DNA from: an uncultured Porphyromonadaceae bacterium
GTDB taxonomy: Bacteria; Bacteroidota; Bacteroidia; Bacteroidales; Muribaculaceae
NCBI GenBank assembly: GCA_947175645.1
Contig: CAMWNP010000002.1
Location: 96,835 to 160,834 of the forward strand
Reading direction: 5' to 3'
Length of the DNA: 64,000 nucleotides
Positions 1 through 64,000 of this stretch are shown here, in pieces. The notes below the pieces were generated by a model that worked only from the letters and a program-made list of their open reading frames with translations, was not told the DNA's origin and did not search any database. Both the position numbers and the translations under genes were made by a program. Positions within the stretch are counted from its first letter, which is position 1. Each line of letters begins with the position of its first letter.

Positions 1-227
1 GGGTCCATTATGGAGAAAGTAAGGATAGGCACCTTTTTACGCTTGCGGCGTGCTTCGGGTGCGCTCTGCCCCTCCTCATAATGCTCTGTTACCTCGGCCT
101 TTTCCTGCGTCATTTTGCAGGTGTTTTGGTAGGTCTTGCCGATTTTGCTGTAGGCAGTAGCCTCGCCGCCATCAGCAGCGATTTTGCCAACCTGTATTTC
201 CGAAAGACCCAGTGTAATTACTCCCAT
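1..227 (-). CDS. Major tail protein, 5' part only (copy of 57638..57864; the rest is cut by the window edge)
   Basis: Identical to the start of ORF 57334..57864. The ATG is at 227. Confidence 0.6.
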   Translation of the reverse strand, partial: MGVITLGLSEIQVGKIAADGGEATAYSKIGKTYQNTCKMTQEKAEVTEHYEEGQSAPEARRKRKKVPILTFSIMD

Positions 228-239
228 GTTGGTAATAGT

Positions 240-707
240 TTATGAGTTATGAAAATTAAAGCGTATTTTGAACCAAATGCGGTGGCAATTAAGGGCAGCC
301 TCCTCTATTACATCCTGTGCAACACACTCAAACGACCAGCCATTTTCACAGTAGTATTTTTTGAGTGAGGCGTATGCAAGCCCTGCAAGCTGCTTGATAC
401 GGTCGCTCGCGGCCTCCGTGTCTGCTGGCTCGCTTGCGTGTGTTGTGCAGGTGTTAATGTCGGGTACATAGATATTCACATTGCTGGTGCCAAACTGCAC
501 GCTGCCACTCTCAATGGAGAGGCTGCTGATAACGCAATCCTCTACCTTGGGGGGCTGGTTGCGCTGGGGCTTTTTGCTCTTGGTTATAGAGCCTGTAAGC
601 TGCTTGGCCAGCTCGGATTGAGTTAGCACCACATAGAGTATATCATCTTGCAGCGTGTTAAACTGCATATCCTCTTGCAATGGAATTTCTTCTACCTTTT
701 TTGCCAT
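240..707 (-). CDS. Neck or tail-terminator-like structural protein (155 aa)
   Basis: ATG start. It is the last gene before the major tail protein in transcription order. Function is assigned by synteny only. Confidence 0.45.
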   Translation of the reverse strand: MAKKVEEIPLQEDMQFNTLQDDILYVVLTQSELAKQLTGSITKSKKPQRNQPPKVEDCVISSLSIESGSVQFGTSNVNIYVPDINTCTTHASEPADTEAASDRIKQLAGLAYASLKKYYCENGWSFECVAQDVIEEAALNCHRIWFKIRFNFHNS

Positions 708-709
708 GC

Positions 710-1195
710 TTAATTGGCGTTTTTATAAATTTGAGTTTTGAGCATTTGCATGAGCTTGGGAACTCGCTGGAGGGCGTAACGCTCTGCGCTATCCAGCACA
801 TCCTTGTTAAGGCTCTCTACATAGTGGGCATAGTGCATACCAGCTACCACAATGAGGGCGTAGCCCTTTGTAAAGCGTTTTGCCAGCTCCTCTGCAAGAG
901 CTTGACCTTGGAGAATACCCTTGCCGTTTGCTGCATCAATTACCTTGGAGGCCACGCGCTCCTCAAAGTTTTTGCAGATTATATCGCCATTCTTTACCAG
1001 CACATAGCCAATAGAGTTGCGCAAATTTCCTGTAATGTCGTTATAGGTTCCTTGCTCCCTCGCAATCTTTACGCACTCCTCGCCAATAAACTGCATAACC
1101 GTTTCAATGGCTCGGTGTACGCGCAGTGCGTACTCGGCAAAGGTGTTGTGTACCTCGCCTTTGCCAAAGGCAGCACTAAACCCATATTTTGCCAT
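710..1195 (-). CDS. HK97 gp10-like head-tail joining protein (161 aa)
   Basis: The motif DITGNLRNSIGY resembles the tGnLrrSi signature of the gp10 family. It lies in the neck gene block. Confidence 0.55.
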   Translation of the reverse strand: MAKYGFSAAFGKGEVHNTFAEYALRVHRAIETVMQFIGEECVKIAREQGTYNDITGNLRNSIGYVLVKNGDIICKNFEERVASKVIDAANGKGILQGQALAEELAKRFTKGYALIVVAGMHYAHYVESLNKDVLDSAERYALQRVPKLMQMLKTQIYKNAN

Positions 1196-1499
1196 AATGC
1201 TTATAGCGTTTGTATCGCATTACTTTGCCCTCCACCTGTACCGTGCCATCCGCGCCCAATACTCGGATTTGGGCGTTTACTGGCACGGCAGGGGCGTTGG
1301 CAGGAAAGAAAATGTTGGAACTCTTGTTGATGGCACGCGCTGCAACCGTTGAAACCTCCTCGCCTCCATCGCTCGGCTCCTCGCGGCACATGGTTAGTGT
1401 TCTCCACTCGGAGGTACCACCCACCAAATCGCCTACGTCATTGCGCTCGGCCTCGGTGGTTACAAGCATTTGGAGTGTATCGGTATATCGGCTGGCCAT
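1176..1499 (-). CDS. Head closure or head-tail adaptor-like protein (107 aa)
   Basis: Size and position between the connector and the gp10-like gene. It overlaps the next gene by 20 nt. Confidence 0.45.
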   Translation of the reverse strand: MASRYTDTLQMLVTTEAERNDVGDLVGGTSEWRTLTMCREEPSDGGEEVSTVAARAINKSSNIFFPANAPAVPVNAQIRVLGADGTVQVEGKVMRYKRYKHYGKIWV

Positions 1500-1502
1500 G
1501 GC

Positions 1503-1850
1503 TTAAAATCTGTTTGAGGCGTGCGTTAGCGTTGTTACCGTTTCGGGCAGGAACTCCTCTACAGGCACCCCAGCCTCGCGGCACAGGAACGCAATGCGCT
1601 CCTTGAGCTTGTCATTGTAGCTCTGCGACCACTCGGCCTCTTTCTCACTGGAGAGTGAGAGGTATTTAACCAGTACCAGCACTGCTGCCAGCGCAATAAC
1701 GCGGTCGTTGTCGGGGGTGTAGTCCTCCTTTGCGGCCAGTGTAGCACCAGCACGCTTGCAAGCGGAGAGCAGAGCCTTTTCAAGCTCCAGCTCATTATCG
1801 CCGCTGCAATAGGGTAATACCTCGCTGGCTATTGCCTGTAGATTGTTCAT
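1503..1850 (-). CDS. Head-tail connector or adaptor protein (115 aa)
   Basis: First gene after the major capsid gene. Helical and acidic. Assigned by synteny. Confidence 0.45.
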   Translation of the reverse strand: MNNLQAIASEVLPYCSGDNELELEKALLSACKRAGATLAAKEDYTPDNDRVIALAAVLVLVKYLSLSSEKEAEWSQSYNDKLKERIAFLCREAGVPVEEFLPETVTTLTHASNRF

Positions 1851-1863
1851 GCTCTATTCGGGT

Positions 1864-3036
1864 TTAGGCGTTTTCCTCTGCGTTGCTCTTGGCATTAGCT
1901 GCCTCAAGGTTACGCACGCGGTAATTGACAATGCCCTCAATCTCGGTAATGGCAGGGAGCGCACGCCAGCTTGCCTGTGTGTACTCGCCTGCCTGCTGGC
2001 CTGTGCTTTCGCCAACCTGCCACTTGGCCACGCGAATGCCATGGTCGGCATCCATGTAGGTTACATCGGGTTCGGGGATAATGCTGTTATCCTCAAATGC
2101 AGGCTGCACCTCGCCGATTATGCCAGCAGGCTTAAAGCACAGCACATCATCGTTGTAGGGGTTGATGAGCGTTTCCTTACGTTTGCCATCCTCGGCCACA
2201 GAGTTGCGCTTGTTTACGATGGTAAATGCAGGCAGCTCAAAGGCAGCAAGCATATTGGTAAGCTCCACAGGGGTTACAGGCTGCCCCGACTTGTCGCTGC
2301 CCTTGATAGCACGGCGCACGGAGGGCAGGTTGATAAGCCAGTAGTACACGGAGGGGGAGATAAGAGTTTCTCCAAACGAAATGCCTTTGTTAGCAAAGGT
2401 GTAACGAATGTCGGCAAGCTCCTCAAAGGGGTTAATCTTGCTCTCGTTGCCTTTCTCCCACGCCGTAGTTGCCACAAGTTTGTTGGCATCGGGCATATCG
2501 TAGTCCACCTTGTAGCGGCGGCCATCGGGGTTATTGAGCTGGGGCTTGAACTCGGCCACACCGCCATTGGAGAGAGCTTGCAGGATAATGTGGTCGGCAG
2601 TATCCTTACAGCCCAAATATGCTTCACGCACATCCTTAATAAGCAGCTTTTTGACCTGTGCCATTTTCTGCTGGTCGGTGTAGCGTGGGCTTTCCAGTAC
2701 CTCCAGCAACTTGCGGAGGTTGTCGGCAGACATGGGGAACTTATGACCCATGCGCGGGATTTCGCCCTCAAAGGTGGTAAAACCATCAGTGGGGCGTGTA
2801 GGAGTGGCCGCATTGTTGCCGATAACGCTTGCCATAAAGCGCACTCTGTACTTTGACTGGAGTGTCTTACAGGTAAGCCCCATTTGAGGCAGGTTAAAGT
2901 CAAACCAGCGGTCAACGTAAAGCTGCTCAAAGAGAGCCTTCTGCTGCTGGCTGGCCGTGTCAAACATGATTTTGAGGGTGGCCAGCAGGCTCACAGGAAT
3001 AGTGGGTAAATTTACTTTGTTAAAAATTGACTCCAT
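1864..3036 (-). CDS. Major capsid protein (390 aa)
   Basis: Size and position after scaffold-like and decoration-like genes and before the neck genes. It is the only gene with a strong SD-like AAAGGAGGTA sequence 6 nt upstream of the ATG. Confidence 0.7.
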   Translation of the reverse strand: MESIFNKVNLPTIPVSLLATLKIMFDTASQQQKALFEQLYVDRWFDFNLPQMGLTCKTLQSKYRVRFMASVIGNNAATPTRPTDGFTTFEGEIPRMGHKFPMSADNLRKLLEVLESPRYTDQQKMAQVKKLLIKDVREAYLGCKDTADHIILQALSNGGVAEFKPQLNNPDGRRYKVDYDMPDANKLVATTAWEKGNESKINPFEELADIRYTFANKGISFGETLISPSVYYWLINLPSVRRAIKGSDKSGQPVTPVELTNMLAAFELPAFTIVNKRNSVAEDGKRKETLINPYNDDVLCFKPAGIIGEVQPAFEDNSIIPEPDVTYMDADHGIRVAKWQVGESTGQQAGEYTQASWRALPAITEIEGIVNYRVRNLEAANAKSNAEENA

Positions 3037-3055
3037 GTGTTACCTCCTTTCGGTT

Positions 3056-3691
3056 TTAGAGCGACTGGGTATAGGCTACCTTGGTACCCTTGAGCAGGTT
3101 GCCCTCAAGGTACTTGGCAGGCACAGGGGGCACGCGGCGAGCGTAAATCTCGCCACAACCGCTGTCGCGTGTAACATTGATTTGGGTATCGGCCAGCTCC
3201 TCCTTGACCTCGGCACTCTCGTAGGTGTCAATGGTAATGCTGTTGGGTTCTGCCACCAGCTTTACGTTGGTGCCATCAGCCACAACCTCAAAGAGTGCGG
3301 AGCCTACTGCAAGACCAGTAATGGCCTTGGAAAGCGTAATCTCCATGCCAGCCTCGGTGTTGGCCACCGCTGTGATGCTGGGGGAGTTTGCGAGAGTGGC
3401 AGAGAGGTCGCTTTGCACCGTATCGCCCACCATAAACAGGGGCTTGCTGAACTCATCTGCCTCCAGCGTTACCTTTTTGGCATCGGTACCAATGGCCACT
3501 ACTCGCGCACTCTTGATGAGCTTGCCGTAACGTGTGGCCTCGTTTACACAGGCCAGCGTGCCAAAGGGAACCAAAGCACCAACAGGCAGGTTGGTTTGAG
3601 CAGGGTCAAGCGTAAAGCCTCCTGTAACCATTACAGGGGGCTGGGTGCTGCACGGACGGGTGCCACCATAGCTTCTTTTCTTGGGTTTCAT
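3056..3691 (-). CDS. Capsid accessory or decoration-like protein (211 aa)
   Basis: It sits between the scaffold-like gene and the capsid gene, like lambda D before E. No motif recognised. Confidence 0.35.
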   Translation of the reverse strand: MKPKKRSYGGTRPCSTQPPVMVTGGFTLDPAQTNLPVGALVPFGTLACVNEATRYGKLIKSARVVAIGTDAKKVTLEADEFSKPLFMVGDTVQSDLSATLANSPSITAVANTEAGMEITLSKAITGLAVGSALFEVVADGTNVKLVAEPNSITIDTYESAEVKEELADTQINVTRDSGCGEIYARRVPPVPAKYLEGNLLKGTKVAYTQSL

Positions 3692-3705
3692 TGCTCTGTG
3701 ATTAA

Positions 3706-4302
3706 TTAGTTTGTTTTTACCTCACACTCGGCAAGCAGCTCCTTGGCCATGTCTGCCTCTGCCTGTTTCTGCGTTTCCGCAGCCACATCTTTGCTGGCAG
3801 GCTTTAAGCCTCGGTCTACAAGGCTCTGCTTGTACCTGCCCAAATAATCTGCCACATCGGCATCTTCGGGAATGGTTACAAACTCCATGTCGGCCTCTGT
3901 AAGACCCAGCTTTTTGGTCTCGGTGGCAATGAGGTTGTCGCGGTTGCTCTTTGCGAGCTGTGCCTGCAACTGGGAAATAGTTGTGGCCTGCTCATCAAAT
4001 TTGGTTTGGAACTTGGCGGTTACTGCCTCCACAATAGCCTCCACGTTGGCCTCAAGCGGTTTCTCGGTGGGCGGTGTTGCAGGGGGAGTGTTAGGCTTTT
4101 TGCCCTGCGCCCATCGGGTAGCCTCGGCCTGCATGGCTTTAAGGACAGGCAGGTACTCATTTGCGCGTTGCTCAATAGCCTCATCGGTCGCATCTTCTCC
4201 CAGCCCATTGCTTGCTATGGTGGCAATTTGCTGGATAGAATCCTTGGAAAGCCCCATGTCCGTGCATTTGGCCTCCAATACCTGTAAAAGTTTTTTCTTC
4301 AT
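3706..4302 (-). CDS. Scaffolding-like protein (198 aa from the ATG at 4302; the track ORF starts at a TTG at 4332)
   Basis: Helical, charged, Ala/Glu/Lys-rich. It is the first gene of the capsid block. Confidence 0.5.
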   Translation of the reverse strand: MKKKLLQVLEAKCTDMGLSKDSIQQIATIASNGLGEDATDEAIEQRANEYLPVLKAMQAEATRWAQGKKPNTPPATPPTEKPLEANVEAIVEAVTAKFQTKFDEQATTISQLQAQLAKSNRDNLIATETKKLGLTEADMEFVTIPEDADVADYLGRYKQSLVDRGLKPASKDVAAETQKQAEADMAKELLAECEVKTN

Positions 4303-4533
4303 TGCTCTACTTGCTTTAAGTGTTCGCTGCAAAGGTAATCAGTAATTTAATATGCGTACAAATACTGAACGCCTAATTTTTGAAAGTAATTCAACCTCAA
4401 TTCACTGCGAATATTGTTAAAGACTGTTAAATATTGCGGATTTTTGGCTTGAAAGTTTGGTATCTTAATTCTTTCCACTAACTTCGCAGCGTACAAAATA
4501 TGAACGCTTTTAGAAAATAAAAAAATCAAATAT

Positions 4534-5052
4534 ATGTTACAGCACGAATTTGAGAGCCGCGTAGGCATTGAGGTAAGCGCAAAAGAGTATGCCGCCATTG
4601 AGCAGGTTTACATGAGCAGCGATGTAGAAAAGGATGAGTTTTGCAAGCTGTGGGCAAAAATGAACCGTGTGCGCATTGCCAATGCTAAAGCCCAGCAAAA
4701 AGCCGCCGCCCAGTTTAAGGCACTCCGCATTGAGGAACAGGTAATTGTAAAAATGCTGGAGTTAGCAGAGCAGCGAGCTAACAACACAGGCTGCACGCTC
4801 CCTGTTAGCGACACCAACATTGATGCAAACAAGGTACGCGCACGCTACGAAGAAGCAGACGGCTTTACGGTGTATTTGGTATTGCGTGATACAGGAGCCG
4901 CAATTACTCACACCTATACAGAGGCCATGAATGAGGCAAAGGCTTTTAGCTCAAGCAATCCTACGGTTTATGAGTTTTTTGGCAACCGCACACTTAACCA
5001 TGGCTACTACAAAGTTGCTGGCTACACCTCTAACCCGAAACAAATATTTTAA
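4534..5052 (+). CDS. Hypothetical protein (172 aa), first gene of the plus-strand accessory island
   Basis: ATG start. It is divergent from the scaffold gene. Confidence 0.6.
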   Translation: MLQHEFESRVGIEVSAKEYAAIEQVYMSSDVEKDEFCKLWAKMNRVRIANAKAQQKAAAQFKALRIEEQVIVKMLELAEQRANNTGCTLPVSDTNIDANKVRARYEEADGFTVYLVLRDTGAAITHTYTEAMNEAKAFSSSNPTVYEFFGNRTLNHGYYKVAGYTSNPKQIF

Positions 5053-5071
5053 CACATAAATACTTACAGCT

Positions 5072-5302
5072 ATGATGATGTGCAGTGTATATGACAAGAC
5101 CACCCAAAAGAGCGAAACCTTTTGCAGCGTGGCAGCCGCTAAAAAACGTATGAAACAACTCCTCAAAGAGGGGCATGAGGTAAGCGGCAGTAAGACTAAA
5201 GTTTACTCAAACGGCGATTGGGTACCGTGCGGAGAAATAACCCTTACAGGCTCCAATGCCGTATTTGTAGCCAATACCAAACAAACTAAAGCAGGATATT
5301 AA
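5072..5302 (+). CDS. Hypothetical protein (76 aa)
   Basis: ATG start, followed by a hairpin at 5310..5330. Confidence 0.5.
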   Translation: MMMCSVYDKTTQKSETFCSVAAAKKRMKQLLKEGHEVSGSKTKVYSNGDWVPCGEITLTGSNAVFVANTKQTKAGY

Positions 5303-5309
5303 CTAACAC

Positions 5310-5330
5310 GGGGCTGGGCTGGCCAGCCCC
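5310..5330 (+). terminator. Stem-loop GGGGCTGG-GCTGG-CCAGCCCC
   Basis: Perfect 8-bp GC-rich stem directly after the stop at 5302. No clear U-tract. Confidence 0.45.
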
Positions 5331-5345
5331 ATAACAAACAAAAAT

Positions 5346-5579
5346 ATGAACGCAGCACGCAGAAAAGAACTTAACAAGCTCATTGAGCAGCTTGAGGATA
5401 TTAAGAGCCAAATTGAAAACCTCCAGCAGGAGGAACAGGACTCATACGACAACCTCCCCGAAAGCCTACAGGACAGCGAGCGTGGCGAGCGTATGCAGGA
5501 GGCCGCAGATGAGCTGGAGAATGCAGCCAGCAGCGTAGATGAAGTAATTGACTACATTAACAACGCAATAGAGCAATAA
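5346..5579 (+). CDS. Hypothetical acidic coiled-coil protein (77 aa)
   Basis: ATG start. Heptad-like Glu/Leu/Gln-rich sequence. Confidence 0.55.
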   Translation: MNAARRKELNKLIEQLEDIKSQIENLQQEEQDSYDNLPESLQDSERGERMQEAADELENAASSVDEVIDYINNAIEQ

Positions 5580-5581
5580 CC

Positions 5582-5785
5582 ATGGCAAAGAGAGTTAAGG
5601 CAAAGGCTCGCGTAAAGGTTATAACCGAATTTGGCAAATGGTGCCTTATGGAGATACGCGGCCTCAAGGAGGGCACAGAGCTTGAGGGCAGTTACAACCC
5701 TCGCAACAAAGCATTTGATTTTAGCTGGAATGGGCAAGACGCTATGCTTTGGGTAGGGCAAAATGCAGAACTAATAACAGAATAA
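5582..5785 (+). CDS. Hypothetical protein (67 aa)
   Basis: ATG 3 nt after the previous stop. Confidence 0.5.
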   Translation: MAKRVKAKARVKVITEFGKWCLMEIRGLKEGTELEGSYNPRNKAFDFSWNGQDAMLWVGQNAELITE

Positions 5786-5789
5786 CAAT

Positions 5790-6221
5790 ATGGCACAGGA
5801 AAGAAATAACACAGCCCTTGTGGCTACCACGCTCACGGCAGAGCAACAGCAGTACCTCAACGACATGGCCGCTTATGGCAAGAGGTTGCAAGAGTTAGCC
5901 TACAACTCGGTAGGCAAATGGGTGGCGGCAGGCTATGCCGATGGCAGAAATAATGTTGCAGGTATGTATTGCTATTGCGGCATGGGCAAAGGTTACAAGG
6001 GTGCGCCCATTGTGCCTGCCAGCGGTAATGCTGTAGTGTTTGCCTCAAAGGAGGCTGCCCAGCGTAAAGCCAGCCAGCTCAAGTATCAAAACGGCAGAGG
6101 CGAGCGCATACGGCTCACGGTAATACCTGCAAACGATTACTTTTGGCTGCTCTTTGATGATTTATGCAATACCATGAGCGTAGCAGAGCGCATGATGGTA
6201 GAGAACAATAAAAGCAAGTAA
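5790..6221 (+). CDS. Hypothetical protein (143 aa)
   Basis: ATG start, tightly packed with neighbours, followed by a hairpin. Confidence 0.55.
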   Translation: MAQERNNTALVATTLTAEQQQYLNDMAAYGKRLQELAYNSVGKWVAAGYADGRNNVAGMYCYCGMGKGYKGAPIVPASGNAVVFASKEAAQRKASQLKYQNGRGERIRLTVIPANDYFWLLFDDLCNTMSVAERMMVENNKSK

Positions 6222-6228
6222 TAATACT

Positions 6229-6252
6229 GGGGCTGGAGTAGTAGCCAGCCCC
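6229..6252 (+). terminator. Stem-loop GGGGCTGG-AGTAGTAG-CCAGCCCC
   Basis: Same 8-bp stem sequence as 5310..5330. It follows the stop at 6221. Confidence 0.45.
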
Positions 6253-6267
6253 ACAACACAAATAACC

Positions 6268-6534
6268 ATGGCAAGAGATAGCAAAACAAAGCAGCTTAAC
6301 GCACAGCTCCAAATAGTACGCCTTGATGGCCTCAAGTTTAAGGCACCCCTCGGCACAGCCAGCACTCGCGGCTGGGGGCTTTACATTGAGGGCAAGGGCT
6401 ACCTCAAATTTAAGAGCGACACCGATTATGTGCCTTATGCTCCCTGTGGAGGCCGTAAAGCACTGGAGAGCATACTGGCCGCTGGTGGCCTCCTCAACTA
6501 CGACAGCATTGAGTTTATTAACCCTGTAAAGTAA
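6268..6534 (+). CDS. Hypothetical protein (88 aa)
   Basis: ATG start in the same-strand gene array. Confidence 0.5.
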   Translation: MARDSKTKQLNAQLQIVRLDGLKFKAPLGTASTRGWGLYIEGKGYLKFKSDTDYVPYAPCGGRKALESILAAGGLLNYDSIEFINPVK

Positions 6535-6553
6535 TATATAACATCATAACAAT

Positions 6554-7435
6554 ATGGAACAAATAGAACGCAGAGCCTCTGTAATGGCTCTTAAACAACT
6601 GGCCTACCGTGCCACTCAAGGCACAAGTTTTGACCCCGACAAGCGCGGCGAAATGCTCCTCAATGATTGCGAAAAGGAGTTGCGCAGCTACACCTCCCAG
6701 CTCCCAGCAGAGCTGCATGAGCATTTTGAAAAGCGGTATCTTGAGCTATATTCAAACTGGCTCTCTGCAAGTAGCCGCTGTATCTCCAGCTTTATCACTG
6801 GACCTGCACGCTTTCCTGTGCGCCGTGCTGAAAGGTTGAGCTGCTGGGAGCGTAGCGCACGCGAAAAGCTGGATAGCTGGGCAGAGCGGTTTGTTAAGCG
6901 TGCCAACAGGCAGGCACGCCTCACTGGCTGGGAGGAGATTGCACGGCTGGAGGATAAGCTGGAAAAGCTCAAGGCGTGGCAGGAGCTTATGAAAGCCGCC
7001 AATAAGATTATCCGTAGCAACAAGTTCGGAGAGGTTGAAAAGGTTGATGAGCTGGTTGCACTCGGCATGAGCGAAAAGCAGGCCATGCTACTGCTTGAGG
7101 AACCCAAATACAGCTTTGAGCGCAGAGGTTTCCAAACATACCAGCTCACTAACAACAACGCCAAAATCAAGGACACAGAGGCACGCATTAAACGCCTCAC
7201 AAATATTGCCAGCACTCCCGACCGCTCTATTGAGCTGGAGGGCGTAACGGTGGAGCTGTGCAATAGTGAGGAGCGCATAAGGCTGCACTTTGATGGCAAG
7301 CCCGAACCCGATATGATTGCCAAACTCAAGCGAGCTGCATTTAAGTGGTCACCGCGCAATATGGCATGGCAGCGACAGCTCACAAATAATGCCCTCTACG
7401 AAACAAAACGCCTGCTGGGTGTAGAGGAACTTTAA
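6554..7435 (+). CDS. Hypothetical protein (293 aa)
   Basis: Long ORF with coding-like composition. The C-terminal FDGKPEPDMIAKLKRAAFKWSPRNMAWQRQ resembles tails seen in mobile-element proteins of unknown function. Confidence 0.6.
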   Translation: MEQIERRASVMALKQLAYRATQGTSFDPDKRGEMLLNDCEKELRSYTSQLPAELHEHFEKRYLELYSNWLSASSRCISSFITGPARFPVRRAERLSCWERSAREKLDSWAERFVKRANRQARLTGWEEIARLEDKLEKLKAWQELMKAANKIIRSNKFGEVEKVDELVALGMSEKQAMLLLEEPKYSFERRGFQTYQLTNNNAKIKDTEARIKRLTNIASTPDRSIELEGVTVELCNSEERIRLHFDGKPEPDMIAKLKRAAFKWSPRNMAWQRQLTNNALYETKRLLGVEEL

Positions 7436-7487
7436 TAACCCTGCCAGCGGAGTGTGCAGGCTCTCCGCTGGCTCTAATACTTACAAC

Positions 7488-7763
7488 ATGATTAAAGCAT
7501 CAGAACAACAGATACAGGCGGCCATTGAGGCTATTAGCGCACGCTTACAGGAGCCGCAAATAAACCAGTACCGTAATGCTCCAGTAAAAGAGGGCTATAC
7601 GGAGGCTCTGCACATATTGAGGGAGCGCATAGAGAGTTATGGAGGGATAAACAAACATTGCCACTCGGTACAAAGTAGAGCCATTGCGGTTTTGGCCGTT
7701 GATTTCCTCCGTGGAGATTGCACACATGAGGTACTTTGCAAGGTGCCCATAAAAAAGCTATAG
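7488..7763 (+). CDS. Hypothetical protein (91 aa from the ATG; the track ORF starts at a GTG at 7452)
   Basis: ATG at 7488 (MIKASEQQ...). Confidence 0.45.
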   Translation: MIKASEQQIQAAIEAISARLQEPQINQYRNAPVKEGYTEALHILRERIESYGGINKHCHSVQSRAIAVLAVDFLRGDCTHEVLCKVPIKKL

Positions 7764-7765
7764 CC

Positions 7766-7999
7766 ATGGCAGAGGGAGGCAACACAGCAGTGGTGGTACT
7801 GCTCAAGGGTGCGCCCTATGAGGGCAGCCGCACATGGCTCTTTGGGAGCAAAAAGGCCATATATGACCACCTGCCCCAGCACTTGCTGGGCATTGGACTG
7901 GTAACATTGCAGAACCGCAACATTACCCGAAAGCCCTATGAGAATAACCTTTGTATAATTCAAAAACTGGAGGTGTTACGCGCCTCTCGCAAAAAGTAA
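7766..7999 (+). CDS. Hypothetical protein (77 aa from the ATG; the track ORF starts at a TTG at 7736)
   Basis: ATG at 7766, 3 nt after the previous stop. Confidence 0.45.
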   Translation: MAEGGNTAVVVLLKGAPYEGSRTWLFGSKKAIYDHLPQHLLGIGLVTLQNRNITRKPYENNLCIIQKLEVLRASRKK

Positions 8000-8005
8000 G
8001 TAACA

Positions 8006-8788
8006 ATGATAGGAGCAATAATCGGCGATATGGTGGGCAGCACTTATGAGTTTGCCCCCACAAAGAACTACAATTTTGAGCTGCTGCCAGCAGGTAGCAC
8101 ATACACAGATGATAGCATCATGTGCGTGGCCGTGGCCGATGCAGTAATGCACGGCCAACGCTTTGCCTCTGCCATGCGTGATTGGGGGCGTAGGTACCCC
8201 ACACCAAAAGGCAGCTATGGCGGCAATTTCGCGGCATGGCTCCGCACAAAGAACCCTGCACCATATTACAGCTTTGGCAACGGCTCTGCAATGAGAGTGG
8301 CCGCTGTCGGCTGGGCTGGAGAGAACCTACTTGACGTGCAGCTAACGGCATACAATAGTGCAGAGTGTACCCACAACCACCCCGAAGGTATCAAGGGAGC
8401 CGTGGCCGTAGCTACTGCTGTTTACTTGGCTCGGTGCGGCCATACAAAGGCCGACATAAAGCAACGCATTGAGCAGCAGTTTAGCTACGATTTGAGCTTT
8501 GACCTGCTGGAACTCAAGCGCACATACAGCTTTAATGAGAGCTGCATGGGCACCGTGCCAGTGGCAATAAAGTGCTACCTTGAGAGCAAGGATTTTGAGG
8601 ATGCAATAAGGCTGGCCGTGGCCATGGGAGGCGATGCGGACACTCTCGGTTGTATTACTGGAGCCATTGCTGAAGCTGGCTATGGCACCCACTCAATACC
8701 CACGCCACTCTTTGAGGCGGCCATGAATGAGTTACCAACCGACATGAGGGAGGTGGTAGTGGAATTTATAGAGCGGTACCAGCGTTAA
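8006..8788 (+). CDS. ADP-ribosylglycohydrolase family protein (260 aa)
   Basis: N-terminal GAIIGDMVGSTYEF and C-terminal GGDADTLGCITGAIAEAGYG match the two metal-binding signatures of the ARH/DraG family. Confidence 0.85.
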   Translation: MIGAIIGDMVGSTYEFAPTKNYNFELLPAGSTYTDDSIMCVAVADAVMHGQRFASAMRDWGRRYPTPKGSYGGNFAAWLRTKNPAPYYSFGNGSAMRVAAVGWAGENLLDVQLTAYNSAECTHNHPEGIKGAVAVATAVYLARCGHTKADIKQRIEQQFSYDLSFDLLELKRTYSFNESCMGTVPVAIKCYLESKDFEDAIRLAVAMGGDADTLGCITGAIAEAGYGTHSIPTPLFEAAMNELPTDMREVVVEFIERYQR

Positions 8789-8820
8789 GCGCACTGGTAA
8801 TTAGATTGTTTAGGTTGCTG

Positions 8821-8851
8821 GCCAAATGGGGATATAATTGCCTCATTTGGC
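8821..8851 (+). terminator. Hairpin GCCAAATGGGG-N9-CCTCATTTGGC after the ARH gene
   Basis: 10 of 11 bp complementary, followed by T-rich CTGCTTTGTTTGG. Confidence 0.45.
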
Positions 8852-8942
8852 CTGCTTTGTTTGGTATATTCAAGAAAACCGACTAACTTTGCACTCATAT
8901 TGAGCTACAGGGGTAGCTCTAAAGACATAACACATTAGCCAA

Positions 8943-9073
8943 CTGCTCGCAAAATCACCACAACCGTAAGCAATGGGCTAAAAAAATGTAACTCACTATG
9001 GGTGTAGTGTATCTACGCACAGCGTAGGACTATGCCATGTGAGTTACAGGGTTGTGGTGACCCTTGCGAGCAG
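8943..9073. other. 131-nt three-tier nested inverted repeat (structured RNA or DNA element, function unknown)
   Basis: Hand-paired stems: P1 is 8943-8952/9064-9073 plus 8955-8965/9050-9060. P2 is 8987-9001/9035-9048 with a 1-nt bulge. P3 is 9013-9018/9022-9027. Confidence 0.5.
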
Positions 9074-9164
9074 GTGGCATCAGTCCTACGCATTTTTGCC
9101 TACGCAGAGCTGCTGCCATGCTGGCGCAAAATTAGGCAATAACACCAAACAACCCACAAGGCTA

Positions 9165-9584
9165 ATGAAACAATTTTTGAAAGTAACAGCAATGGCAGCC
9201 TGCCTGTTCCTCGGAGCTTGTGCCAGAACTCCCCAGCAGCAAGCGGAGGCACTTATTGAGGAGTATATGCAGAGCCATCTAAAAGACCCTGCCAGCTATG
9301 AGTGCATACACATGGGCAATCTCGGCAATGTAACGCCTATGAGTACGGCATTGGAACTAATAGAAAAGGGGTGTAAGGAGCATGGCTATCCCAACGATAG
9401 TATTAACCCCATGCTGGCACGTTTTAGAGCCATGAGAGAGCAGGAGGGCAAAGACCCTTACGAACTCCTCGGTTACACTCTTACGCTCAAGTATCGCGCC
9501 AAAAACTCCTTTGGAGGCAATGAGATACAAGAGAATGAGTTTATTTTCAATAAGGAGCTGACAACGATAGAGGCCGTAAAATAG
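9165..9584 (+). CDS. Lipoprotein (139 aa)
   Basis: The ATG at 9165 gives MKQFLKVTAMAACLFLGAC, a signal peptide with an L-G-A-C lipobox. Confidence 0.7.
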   Translation: MKQFLKVTAMAACLFLGACARTPQQQAEALIEEYMQSHLKDPASYECIHMGNLGNVTPMSTALELIEKGCKEHGYPNDSINPMLARFRAMREQEGKDPYELLGYTLTLKYRAKNSFGGNEIQENEFIFNKELTTIEAVK

Positions 9585-9661
9585 GCTTTCTTCCAAAAGT
9601 TAGGCACAACTTATGCAGGTGCGTGCGCGTTTTATGATTAACTTTGCAGAAAATTTCGCGC

Positions 9662-10300
9662 ATGAGCCAGCAAGATACTAAATACCTGTACTACAAAGGC
9701 GAGCGCACCAACCCTTTTGAGGAGATTAACGACAAGCAGGGGGCGTGGTGCGAGCGTTACAACGATACGGCCTCAATGCTGTGGTGTTTTGAATACCACT
9801 GGGCAAACGGCTGGGCAAAATACTCCCAGCTTGAGGAGCGTAACCCCAGCTATTATTTTGAGCTGCACAAAGAGCCTCAAAAGGAGTTTGGCAGCATACT
9901 GGAGGCATTACAGGTATTTGCATTGCACAGCTATTCGGGAGCCTTGAAAAACGGCTCAAAACGCTGGGTGCAGTATGTGTATGAGAATGGCATGGCAGAG
10001 CGTTTCTACAAGCCGCTGCACAACATTGTGCCAGCAACGGAGGTACCCAGTTATCTACACTGGTACCATGGGGAGGCTCAAGACCCCTATACGTTAGACA
10101 CTCGCGGCACTCGGAGCTTTTGGTGGGATTTTGAAAAGAACTGGTACACCACTACAGAGGAGCCGACACAAAAAACATGGGAGGAGCATTTGCATAACTG
10201 GTTCGTGCGTTGTGTGGATAAGCAGTGGGCAGCAATACCCGAAAAAGAGCAGGAGCGGCTGCTGGCAGCCTACAAAGCTGGAGAGAGGTTACAAGATTAA
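9662..10300 (+). CDS. Hypothetical Trp-rich protein (212 aa from the ATG; the track ORF starts at a TTG at 9644)
   Basis: ATG at 9662. Its stop overlaps the convergent stop of the MuF gene at 10297..10300. Confidence 0.55.
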   Translation: MSQQDTKYLYYKGERTNPFEEINDKQGAWCERYNDTASMLWCFEYHWANGWAKYSQLEERNPSYYFELHKEPQKEFGSILEALQVFALHSYSGALKNGSKRWVQYVYENGMAERFYKPLHNIVPATEVPSYLHWYHGEAQDPYTLDTRGTRSFWWDFEKNWYTTTEEPTQKTWEEHLHNWFVRCVDKQWAAIPEKEQERLLAAYKAGERLQD

Positions 10301-13300
10301 ACTATCTCCTCCAACTCAATACACCAATCGCCAACTTTACCCAGCCCTCGCGTTTTACACTGGTACGGAGCTTTAAGCAATCTAAATTTACTGCCAGCTC
10401 TAAATGTAATCTCACTCTCGCCACCCCCAAAATAACCTACTTTGTGTATATCTACGCCAGTTTTGCCGTAGATTTTCATTATTACACGCTGCCCTTTGGA
10501 GGCATGAACTATGCCGTCAGCGAAATGGTCGGCGGTATGTATGCTTGTTGTAGAGCTGGTGGGTGCAACCATTTGCCATGTCTTATCCTTGCTGTGCCAT
10601 GCCTGCATAATACTCTCCCAAAAGGCATCTTTTGCAGGGTTGGCAATAGCATCGGGGTATATGTTTAGACCTCGGTATGTTACGCCGTTATAGCGTGGCA
10701 TACTCTCAATGGCCTTATTGATGGCAGCCTTGAAATTGGCAAGCAACTGCTCAACATCAGCCTTAACGGCAGCATCAGTAATGAGGCTAACCTTACTTGC
10801 TCCATACAGGTAATCGCATATAAAGTTGGAGCTTTGAGTAAAGTTTGTTATCAGCGACAGCTCGCGTGCGCTCACATTACCACCCATGGCCTTAATCTCC
10901 TTTGCAAGTTGCTCACAGGCCGCTTTTCTACCAAACCAGTTTTCACCGCCAATCTTTTTACTCCAAATACCCCATGGCTCACTGGGAGCTGTAGGATTTA
11001 CAGGAGTATGGCTAAAATACTCCTTAATGGCCTTTTGTACCTGTGCCTCGGTAAGCCCATCTACATTTGCCAGCGTTGGCTGGAGGCTCGCATAACGCTC
11101 TCCTAATTGCGCAGTAAAGTCTGCCAGCCGTTGCATGGCAGAAATAACATTATAGTCGCGCTCATTGCCACTGGCCGCTGTAAGAGCTTTTTCATACTCA
11201 AACACCAGCTTATCCCTCTGTGCCTTGTCAGCGGCGGTATAGAATTGCTCAATATCGTAACCACCACCGCCTTTCTTGCGGAGCCGCGCCAGCCTCTCCT
11301 TGGTAAGCCTATCTACCTCTTTTTGCACCTCGGCCAGCTTGGTTTTTATAGCAGCCTCATTTGGGTGTGCCGCGCCAGTAAGGTTTTGCAGCTCCATTAC
11401 AAGGTTCTTAACCTTTGCGCTCTTGGTCGTTTGAGCAAACACCACCACTGCATCTATATCGGGCTGTATGGCATTGAGGGCAATTTTGGCCTTGTACTGC
11501 TCCTCCAGCTTTTCAAAATACTCAATAAACTTGCCTGTGGTAGGGTATTTTGTGGGGTTGAGCTTGGCATAATATAGTTCCTTTTGAATAACCTTTTGCA
11601 GGAACAGCTCATCGGTGGAGTAAATGCTACTCTTGGCCATGTGTTTGCTCCAGTTGGCCATAAAGGTTTTTGCATCCACCTCTCCAAACTCATTAACCAA
11701 TCCCCACATTGTAGGTTGCTCGGCATACTCGGCCACTGCAATCTTTTTGGCTGCTGCCATTTCCTTTGCCAGCTTTTTAGTGGCGGCCTGTATCTCGGAG
11801 GCAGTGCCATTAGCCACCACGCTCTCCAGTGCTGCGGTATCAATGCCCAGCAGGTCATAATGTCCCTTGCTGGCAGCTCCCAGTACGTTGTTGGCCACCT
11901 TAACCGCTTTGTTGTATGCTGCCACCTCGGCCTTGGCTTGAGCCTTGGCCGCCACAACCTCCTTAACAAAGTTGCTGCCATCATCTGTTAGCTCCAAATG
12001 GTAGTGCGTTACCTGCGTGGCCTTTCCTCCTCGCACAAGGGTTTTAACCTCGGTGCTTACGACCTTGAATTTGGTATTGGGGAGGAGCATGGCAGTAGGC
12101 TCTCCATTTGCCATGGTTTGCAGGTATCGGCTGCCCTTTGGCAAATCAAGTATGCACACTGCGCCACTATCAGCCCCGACAAGGCCATTTTCAAGCGCAG
12201 CAGAGCAAAGTTTGCTGTAATTCGTGCCAACATACCTGCTGGCCGTAAAAGTGGCTGTATCGCCACTTATCGCAGCCTCCAGCGTTTGCTTATCGAGAGC
12301 CACCATGAATTTGCCATTAGTCTTGGTTGCAAACTTGGCCTGTGTTGCAATATGCTCCATCTCTGCAAGCTGTTCGGGAGTGCAGTATTGTGCCAGTAAG
12401 TTGTTGCCCTTGGCAGCCTCGGCCAGTAGGTTTGCAAGCTCGCTGGGGTCTGTGAGCTTTGCCAGTTCCTCAAACTGCACACCGTTTGGAGTTACGGCAG
12501 TAGATAGAGGAAAGCCACCAGCCTTGCCAGCCTCTACAAAGTTGCTGGCCTCGGCAAACTCCTTGGCTGTGGCAGTTTGCATTTTGGTAAACTCATTAAG
12601 GTCTATCTCGGCTTTACCCATGAGCTTGCCAAAATTGGCCAGCCCAGCCTCATTTTTGTACTCATCAACCCACCGAAAGCCTTTGGCAATATTGCCGCCT
12701 TTGTAGTTCTCACGGATAAAGTATGGGAGGCTTTGAGCTGCCTGTATGCGCTCGGAGTTCTCGGCTATCCAGTTTGTAAACTGGGGCGGCATATCTGTAA
12801 CCATGCCAGCAGGTGCAAAGCCCTCGGTGTCCTCGCCTCGGAGTATTTGCCCTGTCAGCTCCTCCAGTTCCTCATCACTGCAAAGGAGGGGTACAATGTA
12901 GCAATAGCAGTGAGGGTGCCAACCCTCAAACATAAACTCTTTGGGATAGGTGCCAGCTAAATCATCGCAAATGTCACGGCAGGGGTGGTTTTTGCTCATT
13001 TTGACCTCAAACCCACATACAAAATTGAGCTGTTGCCAGCGAGTAATATCCGCATGGCGGTAGGCCATATTTGTTTCTGTGCGAGTGAGGCGCATGGCGT
13101 TTTTGTAGCTGCTCCTGTAAACACCTGTGCCAGTATGGTAATCCTTGGGGTTTGCATCAACCCAGTAAAAGCTGTCGGTGTCCTTGTCGTAGCACCTACG
13201 TTTCCACTTGCGGCCATAAATGGGGTTGCCCTCTGCATCCTCGCCCTTTTTGTAGCGAAAGCGGCGAAATAAATCATCGGGGTTTTGCAGGTACTCCCTT

Positions 13301-13806
13301 ACCTGCCTGCTCAAGGTGTCGGCACTCATGCCTTGCCCCAGCCCCAAATCCAGCGCAGCCTCAAGGTCGGTGCGAGCTTGCCCCACATAACGCCACACGC
13401 GCTGTGAGAGGTCAAGCCCTGCATCCTGCCTTGAGAGGAATGCCTGCATGGCCTGTTTGTTGCGCTGGAAAAACCGCGCATAATGGTTATCCTCAATACT
13501 GGCCTTGCCAAACAACCCCTTAACCAGTTTGTCGGTGGTGTCATTGGCATAGTTCCATTCTCTCACAATGTTGCCACGGATAGAGCGGTACACCTCCGCA
13601 TAAAGCTGGCGCAGCTTTTTATCTACCTTGGGGGCTATATCGTAATCGGCAAAAGCAAATGGTTTGCCCTCCTCCAGCTCCAGCCCCTCACACATGGCCA
13701 CAATCTCGCCAATACGTTTTTGGAACGTATCGCGCACGGCAAGCGCATACCACTCTGTGCGCTTGCCCAGTTTGCTGTAAACCTCTTTCCAGTTAATGTT
13801 TGCCAT
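10297..13806 (-). CDS. MuF / SPP1 gp7-like head morphogenesis protein with a C-terminal ADP-ribosyltransferase-like domain (1,169 aa)
   Basis: MuF signature NHPCRDICDD...GWHPHCYCY around residues 273-303. The C-terminus has an R-S-E triad: TYRG (R at 10672..10674), SSTTS, and GGGESE (ESE at 10411..10419). The gene follows the portal gene. Confidence 0.75.
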   Translation of the reverse strand: MANINWKEVYSKLGKRTEWYALAVRDTFQKRIGEIVAMCEGLELEEGKPFAFADYDIAPKVDKKLRQLYAEVYRSIRGNIVREWNYANDTTDKLVKGLFGKASIEDNHYARFFQRNKQAMQAFLSRQDAGLDLSQRVWRYVGQARTDLEAALDLGLGQGMSADTLSRQVREYLQNPDDLFRRFRYKKGEDAEGNPIYGRKWKRRCYDKDTDSFYWVDANPKDYHTGTGVYRSSYKNAMRLTRTETNMAYRHADITRWQQLNFVCGFEVKMSKNHPCRDICDDLAGTYPKEFMFEGWHPHCYCYIVPLLCSDEELEELTGQILRGEDTEGFAPAGMVTDMPPQFTNWIAENSERIQAAQSLPYFIRENYKGGNIAKGFRWVDEYKNEAGLANFGKLMGKAEIDLNEFTKMQTATAKEFAEASNFVEAGKAGGFPLSTAVTPNGVQFEELAKLTDPSELANLLAEAAKGNNLLAQYCTPEQLAEMEHIATQAKFATKTNGKFMVALDKQTLEAAISGDTATFTASRYVGTNYSKLCSAALENGLVGADSGAVCILDLPKGSRYLQTMANGEPTAMLLPNTKFKVVSTEVKTLVRGGKATQVTHYHLELTDDGSNFVKEVVAAKAQAKAEVAAYNKAVKVANNVLGAASKGHYDLLGIDTAALESVVANGTASEIQAATKKLAKEMAAAKKIAVAEYAEQPTMWGLVNEFGEVDAKTFMANWSKHMAKSSIYSTDELFLQKVIQKELYYAKLNPTKYPTTGKFIEYFEKLEEQYKAKIALNAIQPDIDAVVVFAQTTKSAKVKNLVMELQNLTGAAHPNEAAIKTKLAEVQKEVDRLTKERLARLRKKGGGGYDIEQFYTAADKAQRDKLVFEYEKALTAASGNERDYNVISAMQRLADFTAQLGERYASLQPTLANVDGLTEAQVQKAIKEYFSHTPVNPTAPSEPWGIWSKKIGGENWFGRKAACEQLAKEIKAMGGNVSARELSLITNFTQSSNFICDYLYGASKVSLITDAAVKADVEQLLANFKAAINKAIESMPRYNGVTYRGLNIYPDAIANPAKDAFWESIMQAWHSKDKTWQMVAPTSSTTSIHTADHFADGIVHASKGQRVIMKIYGKTGVDIHKVGYFGGGESEITFRAGSKFRLLKAPYQCKTRGLGKVGDWCIELEEIV

Positions 13807-13858
13807 AGGGTTTTATTTATAAATAGTGGGGCTGGTTGGAAAATGTGTGAAAACGCGG

Positions 13859-15280
13859 TTACTGGTAGTTAAAAACATTGTTTTTGGCTGTCTCCTCCTC
13901 TTTGGCTTCTTTCTCGGCCTGCTCATTAGAAATGCGCTCTTTTTCACGCTGTTTGTCGCGCACAAGGGGGTTAAGCTCTATAAATGTTTCATTACTCATG
14001 CCACCTGCATTTTTAGTCTTGACAGCATTGGAAATTGCTTCCTCAATATCCTCCCCAAACGGCTCTTGGTACTCATGTTGCACCAGTAACTGCTCAAGCT
14101 GGGCACGCATGGGAATATTGAGTACCTTGGAGAGTATGGCAATAATGAGGTTGGCAATGCGCATAAGATACTCATCGTGTGACTCTTTACGCATGGAGGC
14201 TTTAATGTCTGCCAACACCATCATTTGCTTGAGAGCCTTGGCTGATACGTTAGTAAGGCGGCTCATGCTCTCAAAATCAATATTGGGGGTAAAGGTTTCA
14301 CGAAATATGTGCCGTTCATTATCATCGCTCTCTTGCTTTTTAAGCTCGCTGGCGGTGTCGGGTGTGAGGTAGCGCAGCTCTCCCTTTTCGCCCAGCACAT
14401 AGAGCTTATTTTCGGTGTCCTTGTCGGGCAGAGAATTAACCACATCAACGGTGGCCACAAGAGCTGGGTCGGCCATGTAGTCGTTTACATCGGCTGTACG
14501 GCTCTTAACGTATTCCTGTCGCTCAATGAGGTGGTTGGCACCATCCCACTCTGTTTCCTGCTCAAGGAGTATTACAGGCTTTTTGCCACAGAAATTAACC
14601 TCTCGCTCCACCTGCCAGCCAAAATTTTTACGCTTGCAGTGGTATGTGTAGTTATCAGTGAAAACATCCACATAATAGGCTGTAGTATTGCCACGCTCAC
14701 GCATATAATACCCACGCGCAAAATACAGGAGGCGGTCTACATGGTCTTTTATGTAGTATAAATCATCGCCCAGCGATTTAGCCAGCACCTTTATAAGGCA
14801 GTCGGCTTTACCATCGCTATTTTGGTAGCAATGGAACAGCAGCGCACTCTTGGTCTCGGCACCAGCCAAACGCTTTGCCTGCCTAATGCGAGCGTTAAAA
14901 TGAGTGGTACGGATAAAGTCGGTAAATGCTTTGTACGCAGCATCTGTGTTTTGGCTACTCTGCACCCATTGCACAGGACGGCCATAAATAAACACAACGG
15001 CCATTTCGTTTATGTACTTGGCATAAGAGAGAGGAAGCCGCCAGCGTTTAACCCATCCCTTGAAATTGCCATCTTTATCATAAATAGGCTTATCCATGCG
15101 CTGCATTATGGGGTGCTGCTCCAAATTGTACTGCTTTAGAGCCTCAAGCTGCTTGGGGTTGTCGCAGGTCATAAGAGCAAGCGCATCGCCTATGTTGTGA
15201 GCCTCCAGCAGCTCCTCAAACGACTGCTGGTAGCCGACAGCCGTTTTTAATTTGCTTTGAACGTAATTAAAAAAACTCAT
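13859..15280 (-). CDS. Portal protein (473 aa)
   Basis: Size and position between the large terminase and MuF genes. Confidence 0.75.
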   Translation of the reverse strand: MSFFNYVQSKLKTAVGYQQSFEELLEAHNIGDALALMTCDNPKQLEALKQYNLEQHPIMQRMDKPIYDKDGNFKGWVKRWRLPLSYAKYINEMAVVFIYGRPVQWVQSSQNTDAAYKAFTDFIRTTHFNARIRQAKRLAGAETKSALLFHCYQNSDGKADCLIKVLAKSLGDDLYYIKDHVDRLLYFARGYYMRERGNTTAYYVDVFTDNYTYHCKRKNFGWQVEREVNFCGKKPVILLEQETEWDGANHLIERQEYVKSRTADVNDYMADPALVATVDVVNSLPDKDTENKLYVLGEKGELRYLTPDTASELKKQESDDNERHIFRETFTPNIDFESMSRLTNVSAKALKQMMVLADIKASMRKESHDEYLMRIANLIIAILSKVLNIPMRAQLEQLLVQHEYQEPFGEDIEEAISNAVKTKNAGGMSNETFIELNPLVRDKQREKERISNEQAEKEAKEEETAKNNVFNYQ

Positions 15281-15299
15281 ATCGTGTTACTTTTATGTG

Positions 15300-16829
15300 C
15301 TACAATAAGCCTGCAAAGCTGCCTTTGGTTATGCCCTCGGGCAGCTCTCTCGGCGCAATAAGGAAATACTCAATGGCGTAGTAGAGCAAATCCACAAACT
15401 CATCATGTGTTTGTGTGGGGAACCCTGCAATCTCCTCCACAAAGTCCTCATTCCATTCGCCCTCTACCAGCACCACGCGGCCACACTCAACCTTTGGGCT
15501 ACAGGTACACAGGCGCACACCCTTGCTGTCTATTGGCGTGGGTGTCTTGGTAACATTGAGGTCAGTGCTAACCTTGAGCTGCTGCACCACACTTATGCCG
15601 TTGGCCTTGGGTTCTATGCGCAGTGTACTGGTGCGCTTGTTAAAGCCCCATGCCTTGCAGTATTCGGGCAGGAACGCAATGAGGTCGGGGAATGTTTTCC
15701 ACACCTTTTTGGCATGGAGTATGTAAAGCTGCTGGCCAATTTTGCAGGCGGCCAGTATGCCGCTGGGGTCATTATCGCCCTTGCGGTGTTTCTCATCAAA
15801 AGCAGTGTCAAGGAAGAAATGCACTGTGGCATTGCCACGCATGGCCTCAAACTGGGCACGGCTAATGTACTGGAACCACTTTTTCTGTATAATGTTACCC
15901 TCCTCGCTGGCAGGTCTCTGCTCATACTGGCCTGCATAACCTCGTGTGCCCAAATCAATGCGAGCCTCGGCCAATACCTCTGCATCAAGGCGCACAGGGT
16001 CAAGGAGGCCGTTAATGTATCGGTCGCGCAGCACCACTGGGGTTACGTTGGGGGAAAGCTCGGCAGGGAGGCAAATGTGCCTTATCTTGTCGGCTTTCTT
16101 TTTGAGCAGGTAGCCTGTTACATCCTCCTCATGGAGCCGCTGCATAATGGTTATGGTGGGGGTGTTCTTTTTGTTTACCTTTCGTGTGGAGAGCGTTTTG
16201 GTAAACTCCACTGCCTGCTGCCTCAATGGCTCACTCTCTGCCTGTTTAGGGTTTTGGGGGTCATCGTTTATTATGAGGTGGGCGTGTTTACCAGTAACAG
16301 CGGACCCTGTACTGGTTACATACCTATCTCCTCCAGCCGTGTTGCCATAAAAGCCCTTACCGCTCTTGTCCCTACGCATAACCACTTCGGGGAACAGCCG
16401 CCTGTATTTCTCGCTGGTAATAATATCCTTACTCTTGGAGGCGTGGTCAATGCTCACATCGCTGGAGTAGGAGCTGGAGATAATGCGCAGGCTTGCATCT
16501 TGAGTCCATAGCCATGCTGGGAACATAATGGTTACAATAGTGCTTTTGGTAGTTCCTGGCGGTATGTTGATAAGGAGGTCATAAGGTTTTGGCTGGCGGC
16601 CTACAATGTAGGTGGCCAGCTCTTGCAGCTCATCGCACAGGTACTTTATGTGCCAGTTAAATACTGGTTCTTCGGGTATAATAACAGCCCAAAAAGTTTC
16701 TACAAACCTGTAAAAACTTTTCCTGCACATGAGAGCCTGCACTTTATCCAGCAGCTCATCAGTAAGCTCTATGTTACTGGGCTTTTTTGTCACGTTTAGC
16801 AGCAATGGCGTAGAGGGTTGCCAGCTCAT
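15300..16829 (-). CDS. terL: Terminase large subunit (509 aa)
   Basis: Walker A-like PPGTTKST and Walker B-like HLIINDDP, with a C-terminal nuclease-like half. Its start overlaps the end of TerS. Confidence 0.85.
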   Translation of the reverse strand: MSWQPSTPLLLNVTKKPSNIELTDELLDKVQALMCRKSFYRFVETFWAVIIPEEPVFNWHIKYLCDELQELATYIVGRQPKPYDLLINIPPGTTKSTIVTIMFPAWLWTQDASLRIISSSYSSDVSIDHASKSKDIITSEKYRRLFPEVVMRRDKSGKGFYGNTAGGDRYVTSTGSAVTGKHAHLIINDDPQNPKQAESEPLRQQAVEFTKTLSTRKVNKKNTPTITIMQRLHEEDVTGYLLKKKADKIRHICLPAELSPNVTPVVLRDRYINGLLDPVRLDAEVLAEARIDLGTRGYAGQYEQRPASEEGNIIQKKWFQYISRAQFEAMRGNATVHFFLDTAFDEKHRKGDNDPSGILAACKIGQQLYILHAKKVWKTFPDLIAFLPEYCKAWGFNKRTSTLRIEPKANGISVVQQLKVSTDLNVTKTPTPIDSKGVRLCTCSPKVECGRVVLVEGEWNEDFVEEIAGFPTQTHDEFVDLLYYAIEYFLIAPRELPEGITKGSFAGLL

Positions 16830-17454
16830 CCTCTGTAAGCTCCTCTACGGTTATGGTGGTGTTGGTTGTTGGTGGGTTAAGAGGCTGGCCGTTGGCACCA
16901 GTAACCTCTTTGCGGTCGGGAGCATACAGCCCCAGCAGCTTTGCGCGGTACTCCAGCAGCTTGCGTATCTCGGAAATGTAGCCTACATGGCCGTAGTTGG
17001 TTACATTCTCGCGGCTCTGTATCTGCTTTATGTACGGGGAGGGTATTTTGCGCTTGCCCTTGAGCTGGCCATCCTCGCCCTCGGAGGCTGGCACCTCAAA
17101 ATGGCCGCGCTCTTGCCGCTGCCTTACCTGCTCAAAATCTGTCTTGGATTTCTCCCATGCCTCATACAGCTCTGCAATGAGCATATCGACACGCGCCACC
17201 TCAAGCTGCACCCACTCCTCGGTGTTTTGGTTGTTATCCTCTCTCCATTGCTGGAGCAGCAGCTTGAGGTCGCTGTGTATGGTAAATGTGCTTACCTTTT
17301 TGGGGAGCTGGAGGCGAGCCGTTACTGCCTCCGCTATTTGGCGCACACTCTTACCCTGTAGGCGTAGCTCGGACACGATTTGCAGGCGTGCCTCGCGTAT
17401 CTGCCTACGCTTTTGGGTAGAGCGTTTGTTTATTTCTGTTCCGTCTAATGGCAT
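16774..17454 (-). CDS. terS: Terminase small subunit (226 aa)
   Basis: N-terminal HTH-like LRLQGKSVRQIAEAV. It lies immediately upstream of TerL and overlaps it. Confidence 0.6.
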   Translation of the reverse strand: MPLDGTEINKRSTQKRRQIREARLQIVSELRLQGKSVRQIAEAVTARLQLPKKVSTFTIHSDLKLLLQQWREDNNQNTEEWVQLEVARVDMLIAELYEAWEKSKTDFEQVRQRQERGHFEVPASEGEDGQLKGKRKIPSPYIKQIQSRENVTNYGHVGYISEIRKLLEYRAKLLGLYAPDRKEVTGANGQPLNPPTTNTTITVEELTEDELATLYAIAAKRDKKAQ

Positions 17455-17467
17455 ATCCTGTGAGGGG

Positions 17468-17878
17468 TTAATGGTTAATAGCCTTAATGAGCTTGCGCAG
17501 GGGCTTGGCTAAATATGAGAGCAACCCCTGCCAGCGTATGCGCAAAAGCCTGTAGTGGGCAATAATGCTGTGTTCCTTGCTCTGCTCATTGGGCTGGGGG
17601 TTAAACCTTGAGAGGAGCGAAAGGAAATGCTGGTACTTATCGCCGTTGCAGCTTGCCAGCTCAATGTAAGTGCGGCCATGTTCGGGGAATGTATGCACGG
17701 CCAAATGGCTCTCTGCCAGCAACCACAGGCAAGTGTAGCCTTGAGGCTGGAAATGATGCTCTACAACCTCCAGCACGTTAAAGCCACACAGGGAGAGCAT
17801 GGTGTCAAACAGGTGGCGCAGGTCACTCGGTTGTGTCGTTGTTATCCATGCCGAATGCTGCCAAATCTTCGCTTGCAT
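17468..17878 (-). CDS. S-adenosylmethionine decarboxylase-like (class 1 SpeD/SpeH, pyruvoyl) protein (about 136 aa)
   Basis: HHFQPQGYTCLWLLAESHLAVHTFPEHGRTYIELASC matches the AdoMetDC core (xxESH(L/I)xIHTWPE...D.F.C), including the Glu-Ser self-cleavage site. The start was chosen at the ATG at 17878; an alternative ATG is at 17800. Confidence 0.7.
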   Translation of the reverse strand: MQAKIWQHSAWITTTQPSDLRHLFDTMLSLCGFNVLEVVEHHFQPQGYTCLWLLAESHLAVHTFPEHGRTYIELASCNGDKYQHFLSLLSRFNPQPNEQSKEHSIIAHYRLLRIRWQGLLSYLAKPLRKLIKAINH

Positions 17879-19259
17879 AAGTAATTTCGTTATAGGTTGT
17901 TGGTATGGCTTTAATATCGCCCTTGTAGAACACCAGCACATTTTGGTGGCACTTGCCCACCTTACGGTTGCGCATATACCTCTGCACACGCTGGGGGAGT
18001 GTGCCTATAGGCTCCACAATAATGCACTCGTTATAGAGCGGCATACCATGAGCCTTAAACATTCGCTTTATATCGCCCACAAAGTCATAATAGTAGCCCT
18101 CTTTGTCGCGTATATCGCCCACCACAATTACAGCAAAGCGGTTTTGTTTGAGGCAGGTAATGGCATTGGCAAAGGCGTTTTCCAATATGCCCAAAAATGC
18201 CTCATAGGTGGGTTGGTTGCTCGCATCATTGGGCTTGTCGCTGTAAACCTCAAGGTCGTAGTACGGAGGGCAGCTAAAGAGCAAATCCTGTGAGCCAGCC
18301 GCAATGTGCTTGGCTACGTTCTGCCCATCATCGCAAATGTAGTGTGCGCTCATGCCCTCAACGCGCTCATTGTTGAGCCTTGCCTGCTCCTCGCGTAGCT
18401 CAATGCCTGTAAAGCTCATGCCCAGTGTGGCGGCCACATAGCCAAATACGGTATCGCCAGCAAAGCAATCAAAGGCCGCGCCTCCCTCCATACCAAACCA
18501 TCTGCAAACAATCTCGGCCATTACTGGGTCAAGCAGGCTAACACCGTTGTTGATGGTGGCCATGCAGTTTGTTTCGCCGTCTGCCAGCGTGCCCTCTCGG
18601 CTCTCGCCAAAGTCGGCGATGCGCTCACGCCACATGGCTTTGCGCTGCCTCCAGTAGCCCTGTCGGGTGTCAAGTATGGTAAACGGTGGTGCAATAAACT
18701 TGTCGGAGAGGCTGCCATGCTTGCCACTCTCGGAGCTGGAGCCAGCAGAGCCGTTGCCCTCGGCCTCGCCTCCATTGTCGGGCTGCCAGCAGTCAAGCCC
18801 CCACTCCTCAAGCTCCATCGGCTCCCACTCATTAGCGAGCATATCCCAATCCCATGCTCCATAAGAGAGGTTATCCTTAATGATAAACTCTCGCTTCTCC
18901 TCCTCGGAGAGCTGGGAGGCGTGCAGTATCTCCACCACTGGAGCCTTGAGCCACTTTGCCCAGTAGTTGCGCAGGTTCTCACGCTCCAGCTCGGTTTTTT
19001 GCGCATACCCATTGCATTTGCCCAGCATCATGTTTACCTCGGCAGGGCGCATTTTGGATATGGCAATGAGGGCACGGAGGCGCATATTGCCGCCCAGCAC
19101 AATATTGGCCTCATCTACAACCACAGGGCGCAGGTGCAGCATCTTGGGGAACATCAGCAGGCTCTTTTGGAGCTGTTCAAATTTATCCTGCTCAATGCCG
19201 CGTGGGTTCGCCTCATTGAGTATTATATCGGTTATTGGTACAAGGGGGCTTTTGGTCAT
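17823..19259 (-). CDS. ParB-like N-terminal domain fused to a DNA methyltransferase (478 aa)
   Basis: N-terminal ParB/Srx-like ITDIILNEANPRGI...LRPVVVDE...GGNMRLRA. SAM motif FDCFAGDTVFG and catalytic motif SCPPYYDL ((S/D)PPY type). Confidence 0.7.
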   Translation of the reverse strand: MTKSPLVPITDIILNEANPRGIEQDKFEQLQKSLLMFPKMLHLRPVVVDEANIVLGGNMRLRALIAISKMRPAEVNMMLGKCNGYAQKTELERENLRNYWAKWLKAPVVEILHASQLSEEEKREFIIKDNLSYGAWDWDMLANEWEPMELEEWGLDCWQPDNGGEAEGNGSAGSSSESGKHGSLSDKFIAPPFTILDTRQGYWRQRKAMWRERIADFGESREGTLADGETNCMATINNGVSLLDPVMAEIVCRWFGMEGGAAFDCFAGDTVFGYVAATLGMSFTGIELREEQARLNNERVEGMSAHYICDDGQNVAKHIAAGSQDLLFSCPPYYDLEVYSDKPNDASNQPTYEAFLGILENAFANAITCLKQNRFAVIVVGDIRDKEGYYYDFVGDIKRMFKAHGMPLYNECIIVEPIGTLPQRVQRYMRNRKVGKCHQNVLVFYKGDIKAIPTTYNEITYASEDLAAFGMDNNDTTE

Positions 19260-19301
19260 ATCGTTTTACACATTTGCGTTTTAGGTGGCAAAGAAAACAA
19301 T

Positions 19302-19328
19302 AAAAGCGCACAATATATGTACGCTTTT
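19302..19328. repeat. Conserved intergenic palindrome AAAAGCGCAC-N7-GTACGCTTTT (family copy 1)
   Basis: 10-bp arms with one mismatch (G-U compatible on the minus-strand transcript). Related copies lie at 44843..44869, with half sites at 26086..26097 and 4502..4513. Confidence 0.5.
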
Positions 19329-19351
19329 AGTCCAAAGTTTGAAAGTAGCCT

Positions 19352-19735
19352 CTATTTTACCATAAACGCCTCTTTGCACACCTGCATAAAGTCCTCAAGG
19401 CTCCTGCAAATGTGGTACTCATGCCCCAGCCGTTGCACATTGCGCTGGAACTCCTTTTGCGTTTCCTGCTGGGTGCCTTTTGGGGTTTTCATCTCAACAA
19501 ATACCACCTTGCCCTTACCAACCAGCACAAGGTCTGCAACTCCTGCCAGTGCGCCCTCCTCCTTGAGCTTAACCGCTGCTGGGGAGTAGGTGGCTATTGC
19601 GCCAGTTTTGGTTTGCACCGTTTTCTTCGGCCTCTTGCTGCCATTAGGCACTGCAAAGCACACAAGCCGTGGAAACTGGTAGCGAAACCATGTAACACAG
19701 GCCACCTGTATGTTGTGTTCTTGCTCGCTCATCAT
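19352..19735 (-). CDS. VRR-NUC domain nuclease (127 aa)
   Basis: PD-(D/E)xK-like GVADLVLV...VFVEMKTPKG...Q motif pattern. Confidence 0.7.
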   Translation of the reverse strand: MMSEQEHNIQVACVTWFRYQFPRLVCFAVPNGSKRPKKTVQTKTGAIATYSPAAVKLKEEGALAGVADLVLVGKGKVVFVEMKTPKGTQQETQKEFQRNVQRLGHEYHICRSLEDFMQVCKEAFMVK

Positions 19736-19737
19736 GG

Positions 19738-20244
19738 CTAAAATGGCAAATCGGGTTCCTGTTGTGGGTAATAGCCCCCATAATTGGCCGCTGTCTGCGT
19801 TTCTTGGCTCTGCTGGTATGATTGCACACCTTGAGGCTGATATTGCGTTGTCGGGGCTGTGTCGGCCTGCTGTGCAGCGTTTTCTCTTTCTCCTCCTCCA
19901 GCTCCATTACTGGAGAGCAACACAATGTTGGAGCAAACCACCTCCGCAACATAACGCTTTTGATGTGTGTCCTTGTCCTCATAGTTGCGGTAGCGCATTT
20001 TGCCTTCAACATATACCTGCTGGCCTTTTGCAAGGTAACGTTCTGCAATGGTGGCCATGCCTCCCCATGCAACAATGTTGTGCCATTCTGTTTTTGCGGC
20101 CACCTGCTTGCCCTGTTGGGTTGTGTAGGCTGGCTCGGTTGTGGCGAGTGTAAATGTGGCTACCTTTGCACCACCATCCAGCACTCTTACATCGGGCTGT
20201 TTGCCCAAATTGCCTATAAGCTCAATTTTGTTTAAGCTGCCCAT
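19738..20244 (-). CDS. ssb: Single-stranded DNA-binding protein (168 aa)
   Basis: OB-fold signature NKIELIGNLGKQPDVR...TEWHNIVAWG, a Gly/Gln/Pro-rich linker and a C-terminal DLPF tip. Confidence 0.9.
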   Translation of the reverse strand: MGSLNKIELIGNLGKQPDVRVLDGGAKVATFTLATTEPAYTTQQGKQVAAKTEWHNIVAWGGMATIAERYLAKGQQVYVEGKMRYRNYEDKDTHQKRYVAEVVCSNIVLLSSNGAGGGERENAAQQADTAPTTQYQPQGVQSYQQSQETQTAANYGGYYPQQEPDLPF

Positions 20245-20335
20245 ATTAGTATTATTACTTACTTATAGTATTATTATATATTATTACACACATACTGCAA
20301 TATACTTACTGCTGTATTAGGAGCTGGCAGAGGGG

Positions 20336-20899
20336 TTAAAACGTAAGCCGCTTGTAAACCTCATGCGTAAGCACAATATCATACAGAGTATCGTGCAGCC
20401 GCTCCTCCTCAATCACAATGCCCAGTTGCTCGGCCACGGTGCGGAGCTTGAAATCTTTCATCATGGGGCGTTGCTCCATGAGAGCCTGCGCTGCCAGCAC
20501 CATTACATCAATGGCACTGCTCCAAAACCAGCTCCCAAAGTAGTTATCGCCATTTTGCACAAACCACGCACGGAGGAACTGGTTATCAAACGATGCATTG
20601 TTGTAGCCACAGAGGAAAAACTTGTCGGTCTTGTCGTACTTATCAACATACTTGCCCAGCAGTTTTGTAAACTCCTCCTTTACTCCCCACATGGGAGGGT
20701 AAGCCATAATTTGCTCTCGCGTTACACCAGCAACCTGTAGTGCCTCCTCCTCAATTTCAGCCTTGGGGTTGGGCTGTACTTTGTAGTTAAAAACCTCCTT
20801 GACTTCTCCGTCAATTACCACAATGCCGCTTAACTGGTGTATGCCATTGCGCCAGTATTTTGTGCCAGTGGTTTCAAGGTCGTAAAATACCTGTTTCAT
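20336..20899 (-). CDS. DEDDh 3'-5' exonuclease (DnaQ-like, 187 aa)
   Basis: Exo I YDLETTG, Exo II YNNASFDNQFL, Exo III HDTLYDI. Confidence 0.8.
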   Translation of the reverse strand: MKQVFYDLETTGTKYWRNGIHQLSGIVVIDGEVKEVFNYKVQPNPKAEIEEEALQVAGVTREQIMAYPPMWGVKEEFTKLLGKYVDKYDKTDKFFLCGYNNASFDNQFLRAWFVQNGDNYFGSWFWSSAIDVMVLAAQALMEQRPMMKDFKLRTVAEQLGIVIEEERLHDTLYDIVLTHEVYKRLTF

Positions 20900-21420
20900 T
20901 GGTTTTGTATTATGTTGTTAAACTTGATTTTCATTCTTTCATGGGCGGCGGCAATATCCTGCTCGGCCAGCATGAGCTTGGCCTGTGCTTTTTGTAGCTG
21001 CTCATCGGTTGCAGGGTCAAAAAACAAATTGCCCTGCTGGCTGGCAATGTACTCCTCCACAGCTCGGAGCCGTTTTGTATGCTTGGCCTTGGCAGCCACC
21101 AGCCTGTTAATATCTTCCTGCCAGCCTACACGCCTGCCTTTGTATCGGTATTCATAGCAGTAGCAGGTGCTAACTGGAGCCTTGGGCTGCTCACAGGTGT
21201 AGCGAGCCACACGCCAGTTTATAACCCAGCTCCAACGCTCAAGCATGGCCACTGGCAGCTCATAGGTGTGCAGGGGTACGCGCTCGGAGCCTATGTTTCG
21301 CTCGATGGATATTCGCACCCACCGCTCCACCTCCAGCTCACGCTCGGCCTTTGCCTGTGCCTTGGCAAACTGGAGGTAGTCGGTGCCTATATCACTGCTG
21401 GATTTCAACTGCTGGCTCAT
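20896..21420 (-). CDS. Hypothetical protein (174 aa)
   Basis: ATG start with a 4-nt overlap with the next gene. Confidence 0.55.
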   Translation of the reverse strand: MSQQLKSSSDIGTDYLQFAKAQAKAERELEVERWVRISIERNIGSERVPLHTYELPVAMLERWSWVINWRVARYTCEQPKAPVSTCYCYEYRYKGRRVGWQEDINRLVAAKAKHTKRLRAVEEYIASQQGNLFFDPATDEQLQKAQAKLMLAEQDIAAAHERMKIKFNNIIQNQ

Positions 21421-21700
21421 GGTTGCGCATTATCTCCTGTGCCTTGTATGCTGCATAAGCCTCTATGCGCTTATCCAGTAGCAGTTCACTCTCGTTATTA
21501 ACATAAGCATTTGCCACTCCCTCCAGCAGGTCAGCCTCATAACGGAGGTCGCGCACCCTGTCTTTTAATATGCCAATAGTGGCAGCTCGGTGGTCTTGCT
21601 GGCCAATGGCCTCTGCTTGTTTGAGAAATTCCTTTATCTCATTTGCACAATTTTGCACGGCCTCAATGAGGCTCTTGGATAATTTTACGGTAAATTTCAT
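21392..21700 (-). CDS. Hypothetical protein (102 aa)
   Basis: ATG start, helical composition. Confidence 0.5.
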   Translation of the reverse strand: MKFTVKLSKSLIEAVQNCANEIKEFLKQAEAIGQQDHRAATIGILKDRVRDLRYEADLLEGVANAYVNNESELLLDKRIEAYAAYKAQEIMRNHEPAVEIQQ

Positions 21701-21712
21701 TGCTTAATCGGT

Positions 21713-22012
21713 TTAATCAAATAGAGTTGGCTGTTTCTTTATGCGAGTAAAACAATCAGAGTAATAAGTTATGGGAGCCAGCTCTATTTGGCCGCCAATA
21801 ACATTTTGCTTATACTCTAATAGGCCGCAATTAGCACACTTGTAATGCCCCTCAAGGAAATTATTTCCATTGCTGTGAGGAGCCTTAACTGCGCCATGAG
21901 TTTTGCAGCGTGGGCAAGTAAATCGGTACTCAAAACCATCCTCGTAAATACTATTAGCGACAAATGGCCTCCAGCTCACGATTTTACCCAGCGTGGTGTT
22001 ATTCTTTTTCAT
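21713..22012 (-). CDS. Zinc-ribbon protein (about 99 aa; start could instead be 22051)
   Basis: Cys pairs CPRC...CANC. Confidence 0.45.
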   Translation of the reverse strand: MKKNNTTLGKIVSWRPFVANSIYEDGFEYRFTCPRCKTHGAVKAPHSNGNNFLEGHYKCANCGLLEYKQNVIGGQIELAPITYYSDCFTRIKKQPTLFD

Positions 22013-22328
22013 GCAAAAACACCCTGTAGTCCATTGCAGACCAGCCACCATGTGCCTCTATGCGAGCAATGCGCATATCGTGGAAATATGGTGGTATTAC
22101 CAGCGGCTTGTTGCTGCCATGGTTATTATACTCAAAACTTGCTAATGCATCTTGGCCTAACCAGTTTTTGGGGTTAATGTAAACATTGCCCCATTCTCCT
22201 TTGCTGTTTACAAACTCAACAAACTGGGCAATGGTGCATGGTTGTCTCATCTCTATGCGGTAGGCACTCATGCAGTCACCATAAGGGCCACCTGTGCAAA
22301 CAGGCTTAAAAAGTTCGGTAATGCTCAT
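21999..22328 (-). CDS. Hypothetical protein (109 aa from the ATG; the track ORF starts at a GTG at 22373)
   Basis: The ATG at 22328 abuts the upstream stop at 22325. Confidence 0.45.
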   Translation of the reverse strand: MSITELFKPVCTGGPYGDCMSAYRIEMRQPCTIAQFVEFVNSKGEWGNVYINPKNWLGQDALASFEYNNHGSNKPLVIPPYFHDMRIARIEAHGGWSAMDYRVFLHEKE

Positions 22329-22531
22329 AACTCGGCCTCCTCTCCCTGTTGATTGCCTACTGCTGGGGCGCACTCATTGCAATAGAGTTTACCATTGAGC
22401 CATTGCCAGCCGCTTTCCAGTGCCTCCAGCTCTGCACCCTCGGCACTATCCCATGCCACAACCTCATCGCCAACTCCTTTACGCTGGCAGCGGTCGCACA
22501 CTGCTTGATACATTGTTGTTTTTTCTATCAT
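22325..22531 (-). CDS. Small zinc-ribbon protein (68 aa)
   Basis: CDRC...CNEC. Confidence 0.45.
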   Translation of the reverse strand: MIEKTTMYQAVCDRCQRKGVGDEVVAWDSAEGAELEALESGWQWLNGKLYCNECAPAVGNQQGEEAEL

Positions 22532-22908
22532 TGTTTTAGGCTTGAAATAATTTCTAACAAATCTTTAGGGAGATTGAGGATAGCCCAGTGGGTTACACGC
22601 TCTATGCCCAAATTTACCAGCATAGCACGCTGCCCTTGATATGCTCCATCTTGCCATGGCGCAAACTCAACGCTCACTCCCTCGGAACTTGCAATGAGCG
22701 TTAAATATTTGCCATCCTCTGCTGGATATTTTTGAGCGTCTACCCAGTTACAGGATTGTAATGGGTGATTATCTGCCCACTCGGCACCCATGCGAAAGCT
22801 CTCGGAGTGGTCGGGGTTATCGTTGTTGTGAGCTTGCAGGTAATTGTGATATGCCTCATATCCAGCACGGTCTATTTGCTCACTCCTTTCGGAAAATAAT
22901 ATTGCCAT
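22528..22908 (-). CDS. DUF551-like protein (126 aa)
   Basis: The C-terminal ERVTHWAILNLP resembles the VTHWMPLP motif of DUF551. Confidence 0.45.
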   Translation of the reverse strand: MAILFSERSEQIDRAGYEAYHNYLQAHNNDNPDHSESFRMGAEWADNHPLQSCNWVDAQKYPAEDGKYLTLIASSEGVSVEFAPWQDGAYQGQRAMLVNLGIERVTHWAILNLPKDLLEIISSLKQ

Positions 22909-22982
22909 AGTAAGTAATTATTATATTATATACATACACCAGTAATAATACTTGCCTATGTAGTAGGCAGAGGGCGTGCGCC

Positions 22983-23366
22983 CTAATGGTAGCCTCTACG
23001 CACACAAAAAGAGCGTGTGCGGTGCCAGTATGGTTTGGCTCGGTGTGGCTTGCGTGCCGCTGGGTTGAGCTTGGGCTTGTAACCCCAGCCCTGCATTACC
23101 CATTGCTTAATCTCATGCCGCCACTCTCTTTCTGCATCACATAGGCACTGGAGTTTATCCATTTCCTGTGCCGCTTGTGATGCTATTATTTCCAGTTCTT
23201 GCAGAGCTTTTGCCTGTAACTGGAGGCTCCTAATAAAGTGCAGTTGAGCTTCGGGGAGTTTAACAATGTCCTCCTCTGTAAGCTCTCGCGCCTCAGCCTC
23301 TCCGTTCTCTACCTGCTCAATTATGTAGAGCTTATGGTCTTGGGAGTTTATTACTATTTCTCCCAT
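22983..23366 (-). CDS. Hypothetical protein (127 aa)
   Basis: ATG start in the same-strand array. Confidence 0.5.
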   Translation of the reverse strand: MGEIVINSQDHKLYIIEQVENGEAEARELTEEDIVKLPEAQLHFIRSLQLQAKALQELEIIASQAAQEMDKLQCLCDAEREWRHEIKQWVMQGWGYKPKLNPAARKPHRAKPYWHRTRSFCVRRGYH

Positions 23367-23551
23367 GGCATTCTATCCTGTTTGGGGTCTGTTACTCGGT
23401 TGCAAATTCCCACATATTTGCGTAGCGGCAGCGGAATGAGTCTGCGTATAGCCTTACGCTGTTGCTGCGGTGTGTAAGGTTGTCGGTTTGTTTCAAAGCC
23501 TTTGTACCTACTCACTGCAATAAATATTTTTTCTGCTATTCTTCCTTTCAT
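23354..23551 (-). CDS. Possible small basic protein (65 aa)
   Basis: ATG start and it fills a gap, but the composition is only weakly coding-like. Confidence 0.3.
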   Translation of the reverse strand: MKGRIAEKIFIAVSRYKGFETNRQPYTPQQQRKAIRRLIPLPLRKYVGICNRVTDPKQDRMPWEK

Positions 23552-23751
23552 TTTACCTCGGTAATTAGTTTTACATCAGTGCGGCCAAACATTGCGGAGC
23601 TGGTTACAAAGCCCACGCTACGCCTCTCCAGTTCTACCTCATGCACTACATAGCCAGTGCGCACCTCAAAATCATGCACAAGCTCAGCAATGCGCTTTTC
23701 GCACTCCTGCTTGAGCTGTTTGGCCTCCTGTACGGTTATTTGTTCACTCAT
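23548..23751 (-). CDS. Hypothetical protein (67 aa)
   Basis: ATG start with 4-nt overlaps on both sides. Confidence 0.5.
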   Translation of the reverse strand: MSEQITVQEAKQLKQECEKRIAELVHDFEVRTGYVVHEVELERRSVGFVTSSAMFGRTDVKLITEVK

Positions 23752-24095
23752 GCTTTTTCGGTTTTGTAATATGCGAGCCGCACCACATCGTATGTCTGCC
23801 CCAGCACCACAAAAATGTGAGTGGTGCCAGTGGAGAGGCCAGCCACTTTTATTGCAGGGCGCGAAACACCCTCAATTTGGCACCTGTCGTTTGCGCTGTC
23901 GCTTTGAAAGTGCCGCGAAAGGCATTTTATTAGCTCAATGTAAAAAGGCTCTCCAAACGCCTCTTTTAGCTTATCTCGGTTGCGTAGTGCGTACCTCATG
24001 GGGCAGGGTGTATCTTTTACAGGATTGCCAGTAAAAACTTGGAGCGTGTAAAAGCTCCCTGTTACTGGCTCTCGCATGAGTTTATTTATTGCCAT
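23748..24095 (-). CDS. Hypothetical protein (115 aa)
   Basis: ATG start. It overlaps the end of the ParB-like gene. Confidence 0.5.
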   Translation of the reverse strand: MAINKLMREPVTGSFYTLQVFTGNPVKDTPCPMRYALRNRDKLKEAFGEPFYIELIKCLSRHFQSDSANDRCQIEGVSRPAIKVAGLSTGTTHIFVVLGQTYDVVRLAYYKTEKA

Positions 24096-24930
24096 CTTGC
24101 GCGGCTTTAGTGTAACCCTCTACCATTTCCAGCACAACATCCGTTTGTGTGGCCACGGCCTCTATTGAGGCGCGGCAGCATAATACGTCTGTAACCACAT
24201 CATCACTTAACTCCTCACGCAGAGCCATGGCCTGTTTTAATGCCAAACTGGCTTTCTTGAGAGCCTTGAGGAGTTTTACATGAGCAGGCACATCGTTGTT
24301 GTCTGCTGTACGCTTACCAGTAGCCTTTGCATTGGTTACGGCAGCACTCACAGCAGCCACCTGTGCGGCCTCATTCTCCTTGTTTTGGCCTACAATCTCA
24401 CGCACGGCATTGGTGGAGATTTCGCCACGCTCAAGGCTCTGCTGAATTTCGGGTGCCAGCTCCATGAGGCTCAAGCAGCGGCATACGAATGTGGGGCTTT
24501 TACCAAACTTGGCCGCTATCTCGGTCTGTGTGTAGCCAAAATCCCTAAAGCGGTTAAACATTATGGCACACTCATACTCGGTAAAGTTCTTGCCCTCATT
24601 GCGCATCATCTGCTGCACAAGCTGCTCCTCCTCGCTGGTATTGCGCGGCAGGAAAATAGCCTTAATTCGGGCAATGTCGGCACCCTCGGCAATAGCAGCG
24701 AGAGTGGCGCGTAACCTGCGCTCTCCATCCACCAGCCTGTAACGCTCGGTGCCGTCTGCTGCCTTGGTAGGTATAACCGTAATGGGGTTAAGCACTCCAT
24801 TGAGCTTGATTTGCTCTTTCAGCTCATCAATGGCAAACTCCCTGCGCACATTAAAGCCTGCCACTACATCTACATTGCGCGGGTCTATTTGGTAAATATC
24901 CGTGCGCTTGGTTGCATTTATTTCACTCAT
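24082..24930 (-). CDS. ParB-like nuclease/partition domain protein (282 aa)
   Basis: NGVLNPITVIP...YRLVDGERRLRA ParB N-terminal box plus an HTH. Confidence 0.75.
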   Translation of the reverse strand: MSEINATKRTDIYQIDPRNVDVVAGFNVRREFAIDELKEQIKLNGVLNPITVIPTKAADGTERYRLVDGERRLRATLAAIAEGADIARIKAIFLPRNTSEEEQLVQQMMRNEGKNFTEYECAIMFNRFRDFGYTQTEIAAKFGKSPTFVCRCLSLMELAPEIQQSLERGEISTNAVREIVGQNKENEAAQVAAVSAAVTNAKATGKRTADNNDVPAHVKLLKALKKASLALKQAMALREELSDDVVTDVLCCRASIEAVATQTDVVLEMVEGYTKAAQDGNK

Positions 24931-24955
24931 AGTTTGTTATTGTTTGGGTTATCAG

Positions 24956-25234
24956 TCATTTAATCATTAGCTCCAGTAACGTGTTGGCCACCATGAGGAG
25001 CAACACAGCGGCCAGTATGCCGCAAAAATCTGCCAGCAAATCCCACCAGCACCAGTGATTGCCAGTAGCATTTTTATCTCCATACTCCTTGCCCAGTGCC
25101 AGCCCAGCAGAGAGTGCAATGCCAACGGCACAACCTGTCTGTAAGCTGCTACTTGTGAGCCATGCGGCACAGCTCAATACCAGTGTGGCAATGAGGCACA
25201 CGCAAAAGTGCTTTATCTTATCTTGCTGTATCAT
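24956..25234 (-). CDS. Small integral membrane protein (92 aa)
   Basis: Three hydrophobic segments. Confidence 0.5.
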   Translation of the reverse strand: MIQQDKIKHFCVCLIATLVLSCAAWLTSSSLQTGCAVGIALSAGLALGKEYGDKNATGNHWCWWDLLADFCGILAAVLLLMVANTLLELMIK

Positions 25235-25575
25235 TTTCTGTTATGTTTCCTTAACTTGTAATTATTCTTGTTCTTTTTGTAAAACTTTTTGCGCCTTTCC
25301 ACCCACTCCAAATTATCAAGGCTCAAATGCTCATAGTTGCCGTCTTTTACATTGGGCTTGTAGCCTGCTGGCTGGGGGCAAACAAAAGCCTCCAGTACCA
25401 GTTTAGCTACCACCATGAGCTTGTAATTATCCCCACTGCGCAATGTTACCCTCCTCATGCCATAGCCAGCAACAAAGCGCAGAGGTGTGTGAGTGCCAAT
25501 TTTACGCACTATTCCCATATTGCTAACCTCGTAGCCAGCATAGCCCTCAACAGGTTTCCACATTTCGTTTTCCAT
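25231..25575 (-). CDS. NUMOD4 / HNH_3-type endonuclease-like protein (114 aa)
   Basis: The N-terminal WKPVEGYAGYEVSNMGIVRK is a NUMOD4 motif. KDGNYEHLSLDNLEWV is the HNH_3-like tail. Confidence 0.6.
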   Translation of the reverse strand: MENEMWKPVEGYAGYEVSNMGIVRKIGTHTPLRFVAGYGMRRVTLRSGDNYKLMVVAKLVLEAFVCPQPAGYKPNVKDGNYEHLSLDNLEWVERRKKFYKKNKNNYKLRKHNRK

Positions 25576-25596
25576 CGCCAGTGTGGGTATTACAGG

Positions 25597-26058
25597 TTAG
25601 TAGCGCATATCGGTAAAATGGAGTATTACACCCTCAAACTGGCTTACTCCCTTGAGGAACCAGTAATACCAATCCCAGTAGCTCAAGCCATCATTTTTGG
25701 AGAGCTTGGCCGCTCCTTGCTCAATGAGCTTGCCATCAACCATAATGGCTGGCTCATGGTCGGCTCCCATGCGCGTTATCTGCACACGCTGCACTCCCAG
25801 CTTTGTGAGGCGTGCCACCTCCACCTGCTGCGAGCGGTAGGGCTTGCCACTCCACACACGGATTGATAGCTCCATTTTGCCTGCATTTATCTGCTCGGCA
25901 CGCTTTGCCCATAGCTCATAATTGGAGCGTATGGTGTGGAGCTTGGTGCCACTCTTGAGCTTTTCTACAAACTCCGTGGGCAGCCCATCCTTGGGGTGTC
26001 CTTTTTGGTATTGCTGGCTCAATGTAAGCACAGCCACTTTTTTCTTTTCAGTTGCCAT
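25597..26058 (-). CDS. Hypothetical protein (153 aa)
   Basis: ATG start, coding-like composition. Confidence 0.5.
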   Translation of the reverse strand: MATEKKKVAVLTLSQQYQKGHPKDGLPTEFVEKLKSGTKLHTIRSNYELWAKRAEQINAGKMELSIRVWSGKPYRSQQVEVARLTKLGVQRVQITRMGADHEPAIMVDGKLIEQGAAKLSKNDGLSYWDWYYWFLKGVSQFEGVILHFTDMRY

Positions 26059-26100
26059 ATTTTAGGGGTTAAGTGTTCGTTATATGTACGCTTTTAGGGT

Positions 26101-26676
26101 TTAATAAGCCTTACCATGCTTGTAGGGTCTGCTTGCATTGTAGAGCATTTTGTGCCTTATATGCCACGTCAAATCAATGCCCAGTTGCTCTGCCAGCCAT
26201 TTAATTTGCACAAGCGAGCAGGCAATGCGGTGGTAGGTTGTAAGAGTGCGGCACAACACGCACTCCATAATGTTGCCTATGTTCTCGGTAAAACTCTTTT
26301 CAATGCTTACCATGCTGTTGTAGTTCCCAGCAAAGGGCTTACTGAAATCATAGTTGTAAGCCCCTGCAATATCCAGCAGGCGTATGGCCGCATCTGCCAG
26401 CTCATCCTCCACGGTGTCCTTTATGCGAGCCTCAAAATTAGAGAGGAAATGCACATTGCCAGTATGGAAAATTTGAGGGCTGCACCATGTGCCAGCAGGT
26501 ATGGGATTGGGTATGTGTGCCCACTTATTTTTACGGTCGGCCTCAACGGCTTCGGCCAGCTCACACACCACAAGGGTAAGGAAATGCTCGGTGCTGGGCT
26601 TATCCTCCCACCAGCCATGTTTTAGGCTATTGGCGTGTATGTCGGCGGCCAGTTGGTTGCAGTTTATCCTACTCAT
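26101..26676 (-). CDS. MazG-like nucleotide pyrophosphohydrolase (191 aa)
   Basis: HGWWE, then the ExxE-type CELAEAVEAD and a second acidic box EDELADAAIRLLD. Confidence 0.6.
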   Translation of the reverse strand: MSRINCNQLAADIHANSLKHGWWEDKPSTEHFLTLVVCELAEAVEADRKNKWAHIPNPIPAGTWCSPQIFHTGNVHFLSNFEARIKDTVEDELADAAIRLLDIAGAYNYDFSKPFAGNYNSMVSIEKSFTENIGNIMECVLCRTLTTYHRIACSLVQIKWLAEQLGIDLTWHIRHKMLYNASRPYKHGKAY

Positions 26677-27254
26677 TTCGCTGCCTCCAGTTGTTTGTGG
26701 TACCTGTTATCTCCCAGCTCGCTCTGCATGGCCAAAATGGCGGCTATCCTGCGGAGCTTGGCAGGGGTTAAATCCTCCTCTCTTGCATCACGCTCTGCCT
26801 GCTCCTCCTCGGAGAGAGTGCGGAAGATGTTATGCTTATTGACGTAAGCCTCTACAATGGTGTCCTGCATTGCAGCCAAATCCTTGAGGAAATTAGCCTT
26901 GTGCCACTCAAAGAGGCTGGAAAGCTCGGCATACTGGAGCGGTGTTAAATCCACTGCAATAGTGTTGCGAGAACGCTTAAAGTAGCTTAACGAGCCAACG
27001 CCAGTAACAACTCCATGGCATTGCACAAAGAGAGTGAGCATATACTTATATCTGCCAATCTCAAAAGTATAGCGTTTCTTTTCCTCAACACAAAGCACCT
27101 CCTCAAGCGTTACGCCATACTGGGCGCAAATACGCTCAATGGCTCGCTTGGCGGCCTCTGCCTCGCCTTGGTAGCCCTTTTCGGCAAGAGCTTGGAGCTT
27201 CAGCAGCTTTTGCTTAATGCTCTCATACTGGTTACTATTTTTATCCATAATCAT
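26673..27254 (-). CDS. DUF2786-like protein (193 aa)
   Basis: The N-terminal KLLKLQALAEKGYQGEAEAAKRAIERICAQYGV matches the DUF2786 pattern. Confidence 0.5.
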   Translation of the reverse strand: MIMDKNSNQYESIKQKLLKLQALAEKGYQGEAEAAKRAIERICAQYGVTLEEVLCVEEKKRYTFEIGRYKYMLTLFVQCHGVVTGVGSLSYFKRSRNTIAVDLTPLQYAELSSLFEWHKANFLKDLAAMQDTIVEAYVNKHNIFRTLSEEEQAERDAREEDLTPAKLRRIAAILAMQSELGDNRYHKQLEAAK

Positions 27255-27385
27255 ATTTTGTTGTAAATACTGCTAATTTGGCTGTCATTTGGCCGCTGTC
27301 GCATTTTGTTGCTCCGAATGGTAACTTATACCACCCACGGCCTTAAAGTGCGACAATCGGGCTGATTTTGGCCTTGTCGGGCGTT

Positions 27386-28306
27386 TTAGCGTCTGCTGCC
27401 ACCTCCCACTGGCACTATGTTGTAGGTCTTAAACCTGTCTATTAGCCTCCCAAAGCCATCTTTATACTCCTCCTTGAGCTGTTCAACCGTTAGGTTGGTG
27501 GTAACATGGGCAAATTTGTGGTAATGCACCCATATCTCATTGCGAGCGTGCAAAAACTGGTTTGTGAGGAGCTTGGTATCCATTCCAAAAAAGGTTATGC
27601 TGTCGGTGCCAATATCGTTTAGGCAAATGTTTACTGGCTTACACTGAAAACCCCTGTTTTCCTCCTCATAGTAGGTATAGCGGTCAAGGTTGTTATGCAG
27701 AGTGTAGTAGTTTACCATTTGCGTTACACTCAAGTTGTAAAAAGCGCGTGGGTTCTTGGTATAGTGCAGATACTCGGAGAATATTTGCATGAGCAGCGTT
27801 TTGCCAGTGCCCACCTCGCCCTGTAGCATGAGGTGCTTATGGAGCTTGTAATTTCTGTCAGGAAAAACCTCCTCGGCCAATGGGCAGCCGTTAAAGTAGT
27901 AGAGTAAAAAGCGCAAAATTTGGCGGTTGTTATCATCTACCACAAACTGCCTGCGCTGGTGTGCCAGCACAACATTGTTGGCTATCCACATGAGCATTCG
28001 GGCATGGGCTTGGAAAATATCCTCATTCTCCAACTGGGCATTAACCATGGCCTCCTTGCGCATTTCCTTTGTGGCCGCCTCAATGCCTCGGTTGAGCATA
28101 ATAATATTCTGCCTTAACAGCTCCTTTTCCTCGGCTTTTCTTTGTTCCTCCTCGGTTTGGGGCTGCGCGGCCATGCGTGCCTCATGCTCTTTGCTCATAG
28201 CCTCCACCAGCTCGCGATCCTTACGCTGTCGGGCATACTCCTGTGCCTCCCTTACAGAGCGCACGGTGTCGGCTACTGCGCTGCCTATGCTTGTAATTTC
28301 TGCCAT
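27386..28306 (-). CDS. DnaC/IstB-like AAA+ ATPase, putative helicase loader (306 aa)
   Basis: Walker A GEVGTGKT and Walker B-like ICLNDIG. It lies directly downstream of the replication initiator gene. Confidence 0.6.
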   Translation of the reverse strand: MAEITSIGSAVADTVRSVREAQEYARQRKDRELVEAMSKEHEARMAAQPQTEEEQRKAEEKELLRQNIIMLNRGIEAATKEMRKEAMVNAQLENEDIFQAHARMLMWIANNVVLAHQRRQFVVDDNNRQILRFLLYYFNGCPLAEEVFPDRNYKLHKHLMLQGEVGTGKTLLMQIFSEYLHYTKNPRAFYNLSVTQMVNYYTLHNNLDRYTYYEEENRGFQCKPVNICLNDIGTDSITFFGMDTKLLTNQFLHARNEIWVHYHKFAHVTTNLTVEQLKEEYKDGFGRLIDRFKTYNIVPVGGGSRR

Positions 28307-28316
28307 TGTCGTTAGG

Positions 28317-29393
28317 TTATTTGTCTATACTGCCAAAATCCGACCATGCGTAATCATTGCCAGTAGGAGGCATGGGGGCTTTAGGCTCTTGAGAGCTGGC
28401 AGGAGCGTTTATTACTGGCAGCTCCTCCGTCCAGCGGCGTTGGTTTATCCATGTTTGCAGGTGTGGCCATTGGGAAACCCATTTGCCTGCTGCCTCGGCA
28501 GCGGCATTGTACTCCTCCAGCCTTTGTAATGCTGGCATGAGGAGCGGCACAATTTCGCGCCAGTTCGGGTTTTTCTTTTTGAAATTCTCAAACTCCTCTT
28601 TGCGGCCACGTTTGCGGCCTTTGTAGGCTTTGCGGAACTCCTCAAACTGCTGCTCAAGCTCGCTGCTCGGTTCGGCTGGTTTGGGAGCGGTTTTTACTTG
28701 AGGCTCCACTGGCTCTGTATGCACGGCCTCTGCATTTTGCGATTTTTGCGAAAGAGTATTTATTATACTCTCTAATAAGTTAATTTCTTCTTTCTTTTCT
28801 ATAGATAATAAACTATATATATATTCTTGAATGTTGCCAATTTGTTTGCCATTGTGCTTGCCATTTGTTTGCCAAACAATTTGCAATAACTCCGTTAATT
28901 GCTCTGATGTTAAGCTAATTGAGTTTGCCATTTGTTTGCCAAAATCAGCACTCTCACTTTGCCAATCACCTTGCCATTTGTTTGCCATTTGTTTGCCAAA
29001 ATCTTGAGCCATACCCCCTGCATCTTCCAATAAGTCAGCAGGTTTTGTTTGCCCTTTGTTTGCCAATTCCTCATTTTCAAACTGGTACTCATTGTAATTG
29101 GTAATTGTAATAATGCTGTACTTTGCGCGTCCCTCAATTTGTATCTCGCCACTCTTGGCAAGCAGCTCAAGCCTATAGCGAACCTGTTTAATGGTCAGTC
29201 CAGTGTTATCTGCGAGCTGGGCAATGCTTGTTACCAACTGCCCAGCCTTAAATACCATGCCTTTCCACCTCCAACCCTCATCGCTGTTGGCCATGAGCAG
29301 CAAATGCACAAAGAGGGAGAGAGTGAGAGCATCGCCTGCCCACTCCCAATTCAGCATTTGCCTGTGTAGCTTTATCCAGCCTTTGTTTGCCAT
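28317..29393 (-). CDS. Replication initiator / replisome organizer (358 aa from the ATG; the track ORF starts at a GTG at 29426)
   Basis: N-terminal winged-helix pattern GWIKLHRQMLNWEW...LFVHLLLMAN...GQLVTSIAQLADNTGLTIKQVRYRL. An iteron array is embedded in the gene. Confidence 0.65.
   Translation of the reverse strand: MANKGWIKLHRQMLNWEWAGDALTLSLFVHLLLMANSDEGWRWKGMVFKAGQLVTSIAQLADNTGLTIKQVRYRLELLAKSGEIQIEGRAKYSIITITNYNEYQFENEELANKGQTKPADLLEDAGGMAQDFGKQMANKWQGDWQSESADFGKQMANSISLTSEQLTELLQIVWQTNGKHNGKQIGNIQEYIYSLLSIEKKEEINLLESIINTLSQKSQNAEAVHTEPVEPQVKTAPKPAEPSSELEQQFEEFRKAYKGRKRGRKEEFENFKKKNPNWREIVPLLMPALQRLEEYNAAAEAAGKWVSQWPHLQTWINQRRWTEELPVINAPASSQEPKAPMPPTGNDYAWSDFGSIDK
28834..29066. repeat. 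Iteron array (at least 8 copies of the 11-bp unit TTTGTTTGCCA); putative replication origin
   Basis: Units at 28841, 28864, 28931, 28977, 28988, 29044 (one mismatch) and 29055, plus partial copies. An A/T-rich stretch at 28785..28833 is adjacent. Confidence 0.6.
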
Positions 29394-29464
29394 GTGCCGT
29401 GTCGCTGTTTTTAAGCCCCCTGTCACGCTTTTGGGCGCAACAGGGGTACTGGGTTATTGATTGG

Positions 29465-29923
29465 TTACTTTTCGGCCTCTGTCGGGCATTTGTCGGCCAA
29501 TTTTACTGGGTACACATCCATGATGGGTGTTTCCTTAATGCAGAGGGCATTGAAATCGGCCATGGTGTCCTTCATGGTTGCATCAAAGCGGCTCATTGCA
29601 TCGTGCAGGTCGTTGGCTGCCAGCAAGAGCCTGCTGGCCGTCTTTTTCTCCGTGGCCGTGCGCTCATCAAGCGTTACAAACTCCACTTTGCACTCATACC
29701 AGCGGTCGGCATCATCGGCAAACACCACCTCGGAGTAATTCACACGCTTAATGCCTGCCACCTCAAACTCTCCGCTAATGTAGGGGGTAAGTTCCTCCAC
29801 AATGCGTGCCTCGGCCTCCGTAAAGGAGAGCGCATCCACAAGGTATGGCTCGGTAACTTTTTTGTTGGTGCCGTTTTCCTGCATTTTGTCGTAACGCACC
29901 TTACATTCAAACCACTTGCTCAT
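29465..29923 (-). CDS. DUF4494-like protein (152 aa)
   Basis: WFECKVRYDKMQENGTNKKVTEPYLVDALSFTEAEARI matches my recollection of the Bacteroidota DUF4494 family. Its ATG overlaps the upstream stop by 4 nt. Confidence 0.55.
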   Translation of the reverse strand: MSKWFECKVRYDKMQENGTNKKVTEPYLVDALSFTEAEARIVEELTPYISGEFEVAGIKRVNYSEVVFADDADRWYECKVEFVTLDERTATEKKTASRLLLAANDLHDAMSRFDATMKDTMADFNALCIKETPIMDVYPVKLADKCPTEAEK

Positions 29924-30501
29924 GCCTCGGCCTCCTCCTTAACCTTAATGCCGTAGCACTGGAAAATCAGAGCCTCAAACTGCTCTGCAACATACTCGGC
30001 CTTTTCCTTGCTGTTAAGCACAAGGGGGAAACCATAAAACGCATCCGTATACGAACACCGATAACTCGTACTCGCACAGCGGACACCCGAATACTCCGCA
30101 GTAGTCGCAAAAGCAGCAGAAAGGAGCTTAATGCCCTGTCTTTTACGCTCGTCCTCGCCCATGTCGGCAAGCTCCTGCTTGGTGTAAAACCAGTATATCG
30201 GGCACCATGTAGTGCCGTTCTCATCGTACTGCTGGCCGTTGTTGAGAGCCTTGCAGATAACCATGAGCTTGTAGGCCGCGCTGGCCATTTGCAGTGCCTC
30301 CTTGTCGCAGTCGGGAGTGCCACTAATCAAATGCTCACTCATGCCTAAATGGCGGCAGGCATCGCCGTAGGTTTTTATGGAGCGGAAATTAAACTTGAAA
30401 GCATCTGCTCCAAAAAGCTCTCTCAAAACCTCTTTGGTTTCTTCGCTGGCAGCATTGTAGTATTTTACTGCATCAGCCTTATTTGCTGTTAATTGTTCCA
30501 T
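29920..30501 (-). CDS. Remote DGR target protein (193 aa) carrying VR2
   Basis: Residues 125-160 (KLLSAAFATTAEYSGVRCASTSYRCSYTDAFYGFPL) are the TR sequence with substitutions at TR adenines. Confidence 0.85.
   Translation of the reverse strand: MEQLTANKADAVKYYNAASEETKEVLRELFGADAFKFNFRSIKTYGDACRHLGMSEHLISGTPDCDKEALQMASAAYKLMVICKALNNGQQYDENGTTWCPIYWFYTKQELADMGEDERKRQGIKLLSAAFATTAEYSGVRCASTSYRCSYTDAFYGFPLVLNSKEKAEYVAEQFEALIFQCYGIKVKEEAEA
30024..30129 (-). repeat. DGR variable repeat 2 (VR2)
   Basis: 106-nt alignment to TR 42775..42880. There are 11 differences at TR coding-strand adenines and 1 synonymous C-to-T near the 5' edge. Confidence 0.85.
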
Positions 30502-30664
30502 TCTTAATGGTTTTGTTATTTATTAAATCTCTTAATGCTATTTGTGCGAGCCGTATTTTGTTGGCCAGCCGTAGGCTATTGGAGGGTATTGCCTTGAGGT
30601 TGGCAATATGCTGCTCCAGCACCTCCTCAATGAGCTTGGCGTTAGCCTCGGTTATGCGCCTCAT
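30479..30664 (-). CDS. Hypothetical protein (61 aa)
   Basis: ATG start; it bridges the MBL gene and the DGR target gene. Confidence 0.4.
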   Translation of the reverse strand: MRRITEANAKLIEEVLEQHIANLKAIPSNSLRLANKIRLAQIALRDLINNKTIKNGTINSK

Positions 30665-31401
30665 AATGGCCTGCGGTTAATGTCTATTACCATGCCTGCG
30701 CTGGCAGCATATACACGCTTACCAGTAGCGGCCACGGTACGGTCTATAAACTGCGCCTCATCGCTGTTGCCATCGCTCAAGTGTACAAGTACAATGTTTC
30801 GTACAGCCTTGAGTGGGTTGCGCCGCAAAAAGGCTATGGTGTTGCCAATCTCCATGTGGCTTGTAAGGAGGCGGTCGCGTAACATGGCTGGCAGCCTCCC
30901 AGCGGCAATATTGGCCTCCAATCGCTCATCACAATAGTTGGCCTCAACAAGGTAGTGGTTTACGTCTGTAAAAGTGTGCTGGCAGGCGTAGGTGTCAGTA
31001 AAAAACACCAGCTTGCCGCACTCCTCATGGCATACCACATACCCCACACATGGCACATCGTGCATTACACCAAAAGGGTATATCGTAAAGCCTCCAGCTC
31101 TGTAGCCTTTGCCCTCCTCAACGGCCATGCAGTTGCGGCTTATACTCTTGGCCTCAAGCGTTGCCTGTAAGGCCAGCACCTTAATGCCAGCCTCGGCATA
31201 TTCAGCCGCATATCCTGCATGGTCATTGTGAGAGTGGCTAACTATGCAGCCCACAACCTTTGGGAAGTTGTCAAAGCCAATGGCACGCTTTACCTCCTTG
31301 AGCTTAATGCCAGCCTCTATCACAAGGCTCTCATGCTTTCCGTCCAGCACATAGGCATTGCCCTTGGAGCTGGAGCCGATAACTTTTAGCTGCATAGTCA
31401 T
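30661..31401 (-). CDS. Metallo-beta-lactamase-fold nuclease (246 aa)
   Basis: HSHNDH (HxHxDH) motif. It lies downstream of recT. Confidence 0.7.
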   Translation of the reverse strand: MTMQLKVIGSSSKGNAYVLDGKHESLVIEAGIKLKEVKRAIGFDNFPKVVGCIVSHSHNDHAGYAAEYAEAGIKVLALQATLEAKSISRNCMAVEEGKGYRAGGFTIYPFGVMHDVPCVGYVVCHEECGKLVFFTDTYACQHTFTDVNHYLVEANYCDERLEANIAAGRLPAMLRDRLLTSHMEIGNTIAFLRRNPLKAVRNIVLVHLSDGNSDEAQFIDRTVAATGKRVYAASAGMVIDINRRPL

Positions 31402-31407
31402 TACGGT

Positions 31408-32355
31408 TTAGAGTGGGCATTTACGGCCAGCAGCCTTGGGCTTGGGGGCGGCGGTAGCTGTGGCAGGTTCGGGTTGTAATACCTCTCCAGTAGCAGTATC
31501 TACCACCTCGGAGGCAGAGGCCGTTACGTCAATGTAGGGAGTAGTGGGGAGCGGTTCATGGGTGCCAGTGGAGAGCTGGGCGGCATCACGCTCTGCCATG
31601 GCCTCATCGGGGCGTGCCTCCTCATCCTCATCTTCGGAGGCTCCCAGCTCAACCTTGCAGGCGCGAGCAATCACGGTTTTCTTACACATTTGGTCGGTAA
31701 AGTTCTTATGCGCACCGCTCTGCCCCTTGGCTGCTCCCTGCTCCCATGATTTGCGGATTTGTGCAATGGTCATTACCTCAATGTGGCGGCTGCCATCTTT
31801 CATAACCACCACTGCATAGGCACCTATAATTTTGTTGATGTCAATGTTTGAAAGGTTGGTTTCGTGGCTCTCAAGCTGGTACTGGCCATTCTCATCTACG
31901 GAGTAGGCAAATTTATCGCCCTCGTAAATTACTTGCGGATGCACATCGGCAATCTCCGTGTCGCGCTTGGCTCGCATGAGCTTGCCACGGTAGTCCTCCC
32001 AAAATGAGAGCTGGTTTCCAGTAACTATAAAATAGCACTGCTTTTTGGCCACGCTCAAGCCCTTGATAACCATTTCAAGGAAGCAGTTACAAATGCTCTC
32101 CCTTGTGCATACATCAACTGCTGGGCGGTTGTTTTTGTCTGTTACCGTTTGCAGGTAGAGCCATGCCAGTTTTACGGCATTGCCTGCATGGTAATTGGCT
32201 GGCAGAACCAGCTCGCCAGCCTCAGTCATGGCCGATACGCGAGTTAATACCATGTCGGCTGTTTCCTCTTGGAAACGCTTTAACGCTCCTGCGCTTTGCG
32301 AGAGGGGCACGTTGCTTGGCTGTGCCGCCTGTGGGGTGTTGTTTGTTGTGTCCAT
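31408..32355 (-). CDS. recT: RecT-family single-strand annealing protein (315 aa)
   Basis: RecT-like core (CYFIVTGNQLSFWEDYRGKL...KNFTDQMCKKTVIARACK) with an acidic tail. Confidence 0.75.
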   Translation of the reverse strand: MDTTNNTPQAAQPSNVPLSQSAGALKRFQEETADMVLTRVSAMTEAGELVLPANYHAGNAVKLAWLYLQTVTDKNNRPAVDVCTRESICNCFLEMVIKGLSVAKKQCYFIVTGNQLSFWEDYRGKLMRAKRDTEIADVHPQVIYEGDKFAYSVDENGQYQLESHETNLSNIDINKIIGAYAVVVMKDGSRHIEVMTIAQIRKSWEQGAAKGQSGAHKNFTDQMCKKTVIARACKVELGASEDEDEEARPDEAMAERDAAQLSTGTHEPLPTTPYIDVTASASEVVDTATGEVLQPEPATATAAPKPKAAGRKCPL

Positions 32356-32374
32356 TTCTTTCCTTGTTTACAGG

Positions 32375-34357
32375 TTAGTGTTTAATTATTTGGAGTTGTT
32401 TATCTCGGCTAACTATGAGCTGTATGCACTGGCTCAACATGGGGAGAGGGTCGTTAATACTCTCCACGTTATCGATAAAGCACGGCACATAGGTATCGTT
32501 AAAGCGGCAAATGGCATTTATAATGTCAATGCCAGCATTAACCCTGTCGGCAGCATTGAGGTCGCGGTATGGTACACCGCCAATGCAGCACTCACAGGTG
32601 GGAGTAATTGAGCCATTCAGCTTACGGTCAAACATAGTAAATGTTACCACGCTGAAAAGCTGGTTTACGCGCTGCTCAAGCGCATCAATATTTGCAAGCT
32701 GGAATTCTTTTGCGGCCTCCTCCTTGCCCTCCATTACGGAGAGCTGGGCATTTAGCTTTTTCTCCTCATCCTCCAGCTCCTTAATGCGCTTGTTGGTGTT
32801 GGCTATAAGAGTACGCACGTTGAGTTTGTCGCGGAGGCTGTCGCGTTTGACCTGTAATGTGGCCTTATCCTCCTTGAGGCTGGCAATAATACTGGCCTTT
32901 GCAGCAACCTCGGCATTTTCGCTCGGCTTTTCCAGTTCAGCCGTGCGGCGGTCGGCCTCCTGCTGGAGCTTTGTAATCTCCGCATCCCCAGCAATACGCT
33001 GGTTGGCAGAGATAACCACCACGGCCATTGCAGCCTCCAGTGCGCTCTGCTCTTTTGTAAGCTGGGCAGTAAGCTCTTTTATGCTCTTGTCGGCCTCCGT
33101 AATCTCGGCCTCATATTTGGCCTTGCGTTGCTTAATTTGTGTGGCCTCGGCCTCAAGGTTGGCCATGGTCTGCTCATGGTGGCGATTAAAATCAGCCTCC
33201 ATGTTTGCTATTTTAGCAGCCTTATCGGCAGCCTCAAACTCCCTGTGGCAGGTAGGGCAAACCAAACGGCTCTCATCAATCACAAATTCCTCCTCATCGG
33301 CCGCATCCCAGCGAGTACGGAAATCCTCTGTGGCCTTTTCAATCTTGGCCAGTTCTTGCTGGGCGAACTGCTTGCGCTCCTCCTCGGCTGTAATACTGCG
33401 CTTGAGAGAGGCTATTTTGTTCCTATGGGTTGAGCAGGCCGTTTCATACTGGAACTGCTCCTGCTGGTATGCTGTACGGTGGTCATTGGAAAGCTGGAGT
33501 ATTTTTGCCTTGAGCTGGTTGATATTGTTACGCTCGGCACGCTTTGCAGCCTCCTCGCCATCTACAACCTTGCTGTTGTCGGCAATCTCCTCATCAATGC
33601 GCTCCATGGCATTTTCAGTAGCGGCTATCTCGGCCTCTATTTGTGCCCAGTTAGTGTCTGCCTCCGCATACTTTGTGAGGTTGTTGCGCTGCTCCTCAAT
33701 GCGTATGGGGTACTGCTTGAGCTTTTCCTTAATCTCGTTAATGCAATAGCCCATGTGCTTTAGGTAGTCCTCAAGGCTGGTGTCGTGCAGCTCGTTTAGC
33801 ACATTCATAAACTCCTCTTTTTGGCTGGCCACCTCGGCCATGCTGGGCACTACAACCATTTTAGAAAGAAGCTCACGCTGTATGTTGGCTTGCAGGTTGG
33901 GGAAATAGCTGGGGTTAGTAATTGTTTGGAAGAGGCCACGCTTGCACAGCCCATCTACATAGGCTTTGTAATCAGTTTCAGTGTACTTTTGGCCATTGAT
34001 GTAATACTCGGAGGGGAGAGAGAGGGTTTGTTCATTCTTGCCCTTTGTCTTAGTCCATTTCTCAATGAGGCAGCGTTTAAGCTCTACCTGCTGGCCGTCC
34101 ACCTCCAGCATAACCGTTACCTCATGGGGCAGGTCGGGTATTACTTTTCCGTTGGCATCTTTTGTGCGTATGCCAAAAGAGCTGCGCCCCTCGCTGTTCT
34201 CGCCATGCACACACCAGCCAAATGCATCTGCAATGGTGGTCTTGCCAGTTTTGTTTGCTCCCAGTATCTGTGTGAGCGTGGGGCTAAACTCCACTATGCG
34301 CTCACCCAGTATGCCCTTAAAATTAAGGGTTTTGAGCCATAAGATTTTTATTATCAT
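32375..34357 (-). CDS. SbcC/Rad50-like coiled-coil ATPase (660 aa)
   Basis: Walker A GANKTGKT, a long central coiled coil with a CPTC hook-like motif, and a C-terminal Walker B/D-loop PCFIDNVESI. Confidence 0.75.
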   Translation of the reverse strand: MIIKILWLKTLNFKGILGERIVEFSPTLTQILGANKTGKTTIADAFGWCVHGENSEGRSSFGIRTKDANGKVIPDLPHEVTVMLEVDGQQVELKRCLIEKWTKTKGKNEQTLSLPSEYYINGQKYTETDYKAYVDGLCKRGLFQTITNPSYFPNLQANIQRELLSKMVVVPSMAEVASQKEEFMNVLNELHDTSLEDYLKHMGYCINEIKEKLKQYPIRIEEQRNNLTKYAEADTNWAQIEAEIAATENAMERIDEEIADNSKVVDGEEAAKRAERNNINQLKAKILQLSNDHRTAYQQEQFQYETACSTHRNKIASLKRSITAEEERKQFAQQELAKIEKATEDFRTRWDAADEEEFVIDESRLVCPTCHREFEAADKAAKIANMEADFNRHHEQTMANLEAEATQIKQRKAKYEAEITEADKSIKELTAQLTKEQSALEAAMAVVVISANQRIAGDAEITKLQQEADRRTAELEKPSENAEVAAKASIIASLKEDKATLQVKRDSLRDKLNVRTLIANTNKRIKELEDEEKKLNAQLSVMEGKEEAAKEFQLANIDALEQRVNQLFSVVTFTMFDRKLNGSITPTCECCIGGVPYRDLNAADRVNAGIDIINAICRFNDTYVPCFIDNVESINDPLPMLSQCIQLIVSRDKQLQIIKH

Positions 34358-34372
34358 AAGTCTTGCAGGTTG

Positions 34373-34705
34373 TTATAAGGTTGTACCTCTAAAAATATCT
34401 TCTCTAATAGCCTCCTCAACTGCGAGTGCTTGCAGTATCTCTGCCTTGGAGTATATGAGGGGGCTGTTTTGCTTTGTGCCCTTGCGGCGTGGCTTGAGAG
34501 TGCCGTCTTGCACTTTGCGCTTTAGCCATGCCTCGCCATGCTCCCACTGGCCGCCAAACTCCGTATCACGCTTGCGCAAAAATGCGTATGCTTGGCGTTG
34601 GGTAAGTTGGTCGCTCTTTGGCTCCAGTGTAGCAATGGCCTTGGCAGCCCCACACGCGGCCACATTTTGCAAAAATTTGCGCACTTTGTATTGCTCATTC
34701 TCCAT
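34373..34705 (-). CDS. Hypothetical protein (110 aa), possibly Xis-like
   Basis: ATG start, basic. No firm motif. Confidence 0.4.
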   Translation of the reverse strand: MENEQYKVRKFLQNVAACGAAKAIATLEPKSDQLTQRQAYAFLRKRDTEFGGQWEHGEAWLKRKVQDGTLKPRRKGTKQNSPLIYSKAEILQALAVEEAIREDIFRGTTL

Positions 34706-34716
34706 GCTGCTGTGCT

Positions 34717-35028
34717 TTACAAGTTACCTGTTAAGAGGAGAGCAGCGGTAACTGCTGCCACAAATCCGAAAATGAAAATCGCCACCTCCTTAAACTGGTC
34801 TTTGCGCTTGAGCTGGTTTGCATACTCCTCTACACCCAGCAGGAGGCATTCGTACTCTTTTACTGGCATTTTGCCGTAATAGGCATTTACGGTATGGCCA
34901 TCAACCAATACCAGCACCTCGCCACGTTTAAGGTTTGCCTCAACCTTTACACGGTCGGTAAAAGTGTGTACCATGAGGCTCTTTGCCGTTTCAAACTTGG
35001 TTTCCCAGTTGTATTTTTTCTTGCCCAT
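34717..35028 (-). CDS. C-terminally membrane-anchored hypothetical protein (103 aa)
   Basis: ATG at 35028 (MGKKKYNW...). Hydrophobic tail VAIFIFGFVAAVTAALLL. The longer track ORF would overlap the LuxR-type gene. Confidence 0.45.
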   Translation of the reverse strand: MGKKKYNWETKFETAKSLMVHTFTDRVKVEANLKRGEVLVLVDGHTVNAYYGKMPVKEYECLLLGVEEYANQLKRKDQFKEVAIFIFGFVAAVTAALLLTGNL

Positions 35029-35035
35029 ATACTTG

Positions 35036-35596
35036 TTATTTATTGTTACTGAAAAGGTTGTTGGTAGCTGCGTATCGGTTAAACTCGGCCATGTTGTGTA
35101 GCCCCAATTTTCGCAAACTTGCTTTGCGGTGGTTGGCCACGGTGTTAATGCTGATATAAAGGAGGTCGGCAATATCGCCATCGTTCTTACCCTCATAGCA
35201 CAGGCGCATAACCTCAAGCTGTCGCTCACTCAATTTGCTGTCAAAAGCTGGCTGGCACAGGAGCTGGTCATGCTTACACTCTCCACGCAGAGGGCAGCTA
35301 ACAAACTCAAAATTGAAATTCCATTGTGCGTCTATGTCTATGGTGTTGTCGTACACGCCAAAATTGCACTTGATAAAGCGGCGCACGGCAAGGAAATCAC
35401 GGTAATGTTTATTACCCTCGCTCCCTCGGTAAATCTCCATGAGAGCCTTGTATGCCGTGGGGTAATACTCCATAATTACGCCTAAAAAGGCTTGTATAAA
35501 ATCGCTGTCGCTGGGCTTTAACTGGCGTTCTGCCTCGCCCTGTTCTTTCAGCGTTACCTCTCCTTCAGGAGTGGTGTAAAACTCTATTGCTCGCAT
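35036..35596 (-). CDS. LuxR/GerE-family HTH transcription regulator (186 aa)
   Basis: C-terminal LSERQLEVMRLCYEGKNDGDIADLLYISINTVANHRKASLRKLG. Confidence 0.75.
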   Translation of the reverse strand: MRAIEFYTTPEGEVTLKEQGEAERQLKPSDSDFIQAFLGVIMEYYPTAYKALMEIYRGSEGNKHYRDFLAVRRFIKCNFGVYDNTIDIDAQWNFNFEFVSCPLRGECKHDQLLCQPAFDSKLSERQLEVMRLCYEGKNDGDIADLLYISINTVANHRKASLRKLGLHNMAEFNRYAATNNLFSNNK

Positions 35597-35874
35597 TGTA
35601 CTTTAGGGGGAAAGAGGGTTGTTACTGGTATCTGCAAATGCTCCGCAATGAGCTTTTGCTTTAGAGCATCGGGGCGTTGCACTCCCGATATCCACATTCT
35701 CACTGTCTGCTGGTGTACGCAACACAGCTCCGCTATGCTTTCTACAAATGCCTGCTTGGGTGCCTTTGTAGCTGGAGGCAGTTTGCGGTAAATATCGCCA
35801 AACTCAAGAGTGGCATAGTCCGCAGGGGTCAATTTTTCCATTTTTGGCTGTAAAATGGTTGTCAGTGTCTCCAT
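35584..35874 (-). CDS. Cro-like HTH regulator (96 aa)
   Basis: HTH-like IAELCCVHQQTVRMWISG. Divergent from the CI-like gene. Confidence 0.5.
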   Translation of the reverse strand: METLTTILQPKMEKLTPADYATLEFGDIYRKLPPATKAPKQAFVESIAELCCVHQQTVRMWISGVQRPDALKQKLIAEHLQIPVTTLFPPKVQCEQ

Positions 35875-35886
35875 TTTTTGTTATTT

Positions 35887-35916
35887 TTGCATCGTTAATA
35901 TATTTTAGTGATGCAA
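35887..35916. promoter_or_regulatory. Palindromic operator candidate TTGCATC-N16-GATGCAA in the divergent switch region
   Basis: Perfect 7-bp inverted arms. TATTTTTG at 35882..35889 matches the Bacteroides -7 box TAnnTTTG on the plus strand. Confidence 0.45.
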
Positions 35917-35998
35917 ATATACAACCAAATCTGCTGTCGTTCCAAATATTTCGACAACTTTTTTTGAAGTATTTTTGCGGTAAATTATTTAATCTGTT

Positions 35999-36499
35999 AT
36001 GGGTCAGCAAAATAGCGTTGGCGAAAAAATTAAGGAATATTTTAAGGCACAGGGCATTTCTCAACGGAATGCCGCTGAAATGCTCGGTACTACCCAGCAA
36101 GTAGTTGGCAGCCTGCTTAATGGCAGGAGGTTTGGTCGGCGCACCGCTGAAAAGTGGCATGAGGTGTTTGGCTTTAACCCTGCATGGCTCATTACTGGAG
36201 CTGGAGATATGTTTGAGATTGACAGCAAAAATGAGTGTACCGCAAAAACTGCTGTCACTATCGGGGCGGATGCAGTAGCCAGTGAGGTGCTAAAGTTAAT
36301 TACCAATGGAGAGCTTTATCCTGCCTCCGTAGTAAAAGCCAAAGATGAGTTGATTGCAGAAAAGGACAAGGAGATACAGCGACTAAACAGGGAGCTGGGA
36401 GCCTTACGCAATGAGCTGGAACAAAAACGGCAAAAAAGCCTGCACACCTCCCACATGGTTAATCAAGATGCAGAAGTATTGGCTGAATTGAGTAAATGA
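35999..36499 (+). CDS. CI-like XRE-family repressor (166 aa)
   Basis: HTH ISQRNAAEMLGTTQQVVGSLLNG followed by WLITGAGDMF, with a C-terminal coiled coil. Confidence 0.7.
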   Translation: MGQQNSVGEKIKEYFKAQGISQRNAAEMLGTTQQVVGSLLNGRRFGRRTAEKWHEVFGFNPAWLITGAGDMFEIDSKNECTAKTAVTIGADAVASEVLKLITNGELYPASVVKAKDELIAEKDKEIQRLNRELGALRNELEQKRQKSLHTSHMVNQDAEVLAELSK

Positions 36500-36723
36500 T
36501 TATGGAATATAAAAGCCTATTTGCCGTTGCGGAGGGTTTACTGCTGGCTTTGCTCAAGGGCAAACCAGTAAATGTTAGCTCGCTCAATAATGCCCTCTTG
36601 AGTGTTAATATTGCCATTGATAATGCCTCGGTACTGGGAGAGCCAGTAAATGAGCTTGAGAGTATGCGGAGAGAATTACTAACTATACGCAAAGCTGTGT
36701 GGTATGCGAACAGAGGAGAGTAG
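36496..36723 (+). CDS. Hypothetical protein (75 aa)
   Basis: The ATG overlaps the upstream stop. Confidence 0.45.
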   Translation: MIMEYKSLFAVAEGLLLALLKGKPVNVSSLNNALLSVNIAIDNASVLGEPVNELESMRRELLTIRKAVWYANRGE

Positions 36724-37066
36724 AGCCATTGACAATGCTATCAAAAAGCGTTTTTTTGAGGCTATCGGTATGCTCATGGCCAGCAAAGCCTTGAGAGGGC
36801 GGCAAACCTATTGCAGGCTGCACGATATAAACAAACGGCACTTTTATGAACAGGAAAAAAATATTGAAAAGGCCATACTCAAACCTTACTGGCTGGTGCC
36901 ACTGGTAGCCTACTACAATATAAATGCAGAGTGGCTGCTTACTGGCAAAGGTGGTATGTTTAAGCCAGCACCCAAACCACGAAAAGAAAGGGCTGGCAGG
37001 TATAAGAACCCACCAGCCCCAGCGGCCGCTCCTTTGCAGGGAGAGCTTAATCTTGAGGAGCCTTAA
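36704..37066 (+). CDS. HTH-like regulator (120 aa)
   Basis: WLLTGKGGMF motif typical of Bacteroidales phage repressor-like proteins. Confidence 0.45.
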   Translation: MRTEESRAIDNAIKKRFFEAIGMLMASKALRGRQTYCRLHDINKRHFYEQEKNIEKAILKPYWLVPLVAYYNINAEWLLTGKGGMFKPAPKPRKERAGRYKNPPAPAAAPLQGELNLEEP

Positions 37067-38336
37067 AGCCTACCAGCTCCAGCACTCGCCTGTTGGCCTC
37101 ATCCTGCTTGCTGTAGTCTTTATCCAAATAAATATCCGTTATGCGCATTTGCTCATCCACATGGTTTAATGCCTCATGTATGGTGGCTTTGTCAATGTTT
37201 GCCTTGTTGCGTGCCAGTGTAGCCCATGTGTGGCGAGCTGCGTAAAACTCCAAATCGGGTATCTCTATCCCCTCCATGGCTCCAATGAGCTTTAGCCCTC
37301 GGTTAATATAGCCATTAAAGCCATTGGAGGTAGTATAACGGAGGTGGAAATCAAAAACACGTTGCCCTGTTGGGTCACGGTATTTCTCCACCAGCGGCAT
37401 TACACATGGCTCTATCTTTATGCTAATTGTTGCGTGGTCGGCACGCCTGCTGGAGGTTTTTGTGCGCTGGTAAGTAATGCGGTCACCCTCAATGCAGGTG
37501 CAGTTATACAAATCAACGCTATTCATGCCAATTAGGCCAAAGGAGAGCAGGAACATATCGCGTGCCAGCTCTTGCCTTGAGGTTGGGTACTTTGCGCTGT
37601 TTTGGTAGCCAACGCGGCGCGGCACTCGCATAATGGCCTGTAGTTGCTCAATGCTTATGGAGCGTTTGCGAGTGAGAGGAGGGCGCGGCACTTGGAAACG
37701 CTTAAATGGGCTTAACGGTATGCGTATAATGCCTGCATCTTCATCATTATACATGGCTTTCGCCTTGTTGTGGAGTATGCGGATATTACCCAAATATAGG
37801 GAGGGCGCACGCTCTCCTTTTGTCCTGTTTGGGCGTGCTGGCTCATTCAGTAGGAATTTGCAGAAATCAGTGAGGAGTTTAACCGTAACCTCATGTATTG
37901 AGAGGGTGTCGCGTTTTAGGAAGCGTACCAGTGCATTTACAGCACTCTCATAGCTGTGCGCTGTGCCAACTCTGCCAGCCGCCTCTGTCTCTTTAATTAC
38001 CTGTCGGGAAAAGGCAATAAAATCAAGCTCAAATATTCCGTTATTCCTGTTGTAGTTCTGTATGTAGTCCACCACTTGCTCAATGCTCATTACATTGGCT
38101 CTCTCAATGGGCAGAGTGGCCACAATTTTTTGGTAGCCATCAATCGTGCGCTTGAGTGTGTCATTGACTTGGGCGTTCTTGATTTTAAGCCCTCGCGTTA
38201 AATCCTCCTTTGTTACAAATATGGAGGTGGGCAGGTGTTTACGCTTTCGGTTGTGCGTAACTCTAATTTTTACGTTGTATGTGCCATCTTCTTTGCGGTG
38301 GTGTGCATATACAACGGCCTTAAATGTTGTACTCAT
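37047..38336 (-). CDS. int: Tyrosine recombinase / phage integrase (429 aa)
   Basis: N-terminal arm-binding-like domain (YAHHRKEDGTYNVKIRVTHNRK). Catalytic region ARHTWATLA...HEALNH...Y. Adjacent to the tRNA. Confidence 0.85.
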   Translation of the reverse strand: MSTTFKAVVYAHHRKEDGTYNVKIRVTHNRKRKHLPTSIFVTKEDLTRGLKIKNAQVNDTLKRTIDGYQKIVATLPIERANVMSIEQVVDYIQNYNRNNGIFELDFIAFSRQVIKETEAAGRVGTAHSYESAVNALVRFLKRDTLSIHEVTVKLLTDFCKFLLNEPARPNRTKGERAPSLYLGNIRILHNKAKAMYNDEDAGIIRIPLSPFKRFQVPRPPLTRKRSISIEQLQAIMRVPRRVGYQNSAKYPTSRQELARDMFLLSFGLIGMNSVDLYNCTCIEGDRITYQRTKTSSRRADHATISIKIEPCVMPLVEKYRDPTGQRVFDFHLRYTTSNGFNGYINRGLKLIGAMEGIEIPDLEFYAARHTWATLARNKANIDKATIHEALNHVDEQMRITDIYLDKDYSKQDEANRRVLELVGFKAPQD

Positions 38337-38379
38337 TACGTTGTTTTCTTGCAGGTTATATGGCTTGAAAGCTCCATTT

Positions 38380-38433
38380 GTGGCTCACAACATTTTTAGC
38401 TGTGTTGCATTTTGAGCCACATTTGAACCACAA
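38380..38433. repeat. GA(G/A)CCACA repeat cluster (putative integrase arm-type sites, left of the tRNA)
   Basis: GTGGCTC (inverted) at 38380, GAGCCACA at 38414 and GAACCACA at 38425. Confidence 0.45.
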
Positions 38434-38478
38434 ACCGCTGCAAATTTCGCCATAATGAGCCAAAAGTGCAGAAACAAA

Positions 38479-38507
38479 GAGAGCCAACTTTTGAAAGTTA
38501 GCTCTCT
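38479..38507 (-). terminator. Hairpin terminator after tRNA-Arg
   Basis: AGAGAGCCAACTTT/AAAGTTAGCTCTCT 14-bp stem with 1 mismatch, followed on the minus strand by TTTGTTTCTG. Confidence 0.5.
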
Positions 38508-38511
38508 TTTG

Positions 38512-38583
38512 TACTCCCGAAGGGAATCGAACCCTTATCATTGGAACCGGAATCCAGTATTCTATCCATTGAACTACAGGAGC
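38512..38583 (-). tRNA. tRNA-Arg (anticodon CCG), 72 nt, no encoded CCA
   Basis: Cloverleaf folded by hand: acceptor stem of 7 bp (2 G-U), D arm GTTC/GAAT, anticodon loop TTCCGGT, T arm AAGGG-TTCGATT-CCCTT. Confidence 0.8.
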
Positions 38584-38733
38584 TTACGTTATTTTTGGTT
38601 TTGACAAACTCTTTTGCCAATTTTGCGCTTTGTTAAAAATGTGCTATATTTGCATATAAGCACCGGAAACTCCTGTTCTTACGAGTTTAACCCCCTATGG
38701 GCGAGAATTTTAGCTTACTGCGTCTTGCGCCAC

Positions 38734-38760
38734 TGAACCACATTTGAGCCACAACTGCAA
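38734..38760. repeat. GA(G/A)CCACA repeat cluster (putative arm-type sites, right of the tRNA)
   Basis: TGAACCACATTTGAGCCACAACTGCAA mirrors TGAGCCACATTTGAACCACAAACCGCTGCAA at 38413..38443. Confidence 0.45.
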
Positions 38761-38814
38761 AAAACTCGCTTTTTGCTGCTCTCACATGGAGAGGCGTTTG
38801 ACGCTGCAAAGTTA

Positions 38815-39420
38815 CTACTTTTTTTTGGTAAAATCAACATAGCGAGCGTATTTTATGCTTGCATGAGGGTTGGAGTTTACAATATCCAACTCCACACGCT
38901 TGCACCCCCAGCGGAAGAAAAGGAAACGCTTGGGCACTCGGTGGGCTACTATGAGGAGGCTGTCATTACTCTCAAATTCTCCCTCAAAGTGGCCGCTGGT
39001 ATCAATGCACCCACTGGCACGCACCCAGCCATCGTTAAACTCAAAGCACTTTAGAGTGTCAAGCCTCGCCAGCATGGGCACATACACAATGCTGTCCTTA
39101 ACCTCTGTTCGCACCTCCACCTTGGTTTGTGAGCTGGAGGCAATAACCTGCTGGAGCCGTTTTGTCTTTATGCCCAGCCGCTCCACCTCGGCCTTGAGGT
39201 CGGCACACTGGGTTTCAAACTCGGAGGCTGTGAGCTGGAGCCGCTGCACCTTGGCTGCATTCTCTCCTGCCTCGGTCTTGTATAACTCAACATCGGCCAT
39301 GAGTGCCGACTGGTTGCCATGCAGCCGCTCATTGTCGGCCTTGAGCTGCTGGCAGCGGTGTATGGCACCGCCAGCAACCGCCAGCAGTGCCACAATAGCA
39401 ATTAGTAGATACTTTTTCAT
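38815..39420 (-). CDS. Membrane-anchored coiled-coil lysis accessory protein (spanin-like, 201 aa)
   Basis: N-terminal TM MKKYLLIAIVALLAVAGGA, then a coiled coil. Directly downstream of the amidase gene. Confidence 0.45.
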   Translation of the reverse strand: MKKYLLIAIVALLAVAGGAIHRCQQLKADNERLHGNQSALMADVELYKTEAGENAAKVQRLQLTASEFETQCADLKAEVERLGIKTKRLQQVIASSSQTKVEVRTEVKDSIVYVPMLARLDTLKCFEFNDGWVRASGCIDTSGHFEGEFESNDSLLIVAHRVPKRFLFFRWGCKRVELDIVNSNPHASIKYARYVDFTKKK

Positions 39421-40070
39421 TTGGCTACGCTTTTTATGTAGTTAAGTATGCCCTCAACATGGAGCTGGGCAATGGCAGCCTTGCCCTCATCGGAAAGCAG
39501 GTACTCCATATCGCTCTTGTTGTCTTGGAAAAGTGACTCCGTAAGTACAGCAGGGCATTTGGTGCCAGTAAGCACGGTAAACTTGGCCTCATAATCGGGG
39601 TCTCCATCGCTCCAGTCGGCACGGAACGGCACCTGCTTGGGGTCATAAGCACCCTTGGCCTGCAATACGCGGAACCGCTCGGCATAAGGAGCCAGCACGG
39701 TATTGGCTGCGTTCCACAGGCACGTTGCAAGTGCATCGGCCTTGGTAATTCTAGGCGATGTGTAAACACACCAGCCGCCAGCAGTTTTCCAGCGGCCATC
39801 AGCTCCAGCCGCATTGCAGTGGAGGCTCACGAAAATGCAGTTGGCGGTGCCGTACCTGTTGCATAAGGCATTGGCTCGGTTGCACCGCTCTTTGAGGCTG
39901 ATGTCTTTGTCCTCGGTTACTATTCGGATAGCCTCAATGCCATGGGCTTTTAACTGCTCCTGTAAGAGCAGGCCAACCTCACGCGCCCACTTATATTCAA
40001 GGAGCTGCCTGTCGGGGCTACACTTGCCAGCGGTATTAACACCGTGGCCATTGTCAATAATTACTATCAT
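39417..40070 (-). CDS. N-acetylmuramoyl-L-alanine amidase endolysin (217 aa)
   Basis: Amidase_3-like IIDNGHG...E...FVSLHCNA motifs. Confidence 0.8.
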   Translation of the reverse strand: MIVIIDNGHGVNTAGKCSPDRQLLEYKWAREVGLLLQEQLKAHGIEAIRIVTEDKDISLKERCNRANALCNRYGTANCIFVSLHCNAAGADGRWKTAGGWCVYTSPRITKADALATCLWNAANTVLAPYAERFRVLQAKGAYDPKQVPFRADWSDGDPDYEAKFTVLTGTKCPAVLTESLFQDNKSDMEYLLSDEGKAAIAQLHVEGILNYIKSVAK

Positions 40071-40081
40071 TTCACTGGGGG

Positions 40082-40681
40082 TTAATTGTGTTGAACTCGG
40101 TGGTAAAAATCTATTTTTATCCGCTTATATACAGCCTCCACATTAGTGTAAGCTCGGCCATTATTAACGGTGTCATTGTAAACCTCCTTTTCCACTACCT
40201 CGGCCACCCACTCAATCCATTGCACATTTGCATAGCTGGAGAGCGTGCGGCCTCGGTACAAAAAGCTATCAAGGCGGCTGTTTCTATCCTCATGCAGGTT
40301 CTCAATGAGAGTGCGTATTTTGGCCACGGTGGCCGCTCGGTCTGCAATGTGGTTTTCCTCACGCACGCGCTTAATAATGCGGCATACGCGCTCTATAGCA
40401 AGGTCAAAGCATATACTTGAGAGGTTTTTAACCTTTAACAGAGTTTCGGGGCGTAACCCCTCGGATATGTCGTTGAGCATTTCGTTCTGCTTGCGCGTTT
40501 CTGCCAGCAGGTCGGCATTAACCTTGGCATTACCCTTAATCATGCCGTCAATAATGCTCTTAAACCACTTGAAACAGGCCACCCATAATAACCCTGTGAG
40601 TACAAGGAAAAAGGCGGCAGTAATAGCCATCATGCCATAATTGGTAATGCCATGGGCTACGGAGTTTACATCTTCAACCAT
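40082..40681 (-). CDS. Membrane protein, holin-like by position (199 aa)
   Basis: A single N-terminal TM (MMAITAAFFLVLTGLLWVACF). Immediately upstream of the endolysin gene. Confidence 0.4.
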   Translation of the reverse strand: MVEDVNSVAHGITNYGMMAITAAFFLVLTGLLWVACFKWFKSIIDGMIKGNAKVNADLLAETRKQNEMLNDISEGLRPETLLKVKNLSSICFDLAIERVCRIIKRVREENHIADRAATVAKIRTLIENLHEDRNSRLDSFLYRGRTLSSYANVQWIEWVAEVVEKEVYNDTVNNGRAYTNVEAVYKRIKIDFYHRVQHN

Positions 40682-40682
40682 A

Positions 40683-41096
40683 TTAGCGTCTTTGTTTCAT
40701 GTAACTGCGCTTTTTAATGAGGTACATATTGAGCGCATCCACATCTTCCTGCGACACGGCCTCCCTTGCACTGCGGAACTCAAAGCCAGCCATATCTCGG
40801 ATAAACACCACCTTTATAATGGTATGGAATGGGAAACGTAATTTGGGATTTTGTAGCGTTTTGAGTAGCTTTTTACTGCTTGTCCAAAACGCCGTTTCTG
40901 CCTCCTCAAGCTCCCACTTAAATTTTACTACGGTGCGTTTGCCATTCTCGGTTTCTACGCCGTGGGAAAAGCCAGTACACCAAATAGGCTTGTTTATTAC
41001 CTCATCAATACTGGGGTAATCGCCTGTAGGGCGTTCAGAGCTTGCGTCTTCTCCTTGCAGCGAGAAATCGGCAAAATCAAATGTTTCCTCTGCCAT
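40683..41096 (-). CDS. Hypothetical protein (137 aa) immediately downstream of the DGR RT
   Basis: ATG 13 nt after the RT stop. No motif recognised. Confidence 0.5.
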   Translation of the reverse strand: MAEETFDFADFSLQGEDASSERPTGDYPSIDEVINKPIWCTGFSHGVETENGKRTVVKFKWELEEAETAFWTSSKKLLKTLQNPKLRFPFHTIIKVVFIRDMAGFEFRSAREAVSQEDVDALNMYLIKKRSYMKQRR

Positions 41097-41109
41097 ATTT
41101 ATGTTGCCA

Positions 41110-42576
41110 TTATGCTAAAGGTATGTTGTGGAGTTTACAATCGGCATCCACCATAGCGCGGAGTGCCTTGCGCTCTGAAAGGAAATCAAGGTAGGGCTGC
41201 TTTTTGGCCTCATCCTCTATGCCCAGCATAGCGGCGTTGTAGTCGTTGAGCAGCTTGGCCTCCTCGGTGCTGCTGTACTTGGCAGCAATGAGGTTTTCCA
41301 GTATGGTATTGGCCGTAACTGGAGCAGCCACCAGCAGGCTGTCATACACGTTTACCTTAACCTTTTTGCCCTCCTCATCGGCACGCTCCTCAATGTGCTG
41401 GTTGTGGTTGTAGAGCGTTGTGCCTTTGATGCGGTCAATCACATCAAACGTGGGCTGTGCCTCGGCACTGGTGATGCCCACTCTCAAGTTTTCTTTACTC
41501 ATTGGGTTTAACTGGTTTATTGTTAATTGTAATATGCGTTCAAAATGCTCTTTAGAGCAGTGTTGTAGCCAGCCATAATGTGCGGCCAGCTCCATTTTAA
41601 CCTCATGCTCCTGCGTAATGCCATAGCGTTTTTGCACTTGGCGCAACTTACGCCAGTAGGTCATAAGTATGCTTCTGCGAGCCAGCACATTGTAATGGTT
41701 GCTCTTGTAGCCCACGAAATCAATAGAGCGAGCATCTACAGGGAAAATTTGCCAGTTGCCTTTTATGGTCAGCTCCAGCTCCCTTAACAGGTAAGCCTCA
41801 ATTTGCTCAAATACCCAGTGCAAAGCCTCCTTATTGCCACACAGGAAAACCATATCATCCATGTAGCGGAAATAATACAGGCGTGCATGAAAGAGCTTTT
41901 TAACCATTGGCGTTAGCCACTCCTTTACCCAGTGGTCAAATGGTGTTAGGTACCAGTTGGCAAAATGCTGGGAGGTAAGGCGGCCAATAGGTATGCCCTC
42001 ATTGCCCTCGGTGCTATCTACTATTGTATCCATGAGCCAAAGCAAATGCCTATCGCCATAGCTTTTGCGGAAAATCAGTTTGAGTTTATCATGCTTTATG
42101 GTGTCATAATAATGGTGTACGTCTAATTTTAAGCAGTATTTTGTACCCTTTTTATCCTTTTGCAATGTACGGTTAAGGTCGCGGAGGCAAGCATGAATAC
42201 CTCGCCCTTTTATGCAGGCGTAGGTATTGGCAATAAAGAGTTTACGCAAATCATCTTCAATAACATCAATGAGGCAGTGGTCAATTATGCGGTCGGGCAT
42301 GAGCTTGGCTATTTTTAGCACTCGCGTTTTAACCTTGCCGCCTGTTTTCTCCTTAATGATTTTCTTTGTATAAGGAGAGGGTATGTACTTGCGCTTATCA
42401 AGCAGCTCCCATACCTCGGTTATTGCCTCAATAAAGCCCTCGTTTAGTAGCCGCTGCACATCGTGCCTGTGCCGCTTACCCCGTATGGTGTTTAGGGTTG
42501 CGTGCAGCACGTTTTGAGGGTCGCATACTTTCCAGTAGCTGTTGTTATCGTAGCTGTGGTAAATTTTATGTGCCAT
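41110..42576 (-). CDS. DGR reverse transcriptase (488 aa) with a C-terminal extension of about 125 aa
   Basis: The DGR-specific motif IGRLTSQHFANWYL lies at residues 197-210; IGRLTSQ itself is 41968..41988. YMDD is at 41854..41865. The gene is adjacent to the TR. Confidence 0.9.
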   Translation of the reverse strand: MAHKIYHSYDNNSYWKVCDPQNVLHATLNTIRGKRHRHDVQRLLNEGFIEAITEVWELLDKRKYIPSPYTKKIIKEKTGGKVKTRVLKIAKLMPDRIIDHCLIDVIEDDLRKLFIANTYACIKGRGIHACLRDLNRTLQKDKKGTKYCLKLDVHHYYDTIKHDKLKLIFRKSYGDRHLLWLMDTIVDSTEGNEGIPIGRLTSQHFANWYLTPFDHWVKEWLTPMVKKLFHARLYYFRYMDDMVFLCGNKEALHWVFEQIEAYLLRELELTIKGNWQIFPVDARSIDFVGYKSNHYNVLARRSILMTYWRKLRQVQKRYGITQEHEVKMELAAHYGWLQHCSKEHFERILQLTINQLNPMSKENLRVGITSAEAQPTFDVIDRIKGTTLYNHNQHIEERADEEGKKVKVNVYDSLLVAAPVTANTILENLIAAKYSSTEEAKLLNDYNAAMLGIEDEAKKQPYLDFLSERKALRAMVDADCKLHNIPLA

Positions 42577-42774
42577 TGCTGTTATAAGAGCTTTCGCGCT
42601 CGCGGCTGGTGCCGCGCTCTACTCGCACTTTACAATCTCCATATTCTTTTGCCAGTAACCAGCCCCACTAATGCTGGGGCGTGGCTACTCTTGAGAGGCA
42701 TGGTCTTGGTGGGGTTGTTGAGTGGCCTATACTCCCGAAAGAGCGTAGAACCGAAAAAGTAATAAACGGTATAA

Positions 42775-42880
42775 GGGGGAAACCATAATTCGCATTCGTA
42801 TTCGAACACCGATTACTCGTATTCGCACAGCGGACACCCGAATTCTCCGCATTATTCGCATTAGCAGCAGAGAGGAGCTT
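42775..42880 (-). repeat. DGR template repeat (TR)
   Basis: Intergenic, between the target gene and the RT. Coding sense reads KLLSAANANNAENSGVRCANTSNRCSNTNANYGFPL with nine AAT codons. Both VRs differ from it at its adenines. Confidence 0.9.
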
Positions 42881-43035
42881 CCCGAAACCACCGCAACCGC
42901 GTTTTTGACCGAAAGCCGTAACGCTTGCTATGGTAATGGCCATGGCCACGCACCGCTCAAGGCGGTGCTTTAGGGGGATTGTTCATTTCTATATTGTTTT
43001 GAGTTACTTTTTCACTTTGTTATGCTGCCAGCTTT

Positions 43036-44466
43036 TCAAATGCCCTCGGAGGCCGAAAATTCAAGGCACAGGGGGAAACCACAACCCGCAAGCGTAATCG
43101 AACACCGATAACTCGTATCCGCACAGCGGACACCCGAATTCTCCGCACCATGCGCAGTAGCAGCAGAGAGGAGCTGTCTCCAGCCCTCCTCGTTGTTATC
43201 ATCTGTAGCAGGGTAAGAGTGCCACCAGTAATCGCCGTAGTTTTTATTGGCAGCTCCACCTACAACGCTGTTGGGGAAAGTCCAGCCATTAGCATACCCC
43301 ATTTCGGAGATATAGCCAGCGTTTACAGGCACGGCTCCCAGCTCCTCATAACCTGCCAGCGTGCGCACTCGGTCATTGGCAGGGTTGGCAAACTGGGCAG
43401 GGTCATTGCAAAGGAAAATAAGGCCATCGCCTCCGTCACTGGGCTTGCTGTACCATACGCGCACATCATCGTTATGCTCCCACATATACCTTTGCGGAGC
43501 CTCCCAGCCACGGTAACTGGCCACCTGTACCACTTTATCCACGCCTGTTTTCCAGTTCTTAATGGTATAGTCCACCACGCCAGTATTGTTGCCCAGCTTG
43601 GCAGTTACGCCACAAGGGATAAATGGATAGTAGCCGTTATATGTGTTCCACTCGGTACCATTTACCAGTGTGCCCATACCCAGCCCACCCTGCGCAAAAC
43701 CATCTTCTGTTTTGGCAGAGTTAAATGCAGTATCGCTGCTCAAATCGCCAAACTCAATGGCCATGAGCCAGCTCATTTCTTCGCGGAAATGCCAGCCTCC
43801 AAAGTGCCACATGGCACCCAGCGAGCGGCAGCGTGTGCGGAACGTGGCCATGTTGGCACTGGCACTACTCATGGGCATACCCTGCACAGAGCGGTAGGTG
43901 CCATCCCATGCCGTTTGGTTGTTGCCCCCTCGGTACTCGGCAGCATTACTGGTAAGCTCCAGCAAGCCGTTGGCATCACGCTTGAGTGAGCCGTCTGCAT
44001 TCCACTGGAGGAAAGAGGCACAGGTGGGCAGGTTGGTTGTACGGTTACAGGTAGCGAGCCATGGGGAGCGCGACCGCTCTTTCATGTGGATAAATCCAGG
44101 CAGTGGCACCTCGCTAATGGCTACCAGCATATAATCGCCATCAAACTCAATGCGGCGGTAATAGTCGGGCTTGTAGAGCTGCACAATGCCGTCAAGGGCA
44201 TTAAGGCGAGCCGCACCGCCTCCCTCCTTGAGGGTGCTGTCGTTGGCTCCCAGCCAGTAATTAACACTGCCATCGGCATTGGCTATGTAACGCCGTATGC
44301 GCTTTTGTATGGGCAGCGAGCGGTGCAGGTCAAGGTTGCCCACGCGCTCCAGCTTGCCATCAGCTACGCAATGCCCTCCGTTCTTGAGGTTAATGCGTAT
44401 GCCATACCACGAATCTTTGTAGGGGAATTGTGGCACGGTGTTTCCTATTCCTATAAGTGTACCCAT
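43036..44466 (-). CDS. DGR target protein 1: tail-fibre / receptor-binding-like protein (476 aa) with C-terminal VR1
   Basis: Last gene of the tail module. Residues 431-466 match the TR sequence with adenine-site substitutions. Confidence 0.85.
   Translation of the reverse strand: MGTLIGIGNTVPQFPYKDSWYGIRINLKNGGHCVADGKLERVGNLDLHRSLPIQKRIRRYIANADGSVNYWLGANDSTLKEGGGAARLNALDGIVQLYKPDYYRRIEFDGDYMLVAISEVPLPGFIHMKERSRSPWLATCNRTTNLPTCASFLQWNADGSLKRDANGLLELTSNAAEYRGGNNQTAWDGTYRSVQGMPMSSASANMATFRTRCRSLGAMWHFGGWHFREEMSWLMAIEFGDLSSDTAFNSAKTEDGFAQGGLGMGTLVNGTEWNTYNGYYPFIPCGVTAKLGNNTGVVDYTIKNWKTGVDKVVQVASYRGWEAPQRYMWEHNDDVRVWYSKPSDGGDGLIFLCNDPAQFANPANDRVRTLAGYEELGAVPVNAGYISEMGYANGWTFPNSVVGGAANKNYGDYWWHSYPATDDNNEEGWRQLLSAATAHGAENSGVRCADTSYRCSITLAGCGFPLCLEFSASEGI
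43071..43176 (-). repeat. DGR variable repeat 1 (VR1)
   Basis: 13 differences from the TR over 106 nt. All are at positions where the TR has A on the coding strand. Confidence 0.9.
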
Positions 44467-44467
44467 G

Positions 44468-44809
44468 TTATTTGGTATTTACAATTAGTTGTGCTGCGCT
44501 ACCTGCACCCCAGTAAATATCGTAGCTGTTAAGCAGCTCCTCACTGGGGGCTATTTCAACAATGCAAAGCTCTACCCAGCCATAAAGAGTTACAGGCACC
44601 TCGCTAAACTCCTCCTCGGCATAGAGCTTGCAGTTAAGCAATACATCACGCTCCATGGTGGAGAGAGTTTTGGGGCGTACATAGACTGAAAAGGGCTTGC
44701 TCTCCTTGAGCCTAAAGCCATTGGAGAGGCTGCTGATTTTGCCCTTGGAAACGATACGGCCTGCGCTCATTTCGGGGCTGATATAGTTATTGTTATACTT
44801 GTTGCTCAT
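44468..44809 (-). CDS. Hypothetical protein (113 aa) upstream of DGR target 1
   Basis: ATG start. Its stop lies 1 nt before the target gene's ATG. Confidence 0.5.
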   Translation of the reverse strand: MSNKYNNNYISPEMSAGRIVSKGKISSLSNGFRLKESKPFSVYVRPKTLSTMERDVLLNCKLYAEEEFSEVPVTLYGWVELCIVEIAPSEELLNSYDIYWGAGSAAQLIVNTK

Positions 44810-44842
44810 TGTATAGTCGTTAAAAACAGGCTCAAAAGTAAC

Positions 44843-44869
44843 TAAAGCGTACCATATAAGTACGCTTTA
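44843..44869. repeat. Conserved intergenic palindrome TAAAGCGTAC-N7-GTACGCTTTA (family copy 2)
   Basis: Perfect 10-bp arms, followed by TTTGAAAGT at 44882..44890, as in the copy at 19302..19346. Confidence 0.5.
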
Positions 44870-44906
44870 GCTGTCCTAACTTTTGAAAGTGAGGCCATTT
44901 TGGTTA

Positions 44907-47900
44907 CTAACCCCAGTTATTCCACTCCTGTGTGTTATTAATCATAAACATAAAGCTCCCATCGTTAGAGGTCGCATCGTCACTCAAACCAACCTCAAAA
45001 TAAGAGCTTTGTTTGTTGAGTAGAGAGGCTTTTATGTAGGCGGTGCTTTTAGCGGTATTCTCGCCATAACTCCAACCTGTACCCTGTAGCCACACCATGT
45101 AATCATCCTTGCTGGAGAACCAACTGGAGGGGAACGAAACCTTGTAGCGGCCTTGTGATACTCGGCTAACCGTTAGCTTGGAGCCATCAACCGTCATGCT
45201 CTGTATTGTTGCACTGCTGCTGGTACCTGTTACGGAGCCTGTGGCTAATACCTTAAATGTGGAGCCATACATTCTATCAGTATATGCATCAATGCAGTTA
45301 AGCACAATCCAACCATAAAAGGTGTTACCTGTGCCGTAGCCTACAAGCTCCACAACCTGCCTGTTAAGTACCAGTTTGCTCTTACGCACGCCATCAATAT
45401 AAAAATACTTGCCGCTCGGCGCATCTATTCCTACTTCGCCACGCGATATTGAGCCATTCCAGTAAAAATTAGCAATTAACAGGCGGCGGCCTATTTGCTC
45501 GGCATCCCATGGGAGGCTGAAAGCAGCAGTCCAACCCTCACTGGTGGAGTACATGGCAACATTATCGTTGTACTTGGTATCAAAACTCCCCGACACAAGG
45601 GTAAATTTATTGCGCATGGAGCCTTGTATTAGCACATCCTTAAACGTGCCGCTGGTGGCATTGATAACGCCTGTAATCTCCGCATCCTTGGCCTTAAACT
45701 TACCATTGTGGTAAATTATGGTCATACCAGCTTTTGTGCCAGCCAGTGCCTCCGCATAGGTACCACCGAAATATGCAGCAATCTCATCGCGGTTGTTATA
45801 CATGGCTTTCAAGCCAGCACTCTCAACCCACTCACCGCTCTGCTGGAGTGCGCCCAGCTTAAAGAACGTGGAGAGTATAAGGCCGCCCTCAATTTGGGTG
45901 TAGTTCTCGGTTATTGCCTTGAGTAAATCCTTGCTGGCAGCTATCTGCGCATTAATCTCTTGGCTGCTCTCATTCCATTCGGGTGCCTTGTTGCCCTCTA
46001 CCAGTACAAACTTGGTAAAGTAGCAATAGCTAAAGGTTGCGGCGGTAGTTATGTAGAGGCGAGAGTTTACACTGCTCAAATTGTTGGCCGTAAAGGTATA
46101 GCTTACACGTTGCCATTTGGTTGTGGCTGTAAAGTCCTTGAGAGCGGCCACTACATTGCCGCCATTGCCATCCATTATGCCAACGCGCAAAGTAACGGTG
46201 CCACTGGCCTTAACCCAAAATGCCACGGTGTAGGTTACGCCATTTACAAACTTACCTTGAGGCAGGAGTATGTTGCCGCCTGCGGCTTTCATGCCTGTAC
46301 CAAAGTACCACCAGCCAGTAGCATTTGACTTGGTTACTCTCAATACTTTGCCCATGGTAGCCTCGGAGAAAAGCGATAAGGTTCCAGTTTGGCCAGCACT
46401 GCTGTTTACGCTCAAACTCCAGCCTGTGCTTTCCTCAAAAAATGCGCCATTGCCTATGTAGTTGCCACCACCCATTTCAATGCTATCAACATAGCCCTTA
46501 CTTATAGCATCAAGCAGGTTGGTGCGCTCGGTGTAGTAGGCATTGAAATTGGCATTGTAGGTGGTTTTATCAACCGTGCTGTTGCTGCTCATGCTGGCCA
46601 ATATGTTGTTGGTATAAGCCAACAGAGTGCTATAGGCTGCATCAAAAGAGGTGGTGCTGATGCTTGCTAACTGGGCACGCGCCTTAACGGTTGAATAGTC
46701 CACTTTAATATTGGCCATCTCATCCTTGAGAGTTATTTTTTCAGCAGGTGTAATAATGCTGTCGCTGGCCAAATCGGTAAGCTGCTGGAGTGCTTTGTTT
46801 GCCTGCGTATCATCGGTGTAACCTGCATCTTTCCACTCACTTGCAACGTAGCGTGTGCCGCTGGTGTTCTCTCGGCTCTTTATACAGATTTTGAATTTGT
46901 AGCTATCCAATGTTACCCACAAATCGCCCTCCTTGTATGGGCTTTGCGGAGTGCTGGCAGAGTTGGCAGTAACAAATACATGGTTTTTACTGCCTGCCAA
47001 ATTGAGGGCGTTATTGGCAGCTAATATGGCTTGGCCTACGCCTGTACTCGGCACCTCCTGCCAGCTATACACCCATTGGCGCACTAATTGGCCATTAACA
47101 ATAGAGGAGCGGCCAATACGGCTGTATCGGTACTCAAGGCCAGTATTGGTATCAGTATAGACATCGCCTAAATGAGCGGTGCGTGTGTCCTCATCAGTCC
47201 ACTGGTTTGCAGGTGCATTTGATAATGTTGGCGGCTCCGTGCCAAACCAATACTCAACGGCTCCGTCTATTTGGTCTTGCATACTGGCCAGCAACTCGCT
47301 CAACCCTGTAATTTCATCGTTTGTAGAGTTGATTTGCTGCTCCAGCTCGTTTATACTCATCAACTCGCCACTGGTGGAGCGGAATTTAATGCGGCCTCCA
47401 ATCTCTCCATTATCAAGGTCAAAGTATGTGCTTTTGTCTATACTCTCAATGCGGCCACAATTTATGCAGCGGCCTGTAATGCGTGTAGCTCCGTATGTTG
47501 TTGTTACCTCCCTGTAGCCATTGTAAACGGAGGAGAGAACACCTACAGGAAAATAGTAGTTGGTGCCAACCTCGGTGGCATATTTGGTGGCAGAGATAAT
47601 AAAGGAGCCAGTGGTGCCAGCCTTGGGGCACACAGCATAAATATAGAGGGCGGCACTGGTGTTGAGTGTTACCTGTAGGCCATTCATAGCCCATGTGCGG
47701 TCAGTTTCCTCAATGGCATAGTGTATGAGCTGGCCGCTGGCAGAGGTTATGCGTATGTAGTTGGGGTTAGGTTTTCCACTTACGGCAGCATTGGCCTCAA
47801 TGAAGATATTGCGGAGGACAAACTGGCCTGCACGGTTGCCAACACTCAACATGAGCGTTTCAATGGAGCTGGGGCGTATGTTGGTGGGGTCAAAATAACC

Positions 47901-49487
47901 ATCGCCATCAAACACCATGCCCAGCAACTCCTGTGTAGTACGCCAGTTGGCTCTTGCTCTCGCAACATTGGTAAGGTCGTTTAGTACCACAATGCGGCCT
48001 AACTCGGCATTATCCTCCAAAAGCTGCTGGATAATACTAACCTCTACCGTATCACTCAAGGTTACTTTATACTTGTATGGGTCGGCATAGCAATCGCGTG
48101 TAAAGCCCTTAATGCGTATGGCTTTATCCACGTTAATATCCGTGTCTTTTATGGGTAGGTAATCGCCCACATTAAACAGGTTTACAATGCCAGCCTCGCT
48201 GCCAAACTTACGCTTTAGCTCCAGCGAAGAAAGCTCAAGCTCATACTCAACCTTGGGCTGGCTATCCTGTGCTAAATCCTTTTCTCCAGCAGCTTTTAAC
48301 TCGGCCTCTGCATCTACTACATAGGGGTCGTTAGGCATAACAATATCGAGCAGCACATACTCTGCATTTTTCTCAATAGTGTATGCTCGGCCATCGGGTA
48401 TTTTAAGCCCTCGGCTATCCTCGTACAGGTTGAGAGTAAATGTTTTGGTTGCAGAGTCAAATTTGGCTACCTCAAACTGGTAGCCCGACAGGTTGCAGTT
48501 GCCTACAAATTTAACCTTGGCACAAGTGCCCTCCATGAGCCAGCGAGTTTGCCCACTCTCATCTTTCTCATTTAGGTCAAACATGGTATTATCCACAAAC
48601 TTGAGGCCATCGCCAGCTACCAGTGAGGTAACTTTGCCTGTACGGTGTGGGTAAATATCTTCGTATGTGCGGCTGCCCTCCTTAATACCAAAGGCGGCTA
48701 CAGCGGCACGGTTCTCGATGTAGCTTTCCTCATTATCTCCAATGCGGAGCCTCAAAGCACCGTTGCGATACTTACTGGTAATATTGCGCGTGCTACCCTC
48801 AAGGTACAGGCGAGTAATAATGTTGTTGCTGTTTACATTCTTGCGTGTGAGCTTATACACACCGCCGCCTCGGCCAAAGGTAAATGAGGCTGGAAAGAGC
48901 CGCCCCACTTTGCGGATATGGAGCCTAAAACGCTTGGTGGTTAATGCCTCAATCTCAAACTCCAGTTTGTTATCCTTACATACACGCTGCAATACCTCAA
49001 GGCAATTTTCATTACTGAAAGAATATTCTTTGTGTTCGGTTTCGGGGCACTCTCCCAGCTCCCACATCTCATTTAGAGAAATGGCCACACGGTTTATATT
49101 GCTAATGAGCAGTCGCATGAGGAGCCGCATATTGGCTACAATGGGAAACTCGGCACTGGGGTTGTGGCCAGCAGCGTCAGCATTACGGTACTGGGCATCT
49201 ATGAGCTTGTACTGCAAGCCCTCAAATACCATGGTGTTCTCAAATTTACGCTCGCTGATTTTGGTAGGCTCATTTACTTTATTGAGAGTGTATTTGCTAC
49301 CGTAAATCTCAATATAATCGCCCACCACCAGCTCCAACGGCTCCGCGCTGGAGGTCTTTATTGTTACCGTGTCCTCTCCCAGCAGCTCACGCTTTTGCTC
49401 TGCACTTTTTACGGTGCAGAGCTTTGCAAAGCTGTCAAGTCGGTAGCGCACGGTGCCATTGCGCTTGTAAATTACAATTTCTGCCAT
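44907..49487 (-). CDS. Tal-like tail tip / host-specificity protein (1,526 aa)
   Basis: Position after the Dit-like gene. The N-terminus resembles the siphovirus tail-tip (prophage tail endopeptidase) family. The C-terminal region looks like a carbohydrate-binding beta-sandwich. Confidence 0.55.
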   Translation of the reverse strand: MAEIVIYKRNGTVRYRLDSFAKLCTVKSAEQKRELLGEDTVTIKTSSAEPLELVVGDYIEIYGSKYTLNKVNEPTKISERKFENTMVFEGLQYKLIDAQYRNADAAGHNPSAEFPIVANMRLLMRLLISNINRVAISLNEMWELGECPETEHKEYSFSNENCLEVLQRVCKDNKLEFEIEALTTKRFRLHIRKVGRLFPASFTFGRGGGVYKLTRKNVNSNNIITRLYLEGSTRNITSKYRNGALRLRIGDNEESYIENRAAVAAFGIKEGSRTYEDIYPHRTGKVTSLVAGDGLKFVDNTMFDLNEKDESGQTRWLMEGTCAKVKFVGNCNLSGYQFEVAKFDSATKTFTLNLYEDSRGLKIPDGRAYTIEKNAEYVLLDIVMPNDPYVVDAEAELKAAGEKDLAQDSQPKVEYELELSSLELKRKFGSEAGIVNLFNVGDYLPIKDTDINVDKAIRIKGFTRDCYADPYKYKVTLSDTVEVSIIQQLLEDNAELGRIVVLNDLTNVARARANWRTTQELLGMVFDGDGYFDPTNIRPSSIETLMLSVGNRAGQFVLRNIFIEANAAVSGKPNPNYIRITSASGQLIHYAIEETDRTWAMNGLQVTLNTSAALYIYAVCPKAGTTGSFIISATKYATEVGTNYYFPVGVLSSVYNGYREVTTTYGATRITGRCINCGRIESIDKSTYFDLDNGEIGGRIKFRSTSGELMSINELEQQINSTNDEITGLSELLASMQDQIDGAVEYWFGTEPPTLSNAPANQWTDEDTRTAHLGDVYTDTNTGLEYRYSRIGRSSIVNGQLVRQWVYSWQEVPSTGVGQAILAANNALNLAGSKNHVFVTANSASTPQSPYKEGDLWVTLDSYKFKICIKSRENTSGTRYVASEWKDAGYTDDTQANKALQQLTDLASDSIITPAEKITLKDEMANIKVDYSTVKARAQLASISTTSFDAAYSTLLAYTNNILASMSSNSTVDKTTYNANFNAYYTERTNLLDAISKGYVDSIEMGGGNYIGNGAFFEESTGWSLSVNSSAGQTGTLSLFSEATMGKVLRVTKSNATGWWYFGTGMKAAGGNILLPQGKFVNGVTYTVAFWVKASGTVTLRVGIMDGNGGNVVAALKDFTATTKWQRVSYTFTANNLSSVNSRLYITTAATFSYCYFTKFVLVEGNKAPEWNESSQEINAQIAASKDLLKAITENYTQIEGGLILSTFFKLGALQQSGEWVESAGLKAMYNNRDEIAAYFGGTYAEALAGTKAGMTIIYHNGKFKAKDAEITGVINATSGTFKDVLIQGSMRNKFTLVSGSFDTKYNDNVAMYSTSEGWTAAFSLPWDAEQIGRRLLIANFYWNGSISRGEVGIDAPSGKYFYIDGVRKSKLVLNRQVVELVGYGTGNTFYGWIVLNCIDAYTDRMYGSTFKVLATGSVTGTSSSATIQSMTVDGSKLTVSRVSQGRYKVSFPSSWFSSKDDYMVWLQGTGWSYGENTAKSTAYIKASLLNKQSSYFEVGLSDDATSNDGSFMFMINNTQEWNNWG

Positions 49488-50722
49488 ACAATAATTGCAT
49501 TGGTGCTAAATGCCTCAATCTCCTCAATTACGCCAGTAATAACTGCGTAATACTCGCCATTGTCGGTATAGTCATGTGTTACGGTTACATTGGTGCCGCA
49601 TACGTCTTGGGTAGTTGTACCATCGCCCCAGTATATGTTTACCAGCTTGGTAGTGGTAATGGTTATGCTAATGCGCTTGGTGGCCTCGCTGGTTTTCATG
49701 TGCTTTAGCACTCGCTTTACTGGTTCGGGTTCGCGCAAAGAGAGTGTAAACGTGCCAATCATGCGCTTGTCGTTCCACTCCTTGTCTATGTTGGTTGCAT
49801 CGGGCAGGTAAACCTCATAAATGAGGGGTTTGGTGGGGTGTATATCTACCGTCAAGCGGTGCAGCCCTGCGGCACATGGCTCTGCATTTACAATGGAGCT
49901 GGCCGCCTTGTGCTTGGCATGGAACTGGGCGATAAATTCCTGTGCCGCCTGCACAAAGGCCATTTTACCACCTGCGCTGTCAATAAAGCACTCCAGCGTT
50001 ATCTCCCTTGCCTCAAAGCGTGGCCGTGTAAGGTCAATGGCCTCGCCATGATAGCCATCAAACTCAACCTTTAAGGGGTCTTTCATCTTGAGGCCATCCA
50101 TGAGGCCACGGCATTTGCTGACAAATACGCCGTAGGTCTTGAAATCTATGCCATCAAGCAGGTATGCAAGCTGCTTGGTATTATCCAGCTCTCCCATAAG
50201 CTCCTCCTGTGTGAGGGCTTTTTGGTACAGCTTCAGCTCATCAACGCAACCATGCCCCAGCTCTGTGTTATAGCAATCTTGGCATACATTTATGCCAATG
50301 GGGTTGCCATAACTGGTGGGTACGGTTGCACGCTCCAGCAGTGAGCCATTGAGGTACACACACAGCACCGTGCCATCGCGTGTGAGCGTAACATAATACC
50401 ATGTGTTAGGCTGGAGATTAACGACACACTTGTAGTAGTGGTCAATGCCGCTGTAATTAACCAGCACTATGAGGTTGTCGCTTACCTCATGGAGCTTAAC
50501 CCATGCGCACAGGGTAAATGAGCCATTGAGGTTAAGCACACTGGGTGACACCTCGCATTTGGCGGTGCCATCGTAGTTAATGCAGTTGCCCTGCTTGCCT
50601 GCCTCAAAATGGGCATTGGTAAGCACGCCATCTGCGCGGTTGGAGCTGAAATCGTATGTGGTTACGGCTCCCTCTGCCTCATCAAAGGGCAGGTGTAAGA
50701 CTAAATATTGTTCCTGTGCCAT
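49472..50722 (-). CDS. Distal tail (Dit-like) protein with an N-terminal LamG/ConA-like domain (416 aa)
   Basis: LamG-type pattern (FTLCAWVKL...WYYVTLTRDG...LYLNG...VDELKLYQKALTQEE). The middle region resembles the siphovirus tail family. Confidence 0.5.
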   Translation of the reverse strand: MAQEQYLVLHLPFDEAEGAVTTYDFSSNRADGVLTNAHFEAGKQGNCINYDGTAKCEVSPSVLNLNGSFTLCAWVKLHEVSDNLIVLVNYSGIDHYYKCVVNLQPNTWYYVTLTRDGTVLCVYLNGSLLERATVPTSYGNPIGINVCQDCYNTELGHGCVDELKLYQKALTQEELMGELDNTKQLAYLLDGIDFKTYGVFVSKCRGLMDGLKMKDPLKVEFDGYHGEAIDLTRPRFEAREITLECFIDSAGGKMAFVQAAQEFIAQFHAKHKAASSIVNAEPCAAGLHRLTVDIHPTKPLIYEVYLPDATNIDKEWNDKRMIGTFTLSLREPEPVKRVLKHMKTSEATKRISITITTTKLVNIYWGDGTTTQDVCGTNVTVTHDYTDNGEYYAVITGVIEEIEAFSTNAIIVWQKL

Positions 50723-50728
50723 ACTGGG

Positions 50729-51244
50729 TTATTTATAAGTTTCTGTATCATGGAGCGTACAGGTGGCACACTCGGCATGGCCACTTACCTGTACCTTACT
50801 ATTGCCATACTGGTTTATGTAAACCTTTGCATCGGGGCTGGCAATAACCACCTCCACGCTGGAGTTTTCAAAGCAATCAATATGCAGGCGGCTGTGCCCT
50901 GTAGCAATAACTTTGAGCTTGCTATTGTGGCGAACCCAGCACAGGTGTATATTGTACTGGGAGCAGGTAATTGAGGCATCGCAATCGCCTACAAATGCGT
51001 TGCGCCGTAACGGCTCCACCTCGCCCACGGTATCAATAAAGCCGCCATACTTTGCTGCCTCTACACCCATATAGGAGCGCATAAAAGCTATGTCGGGAAA
51101 ATCCTTTTTTACACACTCCTTTATGTAGTAAAAATAAGCCTCCACAAGCCTGCTGGTATGGTTGCGGCTGTTATGTACTCGGCTCAAGCTCTCAACACAA
51201 TGGCCATGCGCCATGAGCTGCTGTAAATGCTTTAATCGTTCCAT
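50729..51244 (-). CDS. Hypothetical tail-associated protein (171 aa from the ATG; the track ORF starts at a TTG at 51265)
   Basis: ATG at 51244, just after the tape measure stop. Confidence 0.45.
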   Translation of the reverse strand: MERLKHLQQLMAHGHCVESLSRVHNSRNHTSRLVEAYFYYIKECVKKDFPDIAFMRSYMGVEAAKYGGFIDTVGEVEPLRRNAFVGDCDASITCSQYNIHLCWVRHNSKLKVIATGHSRLHIDCFENSSVEVVIASPDAKVYINQYGNSKVQVSGHAECATCTLHDTETYK

Positions 51245-51257
51245 ACGCTCTACTGGG

Positions 51258-54200
51258 TTATGCAATGCCTTTAGCCCTCAATGGGTCGCTGGCTATTAAA
51301 GACCTTAAATTCTCAAGAGTGGTGCCAATGGCACGCAGATGGGTGTTGGCGGCTCCAGTGTTGGTTTGTATGCCTGCAAGATATGTGAGAGCTTGGCGAA
51401 TGTTGTTGTCAATGCTCAACATGGAGCTGTTAAACTCCTGCTGGAGCATGAGCATTTCCATTTGCCGTATGCGCATTGTGGTAAGCTCGCCAGCCACCAT
51501 GCTTGCGGTATCCTCCGTGCAGCCTTTTATCTGCCCCTCCAGCGTTTCCTTGGTGCCGTCTATATCATCGCTGAAATCCTTGAAATACTCCTCAAAACTT
51601 TGCAGCCCCTCGGTAAACGCATTGCCAGCGTTCTGCAACATACGTTTCCACTTGGCAAAGTCAAAGCCAGCCACGCTATTGTTATGGGCACCCATATAGG
51701 AGGCCAGTGCCTCTGTAAACTGATTTACAATCGGCTCAATGAGCTTTAGCTTGAGGGAGTTTTTAACGGCATTGGCAATGGTTGTGTTCCATACCTCTTC
51801 AAAGCTCTGTGCGCTGTCCTCCATATTGCCAAATGCAGTTGCCCATACATCGGCCAGCTCATTTGCCAAATCTCGGAAATTGGTTTGCACAAGGCTCTCC
51901 GTTATTTGCTTTTCTATGTCGGCAATATCACGCGCTGCCTGCTCGGCACTGGCCAAATACTCCTGTACCTTGTTATCATCGCGGTCTTTGCTCTTTTTAC
52001 TCTGCTCAAGGCGTGCAAGCTCCTTGTACTCCTGCTGCTGTTTTTTAAGGTTCTCAATGGCCTTGCGCTGCTCCTTGTAGTAGTCCTCGCCCACAGCATT
52101 ATCCACGCGCCATGTTATTTCACTATATACGCGCTGTAATGCCTTGAGCTGCTTTTCATGCTCGGCCATTTCTCGCTTTATGCGGCGGCTGGTGCTATCA
52201 AACAGGGATATGGCAGAGGTAATGAGGCCAATGCCGCCCTGTATAATATCCATGGGGTTACTGCTGGCAATACCCTTGGCAAGCTGGGCGGCTCCACCTA
52301 TCATGTTGCTTATATCGCCCAGCATTTCCTGTGTAACCTCATCGCCAGCAAGCCCCAGCTCCTTGAGGCCATTAACCACGCTGTCAAAGCCCTCTTTCAC
52401 AAACTCAATGCTCCCTGCAATGCTCTCAAACATTTGGGAGAACTTTTTGCTCTTTTCGGGGGTATTATCGGCAGTAGCGTTATAGGCTTTTATGGAGGTT
52501 ACAAGCAACTTGAAGGGGTTTTTGCTCCCCTCAACTTGCCGCTGCAACTCCTCAAGCTGCTGGGTAAGGCGTGCCTTAATATCAACATCGCCAATGGCAT
52601 CAACTTGTTTTTTGAGGTCTGCCAGTATGGTGTCAAAGGCACTGCTGCTTAAATACTGGGCATTGGCAAAGAGCTGTTTCCAGTTGTCTGTTGCCTGTAT
52701 GCGTGTGGCATCTATCTCTGCCACGGCCTTACGGCGTGCCTTTTCTGCAACCTCTGCCTGCTGGGTGTAACCATGCTGTCGGAGCCATGTTATTTCCTGC
52801 TCAAACTTTTGCTCTGTTTCAAGCCTTAACTGGGCATTGGTTTTGTATGTCTCAAGGAGCTGCTTTTGCAACTGCTCGGTAGTTTGGGTAATTTGGCGGT
52901 CAATCTCCTGTATTGCCTTGGCTCTATCCTCGCCTATGAGATTGCCCTTGCCCTGCTGCAATTCCATTTTGCGCTTGGCAAGCGTAGAGAGGTAATCGCC
53001 CAGCGTTTTGCTGTCCTCCTTGGCTTTGGTTAGAGCCTCGGAGAATTTCTCCATCTCGGTCTTCACACCCTGCACTTGGCGTAGCTGCTCTTGGTATGCA
53101 ATGAGGGCGTTGCCGTCTGCCTCTGTAATGGTGCCATTATCCATTTGAGTTTGGAGGGCGGCAATTTTACCCTTTAACCATGCCTCATAAGTGTTGCCCT
53201 GCTCAACAAGAGAGGCGTATTGTCTGTTAGCAACCTCGGTGCCGTATGCTTCTATCCATTTGTAATATTGGGTGTATTGCTTTTTACGTTCCTCAATTTC
53301 GGTGCTAACAAGGTCACTACGCTCAATCTCATAGCTGGCATTTTCATTGGCACGCAGCTCCTCATATTGCGCAACGACATCGGCAGGCATAGCCTTTTTG
53401 GCAGCCTTGTATTTCTCCTCAAGCTCTTTTTGCTCTTTGTCAATGCGAGCCAGTTCTTTGCGGTGCTGTGCCTCCAGCTCGGCCTGCCTTTTCTCAAAGC
53501 CATCTTTAATTAGAGCCAGTCGGCTTTGCTCAACCTCCAGCCCTAAATCAATAACTTTTTGGTCAATGGCTTTTTGTGCATCGGCCACCTTTTTAGCAGC
53601 ACTCTGTGCGGCATTGCCAGTCTTGGGGAGGCGAGCATTGAGAGTGTTAATTTGGTTGTTATACTCTTTCCATGCAGCACTGCCCAGCGTAACACCAGCA
53701 CGCAAATCCTTGAGGCGTTTAACCTCATCATTTATGCCGTTCTCGGTATTGAGGTTGTTTTGCTGTTTGGTTATCTCGCCCTTAACTGCATTGAGCATGG
53801 AGAGGGCATTTTCAAAGCCGTATGTTTGGCACTCAATGGTAACGGTGGAGCCGCTTAACTGGCCGACCAGTTTATGCAACTCCTCAAGGCTCAATGTTGT
53901 AATGTCAATTTGCTCCTTAACCTCATTGTCAATGGGCTGGCCGCTAAACATACCTGCCACCTGCTGCTCAATAATGGCCACGTTGGCCATACACTGCTGG
54001 CTGTCGGCAATGGTGTTATCCACAAAGGTTTTTACAACGTCTCGGAACTCGCTTAACTCCTCGCCAGTTGCGCCTGTTGTTTCCTGTATGCGAGTAAGTA
54101 TGTCGTTAATGAGCCTATCGTGTGCCTCGGTGTATGCGGTACCTGTGAGCTTGGCCAGCTCCTCTGCTCCCTGCACGGCACGCACCTGTACGCTTGCCCA

Positions 54201-56456
54201 TAGTGCATCAGTAGCGTTGCGTATATTGTCAGAGGCGTGTTCTACCGACTGGTAAGCCTGTGTGTAAATATCGCCAGCATACACGGTACTCATTTCAATG
54301 CGGTGGAAAGAGGCATCTTTCGCCTCATTGATAAGTTCTTCCAGCCTCTCCTCTTGTTTAGCTGTGAGTTTACCCTGTCCCTCCTCAATGTATTTGGCCT
54401 TGAGCTTGGCGGCAGTGCTACGCTCTACAGCCTCAATAAGCTCATCATGCTTTCTAATTTGAGCCTCCAGTGCTGCATTTTCCTCCAGTATGGCAATTTT
54501 ATGCTCCTCGCAAAGCTGGTTTACCTTTGCCAGTGCATCCTTGTACTCCTTGGAGCTGCTGGAGCTGTTTTTGAGGATAGAGAACCACAGGTTCATTTTG
54601 CTGTAGCTCTCCGATACGGCCTCATTAAACTCTCCCTGTATCTTTGTGGCTTCCTCCTCCTCTTTGCCAAACATCATAAGCACGCTAATGAGCGTTGTGG
54701 CAGCGGTAATAATAGCCGTAATGGGGTTGGCTATCATGGTTGCCCACAAAGCCTTTAATTTGGCGGTTAAGAACGTGGTGGCGGTACTTAACAGGCCGCT
54801 TGTGGTAGCCTGCATGGTATCGCTGGCAGCTTTCGCTTTGCCTGCAATACTTGCCTGCTGGGTTGCAAGTGTGGCAATCCTTTGTGTGGCGGCCTCCTTG
54901 GCCGTGCGTGTGGCCTTGAGGTCGCTGATAATAATGCTGTGCTGCTTGAGCTGGTTATGTTGCTGCTCCTTGAGCATGGCAGCGGCCTCGGCGTTACCCT
55001 CGGCATTGGCCAGCGCAATCTGCACACGGGTATGCTCTATTTTGTTTTGGCTGATACGGTACTCCTGTAGGAGTGTAGCCTGTTTCTGCTTGAGTGCGGC
55101 AGCCTCGGCTCGGAGAGTTGCCATCTGTGCGGCATTCTCCTGTTGTTGTGCCCTAATGGTGTTCTCAATGGCCACAACATACTGGGTGCTGTTGCGTGTG
55201 AGGTTCTGCTTGGCCAGTGCCTGCTGCTGGTCGGCTGTAAGTATGCTTTCGGCAGCGGCCAAATACTCAATACTGGTGTTATTGAGGTTTAGACGGCTCA
55301 AATATAGAGCCTGTTCCTGTGTGAGCAAACCCTGTATGGCCTGCACCTTGAGGCCACGCAATATGTTTTCCTGCTGCTCAAGAGTAAGCGTTTTTTGCAG
55401 CTCTGCGCTGTATGCCTGCTCTGCAACGGTTAATGCTCCCTGCTGTGCGACATAAGCCTTGCCATTAACAACAAGGCCACCCATGAGGAGTGTGCGAGCT
55501 TTGAGAACTAAATTATCCAGTGTGGCCATGCGCGTGCTGTTGCCATGAGCTATAGCTACAGCAGCCGTGGCCACTTTGTAGCTGCCATATACAGCAATGA
55601 GTGCGCCCATAACCTTGAGGCATTTATCGTAGTTTTCCACCAGTGTAGCCACGGCAGAGATACCACCCGACAAAATGCCCTCCATGTTGGTGCCCATTTC
55701 ATTGAGCATCATATCCCATGCGTCTTCAAGGTTGGAGATTTGGCCAGTAAGAGATTTTGATTGCTCCTCCATGAGGCCAAAGAACATACCACCCTCATTT
55801 GTGAGGTTTTCAATAACCTTTTGAACTTCGGGGAAACCAATTTGGCCAGCCGTAACCATGTTGTTAATCTCGGTTTCAGACTTACCCAGTACCTTTGTAA
55901 GCTCCTGCACAAGCGGTATGCCGCGCCCCATAAACTGCCTTACGTCTTGGGTAAAGAGCCGCCCCTGTACCATGGTGGTACCATAGAGCATTGTGAGGTC
56001 GTTAAGGGGTATGCTCAAGCCGCTGGCAATGTTGCCCAGCCGCACAAGAGTATCGTTTACCGTTTCGGCACTCTCGCCATAGGCAAGTAGTTGCTTTGCG
56101 CCATTGGCTATACCCTGCAAGTCAAAGGGAGTGGTGGCAGCAGTTGTTACCAGTTGCCCCATGAGGTTTTGCGCTTTCTCGGCACTCCCCAGCATGGTAC
56201 CAAAGGCAATTTCCAACTGCTGGAACTCGCCACGCACTGAAATCATATCGGACACCCAGCTCTTGAGCATGGCAGTAACGGCCAGCCCAGCTACAGCCTT
56301 GCCAATATTGCTAAAGCTCTGCACAATATCGGTGGAACTCTCCTCAACGGTGTCCTTAAACTGCATAATGCGCTGCTCATCACGCGCCAGCATTTCGTTT
56401 ATATTGCTGTCGCGGATAAGTACGTCAAAGGCTAATGCTCCATTGTTATTTTCCAC
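51258..56456 (-). CDS. Tail tape measure protein (1,732 aa, GTG start)
   Basis: TP901-type core (GIANGAKQLLAYGES...LVRLGNIASGLSIPLNDL...GRGIPLVQEL), a very long coiled coil, and position after the chaperone gene. Confidence 0.9.
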   Translation of the reverse strand: MENNNGALAFDVLIRDSNINEMLARDEQRIMQFKDTVEESSTDIVQSFSNIGKAVAGLAVTAMLKSWVSDMISVRGEFQQLEIAFGTMLGSAEKAQNLMGQLVTTAATTPFDLQGIANGAKQLLAYGESAETVNDTLVRLGNIASGLSIPLNDLTMLYGTTMVQGRLFTQDVRQFMGRGIPLVQELTKVLGKSETEINNMVTAGQIGFPEVQKVIENLTNEGGMFFGLMEEQSKSLTGQISNLEDAWDMMLNEMGTNMEGILSGGISAVATLVENYDKCLKVMGALIAVYGSYKVATAAVAIAHGNSTRMATLDNLVLKARTLLMGGLVVNGKAYVAQQGALTVAEQAYSAELQKTLTLEQQENILRGLKVQAIQGLLTQEQALYLSRLNLNNTSIEYLAAAESILTADQQQALAKQNLTRNSTQYVVAIENTIRAQQQENAAQMATLRAEAAALKQKQATLLQEYRISQNKIEHTRVQIALANAEGNAEAAAMLKEQQHNQLKQHSIIISDLKATRTAKEAATQRIATLATQQASIAGKAKAASDTMQATTSGLLSTATTFLTAKLKALWATMIANPITAIITAATTLISVLMMFGKEEEEATKIQGEFNEAVSESYSKMNLWFSILKNSSSSSKEYKDALAKVNQLCEEHKIAILEENAALEAQIRKHDELIEAVERSTAAKLKAKYIEEGQGKLTAKQEERLEELINEAKDASFHRIEMSTVYAGDIYTQAYQSVEHASDNIRNATDALWASVQVRAVQGAEELAKLTGTAYTEAHDRLINDILTRIQETTGATGEELSEFRDVVKTFVDNTIADSQQCMANVAIIEQQVAGMFSGQPIDNEVKEQIDITTLSLEELHKLVGQLSGSTVTIECQTYGFENALSMLNAVKGEITKQQNNLNTENGINDEVKRLKDLRAGVTLGSAAWKEYNNQINTLNARLPKTGNAAQSAAKKVADAQKAIDQKVIDLGLEVEQSRLALIKDGFEKRQAELEAQHRKELARIDKEQKELEEKYKAAKKAMPADVVAQYEELRANENASYEIERSDLVSTEIEERKKQYTQYYKWIEAYGTEVANRQYASLVEQGNTYEAWLKGKIAALQTQMDNGTITEADGNALIAYQEQLRQVQGVKTEMEKFSEALTKAKEDSKTLGDYLSTLAKRKMELQQGKGNLIGEDRAKAIQEIDRQITQTTEQLQKQLLETYKTNAQLRLETEQKFEQEITWLRQHGYTQQAEVAEKARRKAVAEIDATRIQATDNWKQLFANAQYLSSSAFDTILADLKKQVDAIGDVDIKARLTQQLEELQRQVEGSKNPFKLLVTSIKAYNATADNTPEKSKKFSQMFESIAGSIEFVKEGFDSVVNGLKELGLAGDEVTQEMLGDISNMIGGAAQLAKGIASSNPMDIIQGGIGLITSAISLFDSTSRRIKREMAEHEKQLKALQRVYSEITWRVDNAVGEDYYKEQRKAIENLKKQQQEYKELARLEQSKKSKDRDDNKVQEYLASAEQAARDIADIEKQITESLVQTNFRDLANELADVWATAFGNMEDSAQSFEEVWNTTIANAVKNSLKLKLIEPIVNQFTEALASYMGAHNNSVAGFDFAKWKRMLQNAGNAFTEGLQSFEEYFKDFSDDIDGTKETLEGQIKGCTEDTASMVAGELTTMRIRQMEMLMLQQEFNSSMLSIDNNIRQALTYLAGIQTNTGAANTHLRAIGTTLENLRSLIASDPLRAKGIA

Positions 56457-56788
56457 TATGAAAGGCTGTTAATATAGTTTACAAAATCATCTACATTGTC
56501 TTCGGTCAGCTCAATATCTCCGCTATCAAACTGGCTCTCGCTGGCTCCTCCTGCCTGCTCCTCCTCATCATCGTAGCGAGCTTGGTCGGCCAGCATACGC
56601 TGCACAACTGCCCATGCAATTCCTTTAGTGAGGTACTCCCACGTCCAGTGAAAGTATGCGCATATTGCCCCACGCTGGCCATACAGGCTATTTAATCCTG
56701 TTGGCTCTCTATGCGACTCGGAATTGTTGTCCTTGCGCTGGATAACAATCGCATAGAGTTTATAAAATCCGCTAAATTGTTTGTGAGG
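56456..56788 (-). CDS. -1 frame extension ORF of the tail assembly chaperone (GT-like frameshift product)
   Basis: The frame with codon starts one nt upstream of the chaperone frame is open from 56788 to the TAG at 56456..56458. It encodes a coding-like acidic peptide (...AWAVVQRMLADQARYDDEEEQAGG...FVNYINSLS) and has no good start codon of its own. Confidence 0.5.
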   Translation of the reverse strand, partial: PHKQFSGFYKLYAIVIQRKDNNSESHREPTGLNSLYGQRGAICAYFHWTWEYLTKGIAWAVVQRMLADQARYDDEEEQAGGASESQFDSGDIELTEDNVDDFVNYINSLS

Positions 56789-57252
56789 TCAATGGCCTGC
56801 ACCAGCTCCCACAGGGTGCTGTTCTTGAGCCAGTGAGAAAGGAACTCGGTACGCTCGGAGAGCTTTTTTTCATTCTCCCAGTCATTGCCCAGTGTGGCAA
56901 TGGCCACAATGCGAGCCATGCGCCTGTTATGCTTGGCAAAGAGCTTGCGAGCCTCCTGTCGGGGGTTGCCCTTTATCTGCTCCTCATCCATAGCAAGCTC
57001 AATATACTCAAGGGAGAGGCGGTCGAGCGTGTAGGCTGTAGGCTCTTTGATGATAAACTCTACCTGCTTTTCCTCCCTTACAACTTGCTTTTTGGTAAGG
57101 AGCCGCTGGAGGTGGCGGTAACGCGGTATGCGCACCACTTTATCCTCATAGTAATCTACCGTAAAACTTATGCCTTGGCCTATGAGTAGGCGCAACTCTT
57201 TTTTCTCGGCCTCCATGGCCTCAATTTCCTTTAGCTTATCTTCCTGCTGCAT
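56692..57252 (-). CDS. Tail assembly chaperone (186 aa from the ATG; the track ORF starts at a GTG at 57279)
   Basis: Position between the major tail and tape measure genes, with the overlapping -1 frame ORF described above. Confidence 0.6.
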   Translation of the reverse strand: MQQEDKLKEIEAMEAEKKELRLLIGQGISFTVDYYEDKVVRIPRYRHLQRLLTKKQVVREEKQVEFIIKEPTAYTLDRLSLEYIELAMDEEQIKGNPRQEARKLFAKHNRRMARIVAIATLGNDWENEKKLSERTEFLSHWLKNSTLWELVQAIDLTNNLADFINSMRLLSSARTTIPSRIESQQD

Positions 57253-57265
57253 TTGGTTGGAGATT

Positions 57266-57305
57266 AAAAAGCCCACCACGCACCTTTTGCGTGTGCATAG
57301 TGGGC
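57266..57305 (-). terminator. Intrinsic terminator after the major tail protein gene
   Basis: On the minus strand: GCCCAC-TATG-CACACGCA-AAAGG-TGCGTG-GTGGGC followed by TTTTTAAT. Confidence 0.6.
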
Positions 57306-57333
57306 TTGGGGTTGATTGTTATGGGTGCTTGGG

Positions 57334-57864
57334 TTAGGTGCTGGATTTGGCAGGGAATGTGGCCGTCTTTTTGCGTGCTCTCATCGTTTTCACGCCAGCC
57401 TTGGTGGGCTTGAGCGGAGTAACGGTAAAGTCCACAAGGTTAATGCCCTGAGCTGACATATCAGCGTTAAGCACGGCCTCAATGTCGGCACGCGGTATGG
57501 TGTAAACCAAACCGATTTCGGGCACAACTCGGATACTGGCCTCAATATCCTCATCGGTATCGCTCCAGCTCCATTCCATGTCATCGCCAGTGCCAGTTGT
57601 CTCGCCACCCAAATAGGCTTTGAGGAACGTGGGGTCGGGGTCCATTATGGAGAAAGTAAGGATAGGCACCTTTTTACGCTTGCGGCGTGCTTCGGGTGCG
57701 CTCTGCCCCTCCTCATAATGCTCTGTTACCTCGGCCTTTTCCTGCGTCATTTTGCAGGTGTTTTGGTAGGTCTTGCCGATTTTGCTGTAGGCAGTAGCCT
57801 CGCCGCCATCAGCAGCGATTTTGCCAACCTGTATTTCCGAAAGACCCAGTGTAATTACTCCCAT
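57334..57864 (-). CDS. Major tail (tube) protein (176 aa)
   Basis: Position between the neck genes and the chaperone, with a strong terminator after it. Confidence 0.6.
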   Translation of the reverse strand: MGVITLGLSEIQVGKIAADGGEATAYSKIGKTYQNTCKMTQEKAEVTEHYEEGQSAPEARRKRKKVPILTFSIMDPDPTFLKAYLGGETTGTGDDMEWSWSDTDEDIEASIRVVPEIGLVYTIPRADIEAVLNADMSAQGINLVDFTVTPLKPTKAGVKTMRARKKTATFPAKSST

Positions 57865-57876
57865 GTTGGTAATAGT

Positions 57877-58344
57877 TTATGAGTTATGAAAATTAAAGCG
57901 TATTTTGAACCAAATGCGGTGGCAATTAAGGGCAGCCTCCTCTATTACATCCTGTGCAACACACTCAAACGACCAGCCATTTTCACAGTAGTATTTTTTG
58001 AGTGAGGCGTATGCAAGCCCTGCAAGCTGCTTGATACGGTCGCTCGCGGCCTCCGTGTCTGCTGGCTCGCTTGCGTGTGTTGTGCAGGTGTTAATGTCGG
58101 GTACATAGATATTCACATTGCTGGTGCCAAACTGCACGCTGCCACTCTCAATGGAGAGGCTGCTGATAACGCAATCCTCTACCTTGGGGGGCTGGTTGCG
58201 CTGGGGCTTTTTGCTCTTGGTTATAGAGCCTGTAAGCTGCTTGGCCAGCTCGGATTGAGTTAGCACCACATAGAGTATATCATCTTGCAGCGTGTTAAAC
58301 TGCATATCCTCTTGCAATGGAATTTCTTCTACCTTTTTTGCCAT
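57877..58344 (-). CDS. Copy of 240..707 (neck or tail-terminator-like protein)
   Basis: Exact copy, offset +57,637. Confidence 0.45.
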   Translation of the reverse strand: MAKKVEEIPLQEDMQFNTLQDDILYVVLTQSELAKQLTGSITKSKKPQRNQPPKVEDCVISSLSIESGSVQFGTSNVNIYVPDINTCTTHASEPADTEAASDRIKQLAGLAYASLKKYYCENGWSFECVAQDVIEEAALNCHRIWFKIRFNFHNS

Positions 58345-58346
58345 GC

Positions 58347-58832
58347 TTAATTGGCGTTTTTATAAATTTGAGTTTTGAGCATTTGCATGAGCTTGGGAAC
58401 TCGCTGGAGGGCGTAACGCTCTGCGCTATCCAGCACATCCTTGTTAAGGCTCTCTACATAGTGGGCATAGTGCATACCAGCTACCACAATGAGGGCGTAG
58501 CCCTTTGTAAAGCGTTTTGCCAGCTCCTCTGCAAGAGCTTGACCTTGGAGAATACCCTTGCCGTTTGCTGCATCAATTACCTTGGAGGCCACGCGCTCCT
58601 CAAAGTTTTTGCAGATTATATCGCCATTCTTTACCAGCACATAGCCAATAGAGTTGCGCAAATTTCCTGTAATGTCGTTATAGGTTCCTTGCTCCCTCGC
58701 AATCTTTACGCACTCCTCGCCAATAAACTGCATAACCGTTTCAATGGCTCGGTGTACGCGCAGTGCGTACTCGGCAAAGGTGTTGTGTACCTCGCCTTTG
58801 CCAAAGGCAGCACTAAACCCATATTTTGCCAT
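58347..58832 (-). CDS. Copy of 710..1195 (HK97 gp10-like)
   Basis: Exact copy, offset +57,637. Confidence 0.55.
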   Translation of the reverse strand: MAKYGFSAAFGKGEVHNTFAEYALRVHRAIETVMQFIGEECVKIAREQGTYNDITGNLRNSIGYVLVKNGDIICKNFEERVASKVIDAANGKGILQGQALAEELAKRFTKGYALIVVAGMHYAHYVESLNKDVLDSAERYALQRVPKLMQMLKTQIYKNAN

Positions 58833-59136
58833 AATGCTTATAGCGTTTGTATCGCATTACTTTGCCCTCCACCTGTACCGTGCCATCCGCGCCCAATACT
58901 CGGATTTGGGCGTTTACTGGCACGGCAGGGGCGTTGGCAGGAAAGAAAATGTTGGAACTCTTGTTGATGGCACGCGCTGCAACCGTTGAAACCTCCTCGC
59001 CTCCATCGCTCGGCTCCTCGCGGCACATGGTTAGTGTTCTCCACTCGGAGGTACCACCCACCAAATCGCCTACGTCATTGCGCTCGGCCTCGGTGGTTAC
59101 AAGCATTTGGAGTGTATCGGTATATCGGCTGGCCAT
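58813..59136 (-). CDS. Copy of 1176..1499 (head closure-like)
   Basis: Exact copy, offset +57,637. Confidence 0.45.
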   Translation of the reverse strand: MASRYTDTLQMLVTTEAERNDVGDLVGGTSEWRTLTMCREEPSDGGEEVSTVAARAINKSSNIFFPANAPAVPVNAQIRVLGADGTVQVEGKVMRYKRYKHYGKIWV

Positions 59137-59139
59137 GGC

Positions 59140-59487
59140 TTAAAATCTGTTTGAGGCGTGCGTTAGCGTTGTTACCGTTTCGGGCAGGAACTCCTCTACA
59201 GGCACCCCAGCCTCGCGGCACAGGAACGCAATGCGCTCCTTGAGCTTGTCATTGTAGCTCTGCGACCACTCGGCCTCTTTCTCACTGGAGAGTGAGAGGT
59301 ATTTAACCAGTACCAGCACTGCTGCCAGCGCAATAACGCGGTCGTTGTCGGGGGTGTAGTCCTCCTTTGCGGCCAGTGTAGCACCAGCACGCTTGCAAGC
59401 GGAGAGCAGAGCCTTTTCAAGCTCCAGCTCATTATCGCCGCTGCAATAGGGTAATACCTCGCTGGCTATTGCCTGTAGATTGTTCAT
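59140..59487 (-). CDS. Copy of 1503..1850 (connector or adaptor)
   Basis: Exact copy, offset +57,637. Confidence 0.45.
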   Translation of the reverse strand: MNNLQAIASEVLPYCSGDNELELEKALLSACKRAGATLAAKEDYTPDNDRVIALAAVLVLVKYLSLSSEKEAEWSQSYNDKLKERIAFLCREAGVPVEEFLPETVTTLTHASNRF

Positions 59488-59500
59488 GCTCTATTCGGGT

Positions 59501-60673
59501 TTAGGCGTTTTCCTCTGCGTTGCTCTTGGCATTAGCTGCCTCAAGGTTACGCACGCGGTAATTGACAATGCCCTCAATCTCGGTAATGGCAGGGAGCGCA
59601 CGCCAGCTTGCCTGTGTGTACTCGCCTGCCTGCTGGCCTGTGCTTTCGCCAACCTGCCACTTGGCCACGCGAATGCCATGGTCGGCATCCATGTAGGTTA
59701 CATCGGGTTCGGGGATAATGCTGTTATCCTCAAATGCAGGCTGCACCTCGCCGATTATGCCAGCAGGCTTAAAGCACAGCACATCATCGTTGTAGGGGTT
59801 GATGAGCGTTTCCTTACGTTTGCCATCCTCGGCCACAGAGTTGCGCTTGTTTACGATGGTAAATGCAGGCAGCTCAAAGGCAGCAAGCATATTGGTAAGC
59901 TCCACAGGGGTTACAGGCTGCCCCGACTTGTCGCTGCCCTTGATAGCACGGCGCACGGAGGGCAGGTTGATAAGCCAGTAGTACACGGAGGGGGAGATAA
60001 GAGTTTCTCCAAACGAAATGCCTTTGTTAGCAAAGGTGTAACGAATGTCGGCAAGCTCCTCAAAGGGGTTAATCTTGCTCTCGTTGCCTTTCTCCCACGC
60101 CGTAGTTGCCACAAGTTTGTTGGCATCGGGCATATCGTAGTCCACCTTGTAGCGGCGGCCATCGGGGTTATTGAGCTGGGGCTTGAACTCGGCCACACCG
60201 CCATTGGAGAGAGCTTGCAGGATAATGTGGTCGGCAGTATCCTTACAGCCCAAATATGCTTCACGCACATCCTTAATAAGCAGCTTTTTGACCTGTGCCA
60301 TTTTCTGCTGGTCGGTGTAGCGTGGGCTTTCCAGTACCTCCAGCAACTTGCGGAGGTTGTCGGCAGACATGGGGAACTTATGACCCATGCGCGGGATTTC
60401 GCCCTCAAAGGTGGTAAAACCATCAGTGGGGCGTGTAGGAGTGGCCGCATTGTTGCCGATAACGCTTGCCATAAAGCGCACTCTGTACTTTGACTGGAGT
60501 GTCTTACAGGTAAGCCCCATTTGAGGCAGGTTAAAGTCAAACCAGCGGTCAACGTAAAGCTGCTCAAAGAGAGCCTTCTGCTGCTGGCTGGCCGTGTCAA
60601 ACATGATTTTGAGGGTGGCCAGCAGGCTCACAGGAATAGTGGGTAAATTTACTTTGTTAAAAATTGACTCCAT
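59501..60673 (-). CDS. Copy of 1864..3036 (major capsid protein)
   Basis: Exact copy, offset +57,637. Confidence 0.7.
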   Translation of the reverse strand: MESIFNKVNLPTIPVSLLATLKIMFDTASQQQKALFEQLYVDRWFDFNLPQMGLTCKTLQSKYRVRFMASVIGNNAATPTRPTDGFTTFEGEIPRMGHKFPMSADNLRKLLEVLESPRYTDQQKMAQVKKLLIKDVREAYLGCKDTADHIILQALSNGGVAEFKPQLNNPDGRRYKVDYDMPDANKLVATTAWEKGNESKINPFEELADIRYTFANKGISFGETLISPSVYYWLINLPSVRRAIKGSDKSGQPVTPVELTNMLAAFELPAFTIVNKRNSVAEDGKRKETLINPYNDDVLCFKPAGIIGEVQPAFEDNSIIPEPDVTYMDADHGIRVAKWQVGESTGQQAGEYTQASWRALPAITEIEGIVNYRVRNLEAANAKSNAEENA

Positions 60674-60692
60674 GTGTTACCTCCTTTCGGTT

Positions 60693-61328
60693 TTAGAGCG
60701 ACTGGGTATAGGCTACCTTGGTACCCTTGAGCAGGTTGCCCTCAAGGTACTTGGCAGGCACAGGGGGCACGCGGCGAGCGTAAATCTCGCCACAACCGCT
60801 GTCGCGTGTAACATTGATTTGGGTATCGGCCAGCTCCTCCTTGACCTCGGCACTCTCGTAGGTGTCAATGGTAATGCTGTTGGGTTCTGCCACCAGCTTT
60901 ACGTTGGTGCCATCAGCCACAACCTCAAAGAGTGCGGAGCCTACTGCAAGACCAGTAATGGCCTTGGAAAGCGTAATCTCCATGCCAGCCTCGGTGTTGG
61001 CCACCGCTGTGATGCTGGGGGAGTTTGCGAGAGTGGCAGAGAGGTCGCTTTGCACCGTATCGCCCACCATAAACAGGGGCTTGCTGAACTCATCTGCCTC
61101 CAGCGTTACCTTTTTGGCATCGGTACCAATGGCCACTACTCGCGCACTCTTGATGAGCTTGCCGTAACGTGTGGCCTCGTTTACACAGGCCAGCGTGCCA
61201 AAGGGAACCAAAGCACCAACAGGCAGGTTGGTTTGAGCAGGGTCAAGCGTAAAGCCTCCTGTAACCATTACAGGGGGCTGGGTGCTGCACGGACGGGTGC
61301 CACCATAGCTTCTTTTCTTGGGTTTCAT
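60693..61328 (-). CDS. Copy of 3056..3691 (capsid accessory-like)
   Basis: Exact copy, offset +57,637. Confidence 0.35.
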   Translation of the reverse strand: MKPKKRSYGGTRPCSTQPPVMVTGGFTLDPAQTNLPVGALVPFGTLACVNEATRYGKLIKSARVVAIGTDAKKVTLEADEFSKPLFMVGDTVQSDLSATLANSPSITAVANTEAGMEITLSKAITGLAVGSALFEVVADGTNVKLVAEPNSITIDTYESAEVKEELADTQINVTRDSGCGEIYARRVPPVPAKYLEGNLLKGTKVAYTQSL

Positions 61329-61342
61329 TGCTCTGTGATTAA

Positions 61343-61939
61343 TTAGTTTGTTTTTACCTCACACTCGGCAAGCAGCTCCTTGGCCATGTCTGCCTCTGCC
61401 TGTTTCTGCGTTTCCGCAGCCACATCTTTGCTGGCAGGCTTTAAGCCTCGGTCTACAAGGCTCTGCTTGTACCTGCCCAAATAATCTGCCACATCGGCAT
61501 CTTCGGGAATGGTTACAAACTCCATGTCGGCCTCTGTAAGACCCAGCTTTTTGGTCTCGGTGGCAATGAGGTTGTCGCGGTTGCTCTTTGCGAGCTGTGC
61601 CTGCAACTGGGAAATAGTTGTGGCCTGCTCATCAAATTTGGTTTGGAACTTGGCGGTTACTGCCTCCACAATAGCCTCCACGTTGGCCTCAAGCGGTTTC
61701 TCGGTGGGCGGTGTTGCAGGGGGAGTGTTAGGCTTTTTGCCCTGCGCCCATCGGGTAGCCTCGGCCTGCATGGCTTTAAGGACAGGCAGGTACTCATTTG
61801 CGCGTTGCTCAATAGCCTCATCGGTCGCATCTTCTCCCAGCCCATTGCTTGCTATGGTGGCAATTTGCTGGATAGAATCCTTGGAAAGCCCCATGTCCGT
61901 GCATTTGGCCTCCAATACCTGTAAAAGTTTTTTCTTCAT
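61343..61939 (-). CDS. Copy of 3706..4302 (scaffolding-like)
   Basis: Exact copy, offset +57,637. Confidence 0.5.
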   Translation of the reverse strand: MKKKLLQVLEAKCTDMGLSKDSIQQIATIASNGLGEDATDEAIEQRANEYLPVLKAMQAEATRWAQGKKPNTPPATPPTEKPLEANVEAIVEAVTAKFQTKFDEQATTISQLQAQLAKSNRDNLIATETKKLGLTEADMEFVTIPEDADVADYLGRYKQSLVDRGLKPASKDVAAETQKQAEADMAKELLAECEVKTN

Positions 61940-62170
61940 TGCTCTACTTGCTTTAAGTGTTCGCTGCAAAGGTAATCAGTAATTTAATATGCGTACAAAT
62001 ACTGAACGCCTAATTTTTGAAAGTAATTCAACCTCAATTCACTGCGAATATTGTTAAAGACTGTTAAATATTGCGGATTTTTGGCTTGAAAGTTTGGTAT
62101 CTTAATTCTTTCCACTAACTTCGCAGCGTACAAAATATGAACGCTTTTAGAAAATAAAAAAATCAAATAT

Positions 62171-62689
62171 ATGTTACAGCACGAATTTGAGAGCCGCGTA
62201 GGCATTGAGGTAAGCGCAAAAGAGTATGCCGCCATTGAGCAGGTTTACATGAGCAGCGATGTAGAAAAGGATGAGTTTTGCAAGCTGTGGGCAAAAATGA
62301 ACCGTGTGCGCATTGCCAATGCTAAAGCCCAGCAAAAAGCCGCCGCCCAGTTTAAGGCACTCCGCATTGAGGAACAGGTAATTGTAAAAATGCTGGAGTT
62401 AGCAGAGCAGCGAGCTAACAACACAGGCTGCACGCTCCCTGTTAGCGACACCAACATTGATGCAAACAAGGTACGCGCACGCTACGAAGAAGCAGACGGC
62501 TTTACGGTGTATTTGGTATTGCGTGATACAGGAGCCGCAATTACTCACACCTATACAGAGGCCATGAATGAGGCAAAGGCTTTTAGCTCAAGCAATCCTA
62601 CGGTTTATGAGTTTTTTGGCAACCGCACACTTAACCATGGCTACTACAAAGTTGCTGGCTACACCTCTAACCCGAAACAAATATTTTAA
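62171..62689 (+). CDS. Copy of 4534..5052 (hypothetical)
   Basis: Exact copy, offset +57,637. Confidence 0.6.
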   Translation: MLQHEFESRVGIEVSAKEYAAIEQVYMSSDVEKDEFCKLWAKMNRVRIANAKAQQKAAAQFKALRIEEQVIVKMLELAEQRANNTGCTLPVSDTNIDANKVRARYEEADGFTVYLVLRDTGAAITHTYTEAMNEAKAFSSSNPTVYEFFGNRTLNHGYYKVAGYTSNPKQIF

Positions 62690-62708
62690 CACATAAATAC
62701 TTACAGCT

Positions 62709-62939
62709 ATGATGATGTGCAGTGTATATGACAAGACCACCCAAAAGAGCGAAACCTTTTGCAGCGTGGCAGCCGCTAAAAAACGTATGAAACAACTCCT
62801 CAAAGAGGGGCATGAGGTAAGCGGCAGTAAGACTAAAGTTTACTCAAACGGCGATTGGGTACCGTGCGGAGAAATAACCCTTACAGGCTCCAATGCCGTA
62901 TTTGTAGCCAATACCAAACAAACTAAAGCAGGATATTAA
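62709..62939 (+). CDS. Copy of 5072..5302 (hypothetical)
   Basis: Exact copy, offset +57,637. Confidence 0.5.
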   Translation: MMMCSVYDKTTQKSETFCSVAAAKKRMKQLLKEGHEVSGSKTKVYSNGDWVPCGEITLTGSNAVFVANTKQTKAGY

Positions 62940-62946
62940 CTAACAC

Positions 62947-62967
62947 GGGGCTGGGCTGGCCAGCCCC
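62947..62967 (+). terminator. Copy of the stem-loop at 5310..5330
   Basis: Exact copy, offset +57,637. Confidence 0.45.
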
Positions 62968-62982
62968 ATAACAAACAAAAAT

Positions 62983-63216
62983 ATGAACGCAGCACGCAGA
63001 AAAGAACTTAACAAGCTCATTGAGCAGCTTGAGGATATTAAGAGCCAAATTGAAAACCTCCAGCAGGAGGAACAGGACTCATACGACAACCTCCCCGAAA
63101 GCCTACAGGACAGCGAGCGTGGCGAGCGTATGCAGGAGGCCGCAGATGAGCTGGAGAATGCAGCCAGCAGCGTAGATGAAGTAATTGACTACATTAACAA
63201 CGCAATAGAGCAATAA
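62983..63216 (+). CDS. Copy of 5346..5579 (hypothetical acidic coiled coil)
   Basis: Exact copy, offset +57,637. Confidence 0.55.
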   Translation: MNAARRKELNKLIEQLEDIKSQIENLQQEEQDSYDNLPESLQDSERGERMQEAADELENAASSVDEVIDYINNAIEQ

Positions 63217-63218
63217 CC

Positions 63219-63422
63219 ATGGCAAAGAGAGTTAAGGCAAAGGCTCGCGTAAAGGTTATAACCGAATTTGGCAAATGGTGCCTTATGGAGATACGCGGCC
63301 TCAAGGAGGGCACAGAGCTTGAGGGCAGTTACAACCCTCGCAACAAAGCATTTGATTTTAGCTGGAATGGGCAAGACGCTATGCTTTGGGTAGGGCAAAA
63401 TGCAGAACTAATAACAGAATAA
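63219..63422 (+). CDS. Copy of 5582..5785 (hypothetical)
   Basis: Exact copy, offset +57,637. Confidence 0.5.
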   Translation: MAKRVKAKARVKVITEFGKWCLMEIRGLKEGTELEGSYNPRNKAFDFSWNGQDAMLWVGQNAELITE

Positions 63423-63426
63423 CAAT

Positions 63427-63858
63427 ATGGCACAGGAAAGAAATAACACAGCCCTTGTGGCTACCACGCTCACGGCAGAGCAACAGCAGTACCTCAACGA
63501 CATGGCCGCTTATGGCAAGAGGTTGCAAGAGTTAGCCTACAACTCGGTAGGCAAATGGGTGGCGGCAGGCTATGCCGATGGCAGAAATAATGTTGCAGGT
63601 ATGTATTGCTATTGCGGCATGGGCAAAGGTTACAAGGGTGCGCCCATTGTGCCTGCCAGCGGTAATGCTGTAGTGTTTGCCTCAAAGGAGGCTGCCCAGC
63701 GTAAAGCCAGCCAGCTCAAGTATCAAAACGGCAGAGGCGAGCGCATACGGCTCACGGTAATACCTGCAAACGATTACTTTTGGCTGCTCTTTGATGATTT
63801 ATGCAATACCATGAGCGTAGCAGAGCGCATGATGGTAGAGAACAATAAAAGCAAGTAA
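63427..63858 (+). CDS. Copy of 5790..6221 (hypothetical)
   Basis: Exact copy, offset +57,637. Confidence 0.55.
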   Translation: MAQERNNTALVATTLTAEQQQYLNDMAAYGKRLQELAYNSVGKWVAAGYADGRNNVAGMYCYCGMGKGYKGAPIVPASGNAVVFASKEAAQRKASQLKYQNGRGERIRLTVIPANDYFWLLFDDLCNTMSVAERMMVENNKSK

Positions 63859-63865
63859 TAATACT

Positions 63866-63889
63866 GGGGCTGGAGTAGTAGCCAGCCCC
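63866..63889 (+). terminator. Copy of the stem-loop at 6229..6252
   Basis: Exact copy, offset +57,637. Confidence 0.45.
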
Positions 63890-63904
63890 ACAACACAAAT
63901 AACC

Positions 63905-64000
63905 ATGGCAAGAGATAGCAAAACAAAGCAGCTTAACGCACAGCTCCAAATAGTACGCCTTGATGGCCTCAAGTTTAAGGCACCCCTCGGCACAGCCAGC
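63905..64000 (+). CDS. Partial copy of 6268..6534 (hypothetical), cut by the window edge
   Basis: Exact copy of the first 32 codons, offset +57,637. Confidence 0.5.
   Translation, partial: MARDSKTKQLNAQLQIVRLDGLKFKAPLGTAS

Follow-up and report, generated by a model that had tools for sequence, protein, structure and literature searches.

The experiments on phage DGRs that are known to us deal almost entirely with receptor-binding tail proteins. The stretch of 64,000 nucleotides analysed in this study (the window) carries a DGR whose template repeat (TR) resembles two variable repeats. One of them, VR1, lies in a tail protein gene next to the TR, and the other, VR2, lies far from it in the gene of a 193-aa protein, among genes of recombination and replication. 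This locus raises the question of whether VR2 is still rewritten from the TR and, if so, what kind of protein a phage would randomise outside its structural module.

The Phage Genome and Its DGR Cassette

Bases 1-6363 of the window are 100% identical to bases 57638-64000; therefore, the window is a circular phage genome of 57,637 bp that was read past its own start. All the genes concerned lie on the minus strand, in three blocks. The first block comprises the tail fibre, a 113-aa ORF, the VR1 target, the TR, the reverse transcriptase (RT) and the lysis genes. The second comprises attP, the integrase and a repressor/Cro-like switch, and the third comprises the SbcC-like, RecT and MBL hydrolase genes, a 61-aa ORF, the VR2 target, a DUF4494 gene and the DnaD-like and DnaC-like loaders. 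An identical 193-aa protein was also found in an integrated prophage (L044, 1-1833), next to the host UDG and T9SS plug genes. The prophage copy diverges into host DNA at approximately 38668, between the integrase gene (37047..38336) and an ORF at 38815..39420, and the attachment site was therefore placed there. The distance between the TR and VR2 is 12.6 kb in the circular genome and approximately 45 kb in the prophage, in which the two lie near opposite ends.

The RT of the DGR (41110..42576, minus strand) is a single ORF of 488 aa that matched RVT_1 (E = 9e-14) and phrog_1423 (E = 1e-93). Its translation contains IGRLTSQ, and [I/L]GxxxSQ is the motif of DGR-type RTs. The TR (42773..42880, minus strand), 197 nt upstream of the RT gene, has 25 adenines in 108 nt and nine AAT codons in the VR frame. 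VR1 (43070..43175, minus strand) is located at the C-terminus of a 476-aa tail protein (gene at 43036..44466, minus strand), which is the classical DGR target and matched phrog_5302 'tail protein' (E = 1e-69). A 93-aa ORF with a GTG start (42668..42949, minus strand) spans the TR and shares the frame of the VR; it is unlikely to be a gene, since a TR is expected to function as an RNA. Pfam and NCBIfam searches of the small ORFs flanking the cassette did not reveal an Avd accessory gene close to the RT. Two small conserved ORFs flank the cassette at 40683..41096 and 44468..44809 (both minus strand; phrog_29953 and phrog_22750), neither of which is Avd-like, and a divergent Avd near the cassette is possible. 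On the 3' side of VR1 and VR2, the search for a hairpin or cruciform found no GC-rich inverted repeat, and the fold z-scores were inside the shuffled range.

VR2 as a Copy of the Template Repeat

When the window was searched by BLASTN with the TR region, two imperfect copies were returned, 30022..30129 (VR2) and 43070..43175 (VR1). VR2 (minus strand) covers codons 125-160 of the 193-aa protein and aligned with the TR over 108 nt without gaps, with 88.9% identity and 12 mismatches. The earlier note on this DNA had reported the same match over 106 nt; the match stands, and its length is corrected here. Eleven of the 12 mismatches are at adenines of the TR coding (minus) strand (hypergeometric p = 1.3e-7, with the 25 adenines of the 108-nt TR as the background). 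The positions that the note had listed for these differences were exact after conversion to the plus strand, and its readings of the TR and VR2 peptides were both correct. The mismatches between VR1 and the TR are all at TR adenines (12 of 12), and VR1 and VR2 of the window agree at only one of 10 diversified positions. The twelfth VR2 mismatch is a synonymous change of CTC to CTT at coding position 9, near the 5' edge. This private change, at window position 30121, lies at a non-adenine site, and the relatives do not have it. It would be explained by a mutation that arose after the last homing, or by a cDNA that crossed over downstream of this position.

Adenine-misincorporating copying followed by replacement of the target with the cDNA is the established DGR pathway. 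In this phage, the TR would be transcribed, the RT would copy it with misincorporation opposite adenines, and the cDNA would replace the VR at two sites, one in the tail protein and one in the 193-aa protein. The support for this homing mechanism is good.

Ongoing Diversification of VR2

A search of public proteins returned 129 close homologues of the 193-aa protein, some of them named Muribaculum intestinale. In an alignment of the 39 closest homologues (at least 81% identity), the mean column entropy was 2.21 bits at the VR codons with TR adenines, against 0.09 for the remaining codons of the VR and 0.23 for the rest of the protein. In two groups of 11 proteins each, the frameworks were identical residue for residue, and the VRs of all 22 proteins were different. 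In relatives whose TR differs at two non-adenine sites, VR2 matched its own TR at these sites, which shows that information flows from the TR to VR2. Judged from this variation between sequences, VR2 was shown to be a functional second target of the single DGR of the phage. The view of the earlier note that VR1 and VR2 look like independent outputs of one TR is supported for VR2 by the adenine-specific mismatches and by the hypervariability among relatives. The framework is constant and approximately 14 codons are randomised; approximately 4e13 peptides are possible, as calculated from the TR.

The Target Gene and Its Neighbours

The target gene (29920..30501, minus strand) shares 4 nt with the DUF4494 gene (29465..29923), and its start is overlapped by the end of a conserved 61-aa ORF (30479..30664, minus strand). 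With an overlap on either side, the target gene is in all likelihood transcribed together with the early genes. The neighbouring genes encode an MBL hydrolase, RecT, an SbcC/Rad50-like AAA_23 protein, the DUF4494 protein and the DnaD-like and DnaC-like loaders, and the early recombination/replication operon described in the earlier note was thus recovered. VR2 ends at residue 160 of 193, so 33 residues follow it and the VR is not at the extreme C-terminus. A conserved helical tail is present on the C-terminal side of the VR throughout the family. The maximum Kyte-Doolittle hydropathy of the protein is 0.97 (19-aa window) and its N-terminus is hydrophilic; therefore, the protein has no signal peptide or transmembrane segment. 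What the note had said of the 193-aa ORF, the 4-nt overlap with DUF4494, the 33-residue tail and the hydrophilic N-terminus without a signal peptide or transmembrane segment was correct in each respect.

The Same Arrangement in Other Phages

The earlier note had left it to be seen whether homologues of the protein are DGR targets in other phages, and family members proved to be targets in Versailles, LoVEphage and four IMG/VR phages. Phage Versailles (ON453897) encodes a homologue of 193 aa, and its gene order agrees with that of the window (SbcC-like, RecT, MBL hydrolase, small ORF, target, replication genes), and its cassette of tail-protein VR1, TR and RT adjoins the lysis genes, as it does here. 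The two targets share only 30% protein identity. The VR of the Versailles homologue (10550..10661) has adenine-specific mismatches to the Versailles TR. In LoVEphage (OY725593), the homologue (57015..57599; 32% identity, E = 3e-11, the same PHROG) is located among DUF2400, methyltransferase and RtcB genes, whereas that of the window is located between recombination and replication genes. The LoVEphage VR (57097..57207) matches the TR at 41084..41201 and is adenine-mutagenised. In the four IMG/VR genomes, the family proteins are 46-85% identical to that of the window, the TR lies just upstream of the RT, and the VR mismatches are at TR adenines in 9 of 9, 15 of 15, 9 of 9 and 11 of 12 cases.

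The arrangement with a remote target is kept in the seven genomes checked, which belong to three lineages with differing TRs, and in three phage lineages the target gene lies in regions of DNA metabolism or modification. The adjoining gene varies, being DUF4494 in the window and DUF2400 in LoVEphage, and DUF4494 is conserved in neither Versailles nor LoVEphage; therefore, there is no consistent functional partner. Among 79 IMG/VR loci of the family, 78 have no RT within 10 kb of the family gene, so that members of the phrog_11581 family are, as a rule, encoded far from the RT cassette. No TR was found within 10 kb of the 79 loci, where the search returned only paralogous duplications (four loci). 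An exact 18-mer scan of genome contigs with the adenine-free VR core gave only chance matches in high-GC genomes, and megablast of the target locus against the phage collection gave no match. In a sister clade, four IMG/VR contigs (L056, L059, L061 and L069; approximately 53-75 kb) share an identical VR-like segment. In each of them the VR core 16-mer occurs only once, and the 80 best RT loci include none of the four. The VR of this clade may have become frozen when the DGR was lost.

In the seven genomes checked, the homology between TR and VR stops at one common point. At the 3' junction of VR2 (30010..30031, minus strand), the window reads …CCCCCTT/GTGCTTAACAGC, which is a target-type (IMH-like) junction, whereas the TR junction reads …CCCCCTT/ATACCG. 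Both VRs of the seven genomes have junctions of the GTGC or TGC type (CCTTGC in LoVEphage), and the TRs have ATAC, TTAC or AAC. The comparison shows that VR2 bears the target-type 3' signature. In BPP-1, the difference between IMH and IMH* makes DGR homing one-way. By analogy, we infer that the junction shared by the VRs would direct one-way homing in these phages.

The small ORF at the start of the target gene has homologues at the same place in L047 (9831-10016, 54% identity) and in Versailles (L003 10033-10194, 34% identity). An overlapping small ORF of 53-61 aa is present in three phage lineages, and LoVEphage is without it. A 59-aa ORF downstream of the LoVEphage target was considered as its equivalent and rejected, the sequences being unrelated. 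The 61-aa ORF had no match in any family library. Its conservation suggests that the small ORF and the hypervariable gene may form a two-gene cassette.

Protein Family and Predicted Fold

The 193-aa protein matched phrog_11581 over residues 13-188, which is its full length (E = 1.2e-31), and the homologues of Versailles (E = 1e-78) and LoVEphage (E = 1e-50) matched the same family. An exhaustive profile search returned 1460 representatives (50% clustering), 332 of them with E ≤ 1e-10. Members of the family are mostly single-domain proteins of 160-200 aa, with a few tandem duplications. P0259, P0264 and P0297 (loci L075, L078 and L079) are either fusions of two tandem domains or pairs of adjacent paralogues, and the forms of approximately 160 aa lack a helical insert equivalent to residues 107-125. 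Three clusters at 90% identity (P0133, P0138 and P0238, of the LoVEphage and Versailles types) contain 37,449, 14,127 and 4,771 distinct sequences. Such sizes are as expected for a hypervariable gene and are its footprint in the database.

Searches for a known domain or fold were negative. Pfam at E ≤ 10 gave nothing relevant for 57 family members, NCBIfam and PADLOC contained no family for them, and Pfam on the longer or fused members showed no informative domain fusion. PDB sequences searched against the alignments of the family and of the tail protein gave no meaningful match, the one sub-threshold match being a de novo designed protein. In two AlphaFold models (pLDDT 75 and 79), the framework was confident and mostly helical, and residues 128-157, which belong to the VR, were mostly below a pLDDT of 50. 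Foldseek against the PDB, with the VR modelled at low confidence, returned no match with E below 1, C-type lectin folds included. In BFVD, the structures that Foldseek matched were all uncharacterised proteins from sipho-, podo- and crAss-like viruses of the gut. For the Quimbyvirus targets, Benler et al. 2021 (PMC8008677) reported a CLec domain on the basis of HHpred.

Possible Roles of the Hypervariable Protein

In this study, we lean towards the view that the 193-aa protein is a non-virion, early-expressed variable binder that acts inside the infected cell. This view is favoured because the placement of the gene among DNA-metabolism and modification genes is conserved, the gene overlaps its neighbours in the recombination/replication block, the protein has no export signal, and its scaffold is unrelated to those of tail proteins. 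The non-structural second targets already in the literature (PMC8008677, PMC12629997) are a precedent for it. In the infected cell, the hypervariable segment would serve as a surface that binds a ligand, and the ligand would be a variable factor of the host or of a competitor, which fits a role in phage-host conflict. Going further, we tentatively speculated that the phrog_11581 family could be an intracellular, antibody-like counter-defence arm, in which early cytoplasmic binders are diversified alongside the tail protein by one template. The randomised surface would then be selected in each generation against host defence or restriction components or against competing mobile elements, which the earlier note had named as possible targets. 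Counter-defence neighbours of the LoVEphage type (methyltransferases, tRNA ligase) are not among the neighbours of the target in the window.

Virion components can be encoded outside the structural module, and the 193-aa protein might be a virion-associated or lysis-released adhesin for receptor, mucus or host binding, so that VR2 would serve tropism as VR1 does. The TR is common to the tail protein and VR2, which gives both proteins the same variable-segment chemistry, and in L047 large collagen-like and giant proteins are encoded within approximately 2-7 kb upstream of the gene. In addition, other phage DGRs with two targets have been read as acting on two binding proteins (tentaclins, PMC10743442; Bacuni phages, PMC8143477). 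The second targets of those phages, read as surface or receptor-binding proteins (CLec and Ig, or fimbrial-tip-like), do not belong to phrog_11581. However, in the window, Versailles and LoVEphage the gene is found in DNA-metabolism regions rather than in tail modules, the protein is without an export signal, and the agreement between VR1 and VR2 of the window at only one diversified position in 10 also speaks against the adhesin. The scaffold outside the VR is unrelated to that of the tail target. At the DNA level, the similarity between the two does not go beyond the VR, and at the profile level it extends approximately 25 residues further upstream; therefore, the same variable cassette is carried on two otherwise unrelated scaffolds. 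Neither homology to tail proteins beyond the VR nor a location in the tail module was found for the 193-aa protein, and where its homologues match phrog_5302, the match is confined to the VR segment. The Versailles record labels the gene 'tail protein', and we rejected this label as an artefact, since the VR segment alone matches the C-terminus of phrog_5302. On this evidence, we hold the adhesin to be a somewhat doubtful explanation.

It is unlikely that the gene is a bystander, which acquired a VR cassette together with its homing junction and tolerates the mutations while its function is independent of the variation. No ligand or phenotype is known, and the identical VR of the four sister-clade contigs suggests that the family can work without variation. 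Against this, the arrangement is kept in the seven genomes of three lineages although their TRs differ, and TR, VR1 and VR2 therefore co-evolve. The AAT codons in the reading frame of the VR cannot be turned into stop codons by mutation, and the framework around the VR is strongly conserved.

The earlier note had named invariance of VR2 across related genomes as the mark of a decayed relic, and VR2 was hypervariable across the relatives. The only point that would suit a VR2 no longer receiving cDNA is the single non-adenine difference near its 5' edge, but the 22 different VRs on identical frameworks, the VRs that follow their own TR, the restriction of variation to adenine codons and the intact 3' junction effectively rule it out. 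An origin by simple paralogous duplication, which the note had also weighed, or by gene conversion between two C-terminal domains has only the sequence similarity in its favour. It has next to no probability and is ruled out by mismatches that are adenine-specific relative to a non-coding third copy beside the RT and by the confinement of similarity with the tail target to the VR and the residues just upstream. The variable intracellular binder remains the reading that we prefer for a protein whose VR2 is diversified.

Relation to Known DGR Systems

BPP-1 Mtd, a protein of the tail-fibre tip, carries its VR at the very C-terminus, and its structure has been solved as a CLec fold. The DGR of the window resembles that of BPP-1 in the mutagenesis of TR adenines, in the use of AAY codons and in a target-specific 3' junction (IMH versus IMH*). 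Unlike Mtd, the target of the window has 33 residues after its VR and its gene lies outside the tail module, and unlike BPP-1, neither an Avd nor a downstream hairpin was found for this DGR.

Studies have shown that a phage DGR can have a distant second target. Benler et al. 2021 (PMC8008677) described the DGR of Quimbyvirus, which has a target within the structural module and another that is non-structural. A study in Nature 2025 (PMC12629997), which cites Benler 2021 for LoVEphage, reported four prophage species with a second VR that is distal from the RT and near counter-defence genes. The metagenome survey of DGRs by Roux et al. 2021 could not detect remote targets. The novelty that the earlier note had implied is thus not upheld, since distal non-structural second targets were already published (PMC8008677, PMC12629997) and the LoVEphage target is homologous to that of the window. 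The distal second target is an already known phenomenon, and it had been reported before in Bacteroides phages with targets of this protein family. Quimbyvirus and LoVEphage share with the window phage one RT and one TR, a tail VR by the cassette, another VR at a distance of more than 10 kb, and a second target of approximately 190 aa outside the structural module. Their host is Bacteroides or Phocaeicola, whereas the likely host of the window phage is a member of the Muribaculaceae.

What this study adds is the homology that unites the distal targets of LoVEphage and Quimbyvirus into one protein family, and the presence of this family in a second phage lineage and host family, inside a recombination/replication block. 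The evidence of diversification at the population level, the shared 3' junction and the conserved overlapping small ORF are also new. A target that is conserved and diversified without a structural context implies that phages benefit from randomising more than adsorption. If the protein acts intracellularly, it would represent a programmable-binder strategy in phage-host conflict and would offer a compact natural scaffold for DGR-based protein engineering. Versailles is a prophage of Bacteroides caecimuris I48 that was induced and formed virions in OMM12 mice (PMC10197239), and the papers naming this phage mention no DGR ('DGR' has 0 occurrences). The pair of Versailles and B. caecimuris I48 is thus a tractable system for the location, timing and ligand of the protein.

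The RT is one ORF in the window phage, whereas its homologues in Versailles (L004 8083-9661) and LoVEphage (L046 19478-21021) are split across two frames, near residue 360 and near residue 195, respectively. The split RTs of these two phages echo the frameshifted RT of Quimbyvirus (Benler et al. 2021, PMC8008677).

Follow-up and report, generated by a model that had tools for sequence, protein, structure and literature searches.

An Avd-less DGR with a fused RT, an RT-17-like spacer RNA and a candidate accessory protein

Gene cassette, spacer RNA and search for Avd

The minus strand of the window, which is the whole analysed stretch of 64,000 nucleotides, carries a complete DGR composed of a target gene, VR, TR and an RT ORF of 488 aa. 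The features of the cassette and its neighbours, all on the minus strand, are as follows:

40683..41096, minus strand: p137, ORF of 137 aa beginning 13 nt after the RT stop, candidate DGR accessory
41110..42576, minus strand: RT ORF of 488 aa, RT proper plus ext
41110..41502 (stop codon included), minus strand: ext, residues 359-488 of the RT ORF, starting at a conserved Met; phrog_11557 fused in frame
41503..42576, minus strand: RT proper, residues 1-358 of the 488-aa ORF; RVT_1, phrog_1423
42566..42686, minus strand: RT-17-like structured RNA (Rfam RF03020), whose end overlies the RT start codon
42577..42773, minus strand: spacer between TR and RT, forming the non-coding 3' portion of the DGR RNA
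42774..42879, minus strand: TR, direct repeat of VR
43036..44466, minus strand: target gene, tail protein of 476 aa (phrog_5302); its 3' end contains the VR
43070..43175, minus strand: VR, direct repeat of TR, 89% identical
44468..44809, minus strand: p113, ORF of 113 aa (phrog_22750, E 2e-22)

Both core features of a DGR are present, namely a TR/VR pair and an adjoining DGR-type RT. The repeat pair spans 106 nt, and 12 of its 12 mismatches fall at TR adenines. DGR RTs are defined by the motifs IGxxxSQ and YxDD, which appear in the translation of the window RT as IGRLTSQ and YMDD. The RT contains RVT_1 over residues 83-274 (E 9e-14), matches phrog_1423 over residues 12-356 (E 1e-93), and shares 40% identity with the crAss LMMB RT in tblastn. 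The target gene was assigned to phrog_5302 by a PHROG profile match (E 1.3e-69). Its homologues stand before the ext gene in RT-bearing and RT-less phages alike. No matches to phage records were obtained for the locus by megablast.

DGRs of gut Bacteroidota phages have often been reported without Avd, which is a basic four-helix bundle of ~110-130 aa (PF05635). The original prediction had recognised no Avd gene in this cassette, and every search bears this out, for HRDC as well. Pfam at E<=0.1 gave no Avd and no HRDC on the RT including ext, on the 137-aa ORF or on the 113-aa ORF. When the whole genome was searched in six frames for PF05635, this contig gave no hit and the remainder none above the cut-off; Avd was likewise found in none of 14 related phage records. 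HRDC was missing from the sequence searches of ext, p137 and p113 against PDB and from the fold searches of ext and p137, and there was no Avd chain among the PDB matches of the two models in Foldseek. Neither model is an all-helical basic bundle: ext has four strands and three helices with a pI of 5.2, and p137 has a five-strand barrel plus helix with a pI of 6.2. The standard DGR architecture was thus not recovered through the extension or through the small ORFs. As the original prediction had stated, the intervals from the target stop to the TR (~155 nt) and from the TR to the RT ATG (~198 nt) hold no credible ORF, the ORF list giving only GTG-started frames that cross the TR.

The interval between TR and RT had been suggested as the place of a structured RNA, which is now supported by homology and by covariation. 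The spacer has a minimum free energy of -63.3 kcal/mol (z = -2.77 against shuffles), and conserved blocks run through it across 14 relatives. The window copy scores 28.5 bits (E 0.0036) against the RT-17 model RF03020, below the gathering score of 40.4, mainly because a 21-nt insertion lengthens the first hairpin. Homologous spacers exceed the gathering score, with 51.2 bits in locus L027, 51.0 in L010, 47.9 in L008 and 47.9 in L013. The window RNA is best read as a divergent RT-17 homologue and not as a threshold member of the family. It comprises helices P1 and P2 and the conserved stretch GGCAAAAGAAUA. Over the 14 pairs of the helices, 91% of the alignment cells are paired, vs 23-44% when the pairing is slid; eight pairs have compensatory changes on both sides, a level reached in 0 of 500 shuffles. 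These values refer to the full structure of the Rfam consensus, on which the pairs were counted; RNAalifold alone returned the first helix only.

The RT fusion and the ext family

A C-terminal segment without RT-like features had been noticed in the 488-aa RT. This segment proved to be a distinct module, ext (130 aa, MSKENL...), which carries no RT motifs and matches phrog_11557 over its whole length (residues 359-488, E 3.5e-27), as do 70 of 70 diverse relatives. Stand-alone homologues, found in 25 clusters with sizes of ~130 aa (129-130 aa), are encoded in relatives directly 3' of the RT gene. The extension is a separate protein family, a neighbour gene that has been joined in frame to the RT in the clade of the window.

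The fusion of RT and ext is real. The junction is in frame with the conserved Met in the window and in L012, L013-15, L016/17, L019/20 and L021, and the fused forms make up one clade (support 100/100; five of six representatives fused). The original prediction had allowed that the long ORF could come from a sequencing error, and an assembly error could likewise have merged two genes. In close relatives the two parts do occupy different frames (+1 frame with a 38-nt overlap in L008/9, in L023-26 and in phage Versailles) or are stop-separated (L010/22), but an artefact is practically ruled out by the exact 488-aa protein, which occurs on several independent contigs and in a public cluster of 131 members, mostly of 488 aa and on many contigs, by a second, identical copy in the same contig, and by 52 clusters of fused homologues of 460-499 aa spanning 55-93% identity. 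The finding matters for annotation, because fusions and overlapping ORFs of this kind can pass for frameshifted or broken RTs.

The AF2 model of ext (pLDDT 96) displays a four-strand β-sheet and three helices. It gave no significant Foldseek match in PDB (best E 0.57), resembles no nucleic-acid-binding fold there, and finds only uncharacterised phage proteins in BFVD. Pfam at E<=0.01 returned no family for ext alone and none for 67 of 70 members of its family, the other three matches being weak and unrelated (E 0.004-0.009). A borderline sequence match in PDB to the cell-wall hydrolase 5emi (E 0.009) was taken as chance, because Foldseek gave no support for it. The module is neither Avd nor HRDC.

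The distribution of ext follows a tail protein. In the RT-less loci L003, L028, L033-35, L044, L064, L104 and L106 the ext gene begins 4-28 nt after a tail-protein gene, and except in L033-35 these tail proteins have a lectin-like C-terminus of VR type. The RT-less ext-bearing records, two of them rated 100% complete and one the complete Porphyromonas phage005b, gave no match to PF00078 anywhere. The co-occurrence of ext is with a ~430-aa tail-protein module and not with the RT. A profile search found ext in 3 of 401 genomes of the phylum, which is too sparse for statistics. Since RT-less complete phages keep ext after the homologous tail protein, the family is not DGR-specific and its primary role is independent of reverse transcription. 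Its function is most likely tied to the tail protein, which it might help to assemble or accompany as a partner, and in the window a separate translation product may still arise from the internal AUG at 41502.

The original prediction had suggested that the accessory function might lie in the RT extension or in one of the small ORFs. That ext would be the accessory itself, standing in for Avd while attached to the RT, is unlikely. Four observations speak for it: the fusions in the 52 protein clusters; its place immediately behind the RT gene, in many cases with an overlap or translational coupling (26 of 27 close loci, 74 of 80 distant ones); the fact that the order RT-p137-ext was seen in none of the loci compared; and the ext-fold proteins encoded next to the RT, on its 3' side, in two crAss-like phages, cr50_1 and cr55_1. 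Against it, by gene content, ext is missing from 36 of 76 RT-centred loci, and in 35 of these p137 stands directly after the RT. The retention of ext in complete RT-less genomes, its association with the tail-protein module instead of the RT, and an acidic protein unlike any nucleic-acid-binding fold argue in the same direction. An additional RT-linked role for ext could exist besides the one for the tail protein, because cr50_1 and cr55_1 have ext-fold proteins after the RT.

The small ORFs and the accessory function

The two small ORFs had been named as flanking the cassette, one 13 nt past the RT stop and the other before the target gene, and both are found there. They fare differently as accessories. 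The 113-aa ORF was dropped because of its patchy distribution; it occurs in 62 of 190 RT-bearing loci, about one third, and in 0 of 36 loci of the order RT-p137. The 137-aa ORF is a plausible candidate, with a distribution that depends on the RT.

The p137 protein matches phrog_29953 (E 5.8e-17) and phrog_19665 (E 1.5e-7), and neither p137 nor p113 had a match in PDB by sequence. In an OB fold, five strands form a barrel, and a helix lies between the third and the fourth. The AF2 model of p137 (pLDDT 83.5) has the topology b1-b2-b3-helix-b4-b5-helix, and an OB-like barrel followed by a basic C-terminal helix is predicted. The best Foldseek matches in PDB are SSB/OB proteins, only at E >= 0.12 and none of them significant. 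The overall pI of 6.2 is near neutral, the core having a pI of 9.25 and the C-terminal helix one of 9.8, and the homologues, from 96 to 137 aa in size, are mostly basic.

In samples drawn from IMG/VR, which are phylogenetically clumped, p137 is present in 75 of 76 RT-centred loci of this RT clade, and an RT lies upstream in 79 of 79 p137-centred loci. After clustering at 70% identity, p137 is found with 35 of 40 RT clusters. It occurs once per phage, and none was found in the whole records of the RT-less phages examined. A profile search detected phrog_19665 in 1 of 401 genomes of the phylum, too sparse for statistics. Three positions were observed, RT-p137, RT-ext-p137 and target-p137-TR-RT, the last of which is the avd slot, and p137 relatives of all three gene orders match phrog_19665. 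A total of 32 loci have p137 between target and TR, and these proteins are related to the window type in hhalign (89% probability, E 2e-6). TR/VR mismatches in such loci fall at TR adenines in 24 of 26, 16 of 17, 16 of 17, 15 of 16 and 21 of 23 cases, which suggests that these DGRs are active. In the L172 lineage RT and p137 are fused in frame as a 428-aa protein, and 10 of the 14 members of its cluster, all 10 of them 422-428 aa long, were obtained from independent sources. Comparative genomics makes p137 the best accessory candidate, because it accompanies the RT clade in 75 of 76 loci, never occurs without RT, can occupy the avd slot and, in one lineage, has been joined to the RT.

It is also conceivable, although quite improbable, that no protein accessory is needed, the RT and the RT-17-like RNA being sufficient and ext and p137 being ordinary syntenic phage genes. 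Architecture A, which has no accessory, has been reported for ~29% of DGRs (PMC5758913). The RT loci without p137 are L178, cr56_1 and the RT- and ext-bearing L110, L113, L115, L116 and crAss-like cr50_1 and cr55_1; p137 is not universal because of the latter. However, p137 shifts its position and yet never leaves the cassette, none of the RT-less relatives examined carries it, one lineage has it fused to the RT, and all 79 p137-centred loci contain an RT, whereas mere synteny would strand it in some RT-less phages, as has happened with ext.

The locus is an Avd-less phage DGR with a fused phrog_11557 extension and an RT-17-like RNA, and we consider it rather probable that the RT-dependent p137 replaces Avd in it. 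The TR-spacer RNA would be bound through its RT-17-like fold, and the RT, together with p137, would prime cDNA synthesis and make the cDNA adenine-mutagenic. The OB-like p137 would act as a nucleic-acid-binding cofactor in place of Avd, and ext would work for the tail protein, possibly after separate translation from its internal AUG. The wider proposal stands at about even chances, namely that phrog_19665/29953 constitutes a novel class of accessory proteins for DGRs. As an OB-like nucleic-acid binder it would take over from Avd across a large Avd-less, 'lineage 3'-like clade of DGRs in Bacteroidota phages and dock at the RT C-terminus, where p137 or phrog_11557 was fused depending on the lineage.

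To our knowledge, all mechanistic work on DGRs so far has been done with the Avd-dependent Bordetella system. A testable small protein family, near-constant with its RT clade and never without RT, can now be named for Avd-less DGRs; no description of phrog_19665/29953 as a candidate accessory family was found in the literature searched. A defined RNA element of RT-17 type and a cultured relative, phage Versailles, are now identified for such tests. Among the C-terminal extensions of DGR RTs that had lacked an explanation, one class is now accounted for by the fusion of a neighbouring gene.

Comparison with known systems

The unusual architecture is partly known already, with respect to the lack of Avd and to RT extensions (PMC5758913). 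According to that survey, ~26% of DGRs have no avd, which is the usual state in 'lineage 3', and ~20% of DGR RTs bear unexplained C-terminal extensions of up to ~150 aa (PMC5758913). Lineage 3 is further characterised by a clade of its own in the RT tree and by a VR of class CLec3. The crAssphage LMMB RT has been assigned to lineage 3 (PMC7290462), and the 40% identity of the window RT to it is an indirect hint of such a placement. The window has the target-TR-RT layout without avd, HRDC or MSL by which A1 is recognised (PMC5758913), and its order target-VR-TR-RT matches 'lineage 3 / architecture A1' when compared by layout. The DGRs of this type (Wu et al. 2018, PMC5758913) share with the window that order, the absence of avd and the occurrence in Bacteroidota phages. 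They were described without an accessory gene, whereas here the RT is linked to the small family phrog_19665/29953, and the extension is here identified as a fused phrog_11557 gene.

The accessory CH1 of lineage 3a in Bacteroides is a small, acidic, motif-less protein of 160-169 aa with a pI of ~4.7, found only in avd-less DGRs from relatives of Bacteroides (PMC5758913). Compared by description, ext is likewise acidic and motif-less. It differs, again by description, in its 130 aa and pI of 5.2, and the p137 homologues differ in having 96-137 aa and being mostly basic.

The spacer RNA shares with Rfam RT-17 (RF03020) the blocks CCuuGCCuCa ... GGCAAAA ... GUGCUGGUAGA ... GCGAAAGC, the same two helices and the position just 5' of the RT gene. 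The window copy departs from it in its score, 28.5 vs 40.4 bits, and in the 21-nt insertion in the first hairpin.

The isolated Bacteroides phage Versailles (ON453897) has the same gene order, running from tail fibre, small ORF, target, TR, RT, ext and p137 to a 199-aa protein, endolysin and DUF6549. In contrast to the window, it encodes the RT (395 aa) and ext (142 aa) as two ORFs, which lie in different frames and share 38 nt. The annotation of Versailles, a cultured relative with Bacteroides caecimuris as host, lists every one of these genes as hypothetical.

The DGR of Bordetella phage BPP-1 (mtd-avd-TR-Sp-brt) resembles that of the window in its target, a tail protein with a C-terminal VR, in the adenine-specific TR mismatches, in a structured spacer RNA between TR and RT, and in having the gene of a small protein partner, here a candidate, within the cassette. 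The two differ in PF05635, absent from the window, the contig and the 14 related phage records. The candidate partner of the window is a predicted beta-barrel encoded 3' of the RT instead of a four-helix bundle, and the window RT bears the extra fused module.

The DGR cassette and the structured RNA 3' of its template repeat

The diversity-generating retroelement (DGR) in the window is intact and shows adenine-specific divergence. It belongs to an ordered gene run with the following features.

Features of the DGR cassette and its surroundings (window coordinates)
Tail-fibre gene, 1526 aa, minus strand, first of the run
44468..44809, minus strand, 113-aa ORF after the tail-fibre gene
43036..44466, minus strand, tail-protein gene of 476 aa (DGR target), with the variable repeat at its 3' end
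43070-43175, minus strand, variable repeat (VR) at the 3' end of the tail-protein gene
42774-42879, minus strand, template repeat (TR), a non-coding copy of the VR
41110..42576, minus strand, reverse transcriptase (RT) ORF, 488 aa
40683..41096, minus strand, 137-aa ORF (p137), starting 13 nt past the RT stop
Beyond p137, minus strand, in order: 199-aa membrane protein, amidase, DUF6549 protein, tRNA-Arg, integrase

TR and VR form a 106-nt direct repeat whose mismatches all fall at TR adenines (12/12). The RT matches RVT_1 of Pfam at residues 83-274 and the phage RT family phrog_1423 at residues 12-356, with IGRLTSQ and YMDD motifs visible in its translation. The coordinates and intervals of the original prediction were right to within a base, and the two intergenic intervals lack a credible ORF, as it had stated. 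The tRNA-Arg(CCG) gene (38511-38583) lies between the phage's lysis module and the integrase gene. The window ends (1-6363 and 57638-64000) are 100% identical with a period of 57,637 nt, and the region of the RT with its extension and p137 is identically repeated 57.6 kb farther upstream in this contig (L040; ~78.8-82.2 kb of contig G000:C2 of the source genome). A phage genome of ~57.6 kb is therefore present at least twice in the contig, head to tail, as a tandem prophage or an assembled concatemer.

A structured RNA had been expected in the TR-RT spacer, and conserved blocks, an Rfam match, covariation and folding show that it is present. The blocks between TR and RT start are common to 14 relatives. 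The Rfam motif RT-17 (RF03020) matches positions 42566-42686 with 28.5 bits (E 0.0036). This falls short of the gathering score (40.4), mainly because the first hairpin has a 21-nt insertion; the homologous spacers of related loci L027, L010, L008 and L013 reach 47.9-51.2 bits. When the Rfam consensus is laid over the spacer alignment, 91% of cells pair, versus 23-44% when the partners are slid, and 8 of the 14 pairs display compensatory changes, values reached by none of 500 shuffles. The whole spacer also folds better than shuffled sequences (z = -2.77). The conserved RNA 3' of the TR is a diverged homologue of this motif, which had been catalogued before.

The C-terminal extension of the RT

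The last 130 residues of the RT ORF (359-488, MSKENL...; ext) match phrog_11557 (E 3.5e-27), a 130-aa family without assigned function. Searching with ext alone yielded 25 clusters of stand-alone proteins of ~129-130 aa, and a search of full-length proteins yielded 52 clusters of RT-ext fusions (460-499 aa, 55-93% identity). In the window, L012, L013-15, L016/17, L019/20 and L021 the two parts are joined in frame, and a conserved Met marks the junction. RT and ext are two ORFs with a 38-nt overlap in the +1 frame in L008/9, L023-26 and the isolated Bacteroides phage Versailles, and two ORFs with a stop between them in L010/22 from a Dysgonomonas genome. We conclude that in the window's clade ext was joined to the RT through loss of the intervening stop; the Met kept at the junction and the A/T-rich context suggest that ext may also still be produced as a free protein. 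A sequencing error fusing two genes, the alternative named in the original prediction, is refuted, since the fused forms make up one well-supported RT clade and the exact 488-aa protein, found on many contigs, belongs to a 131-member cluster of mostly 488-aa proteins.

Ext is acidic (pI 5.2) and is modelled by AlphaFold2 from a 70-sequence alignment as a four-stranded sheet followed by three helices (pLDDT 96). Foldseek found no solved structure similar to this model (best E 0.57), with neither Avd, the usual small DGR helper protein, nor the alternative HRDC type among the matches, and Pfam returned no family for ext alone at E<=0.01. Clear homology to either type, considered beforehand, was accordingly not found.

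The extension had been proposed to supply the accessory function of the DGR. Ext does come immediately after the RT in 26 of 27 close loci; among 80 sampled distant members of the family (~30% identity), 74 have a DGR-type RT ending -1 to +44 nt upstream, and cr50_1 and cr55_1, both crAss-like phages, encode small proteins of the same predicted fold directly behind the RT (Foldseek E 1e-4 and 1e-6). However, ext is missing from 36 of the 76 informative loci of the RT-centred sample, and is kept without an RT in L003, Porphyromonas phage005b, L033-35, L044, L064, L104 and L106. RVT_1 was not found in the whole records of these RT-less phages, including two records rated 100% complete and one complete phage genome. 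In these phages ext starts 4-28 nt past a tail-protein gene, whose product has a lectin-like, VR-type C-terminus in all but L033-35. Ext also co-occurs with the ~430-aa tail-protein module, and loci whose DGR target is small (150-190 aa) lack it. We conclude that ext has a role independent of reverse transcription, most probably one linked to the tail protein, with which it would work. A further RT-linked role may exist, since the order RT-p137-ext is never seen and ext is always the immediate RT neighbour.

Two ext-like genes are present at 557-4650 of locus L029 (cr50_1, MT774375): a 114-aa protein overlapping the RT end, similar by fold only, and a 128-aa protein between a 780-aa protein and a holin, similar by sequence. 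The IMG/VR loci L162, L164, L172, L173 and L193, with RT-p137 and no ext, have small targets of 150-190 aa located ~600 nt upstream of the RT. These carry a ~25-aa tail past the ...GSRLC(F/L)... VR motif and differ in this from the large tail proteins that are the targets where ext is present.

The p137 family and its dependence on the RT

p137 matches phrog_29953 (E 5.8e-17) and phrog_19665 (E 1.5e-7), families without assigned function. Its AlphaFold2 model (pLDDT 83.5) consists of b1-b2-b3-helix-b4-b5 and then a long basic helix, a predicted topology that is that of the OB fold; the best Foldseek matches are SSB/OB proteins (PrgE, Pf3 SSB, RPA70N), none significant (E >= 0.12). Typical homologues have 96-111 aa and pI 7.8-9.4, and the window protein has an extra acidic N-terminal tail, a core of pI 9.25 and a C-terminal helix of pI 9.8.

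The presence of this small protein family depends on the RT. In the RT-centred sample p137 occurs in 75 of 76 loci, 36 of which have it 2-30 nt past the RT with no ext between, and after dereplication at 70% RT identity it is found in 35 of 40 RT clusters. An RT lies upstream in all 79 informative loci of the p137-centred sample, and the complete records of the phages with ext but no RT contain no p137. Pooling all loci fetched to that point, the gene orders are RT-ext-p137 (106), RT-p137 (36) and target-p137-TR-RT-ext (32). The p137 of the last order is tied to that of the window by hhalign (89% probability, E 2e-6) and common phrog_19665 matches, and A-specific TR/VR mismatches in such loci number 24/26, 16/17, 16/17, 15/16 and 21/23. 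In the L172 lineage p137 is fused in frame to the RT (14-member cluster, 10 of 422-428 aa, from NCBI, JGI, ENA and Logan); the RT C-terminus tolerates fusion to either small protein, ext or p137. p137 is lacking next to the RT in L178, L115, the large phages of the L110/L113/L116 group and the crAss-like phages. Of the unassigned ORFs originally put forward for the accessory function, p137 stands as RT-dependent; the 113-aa ORF, in contrast, occurs in only about one third of RT-bearing loci.

In the crAss-like phage cr56_1 (L032, NC_055890) a holin gene directly follows the RT, with neither ext nor p137. Its annotated RT (3989-4993) has five in-frame stop codons under table 11, so a stop codon is probably read as a residue. 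The RT of L005 (5554-6841) and L006 (845-2132) was called in two pieces of 145 and 286 aa, although a tblastn alignment spans the whole RT in a single frame; this RT may be broken, or frameshifted like that reported for Quimbyvirus (PMC8008677).

Absence of Avd and comparison with known DGRs

No recognisable Avd gene had been seen originally, and the searches agree. Pfam scans for Avd and HRDC of the RT (ext included), the 137-aa ORF and the 113-aa ORF returned nothing at E<=0.1, and PF05635 was not found in 14 related phage records. Searched with PF05635 in all six frames, the whole genome gave zero matches on the window's contig. Elsewhere there were only two Avd/23S-IVP matches, on other contigs (G000:C5:22489-22710 and G000:C4:60129-60341); both are sub-threshold, with 28-29 bits against a cut-off of 33.8, inside open frames of 191-195 aa.

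Avd absence, RT extensions and the RNA motif are already known. According to Wu et al. 2018 (PMC5758913), avd is missing from 26% of DGRs, and as a rule from 'lineage 3' DGRs of layout target-TR-RT in Bacteroides and relatives; ~20% of DGR RTs have C-terminal extensions, as long as ~150 aa, for which there is no explanation. The crAssphage LMMB is a published avd-less example (PMC7290462). In the literature searched, the extension as a fused phrog_11557 gene and an RT-dependent OB-like protein family in this RT clade are apparently undescribed. Our reading of this Avd-less DGR, with p137 as putative cofactor and ext probably working with the tail protein, is held with moderate confidence, and most of the doubt concerns the role of p137. 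Acting in Avd's stead, p137 would bind the RT and RNA or cDNA in primed, adenine-mutagenic cDNA synthesis. In the target-p137-TR-RT-ext loci, its gene occupies exactly the avd slot of the Bordetella element.

Follow-up and report, generated by a model that had tools for sequence, protein, structure and literature searches.

Does the locus at positions 41,110 to 44,466 hold a genuine diversity-generating retroelement (DGR), and to which kind of system does it belong? The window, that is, the whole 64,000-nt stretch of DNA that was analysed, was predicted from its letters to carry a reverse transcriptase (RT), a template repeat (TR), and a variable repeat (VR) at the end of a tail-fibre-like gene. 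We consider the locus a genuine DGR of the Avd-less target-TR-RT type, with a probability of about 0.93, in a circular or terminally redundant, temperate, siphovirus-like phage of gut Bacteroidales, 57,637 bp in size. The call of a DGR was upheld by adenine-only divergence, by the DGR motif of the RT, by a like pattern in 16 loci, by VRs that change along with their own TR, and by target variation that is confined to the VR. The cassette is apparently intact, and its sequence suggests that this copy is active.

The template repeat and its two targets

The repeats and the genes that carry them are as follows, all on the minus strand.

42774..42879, minus strand: TR, template repeat, non-coding; 106 nt with 24 adenines and nine AAT codons in the VR frame
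43070..43175, minus strand: VR1, variable repeat in codons 431-466 of target 1; 106 nt with 12 mismatches against the TR
43036..44466, minus strand: target gene 1, tail protein of 476 aa whose C-terminal domain is variable (match to phrog_5302 'tail protein' at E 1.3e-69)
43065..43080, minus strand: candidate IMH, the invariant VR 3' end GGTTTCCCCCT with the VR-specific flank GTGCC
30023..30128, minus strand: VR2, second variable repeat matching this TR, in codons 125-160 of target 2
29920..30501, minus strand: target gene 2, encoding a protein of 193 aa (phrog_11581), within the recombination/replication module

Realignment confirmed that the repeat is real, together with all 13 substitution positions listed in the original prediction. 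The 12 internal mismatches between the TR and VR1 were all located on TR adenines (12/12, hypergeometric P = 1.2e-9), and VR1 was identical to the TR at 82/82 non-A positions. All 13 had been read as adenine substitutions, which stands for the 12 internal ones. The thirteenth is the 5' boundary base 42880/43176 (A vs C); as the same A vs C is present in a relative with 85% identity (L001), it probably reflects a fixed difference of the flank rather than mutagenesis. Eight of the nine AAT codons of the TR and one TAT codon are altered in VR1, and no stop codon is created. VR1 lies near the end of the 476-aa ORF as described, but ten codons still follow it. The TR is placed 197 nt upstream of the RT start, one nucleotide less than the 198 nt reported before. 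An ORF that is called mechanically across the TR had no conserved length among the relatives.

Target 1 belongs to a tail module of the siphovirus type, in which it lies downstream of the tape measure protein (51258..56456), and is plausibly the receptor-binding protein, a reading that is drawn from this position. It had also been described as the last gene of the tail module, which does not strictly hold: a conserved small protein, called X here and discussed below, follows the target homolog in relatives that have no DGR. Sequence searches with target 1 found no match in the PDB or in Pfam. The AF2 model (pLDDT 82.7) was compared with the PDB by Foldseek, and the top match was TaqVP (5vf4, E 4.5e-3, probability 0.98, TM 0.36/0.44), with Mtd (1yu*) and AvpA (5ioo) among the further top matches, all at weak scores. 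TaqVP, Mtd, and AvpA are DGR variable proteins with the CLec fold. The C-type-lectin-like variable domain that had been suggested is a candidate assignment, with moderate support from the predicted structure.

VR2 was identical to the TR at 81/82 non-A positions, and its 12 mismatches comprise 11 at TR adenines and one synonymous C>T. Comparison of target 2 with the target-1 family by hhalign gave a probability of 97.5% in the VR region only. The VR2s of two relatives (L028 and L029) are diversified differently. Homologs of target 2 occupy the same genomic position in phage Versailles, where they are also A-diversified, and in LoVEphage. Next to VR2 is an MBL-fold hydrolase; the gene at the corresponding position in Porphyromonas phage005b carries the annotation Apyc1-like. 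This second target had been missed in the first reading, as had the lack of avd, the fusion in the RT ORF, and the RT-17-like spacer RNA.

A GTGCC-type flank was observed after VR1 and VR2 and also after both VRs of phage Versailles, and the TR carries TATACC or TTTACC instead at the matching place. By analogy with the IMH/IMH* of BPP-1, the VR 3' end with its GTGCC flank may function as an IMH.

The relatives showed a similar pattern. In 16 related loci, A was the site of every or nearly every TR-VR mismatch, with ratios such as 11/11, 10/10, 14/14, 17/19, and 12/13. Compared with the window TR, the L001 TR has two non-A changes, both of which are mirrored in the L001 VR1; one is found again in the VR2 of L028, which is another contig from the same metagenome. 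In an alignment of 52 proteins, the ten columns of highest entropy out of 476 were 437, 439, 440, 443, 450, 452, 453, 457, 459, and 461, which are the AAT codons of the TR; column 452 is AGT in the window TR and AAT in the L001 TR. Within clusters of at least 90% identity, many target pairs had 0 differences outside the VR and 7-10 inside it, and many relatives share 440 identical residues and differ in 7-10 residues of the VR. In these sequence comparisons, the TR sequence appears to have been passed to the VRs as the relatives diverged, and hypervariability is seen across the population. Proteins of Muribaculum intestinale belong to the 84%-identity cluster. A megablast search of the cassette against the INPHARED phages gave no match, and relatives were found at the protein level only. 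The titles of MAGs pointed to a Bacillota or Phascolarctobacterium host, which we set aside as probable mis-binning of phage contigs.

The reverse transcriptase and its fused neighbour

In the ORF at 41110..42576, which had been taken as the RT, the first 358 residues are the RT, and the last 130 residues form an unrelated domain.

41503..42576, minus strand: the DGR reverse transcriptase itself, residues 1-358 of the ORF of 488 aa (Pfam RVT_1, E 9e-14)
41110..41502, minus strand: protein X, a domain of 130 aa joined in frame to the RT, with its own ATG (M359) retained (phrog_11557)

Residues 12-356 of the RT matched phrog_1423 (E 1e-93). The predicted DGR-type motifs were confirmed, with IGRLTSQ at aa 197-203 and YMDD at 41854..41865, and IGRLTSQHFANWYL was also found. 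In DGR RTs, the signature [I/V/L]GxxxSQ replaces QGxxxSP, and the roles of R74 and I181 have been described (PMC7826257). The best PDB match of the RT was 8ub7_A, a 328-aa RT (E 1.4e-17), and the next matches were group-II-like RTs (E 5e-7 or weaker). A literature search for the PDB code 8UB7 found no paper; from the chain length and the numbering of the motif residues I181, Q187, and R74, we infer that this chain is the Bordetella bRT. R85 and I197 of the window RT align with R74 and I181 of bRT.

The RT also gave sub-threshold NCBIfam matches to models of group II introns, retrons, and DRTs, as would be expected if it were a retron, group II intron, or defence RT and the repeats an ordinary duplication under normal mutation. 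These matches scored far under the cutoffs, for example 97.9 vs 300 bits, and the motif is IGxxxSQ, not QGxxxSP. The Rfam search detected no group II intron RNA and no retron RNA. Adenine-only divergence in 16 loci, for which the chance is about 1e-9 in the window alone, leaves this explanation with a negligible probability.

No Avd-like Pfam match was detected in the neighbours of the cassette at E values up to 10. A genome-wide search of the 122 ORFs between 85 and 175 aa likewise gave no Avd-like Pfam family, although distant homologs could escape it. Avd is present in about 74% of DGRs and hence is not universal. The gene order target-TR-RT, which had been called canonical, is indeed seen here, but avd is lacking, unlike in BPP-1 with its order target-avd-TR-RT. 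Wu et al. (2018) described Avd-less lineage 3 DGRs with the architecture target-TR-RT (PMC5758913; PMC7290462), which must function without Avd (PMC5758913). They also reported C-terminal extensions, unexplained, on about 20% of DGR RTs (PMC5758913). The RT of crAssphage LMMB is assigned to lineage 3 (PMC5758913; PMC7290462). The absence of avd, the gene order, and the identity of about 40% to the LMMB RT are consistent with lineage 3 and architecture A1 for the present cassette.

Protein X was located immediately downstream of the RT in 13/13 related loci, where it is fused to the RT, overlaps it in another frame, or forms a separate gene. An in-frame RT-X fusion occurs in at least seven of these 13 loci, and also in cr55_1 and in L039-L041. 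The idea that X is an analogue of Avd was prompted by this fusion, overlap, and adjacency and by crAss structural homologs beside RTs.

If the acidic X replaced Avd as the partner of the RT, the cofactor would differ from that of BPP-1. The constant place of X after the RT, its fusions, its adjoining or overlapping of the RT gene in some crAss-like phages, and the lack of a detected Avd agree with such a role, as do the Avd-independence of lineage 3 and the RT extensions of Wu et al. (PMC5758913). However, X directly follows the target homolog in Porphyromonas phage005b, cr111_1, and L038, which have neither RT nor TR, and the nearest homolog of X in cr50_1 comes after the target, not after the RT. 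X is acidic (pI 5.2), and its AF2 model (pLDDT 90.9) shows a beta-sheet with three helices, which is neither a helical bundle nor Avd-like. Foldseek found no match of this model in the PDB. The X family comprises 350 representative clusters, almost all of them stand-alone, and RT fusions account for 2 of the 150 best family representatives. A role of X as partner of the RT is therefore improbable, and X as an Avd analogue or DGR accessory was largely rejected on its place after the target in DGR-less phages, the lack of a PDB fold match, and its overwhelmingly stand-alone family. X is a tail-module protein and not a domain of the RT. In the simplest reading, the TR-RT unit sits between two tail-module genes, and the RT-X fusion is incidental.

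Spacer RNA and proposed mechanism

The region around the TR and the RT start carries three further RNA features.

42566..42686, minus strand: structured RNA in the TR-RT spacer that resembles Rfam RT-17 (RF03020) and runs into the RT start codon
42888..42898, minus strand: 5' arm of a long-range helix flanking the TR, GGTTGCGGTGG, pairs with 42702..42712
42702..42712, minus strand: CCACCAAGACC, 3' arm of this helix, which lies immediately 5' of stem P1 of the RT-17-like RNA

The window spacer scored 28.5 bits for RF03020 (E 0.0016-0.0036) and so fell short of the gathering score (40.4), which the spacer of the close relative L001 likewise did not reach. At the same position, four relatives scored above it (L015: 51.0, L006: 47.9, L011: 47.4, and L010: 41.4 bits). 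The inner hairpin of the RT-17-like RNA contains compensatory pairs, and the fold of the TR-RT spacer gave a z of -2.5. With an inserted hairpin of 21 nt in its P1, the window copy is most aptly described as a divergent relative of RT-17.

The long-range helix was examined with a duplex-energy matrix of cognate and non-cognate arms together with shuffles; the MAFFT alignment of the arms was out of register. In six diverged relatives, the cognate arm was the best of 11 partners and showed compensatory changes. The helix of the window is weak (-14.2 kcal/mol, z +0.4), no better than the shuffled controls, and has 5 bp vs 7 in L001. One extended proposal is that the RT-17-type spacer RNA presents the TR in this long-range helix and that X is the RT cofactor in place of Avd, by which the diversifier would be physically coupled to the tail module. 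The ribonucleoprotein behind cDNA synthesis in this Avd-less lineage would then differ from that of BPP-1. We regard this combination as unlikely.

The weakened helix also bears on whether the cassette is a fossil, a DGR that was active in the past but no longer diversifies in this genome, with VR differences that date from that time. The sequence of the window is one consensus, and the evidence for TR-to-VR transfer is comparative. The RT-17 score lies under that of four more distant relatives (L006, L010, L011, and L015), and the RT lacks its stop codon, so that it is produced fused to X. Against a fossil, the RT ORF is uninterrupted and has all catalytic motifs, the TR retains its nine AAT codons, and the same RT-X fusion is present in many relatives whose target clusters vary in the VR only. 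The identity of VR1 (82/82) and VR2 (81/82) to the TR at non-A positions argues for recent homing, and we judge a fossil to be rather unlikely.

For the DGR as we read it, the following mechanism is proposed. Transcription of the minus strand would run through the TR and the 197-nt spacer. The RT-17-like spacer RNA, with the TR closed off by the long-range helix, would recruit the RT and probably also prime it, a role known from the Sp region of BPP-1. The RT, with IGRLTSQ, YMDD, R85, and I197, would copy the TR into cDNA and misincorporate opposite template adenines. This cDNA would then take the place of two repeats, VR1 of the tail protein gene and VR2 of the 193-aa early-region gene, and the direction may be set by the GGTTTCCCCCT end that is common to the repeats and by the VR-specific GTGCC flank. 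The AAT codons would limit the diversity to about 10-11 residues, and stop codons would never be created.

Comparison with known systems

The BPP-1 DGR (mtd-avd-TR-brt) is the prototype. Both systems have a TR/VR pair with adenine-specific mutagenesis, an RT with [I/V/L]GxxxSQ and conserved equivalents of R74 and I181, and a VR at the 3' end of a tail gene. In the window, this gene is putatively of the receptor-binding type, as in BPP-1, and its variable domain is a candidate for the C-type-lectin-like fold of the prototype. In both systems, the VR departs from the TR at roughly half of the TR adenines. The window phage differs in lacking avd, in a spacer RNA of another family, and in having two targets 13 kb apart. 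Its RT is fused to an unrelated 130-aa protein and has low identity to that of BPP-1 (E 1.4e-17).

The lineage 3 / A1 DGRs, such as that of crAssphage LMMB, share the order target-TR-RT on one strand, the absence of avd, the occurrence in Bacteroidales phages, and a target of the tail (collar) fibre type whose VR is of the CLec type, in the window putatively so. The LMMB RT is about 40% identical to the window RT over aa 94-352. In contrast to the crAss-like podoviruses, the window phage is temperate and siphovirus-like, and it has a second, remote VR.

The closest cultured relative is Bacteroides phage Versailles (ON453897, 58.1 kb), a prophage of B. caecimuris I48. It has the same synteny of tail fibre, small ORF, target, TR, RT, X, and lysis genes, and its second target likewise lies behind SbcC, RecT, and an MBL hydrolase; its own TR, VR1, and VR2 differ at adenine sites. 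Protein identity to the window phage is about 43%, and X is a separate ORF in Versailles, overlapping the 3' end of the RT by 38 nt in another frame. In the stretches of the Versailles record that were examined, 'reverse transcriptase' and 'tail protein' are annotated, with no DGR, TR, or VR features. Close relatives of the window system are present in cultivable hosts, namely Muribaculum intestinale and, for Versailles, B. caecimuris I48 of OMM12 mice.

Bacteroidota prophages with a second, RT-distal VR were described by Dahlman et al. (2025, PMC12629997). As in the window phage, a single TR serves both a tail target beside the RT and a distant VR, which lies in a non-structural region and close to putative counter-defence genes; the window phage is another phage species. 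DGRs were present in 43% of inducible Bacteroidota prophage species (PMC12629997). As DGRs are common in gut Bacteroidota phages, the presence of one in the window is not surprising.

The window locus is an ordinary but well-formed DGR, and the kind of system is well known, not new. It offers a clean and complete example of the Avd-less target-TR-RT type, with a map of its RNA parts, namely the spacer resembling RT-17, the two arms clamping the TR, and the flank resembling an IMH. RT-17, an orphan motif in Rfam, is hereby linked to DGRs, at the place that RT-10 (Sp region) occupies in BPP-1.

Template repeat, variable repeat, and reverse transcriptase

The element is, with a probability of about 95%, a diversity-generating retroelement (DGR). 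Its central features are as follows.

42774..42879, minus strand: template repeat (TR), 106-nt direct repeat with VR1
43070..43175, minus strand: first variable repeat (VR1), codons 431-466 of target 1
43036..44466, minus strand: target 1, 476 aa, in a siphovirus-type tail module
41110..42576, minus strand: RT-X ORF, 488 aa; Pfam RVT_1, PHROG 1423
41110..41502, minus strand: protein X, amino acids 359-488 of the RT ORF, with its own ATG; phrog_11557

The TR and VR1 form a 106-nt direct repeat spaced 296 nt apart. All 12 internal mismatches were located at TR adenines, for which the chance probability is 1.2e-9 (24 adenines in the 106 nt of the TR). In the VR frame the TR holds nine AAT codons, and VR1 changed eight of them plus one TAT. 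The substitutions created no stop codons, and ten invariant codons follow VR1 in the target 1 ORF (codons 431-466 of 476). Base-by-base comparison confirmed all 13 substitution positions listed in the original prediction. The thirteenth, at the boundary base 42880/43176, is A versus C; as the same A versus C occurs in the 85%-identical relative L001, this difference in the flank is probably fixed.

A perfect 7-bp hairpin (GCACCGC-CTTGA-GCGGTGC; 42957..42975, minus strand), identical in L001, was observed between the target 1 stop codon and the TR, and could be the terminator of target 1 or form the 5' terminus of the DGR RNA. A mechanical ORF with a GTG start (42668..42949, minus strand) crosses the TR in the VR frame. 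It varies in length among relatives (93 aa in the window versus 68 aa in L001) and is therefore unlikely to be a real gene, though gene callers may annotate it.

The RT ORF matched Pfam RVT_1 (E 9e-14), and its residues 12-356 matched PHROG 1423 'reverse transcriptase' (E 1e-93); YMDD is encoded at 41854..41865. Against all PDB sequences, the top match was the 328-aa RT of 8ub7 (E 1.4e-17), and the next matches, group-II-intron-like RTs, were ten orders of magnitude weaker. In the 8ub7 alignment, chain residues I181-Q187 (IGSLTSQ) corresponded to I197-Q203 (IGRLTSQ) in the window, and R74 to R85. For the Bordetella phage DGR RT (bRT), Handa et al. described the DGR signature [I/V/L]GxxxSQ and two residues promoting adenine mutagenesis (PMC7826257); the 8ub7 chain numbering of the motif residues and R74 is exactly their bRT numbering. 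No NCBIfam model of a group II intron, retron, or defence RT came anywhere near its cutoff, and an Rfam scan found no intron RNA or retron RNA.

The TR-RT spacer of the window gave 28.5 bits against Rfam RT-17 (RF03020), under the gathering score, whereas the orthologous spacers of four relatives gave 41-51 bits, above it. RNAalifold recovered both RT-17 stems from the spacers, and the inner hairpin shows compensatory changes. RT-17 is thus evidently tied to DGRs. A segment of about 10-14 nt directly 5' of the TR and one directly 5' of RT-17 stem P1 can form a long-range helix. Its cognate arm was the best of 11 partners, and better than shuffles, in six diverged lineages (for example GGTGTT/AACACC, GGAGAT/ATCTCC, and GTGGCGGC/GCTGCCAC); the window's own helix is weak. 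The 3' flanks are GTGCC-type after both VR1 and the second variable repeat, VR2, and TATACC after the TR. As this VR-flank versus TR-flank distinction is kept in relatives, including both VRs of Bacteroides phage Versailles, the flanks are a candidate IMH/IMH* pair of homing-direction sites.

Diversification among related loci

Protein searches with the RT and target 1 returned hundreds of homologs each, and related loci were taken from viral and genome collections. The closest cultured phage was Versailles, a prophage of B. caecimuris I48, with 43% identity and identical synteny. A TR/VR pair was present in all 16 loci holding the whole cassette, and the mismatches fell exclusively or almost exclusively on TR adenines (e.g., 11/11, 10/10, 14/14, and 17/19); Versailles showed 12 of 13. 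Together with the adenine-only TR/VR1 mismatches and the RT motif, these loci uphold the DGR interpretation made originally.

The TR of L001 differs from that of the window at two non-adenine positions, and both changes are present in L001's own VR1. One of them recurs in the VR2 of L028, a separate contig from the metagenome that yielded L001. Therefore, TR sequence has been copied into VRs since these phages diverged.

When 52 target proteins were aligned (476 columns), the ten highest-entropy columns were 437, 439, 440, 443, 450, 452, 453, 457, 459, and 461. These are the TR AAT codon positions; 452 is AGT in the window TR and AAT in that of L001. Two target clusters at >=90% identity were analyzed, whose closest representatives were 87% and 84% identical to target 1 of the window. 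In both, the VR was distinct in every member, and many within-cluster pairs had 0 differences over 440 residues outside the VR and 7-10 inside. This population-level sequence evidence indicates that diversification is ongoing in the family, and applies to the family rather than to the window's individual copy.

Target proteins and protein X

Target 1 belongs to a module with the order tape measure protein, 178-aa protein, 416-aa protein, 1526-aa tail protein, 113-aa protein, target 1, TR and RT-X, 137-aa protein, 199-aa membrane protein, amidase, and DUF6549 protein. The first of these is:

51258..56456: tape measure protein

The AlphaFold model of target 1 (52 homologs) had a pLDDT of 82.7. 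Its best PDB folds were TaqVP, Mtd, and AvpA, which are DGR variable proteins with C-type-lectin folds. The C-type-lectin-like domain proposed earlier thus agrees with the top folds, but the scores were weak (E 4.5e-3, TM 0.36-0.44), so a modeled lectin fold for the variable domain and a receptor-binding role for target 1 are reasonable readings only.

A genome scan with the TR, scoring non-adenine positions only, found VR2 13 kb away.

30023..30128, minus strand: VR2, second variable repeat of the TR
29920..30501, minus strand: target 2, 193 aa, phrog_11581, in the recombination/replication module

VR2 matched the TR at 81 of 82 non-adenine positions, and 11 of its 12 mismatches were at adenines. 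The module order is SbcC-like, RecT, MBL-fold hydrolase, target 2, DUF4494, and DnaD-like. The positional counterpart of the adjoining hydrolase in Porphyromonas phage005b is annotated as an Apyc1-like anti-Pycsar nuclease, and a second, remote VR close to counter-defence genes was reported in four Bacteroidota prophage species (PMC12629997). By eye, no signal peptide was evident in target 2. The gene is common to L028, L029, and Versailles, and their VR2s are diversified differently, at adenines. In the Versailles record (ON453897.1, 52388..55660; L037, 10181..10762) an RT and two 'tail proteins' are annotated, with no DGR in the examined stretches; the label 'tail protein' on the small early-region target 2 apparently stems from its VR similarity.

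Protein X belongs to a separate family, starts with its own ATG, and in the window is joined in frame to the RT. In relatives it is an in-frame RT fusion, a separate ORF that shares 38-44 nt with the RT end in a different frame, or a gene next to the RT. The model of X (pLDDT 90.9) has a four-stranded sheet and three helices, and no PDB match to it was found; X as modeled is therefore not like Avd, the BPP-1-type accessory protein. It resembles small crAss-like phage proteins. Fusion could suggest an RT cofactor, which is improbable: X directly follows a target homolog, with no RT or TR, in phage005b, cr111_1, and contig L038, and only 2 of the 150 best X-family representatives are RT fusions. 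On these grounds, X as an Avd substitute, suspected at first, was largely set aside. The simplest reading of the gene orders would be an incidental RT-X fusion, with TR-RT lying between two genes of the tail module. The crAss-like phage cr50_1 (NC_055868.1, L024, 94177..98270) carries an RT, a 114-aa X-like protein, a target, and a second X homolog (128 aa); the two X paralogs flank the target, and the RT lies upstream of it.

Genome context and DGR class

The window contains one complete 57,637-bp genome and then runs on beyond its starting point, with bases 1..6363 identical to 57638..64000. The genome is circular or terminally redundant, its first 6.4 kb being repeated at the window end. 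Just past the lysis genes lie:

37047..38336, minus strand: Bacteroidetes-type tyrosine integrase, with Arm-DNA-bind_5 and Phage_int_SAM_5 domains
38511..38583, minus strand: complete tRNA-Arg(CCG) gene, beside the integrase

This stretch is the probable attP region. A tRNA is also present at the corresponding end of related locus L014. Relatives whose source is named derive from Muribaculum intestinale, Prevotella bivia, Dysgonomonas, and Barnesiella, which places the host within Bacteroidales.

No gene was found in the 190-nt VR-TR gap. Neighbouring genes gave no Avd-like Pfam match, even at E up to 10, and none of 122 genome ORFs of 85-175 aa matched an Avd-like family. Lineage 3 of Wu et al. 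has the architecture target-TR-RT and 'notably lacks avd' (PMC5758913), and the crAssphage LMMB DGR was placed in this class (PMC7290462); the window RT shares about 40% identity with the LMMB RT. Because Pfam detected no Avd in the neighbours or small ORFs, the element fits the lineage 3 target-TR-RT class. Compared with the textbook cassette, that of the window is without a detected avd, has its RT fused to X, and has a second, remote target. An Avd-less DGR with two targets, it represents a type known from earlier work on phages of gut Bacteroidales.
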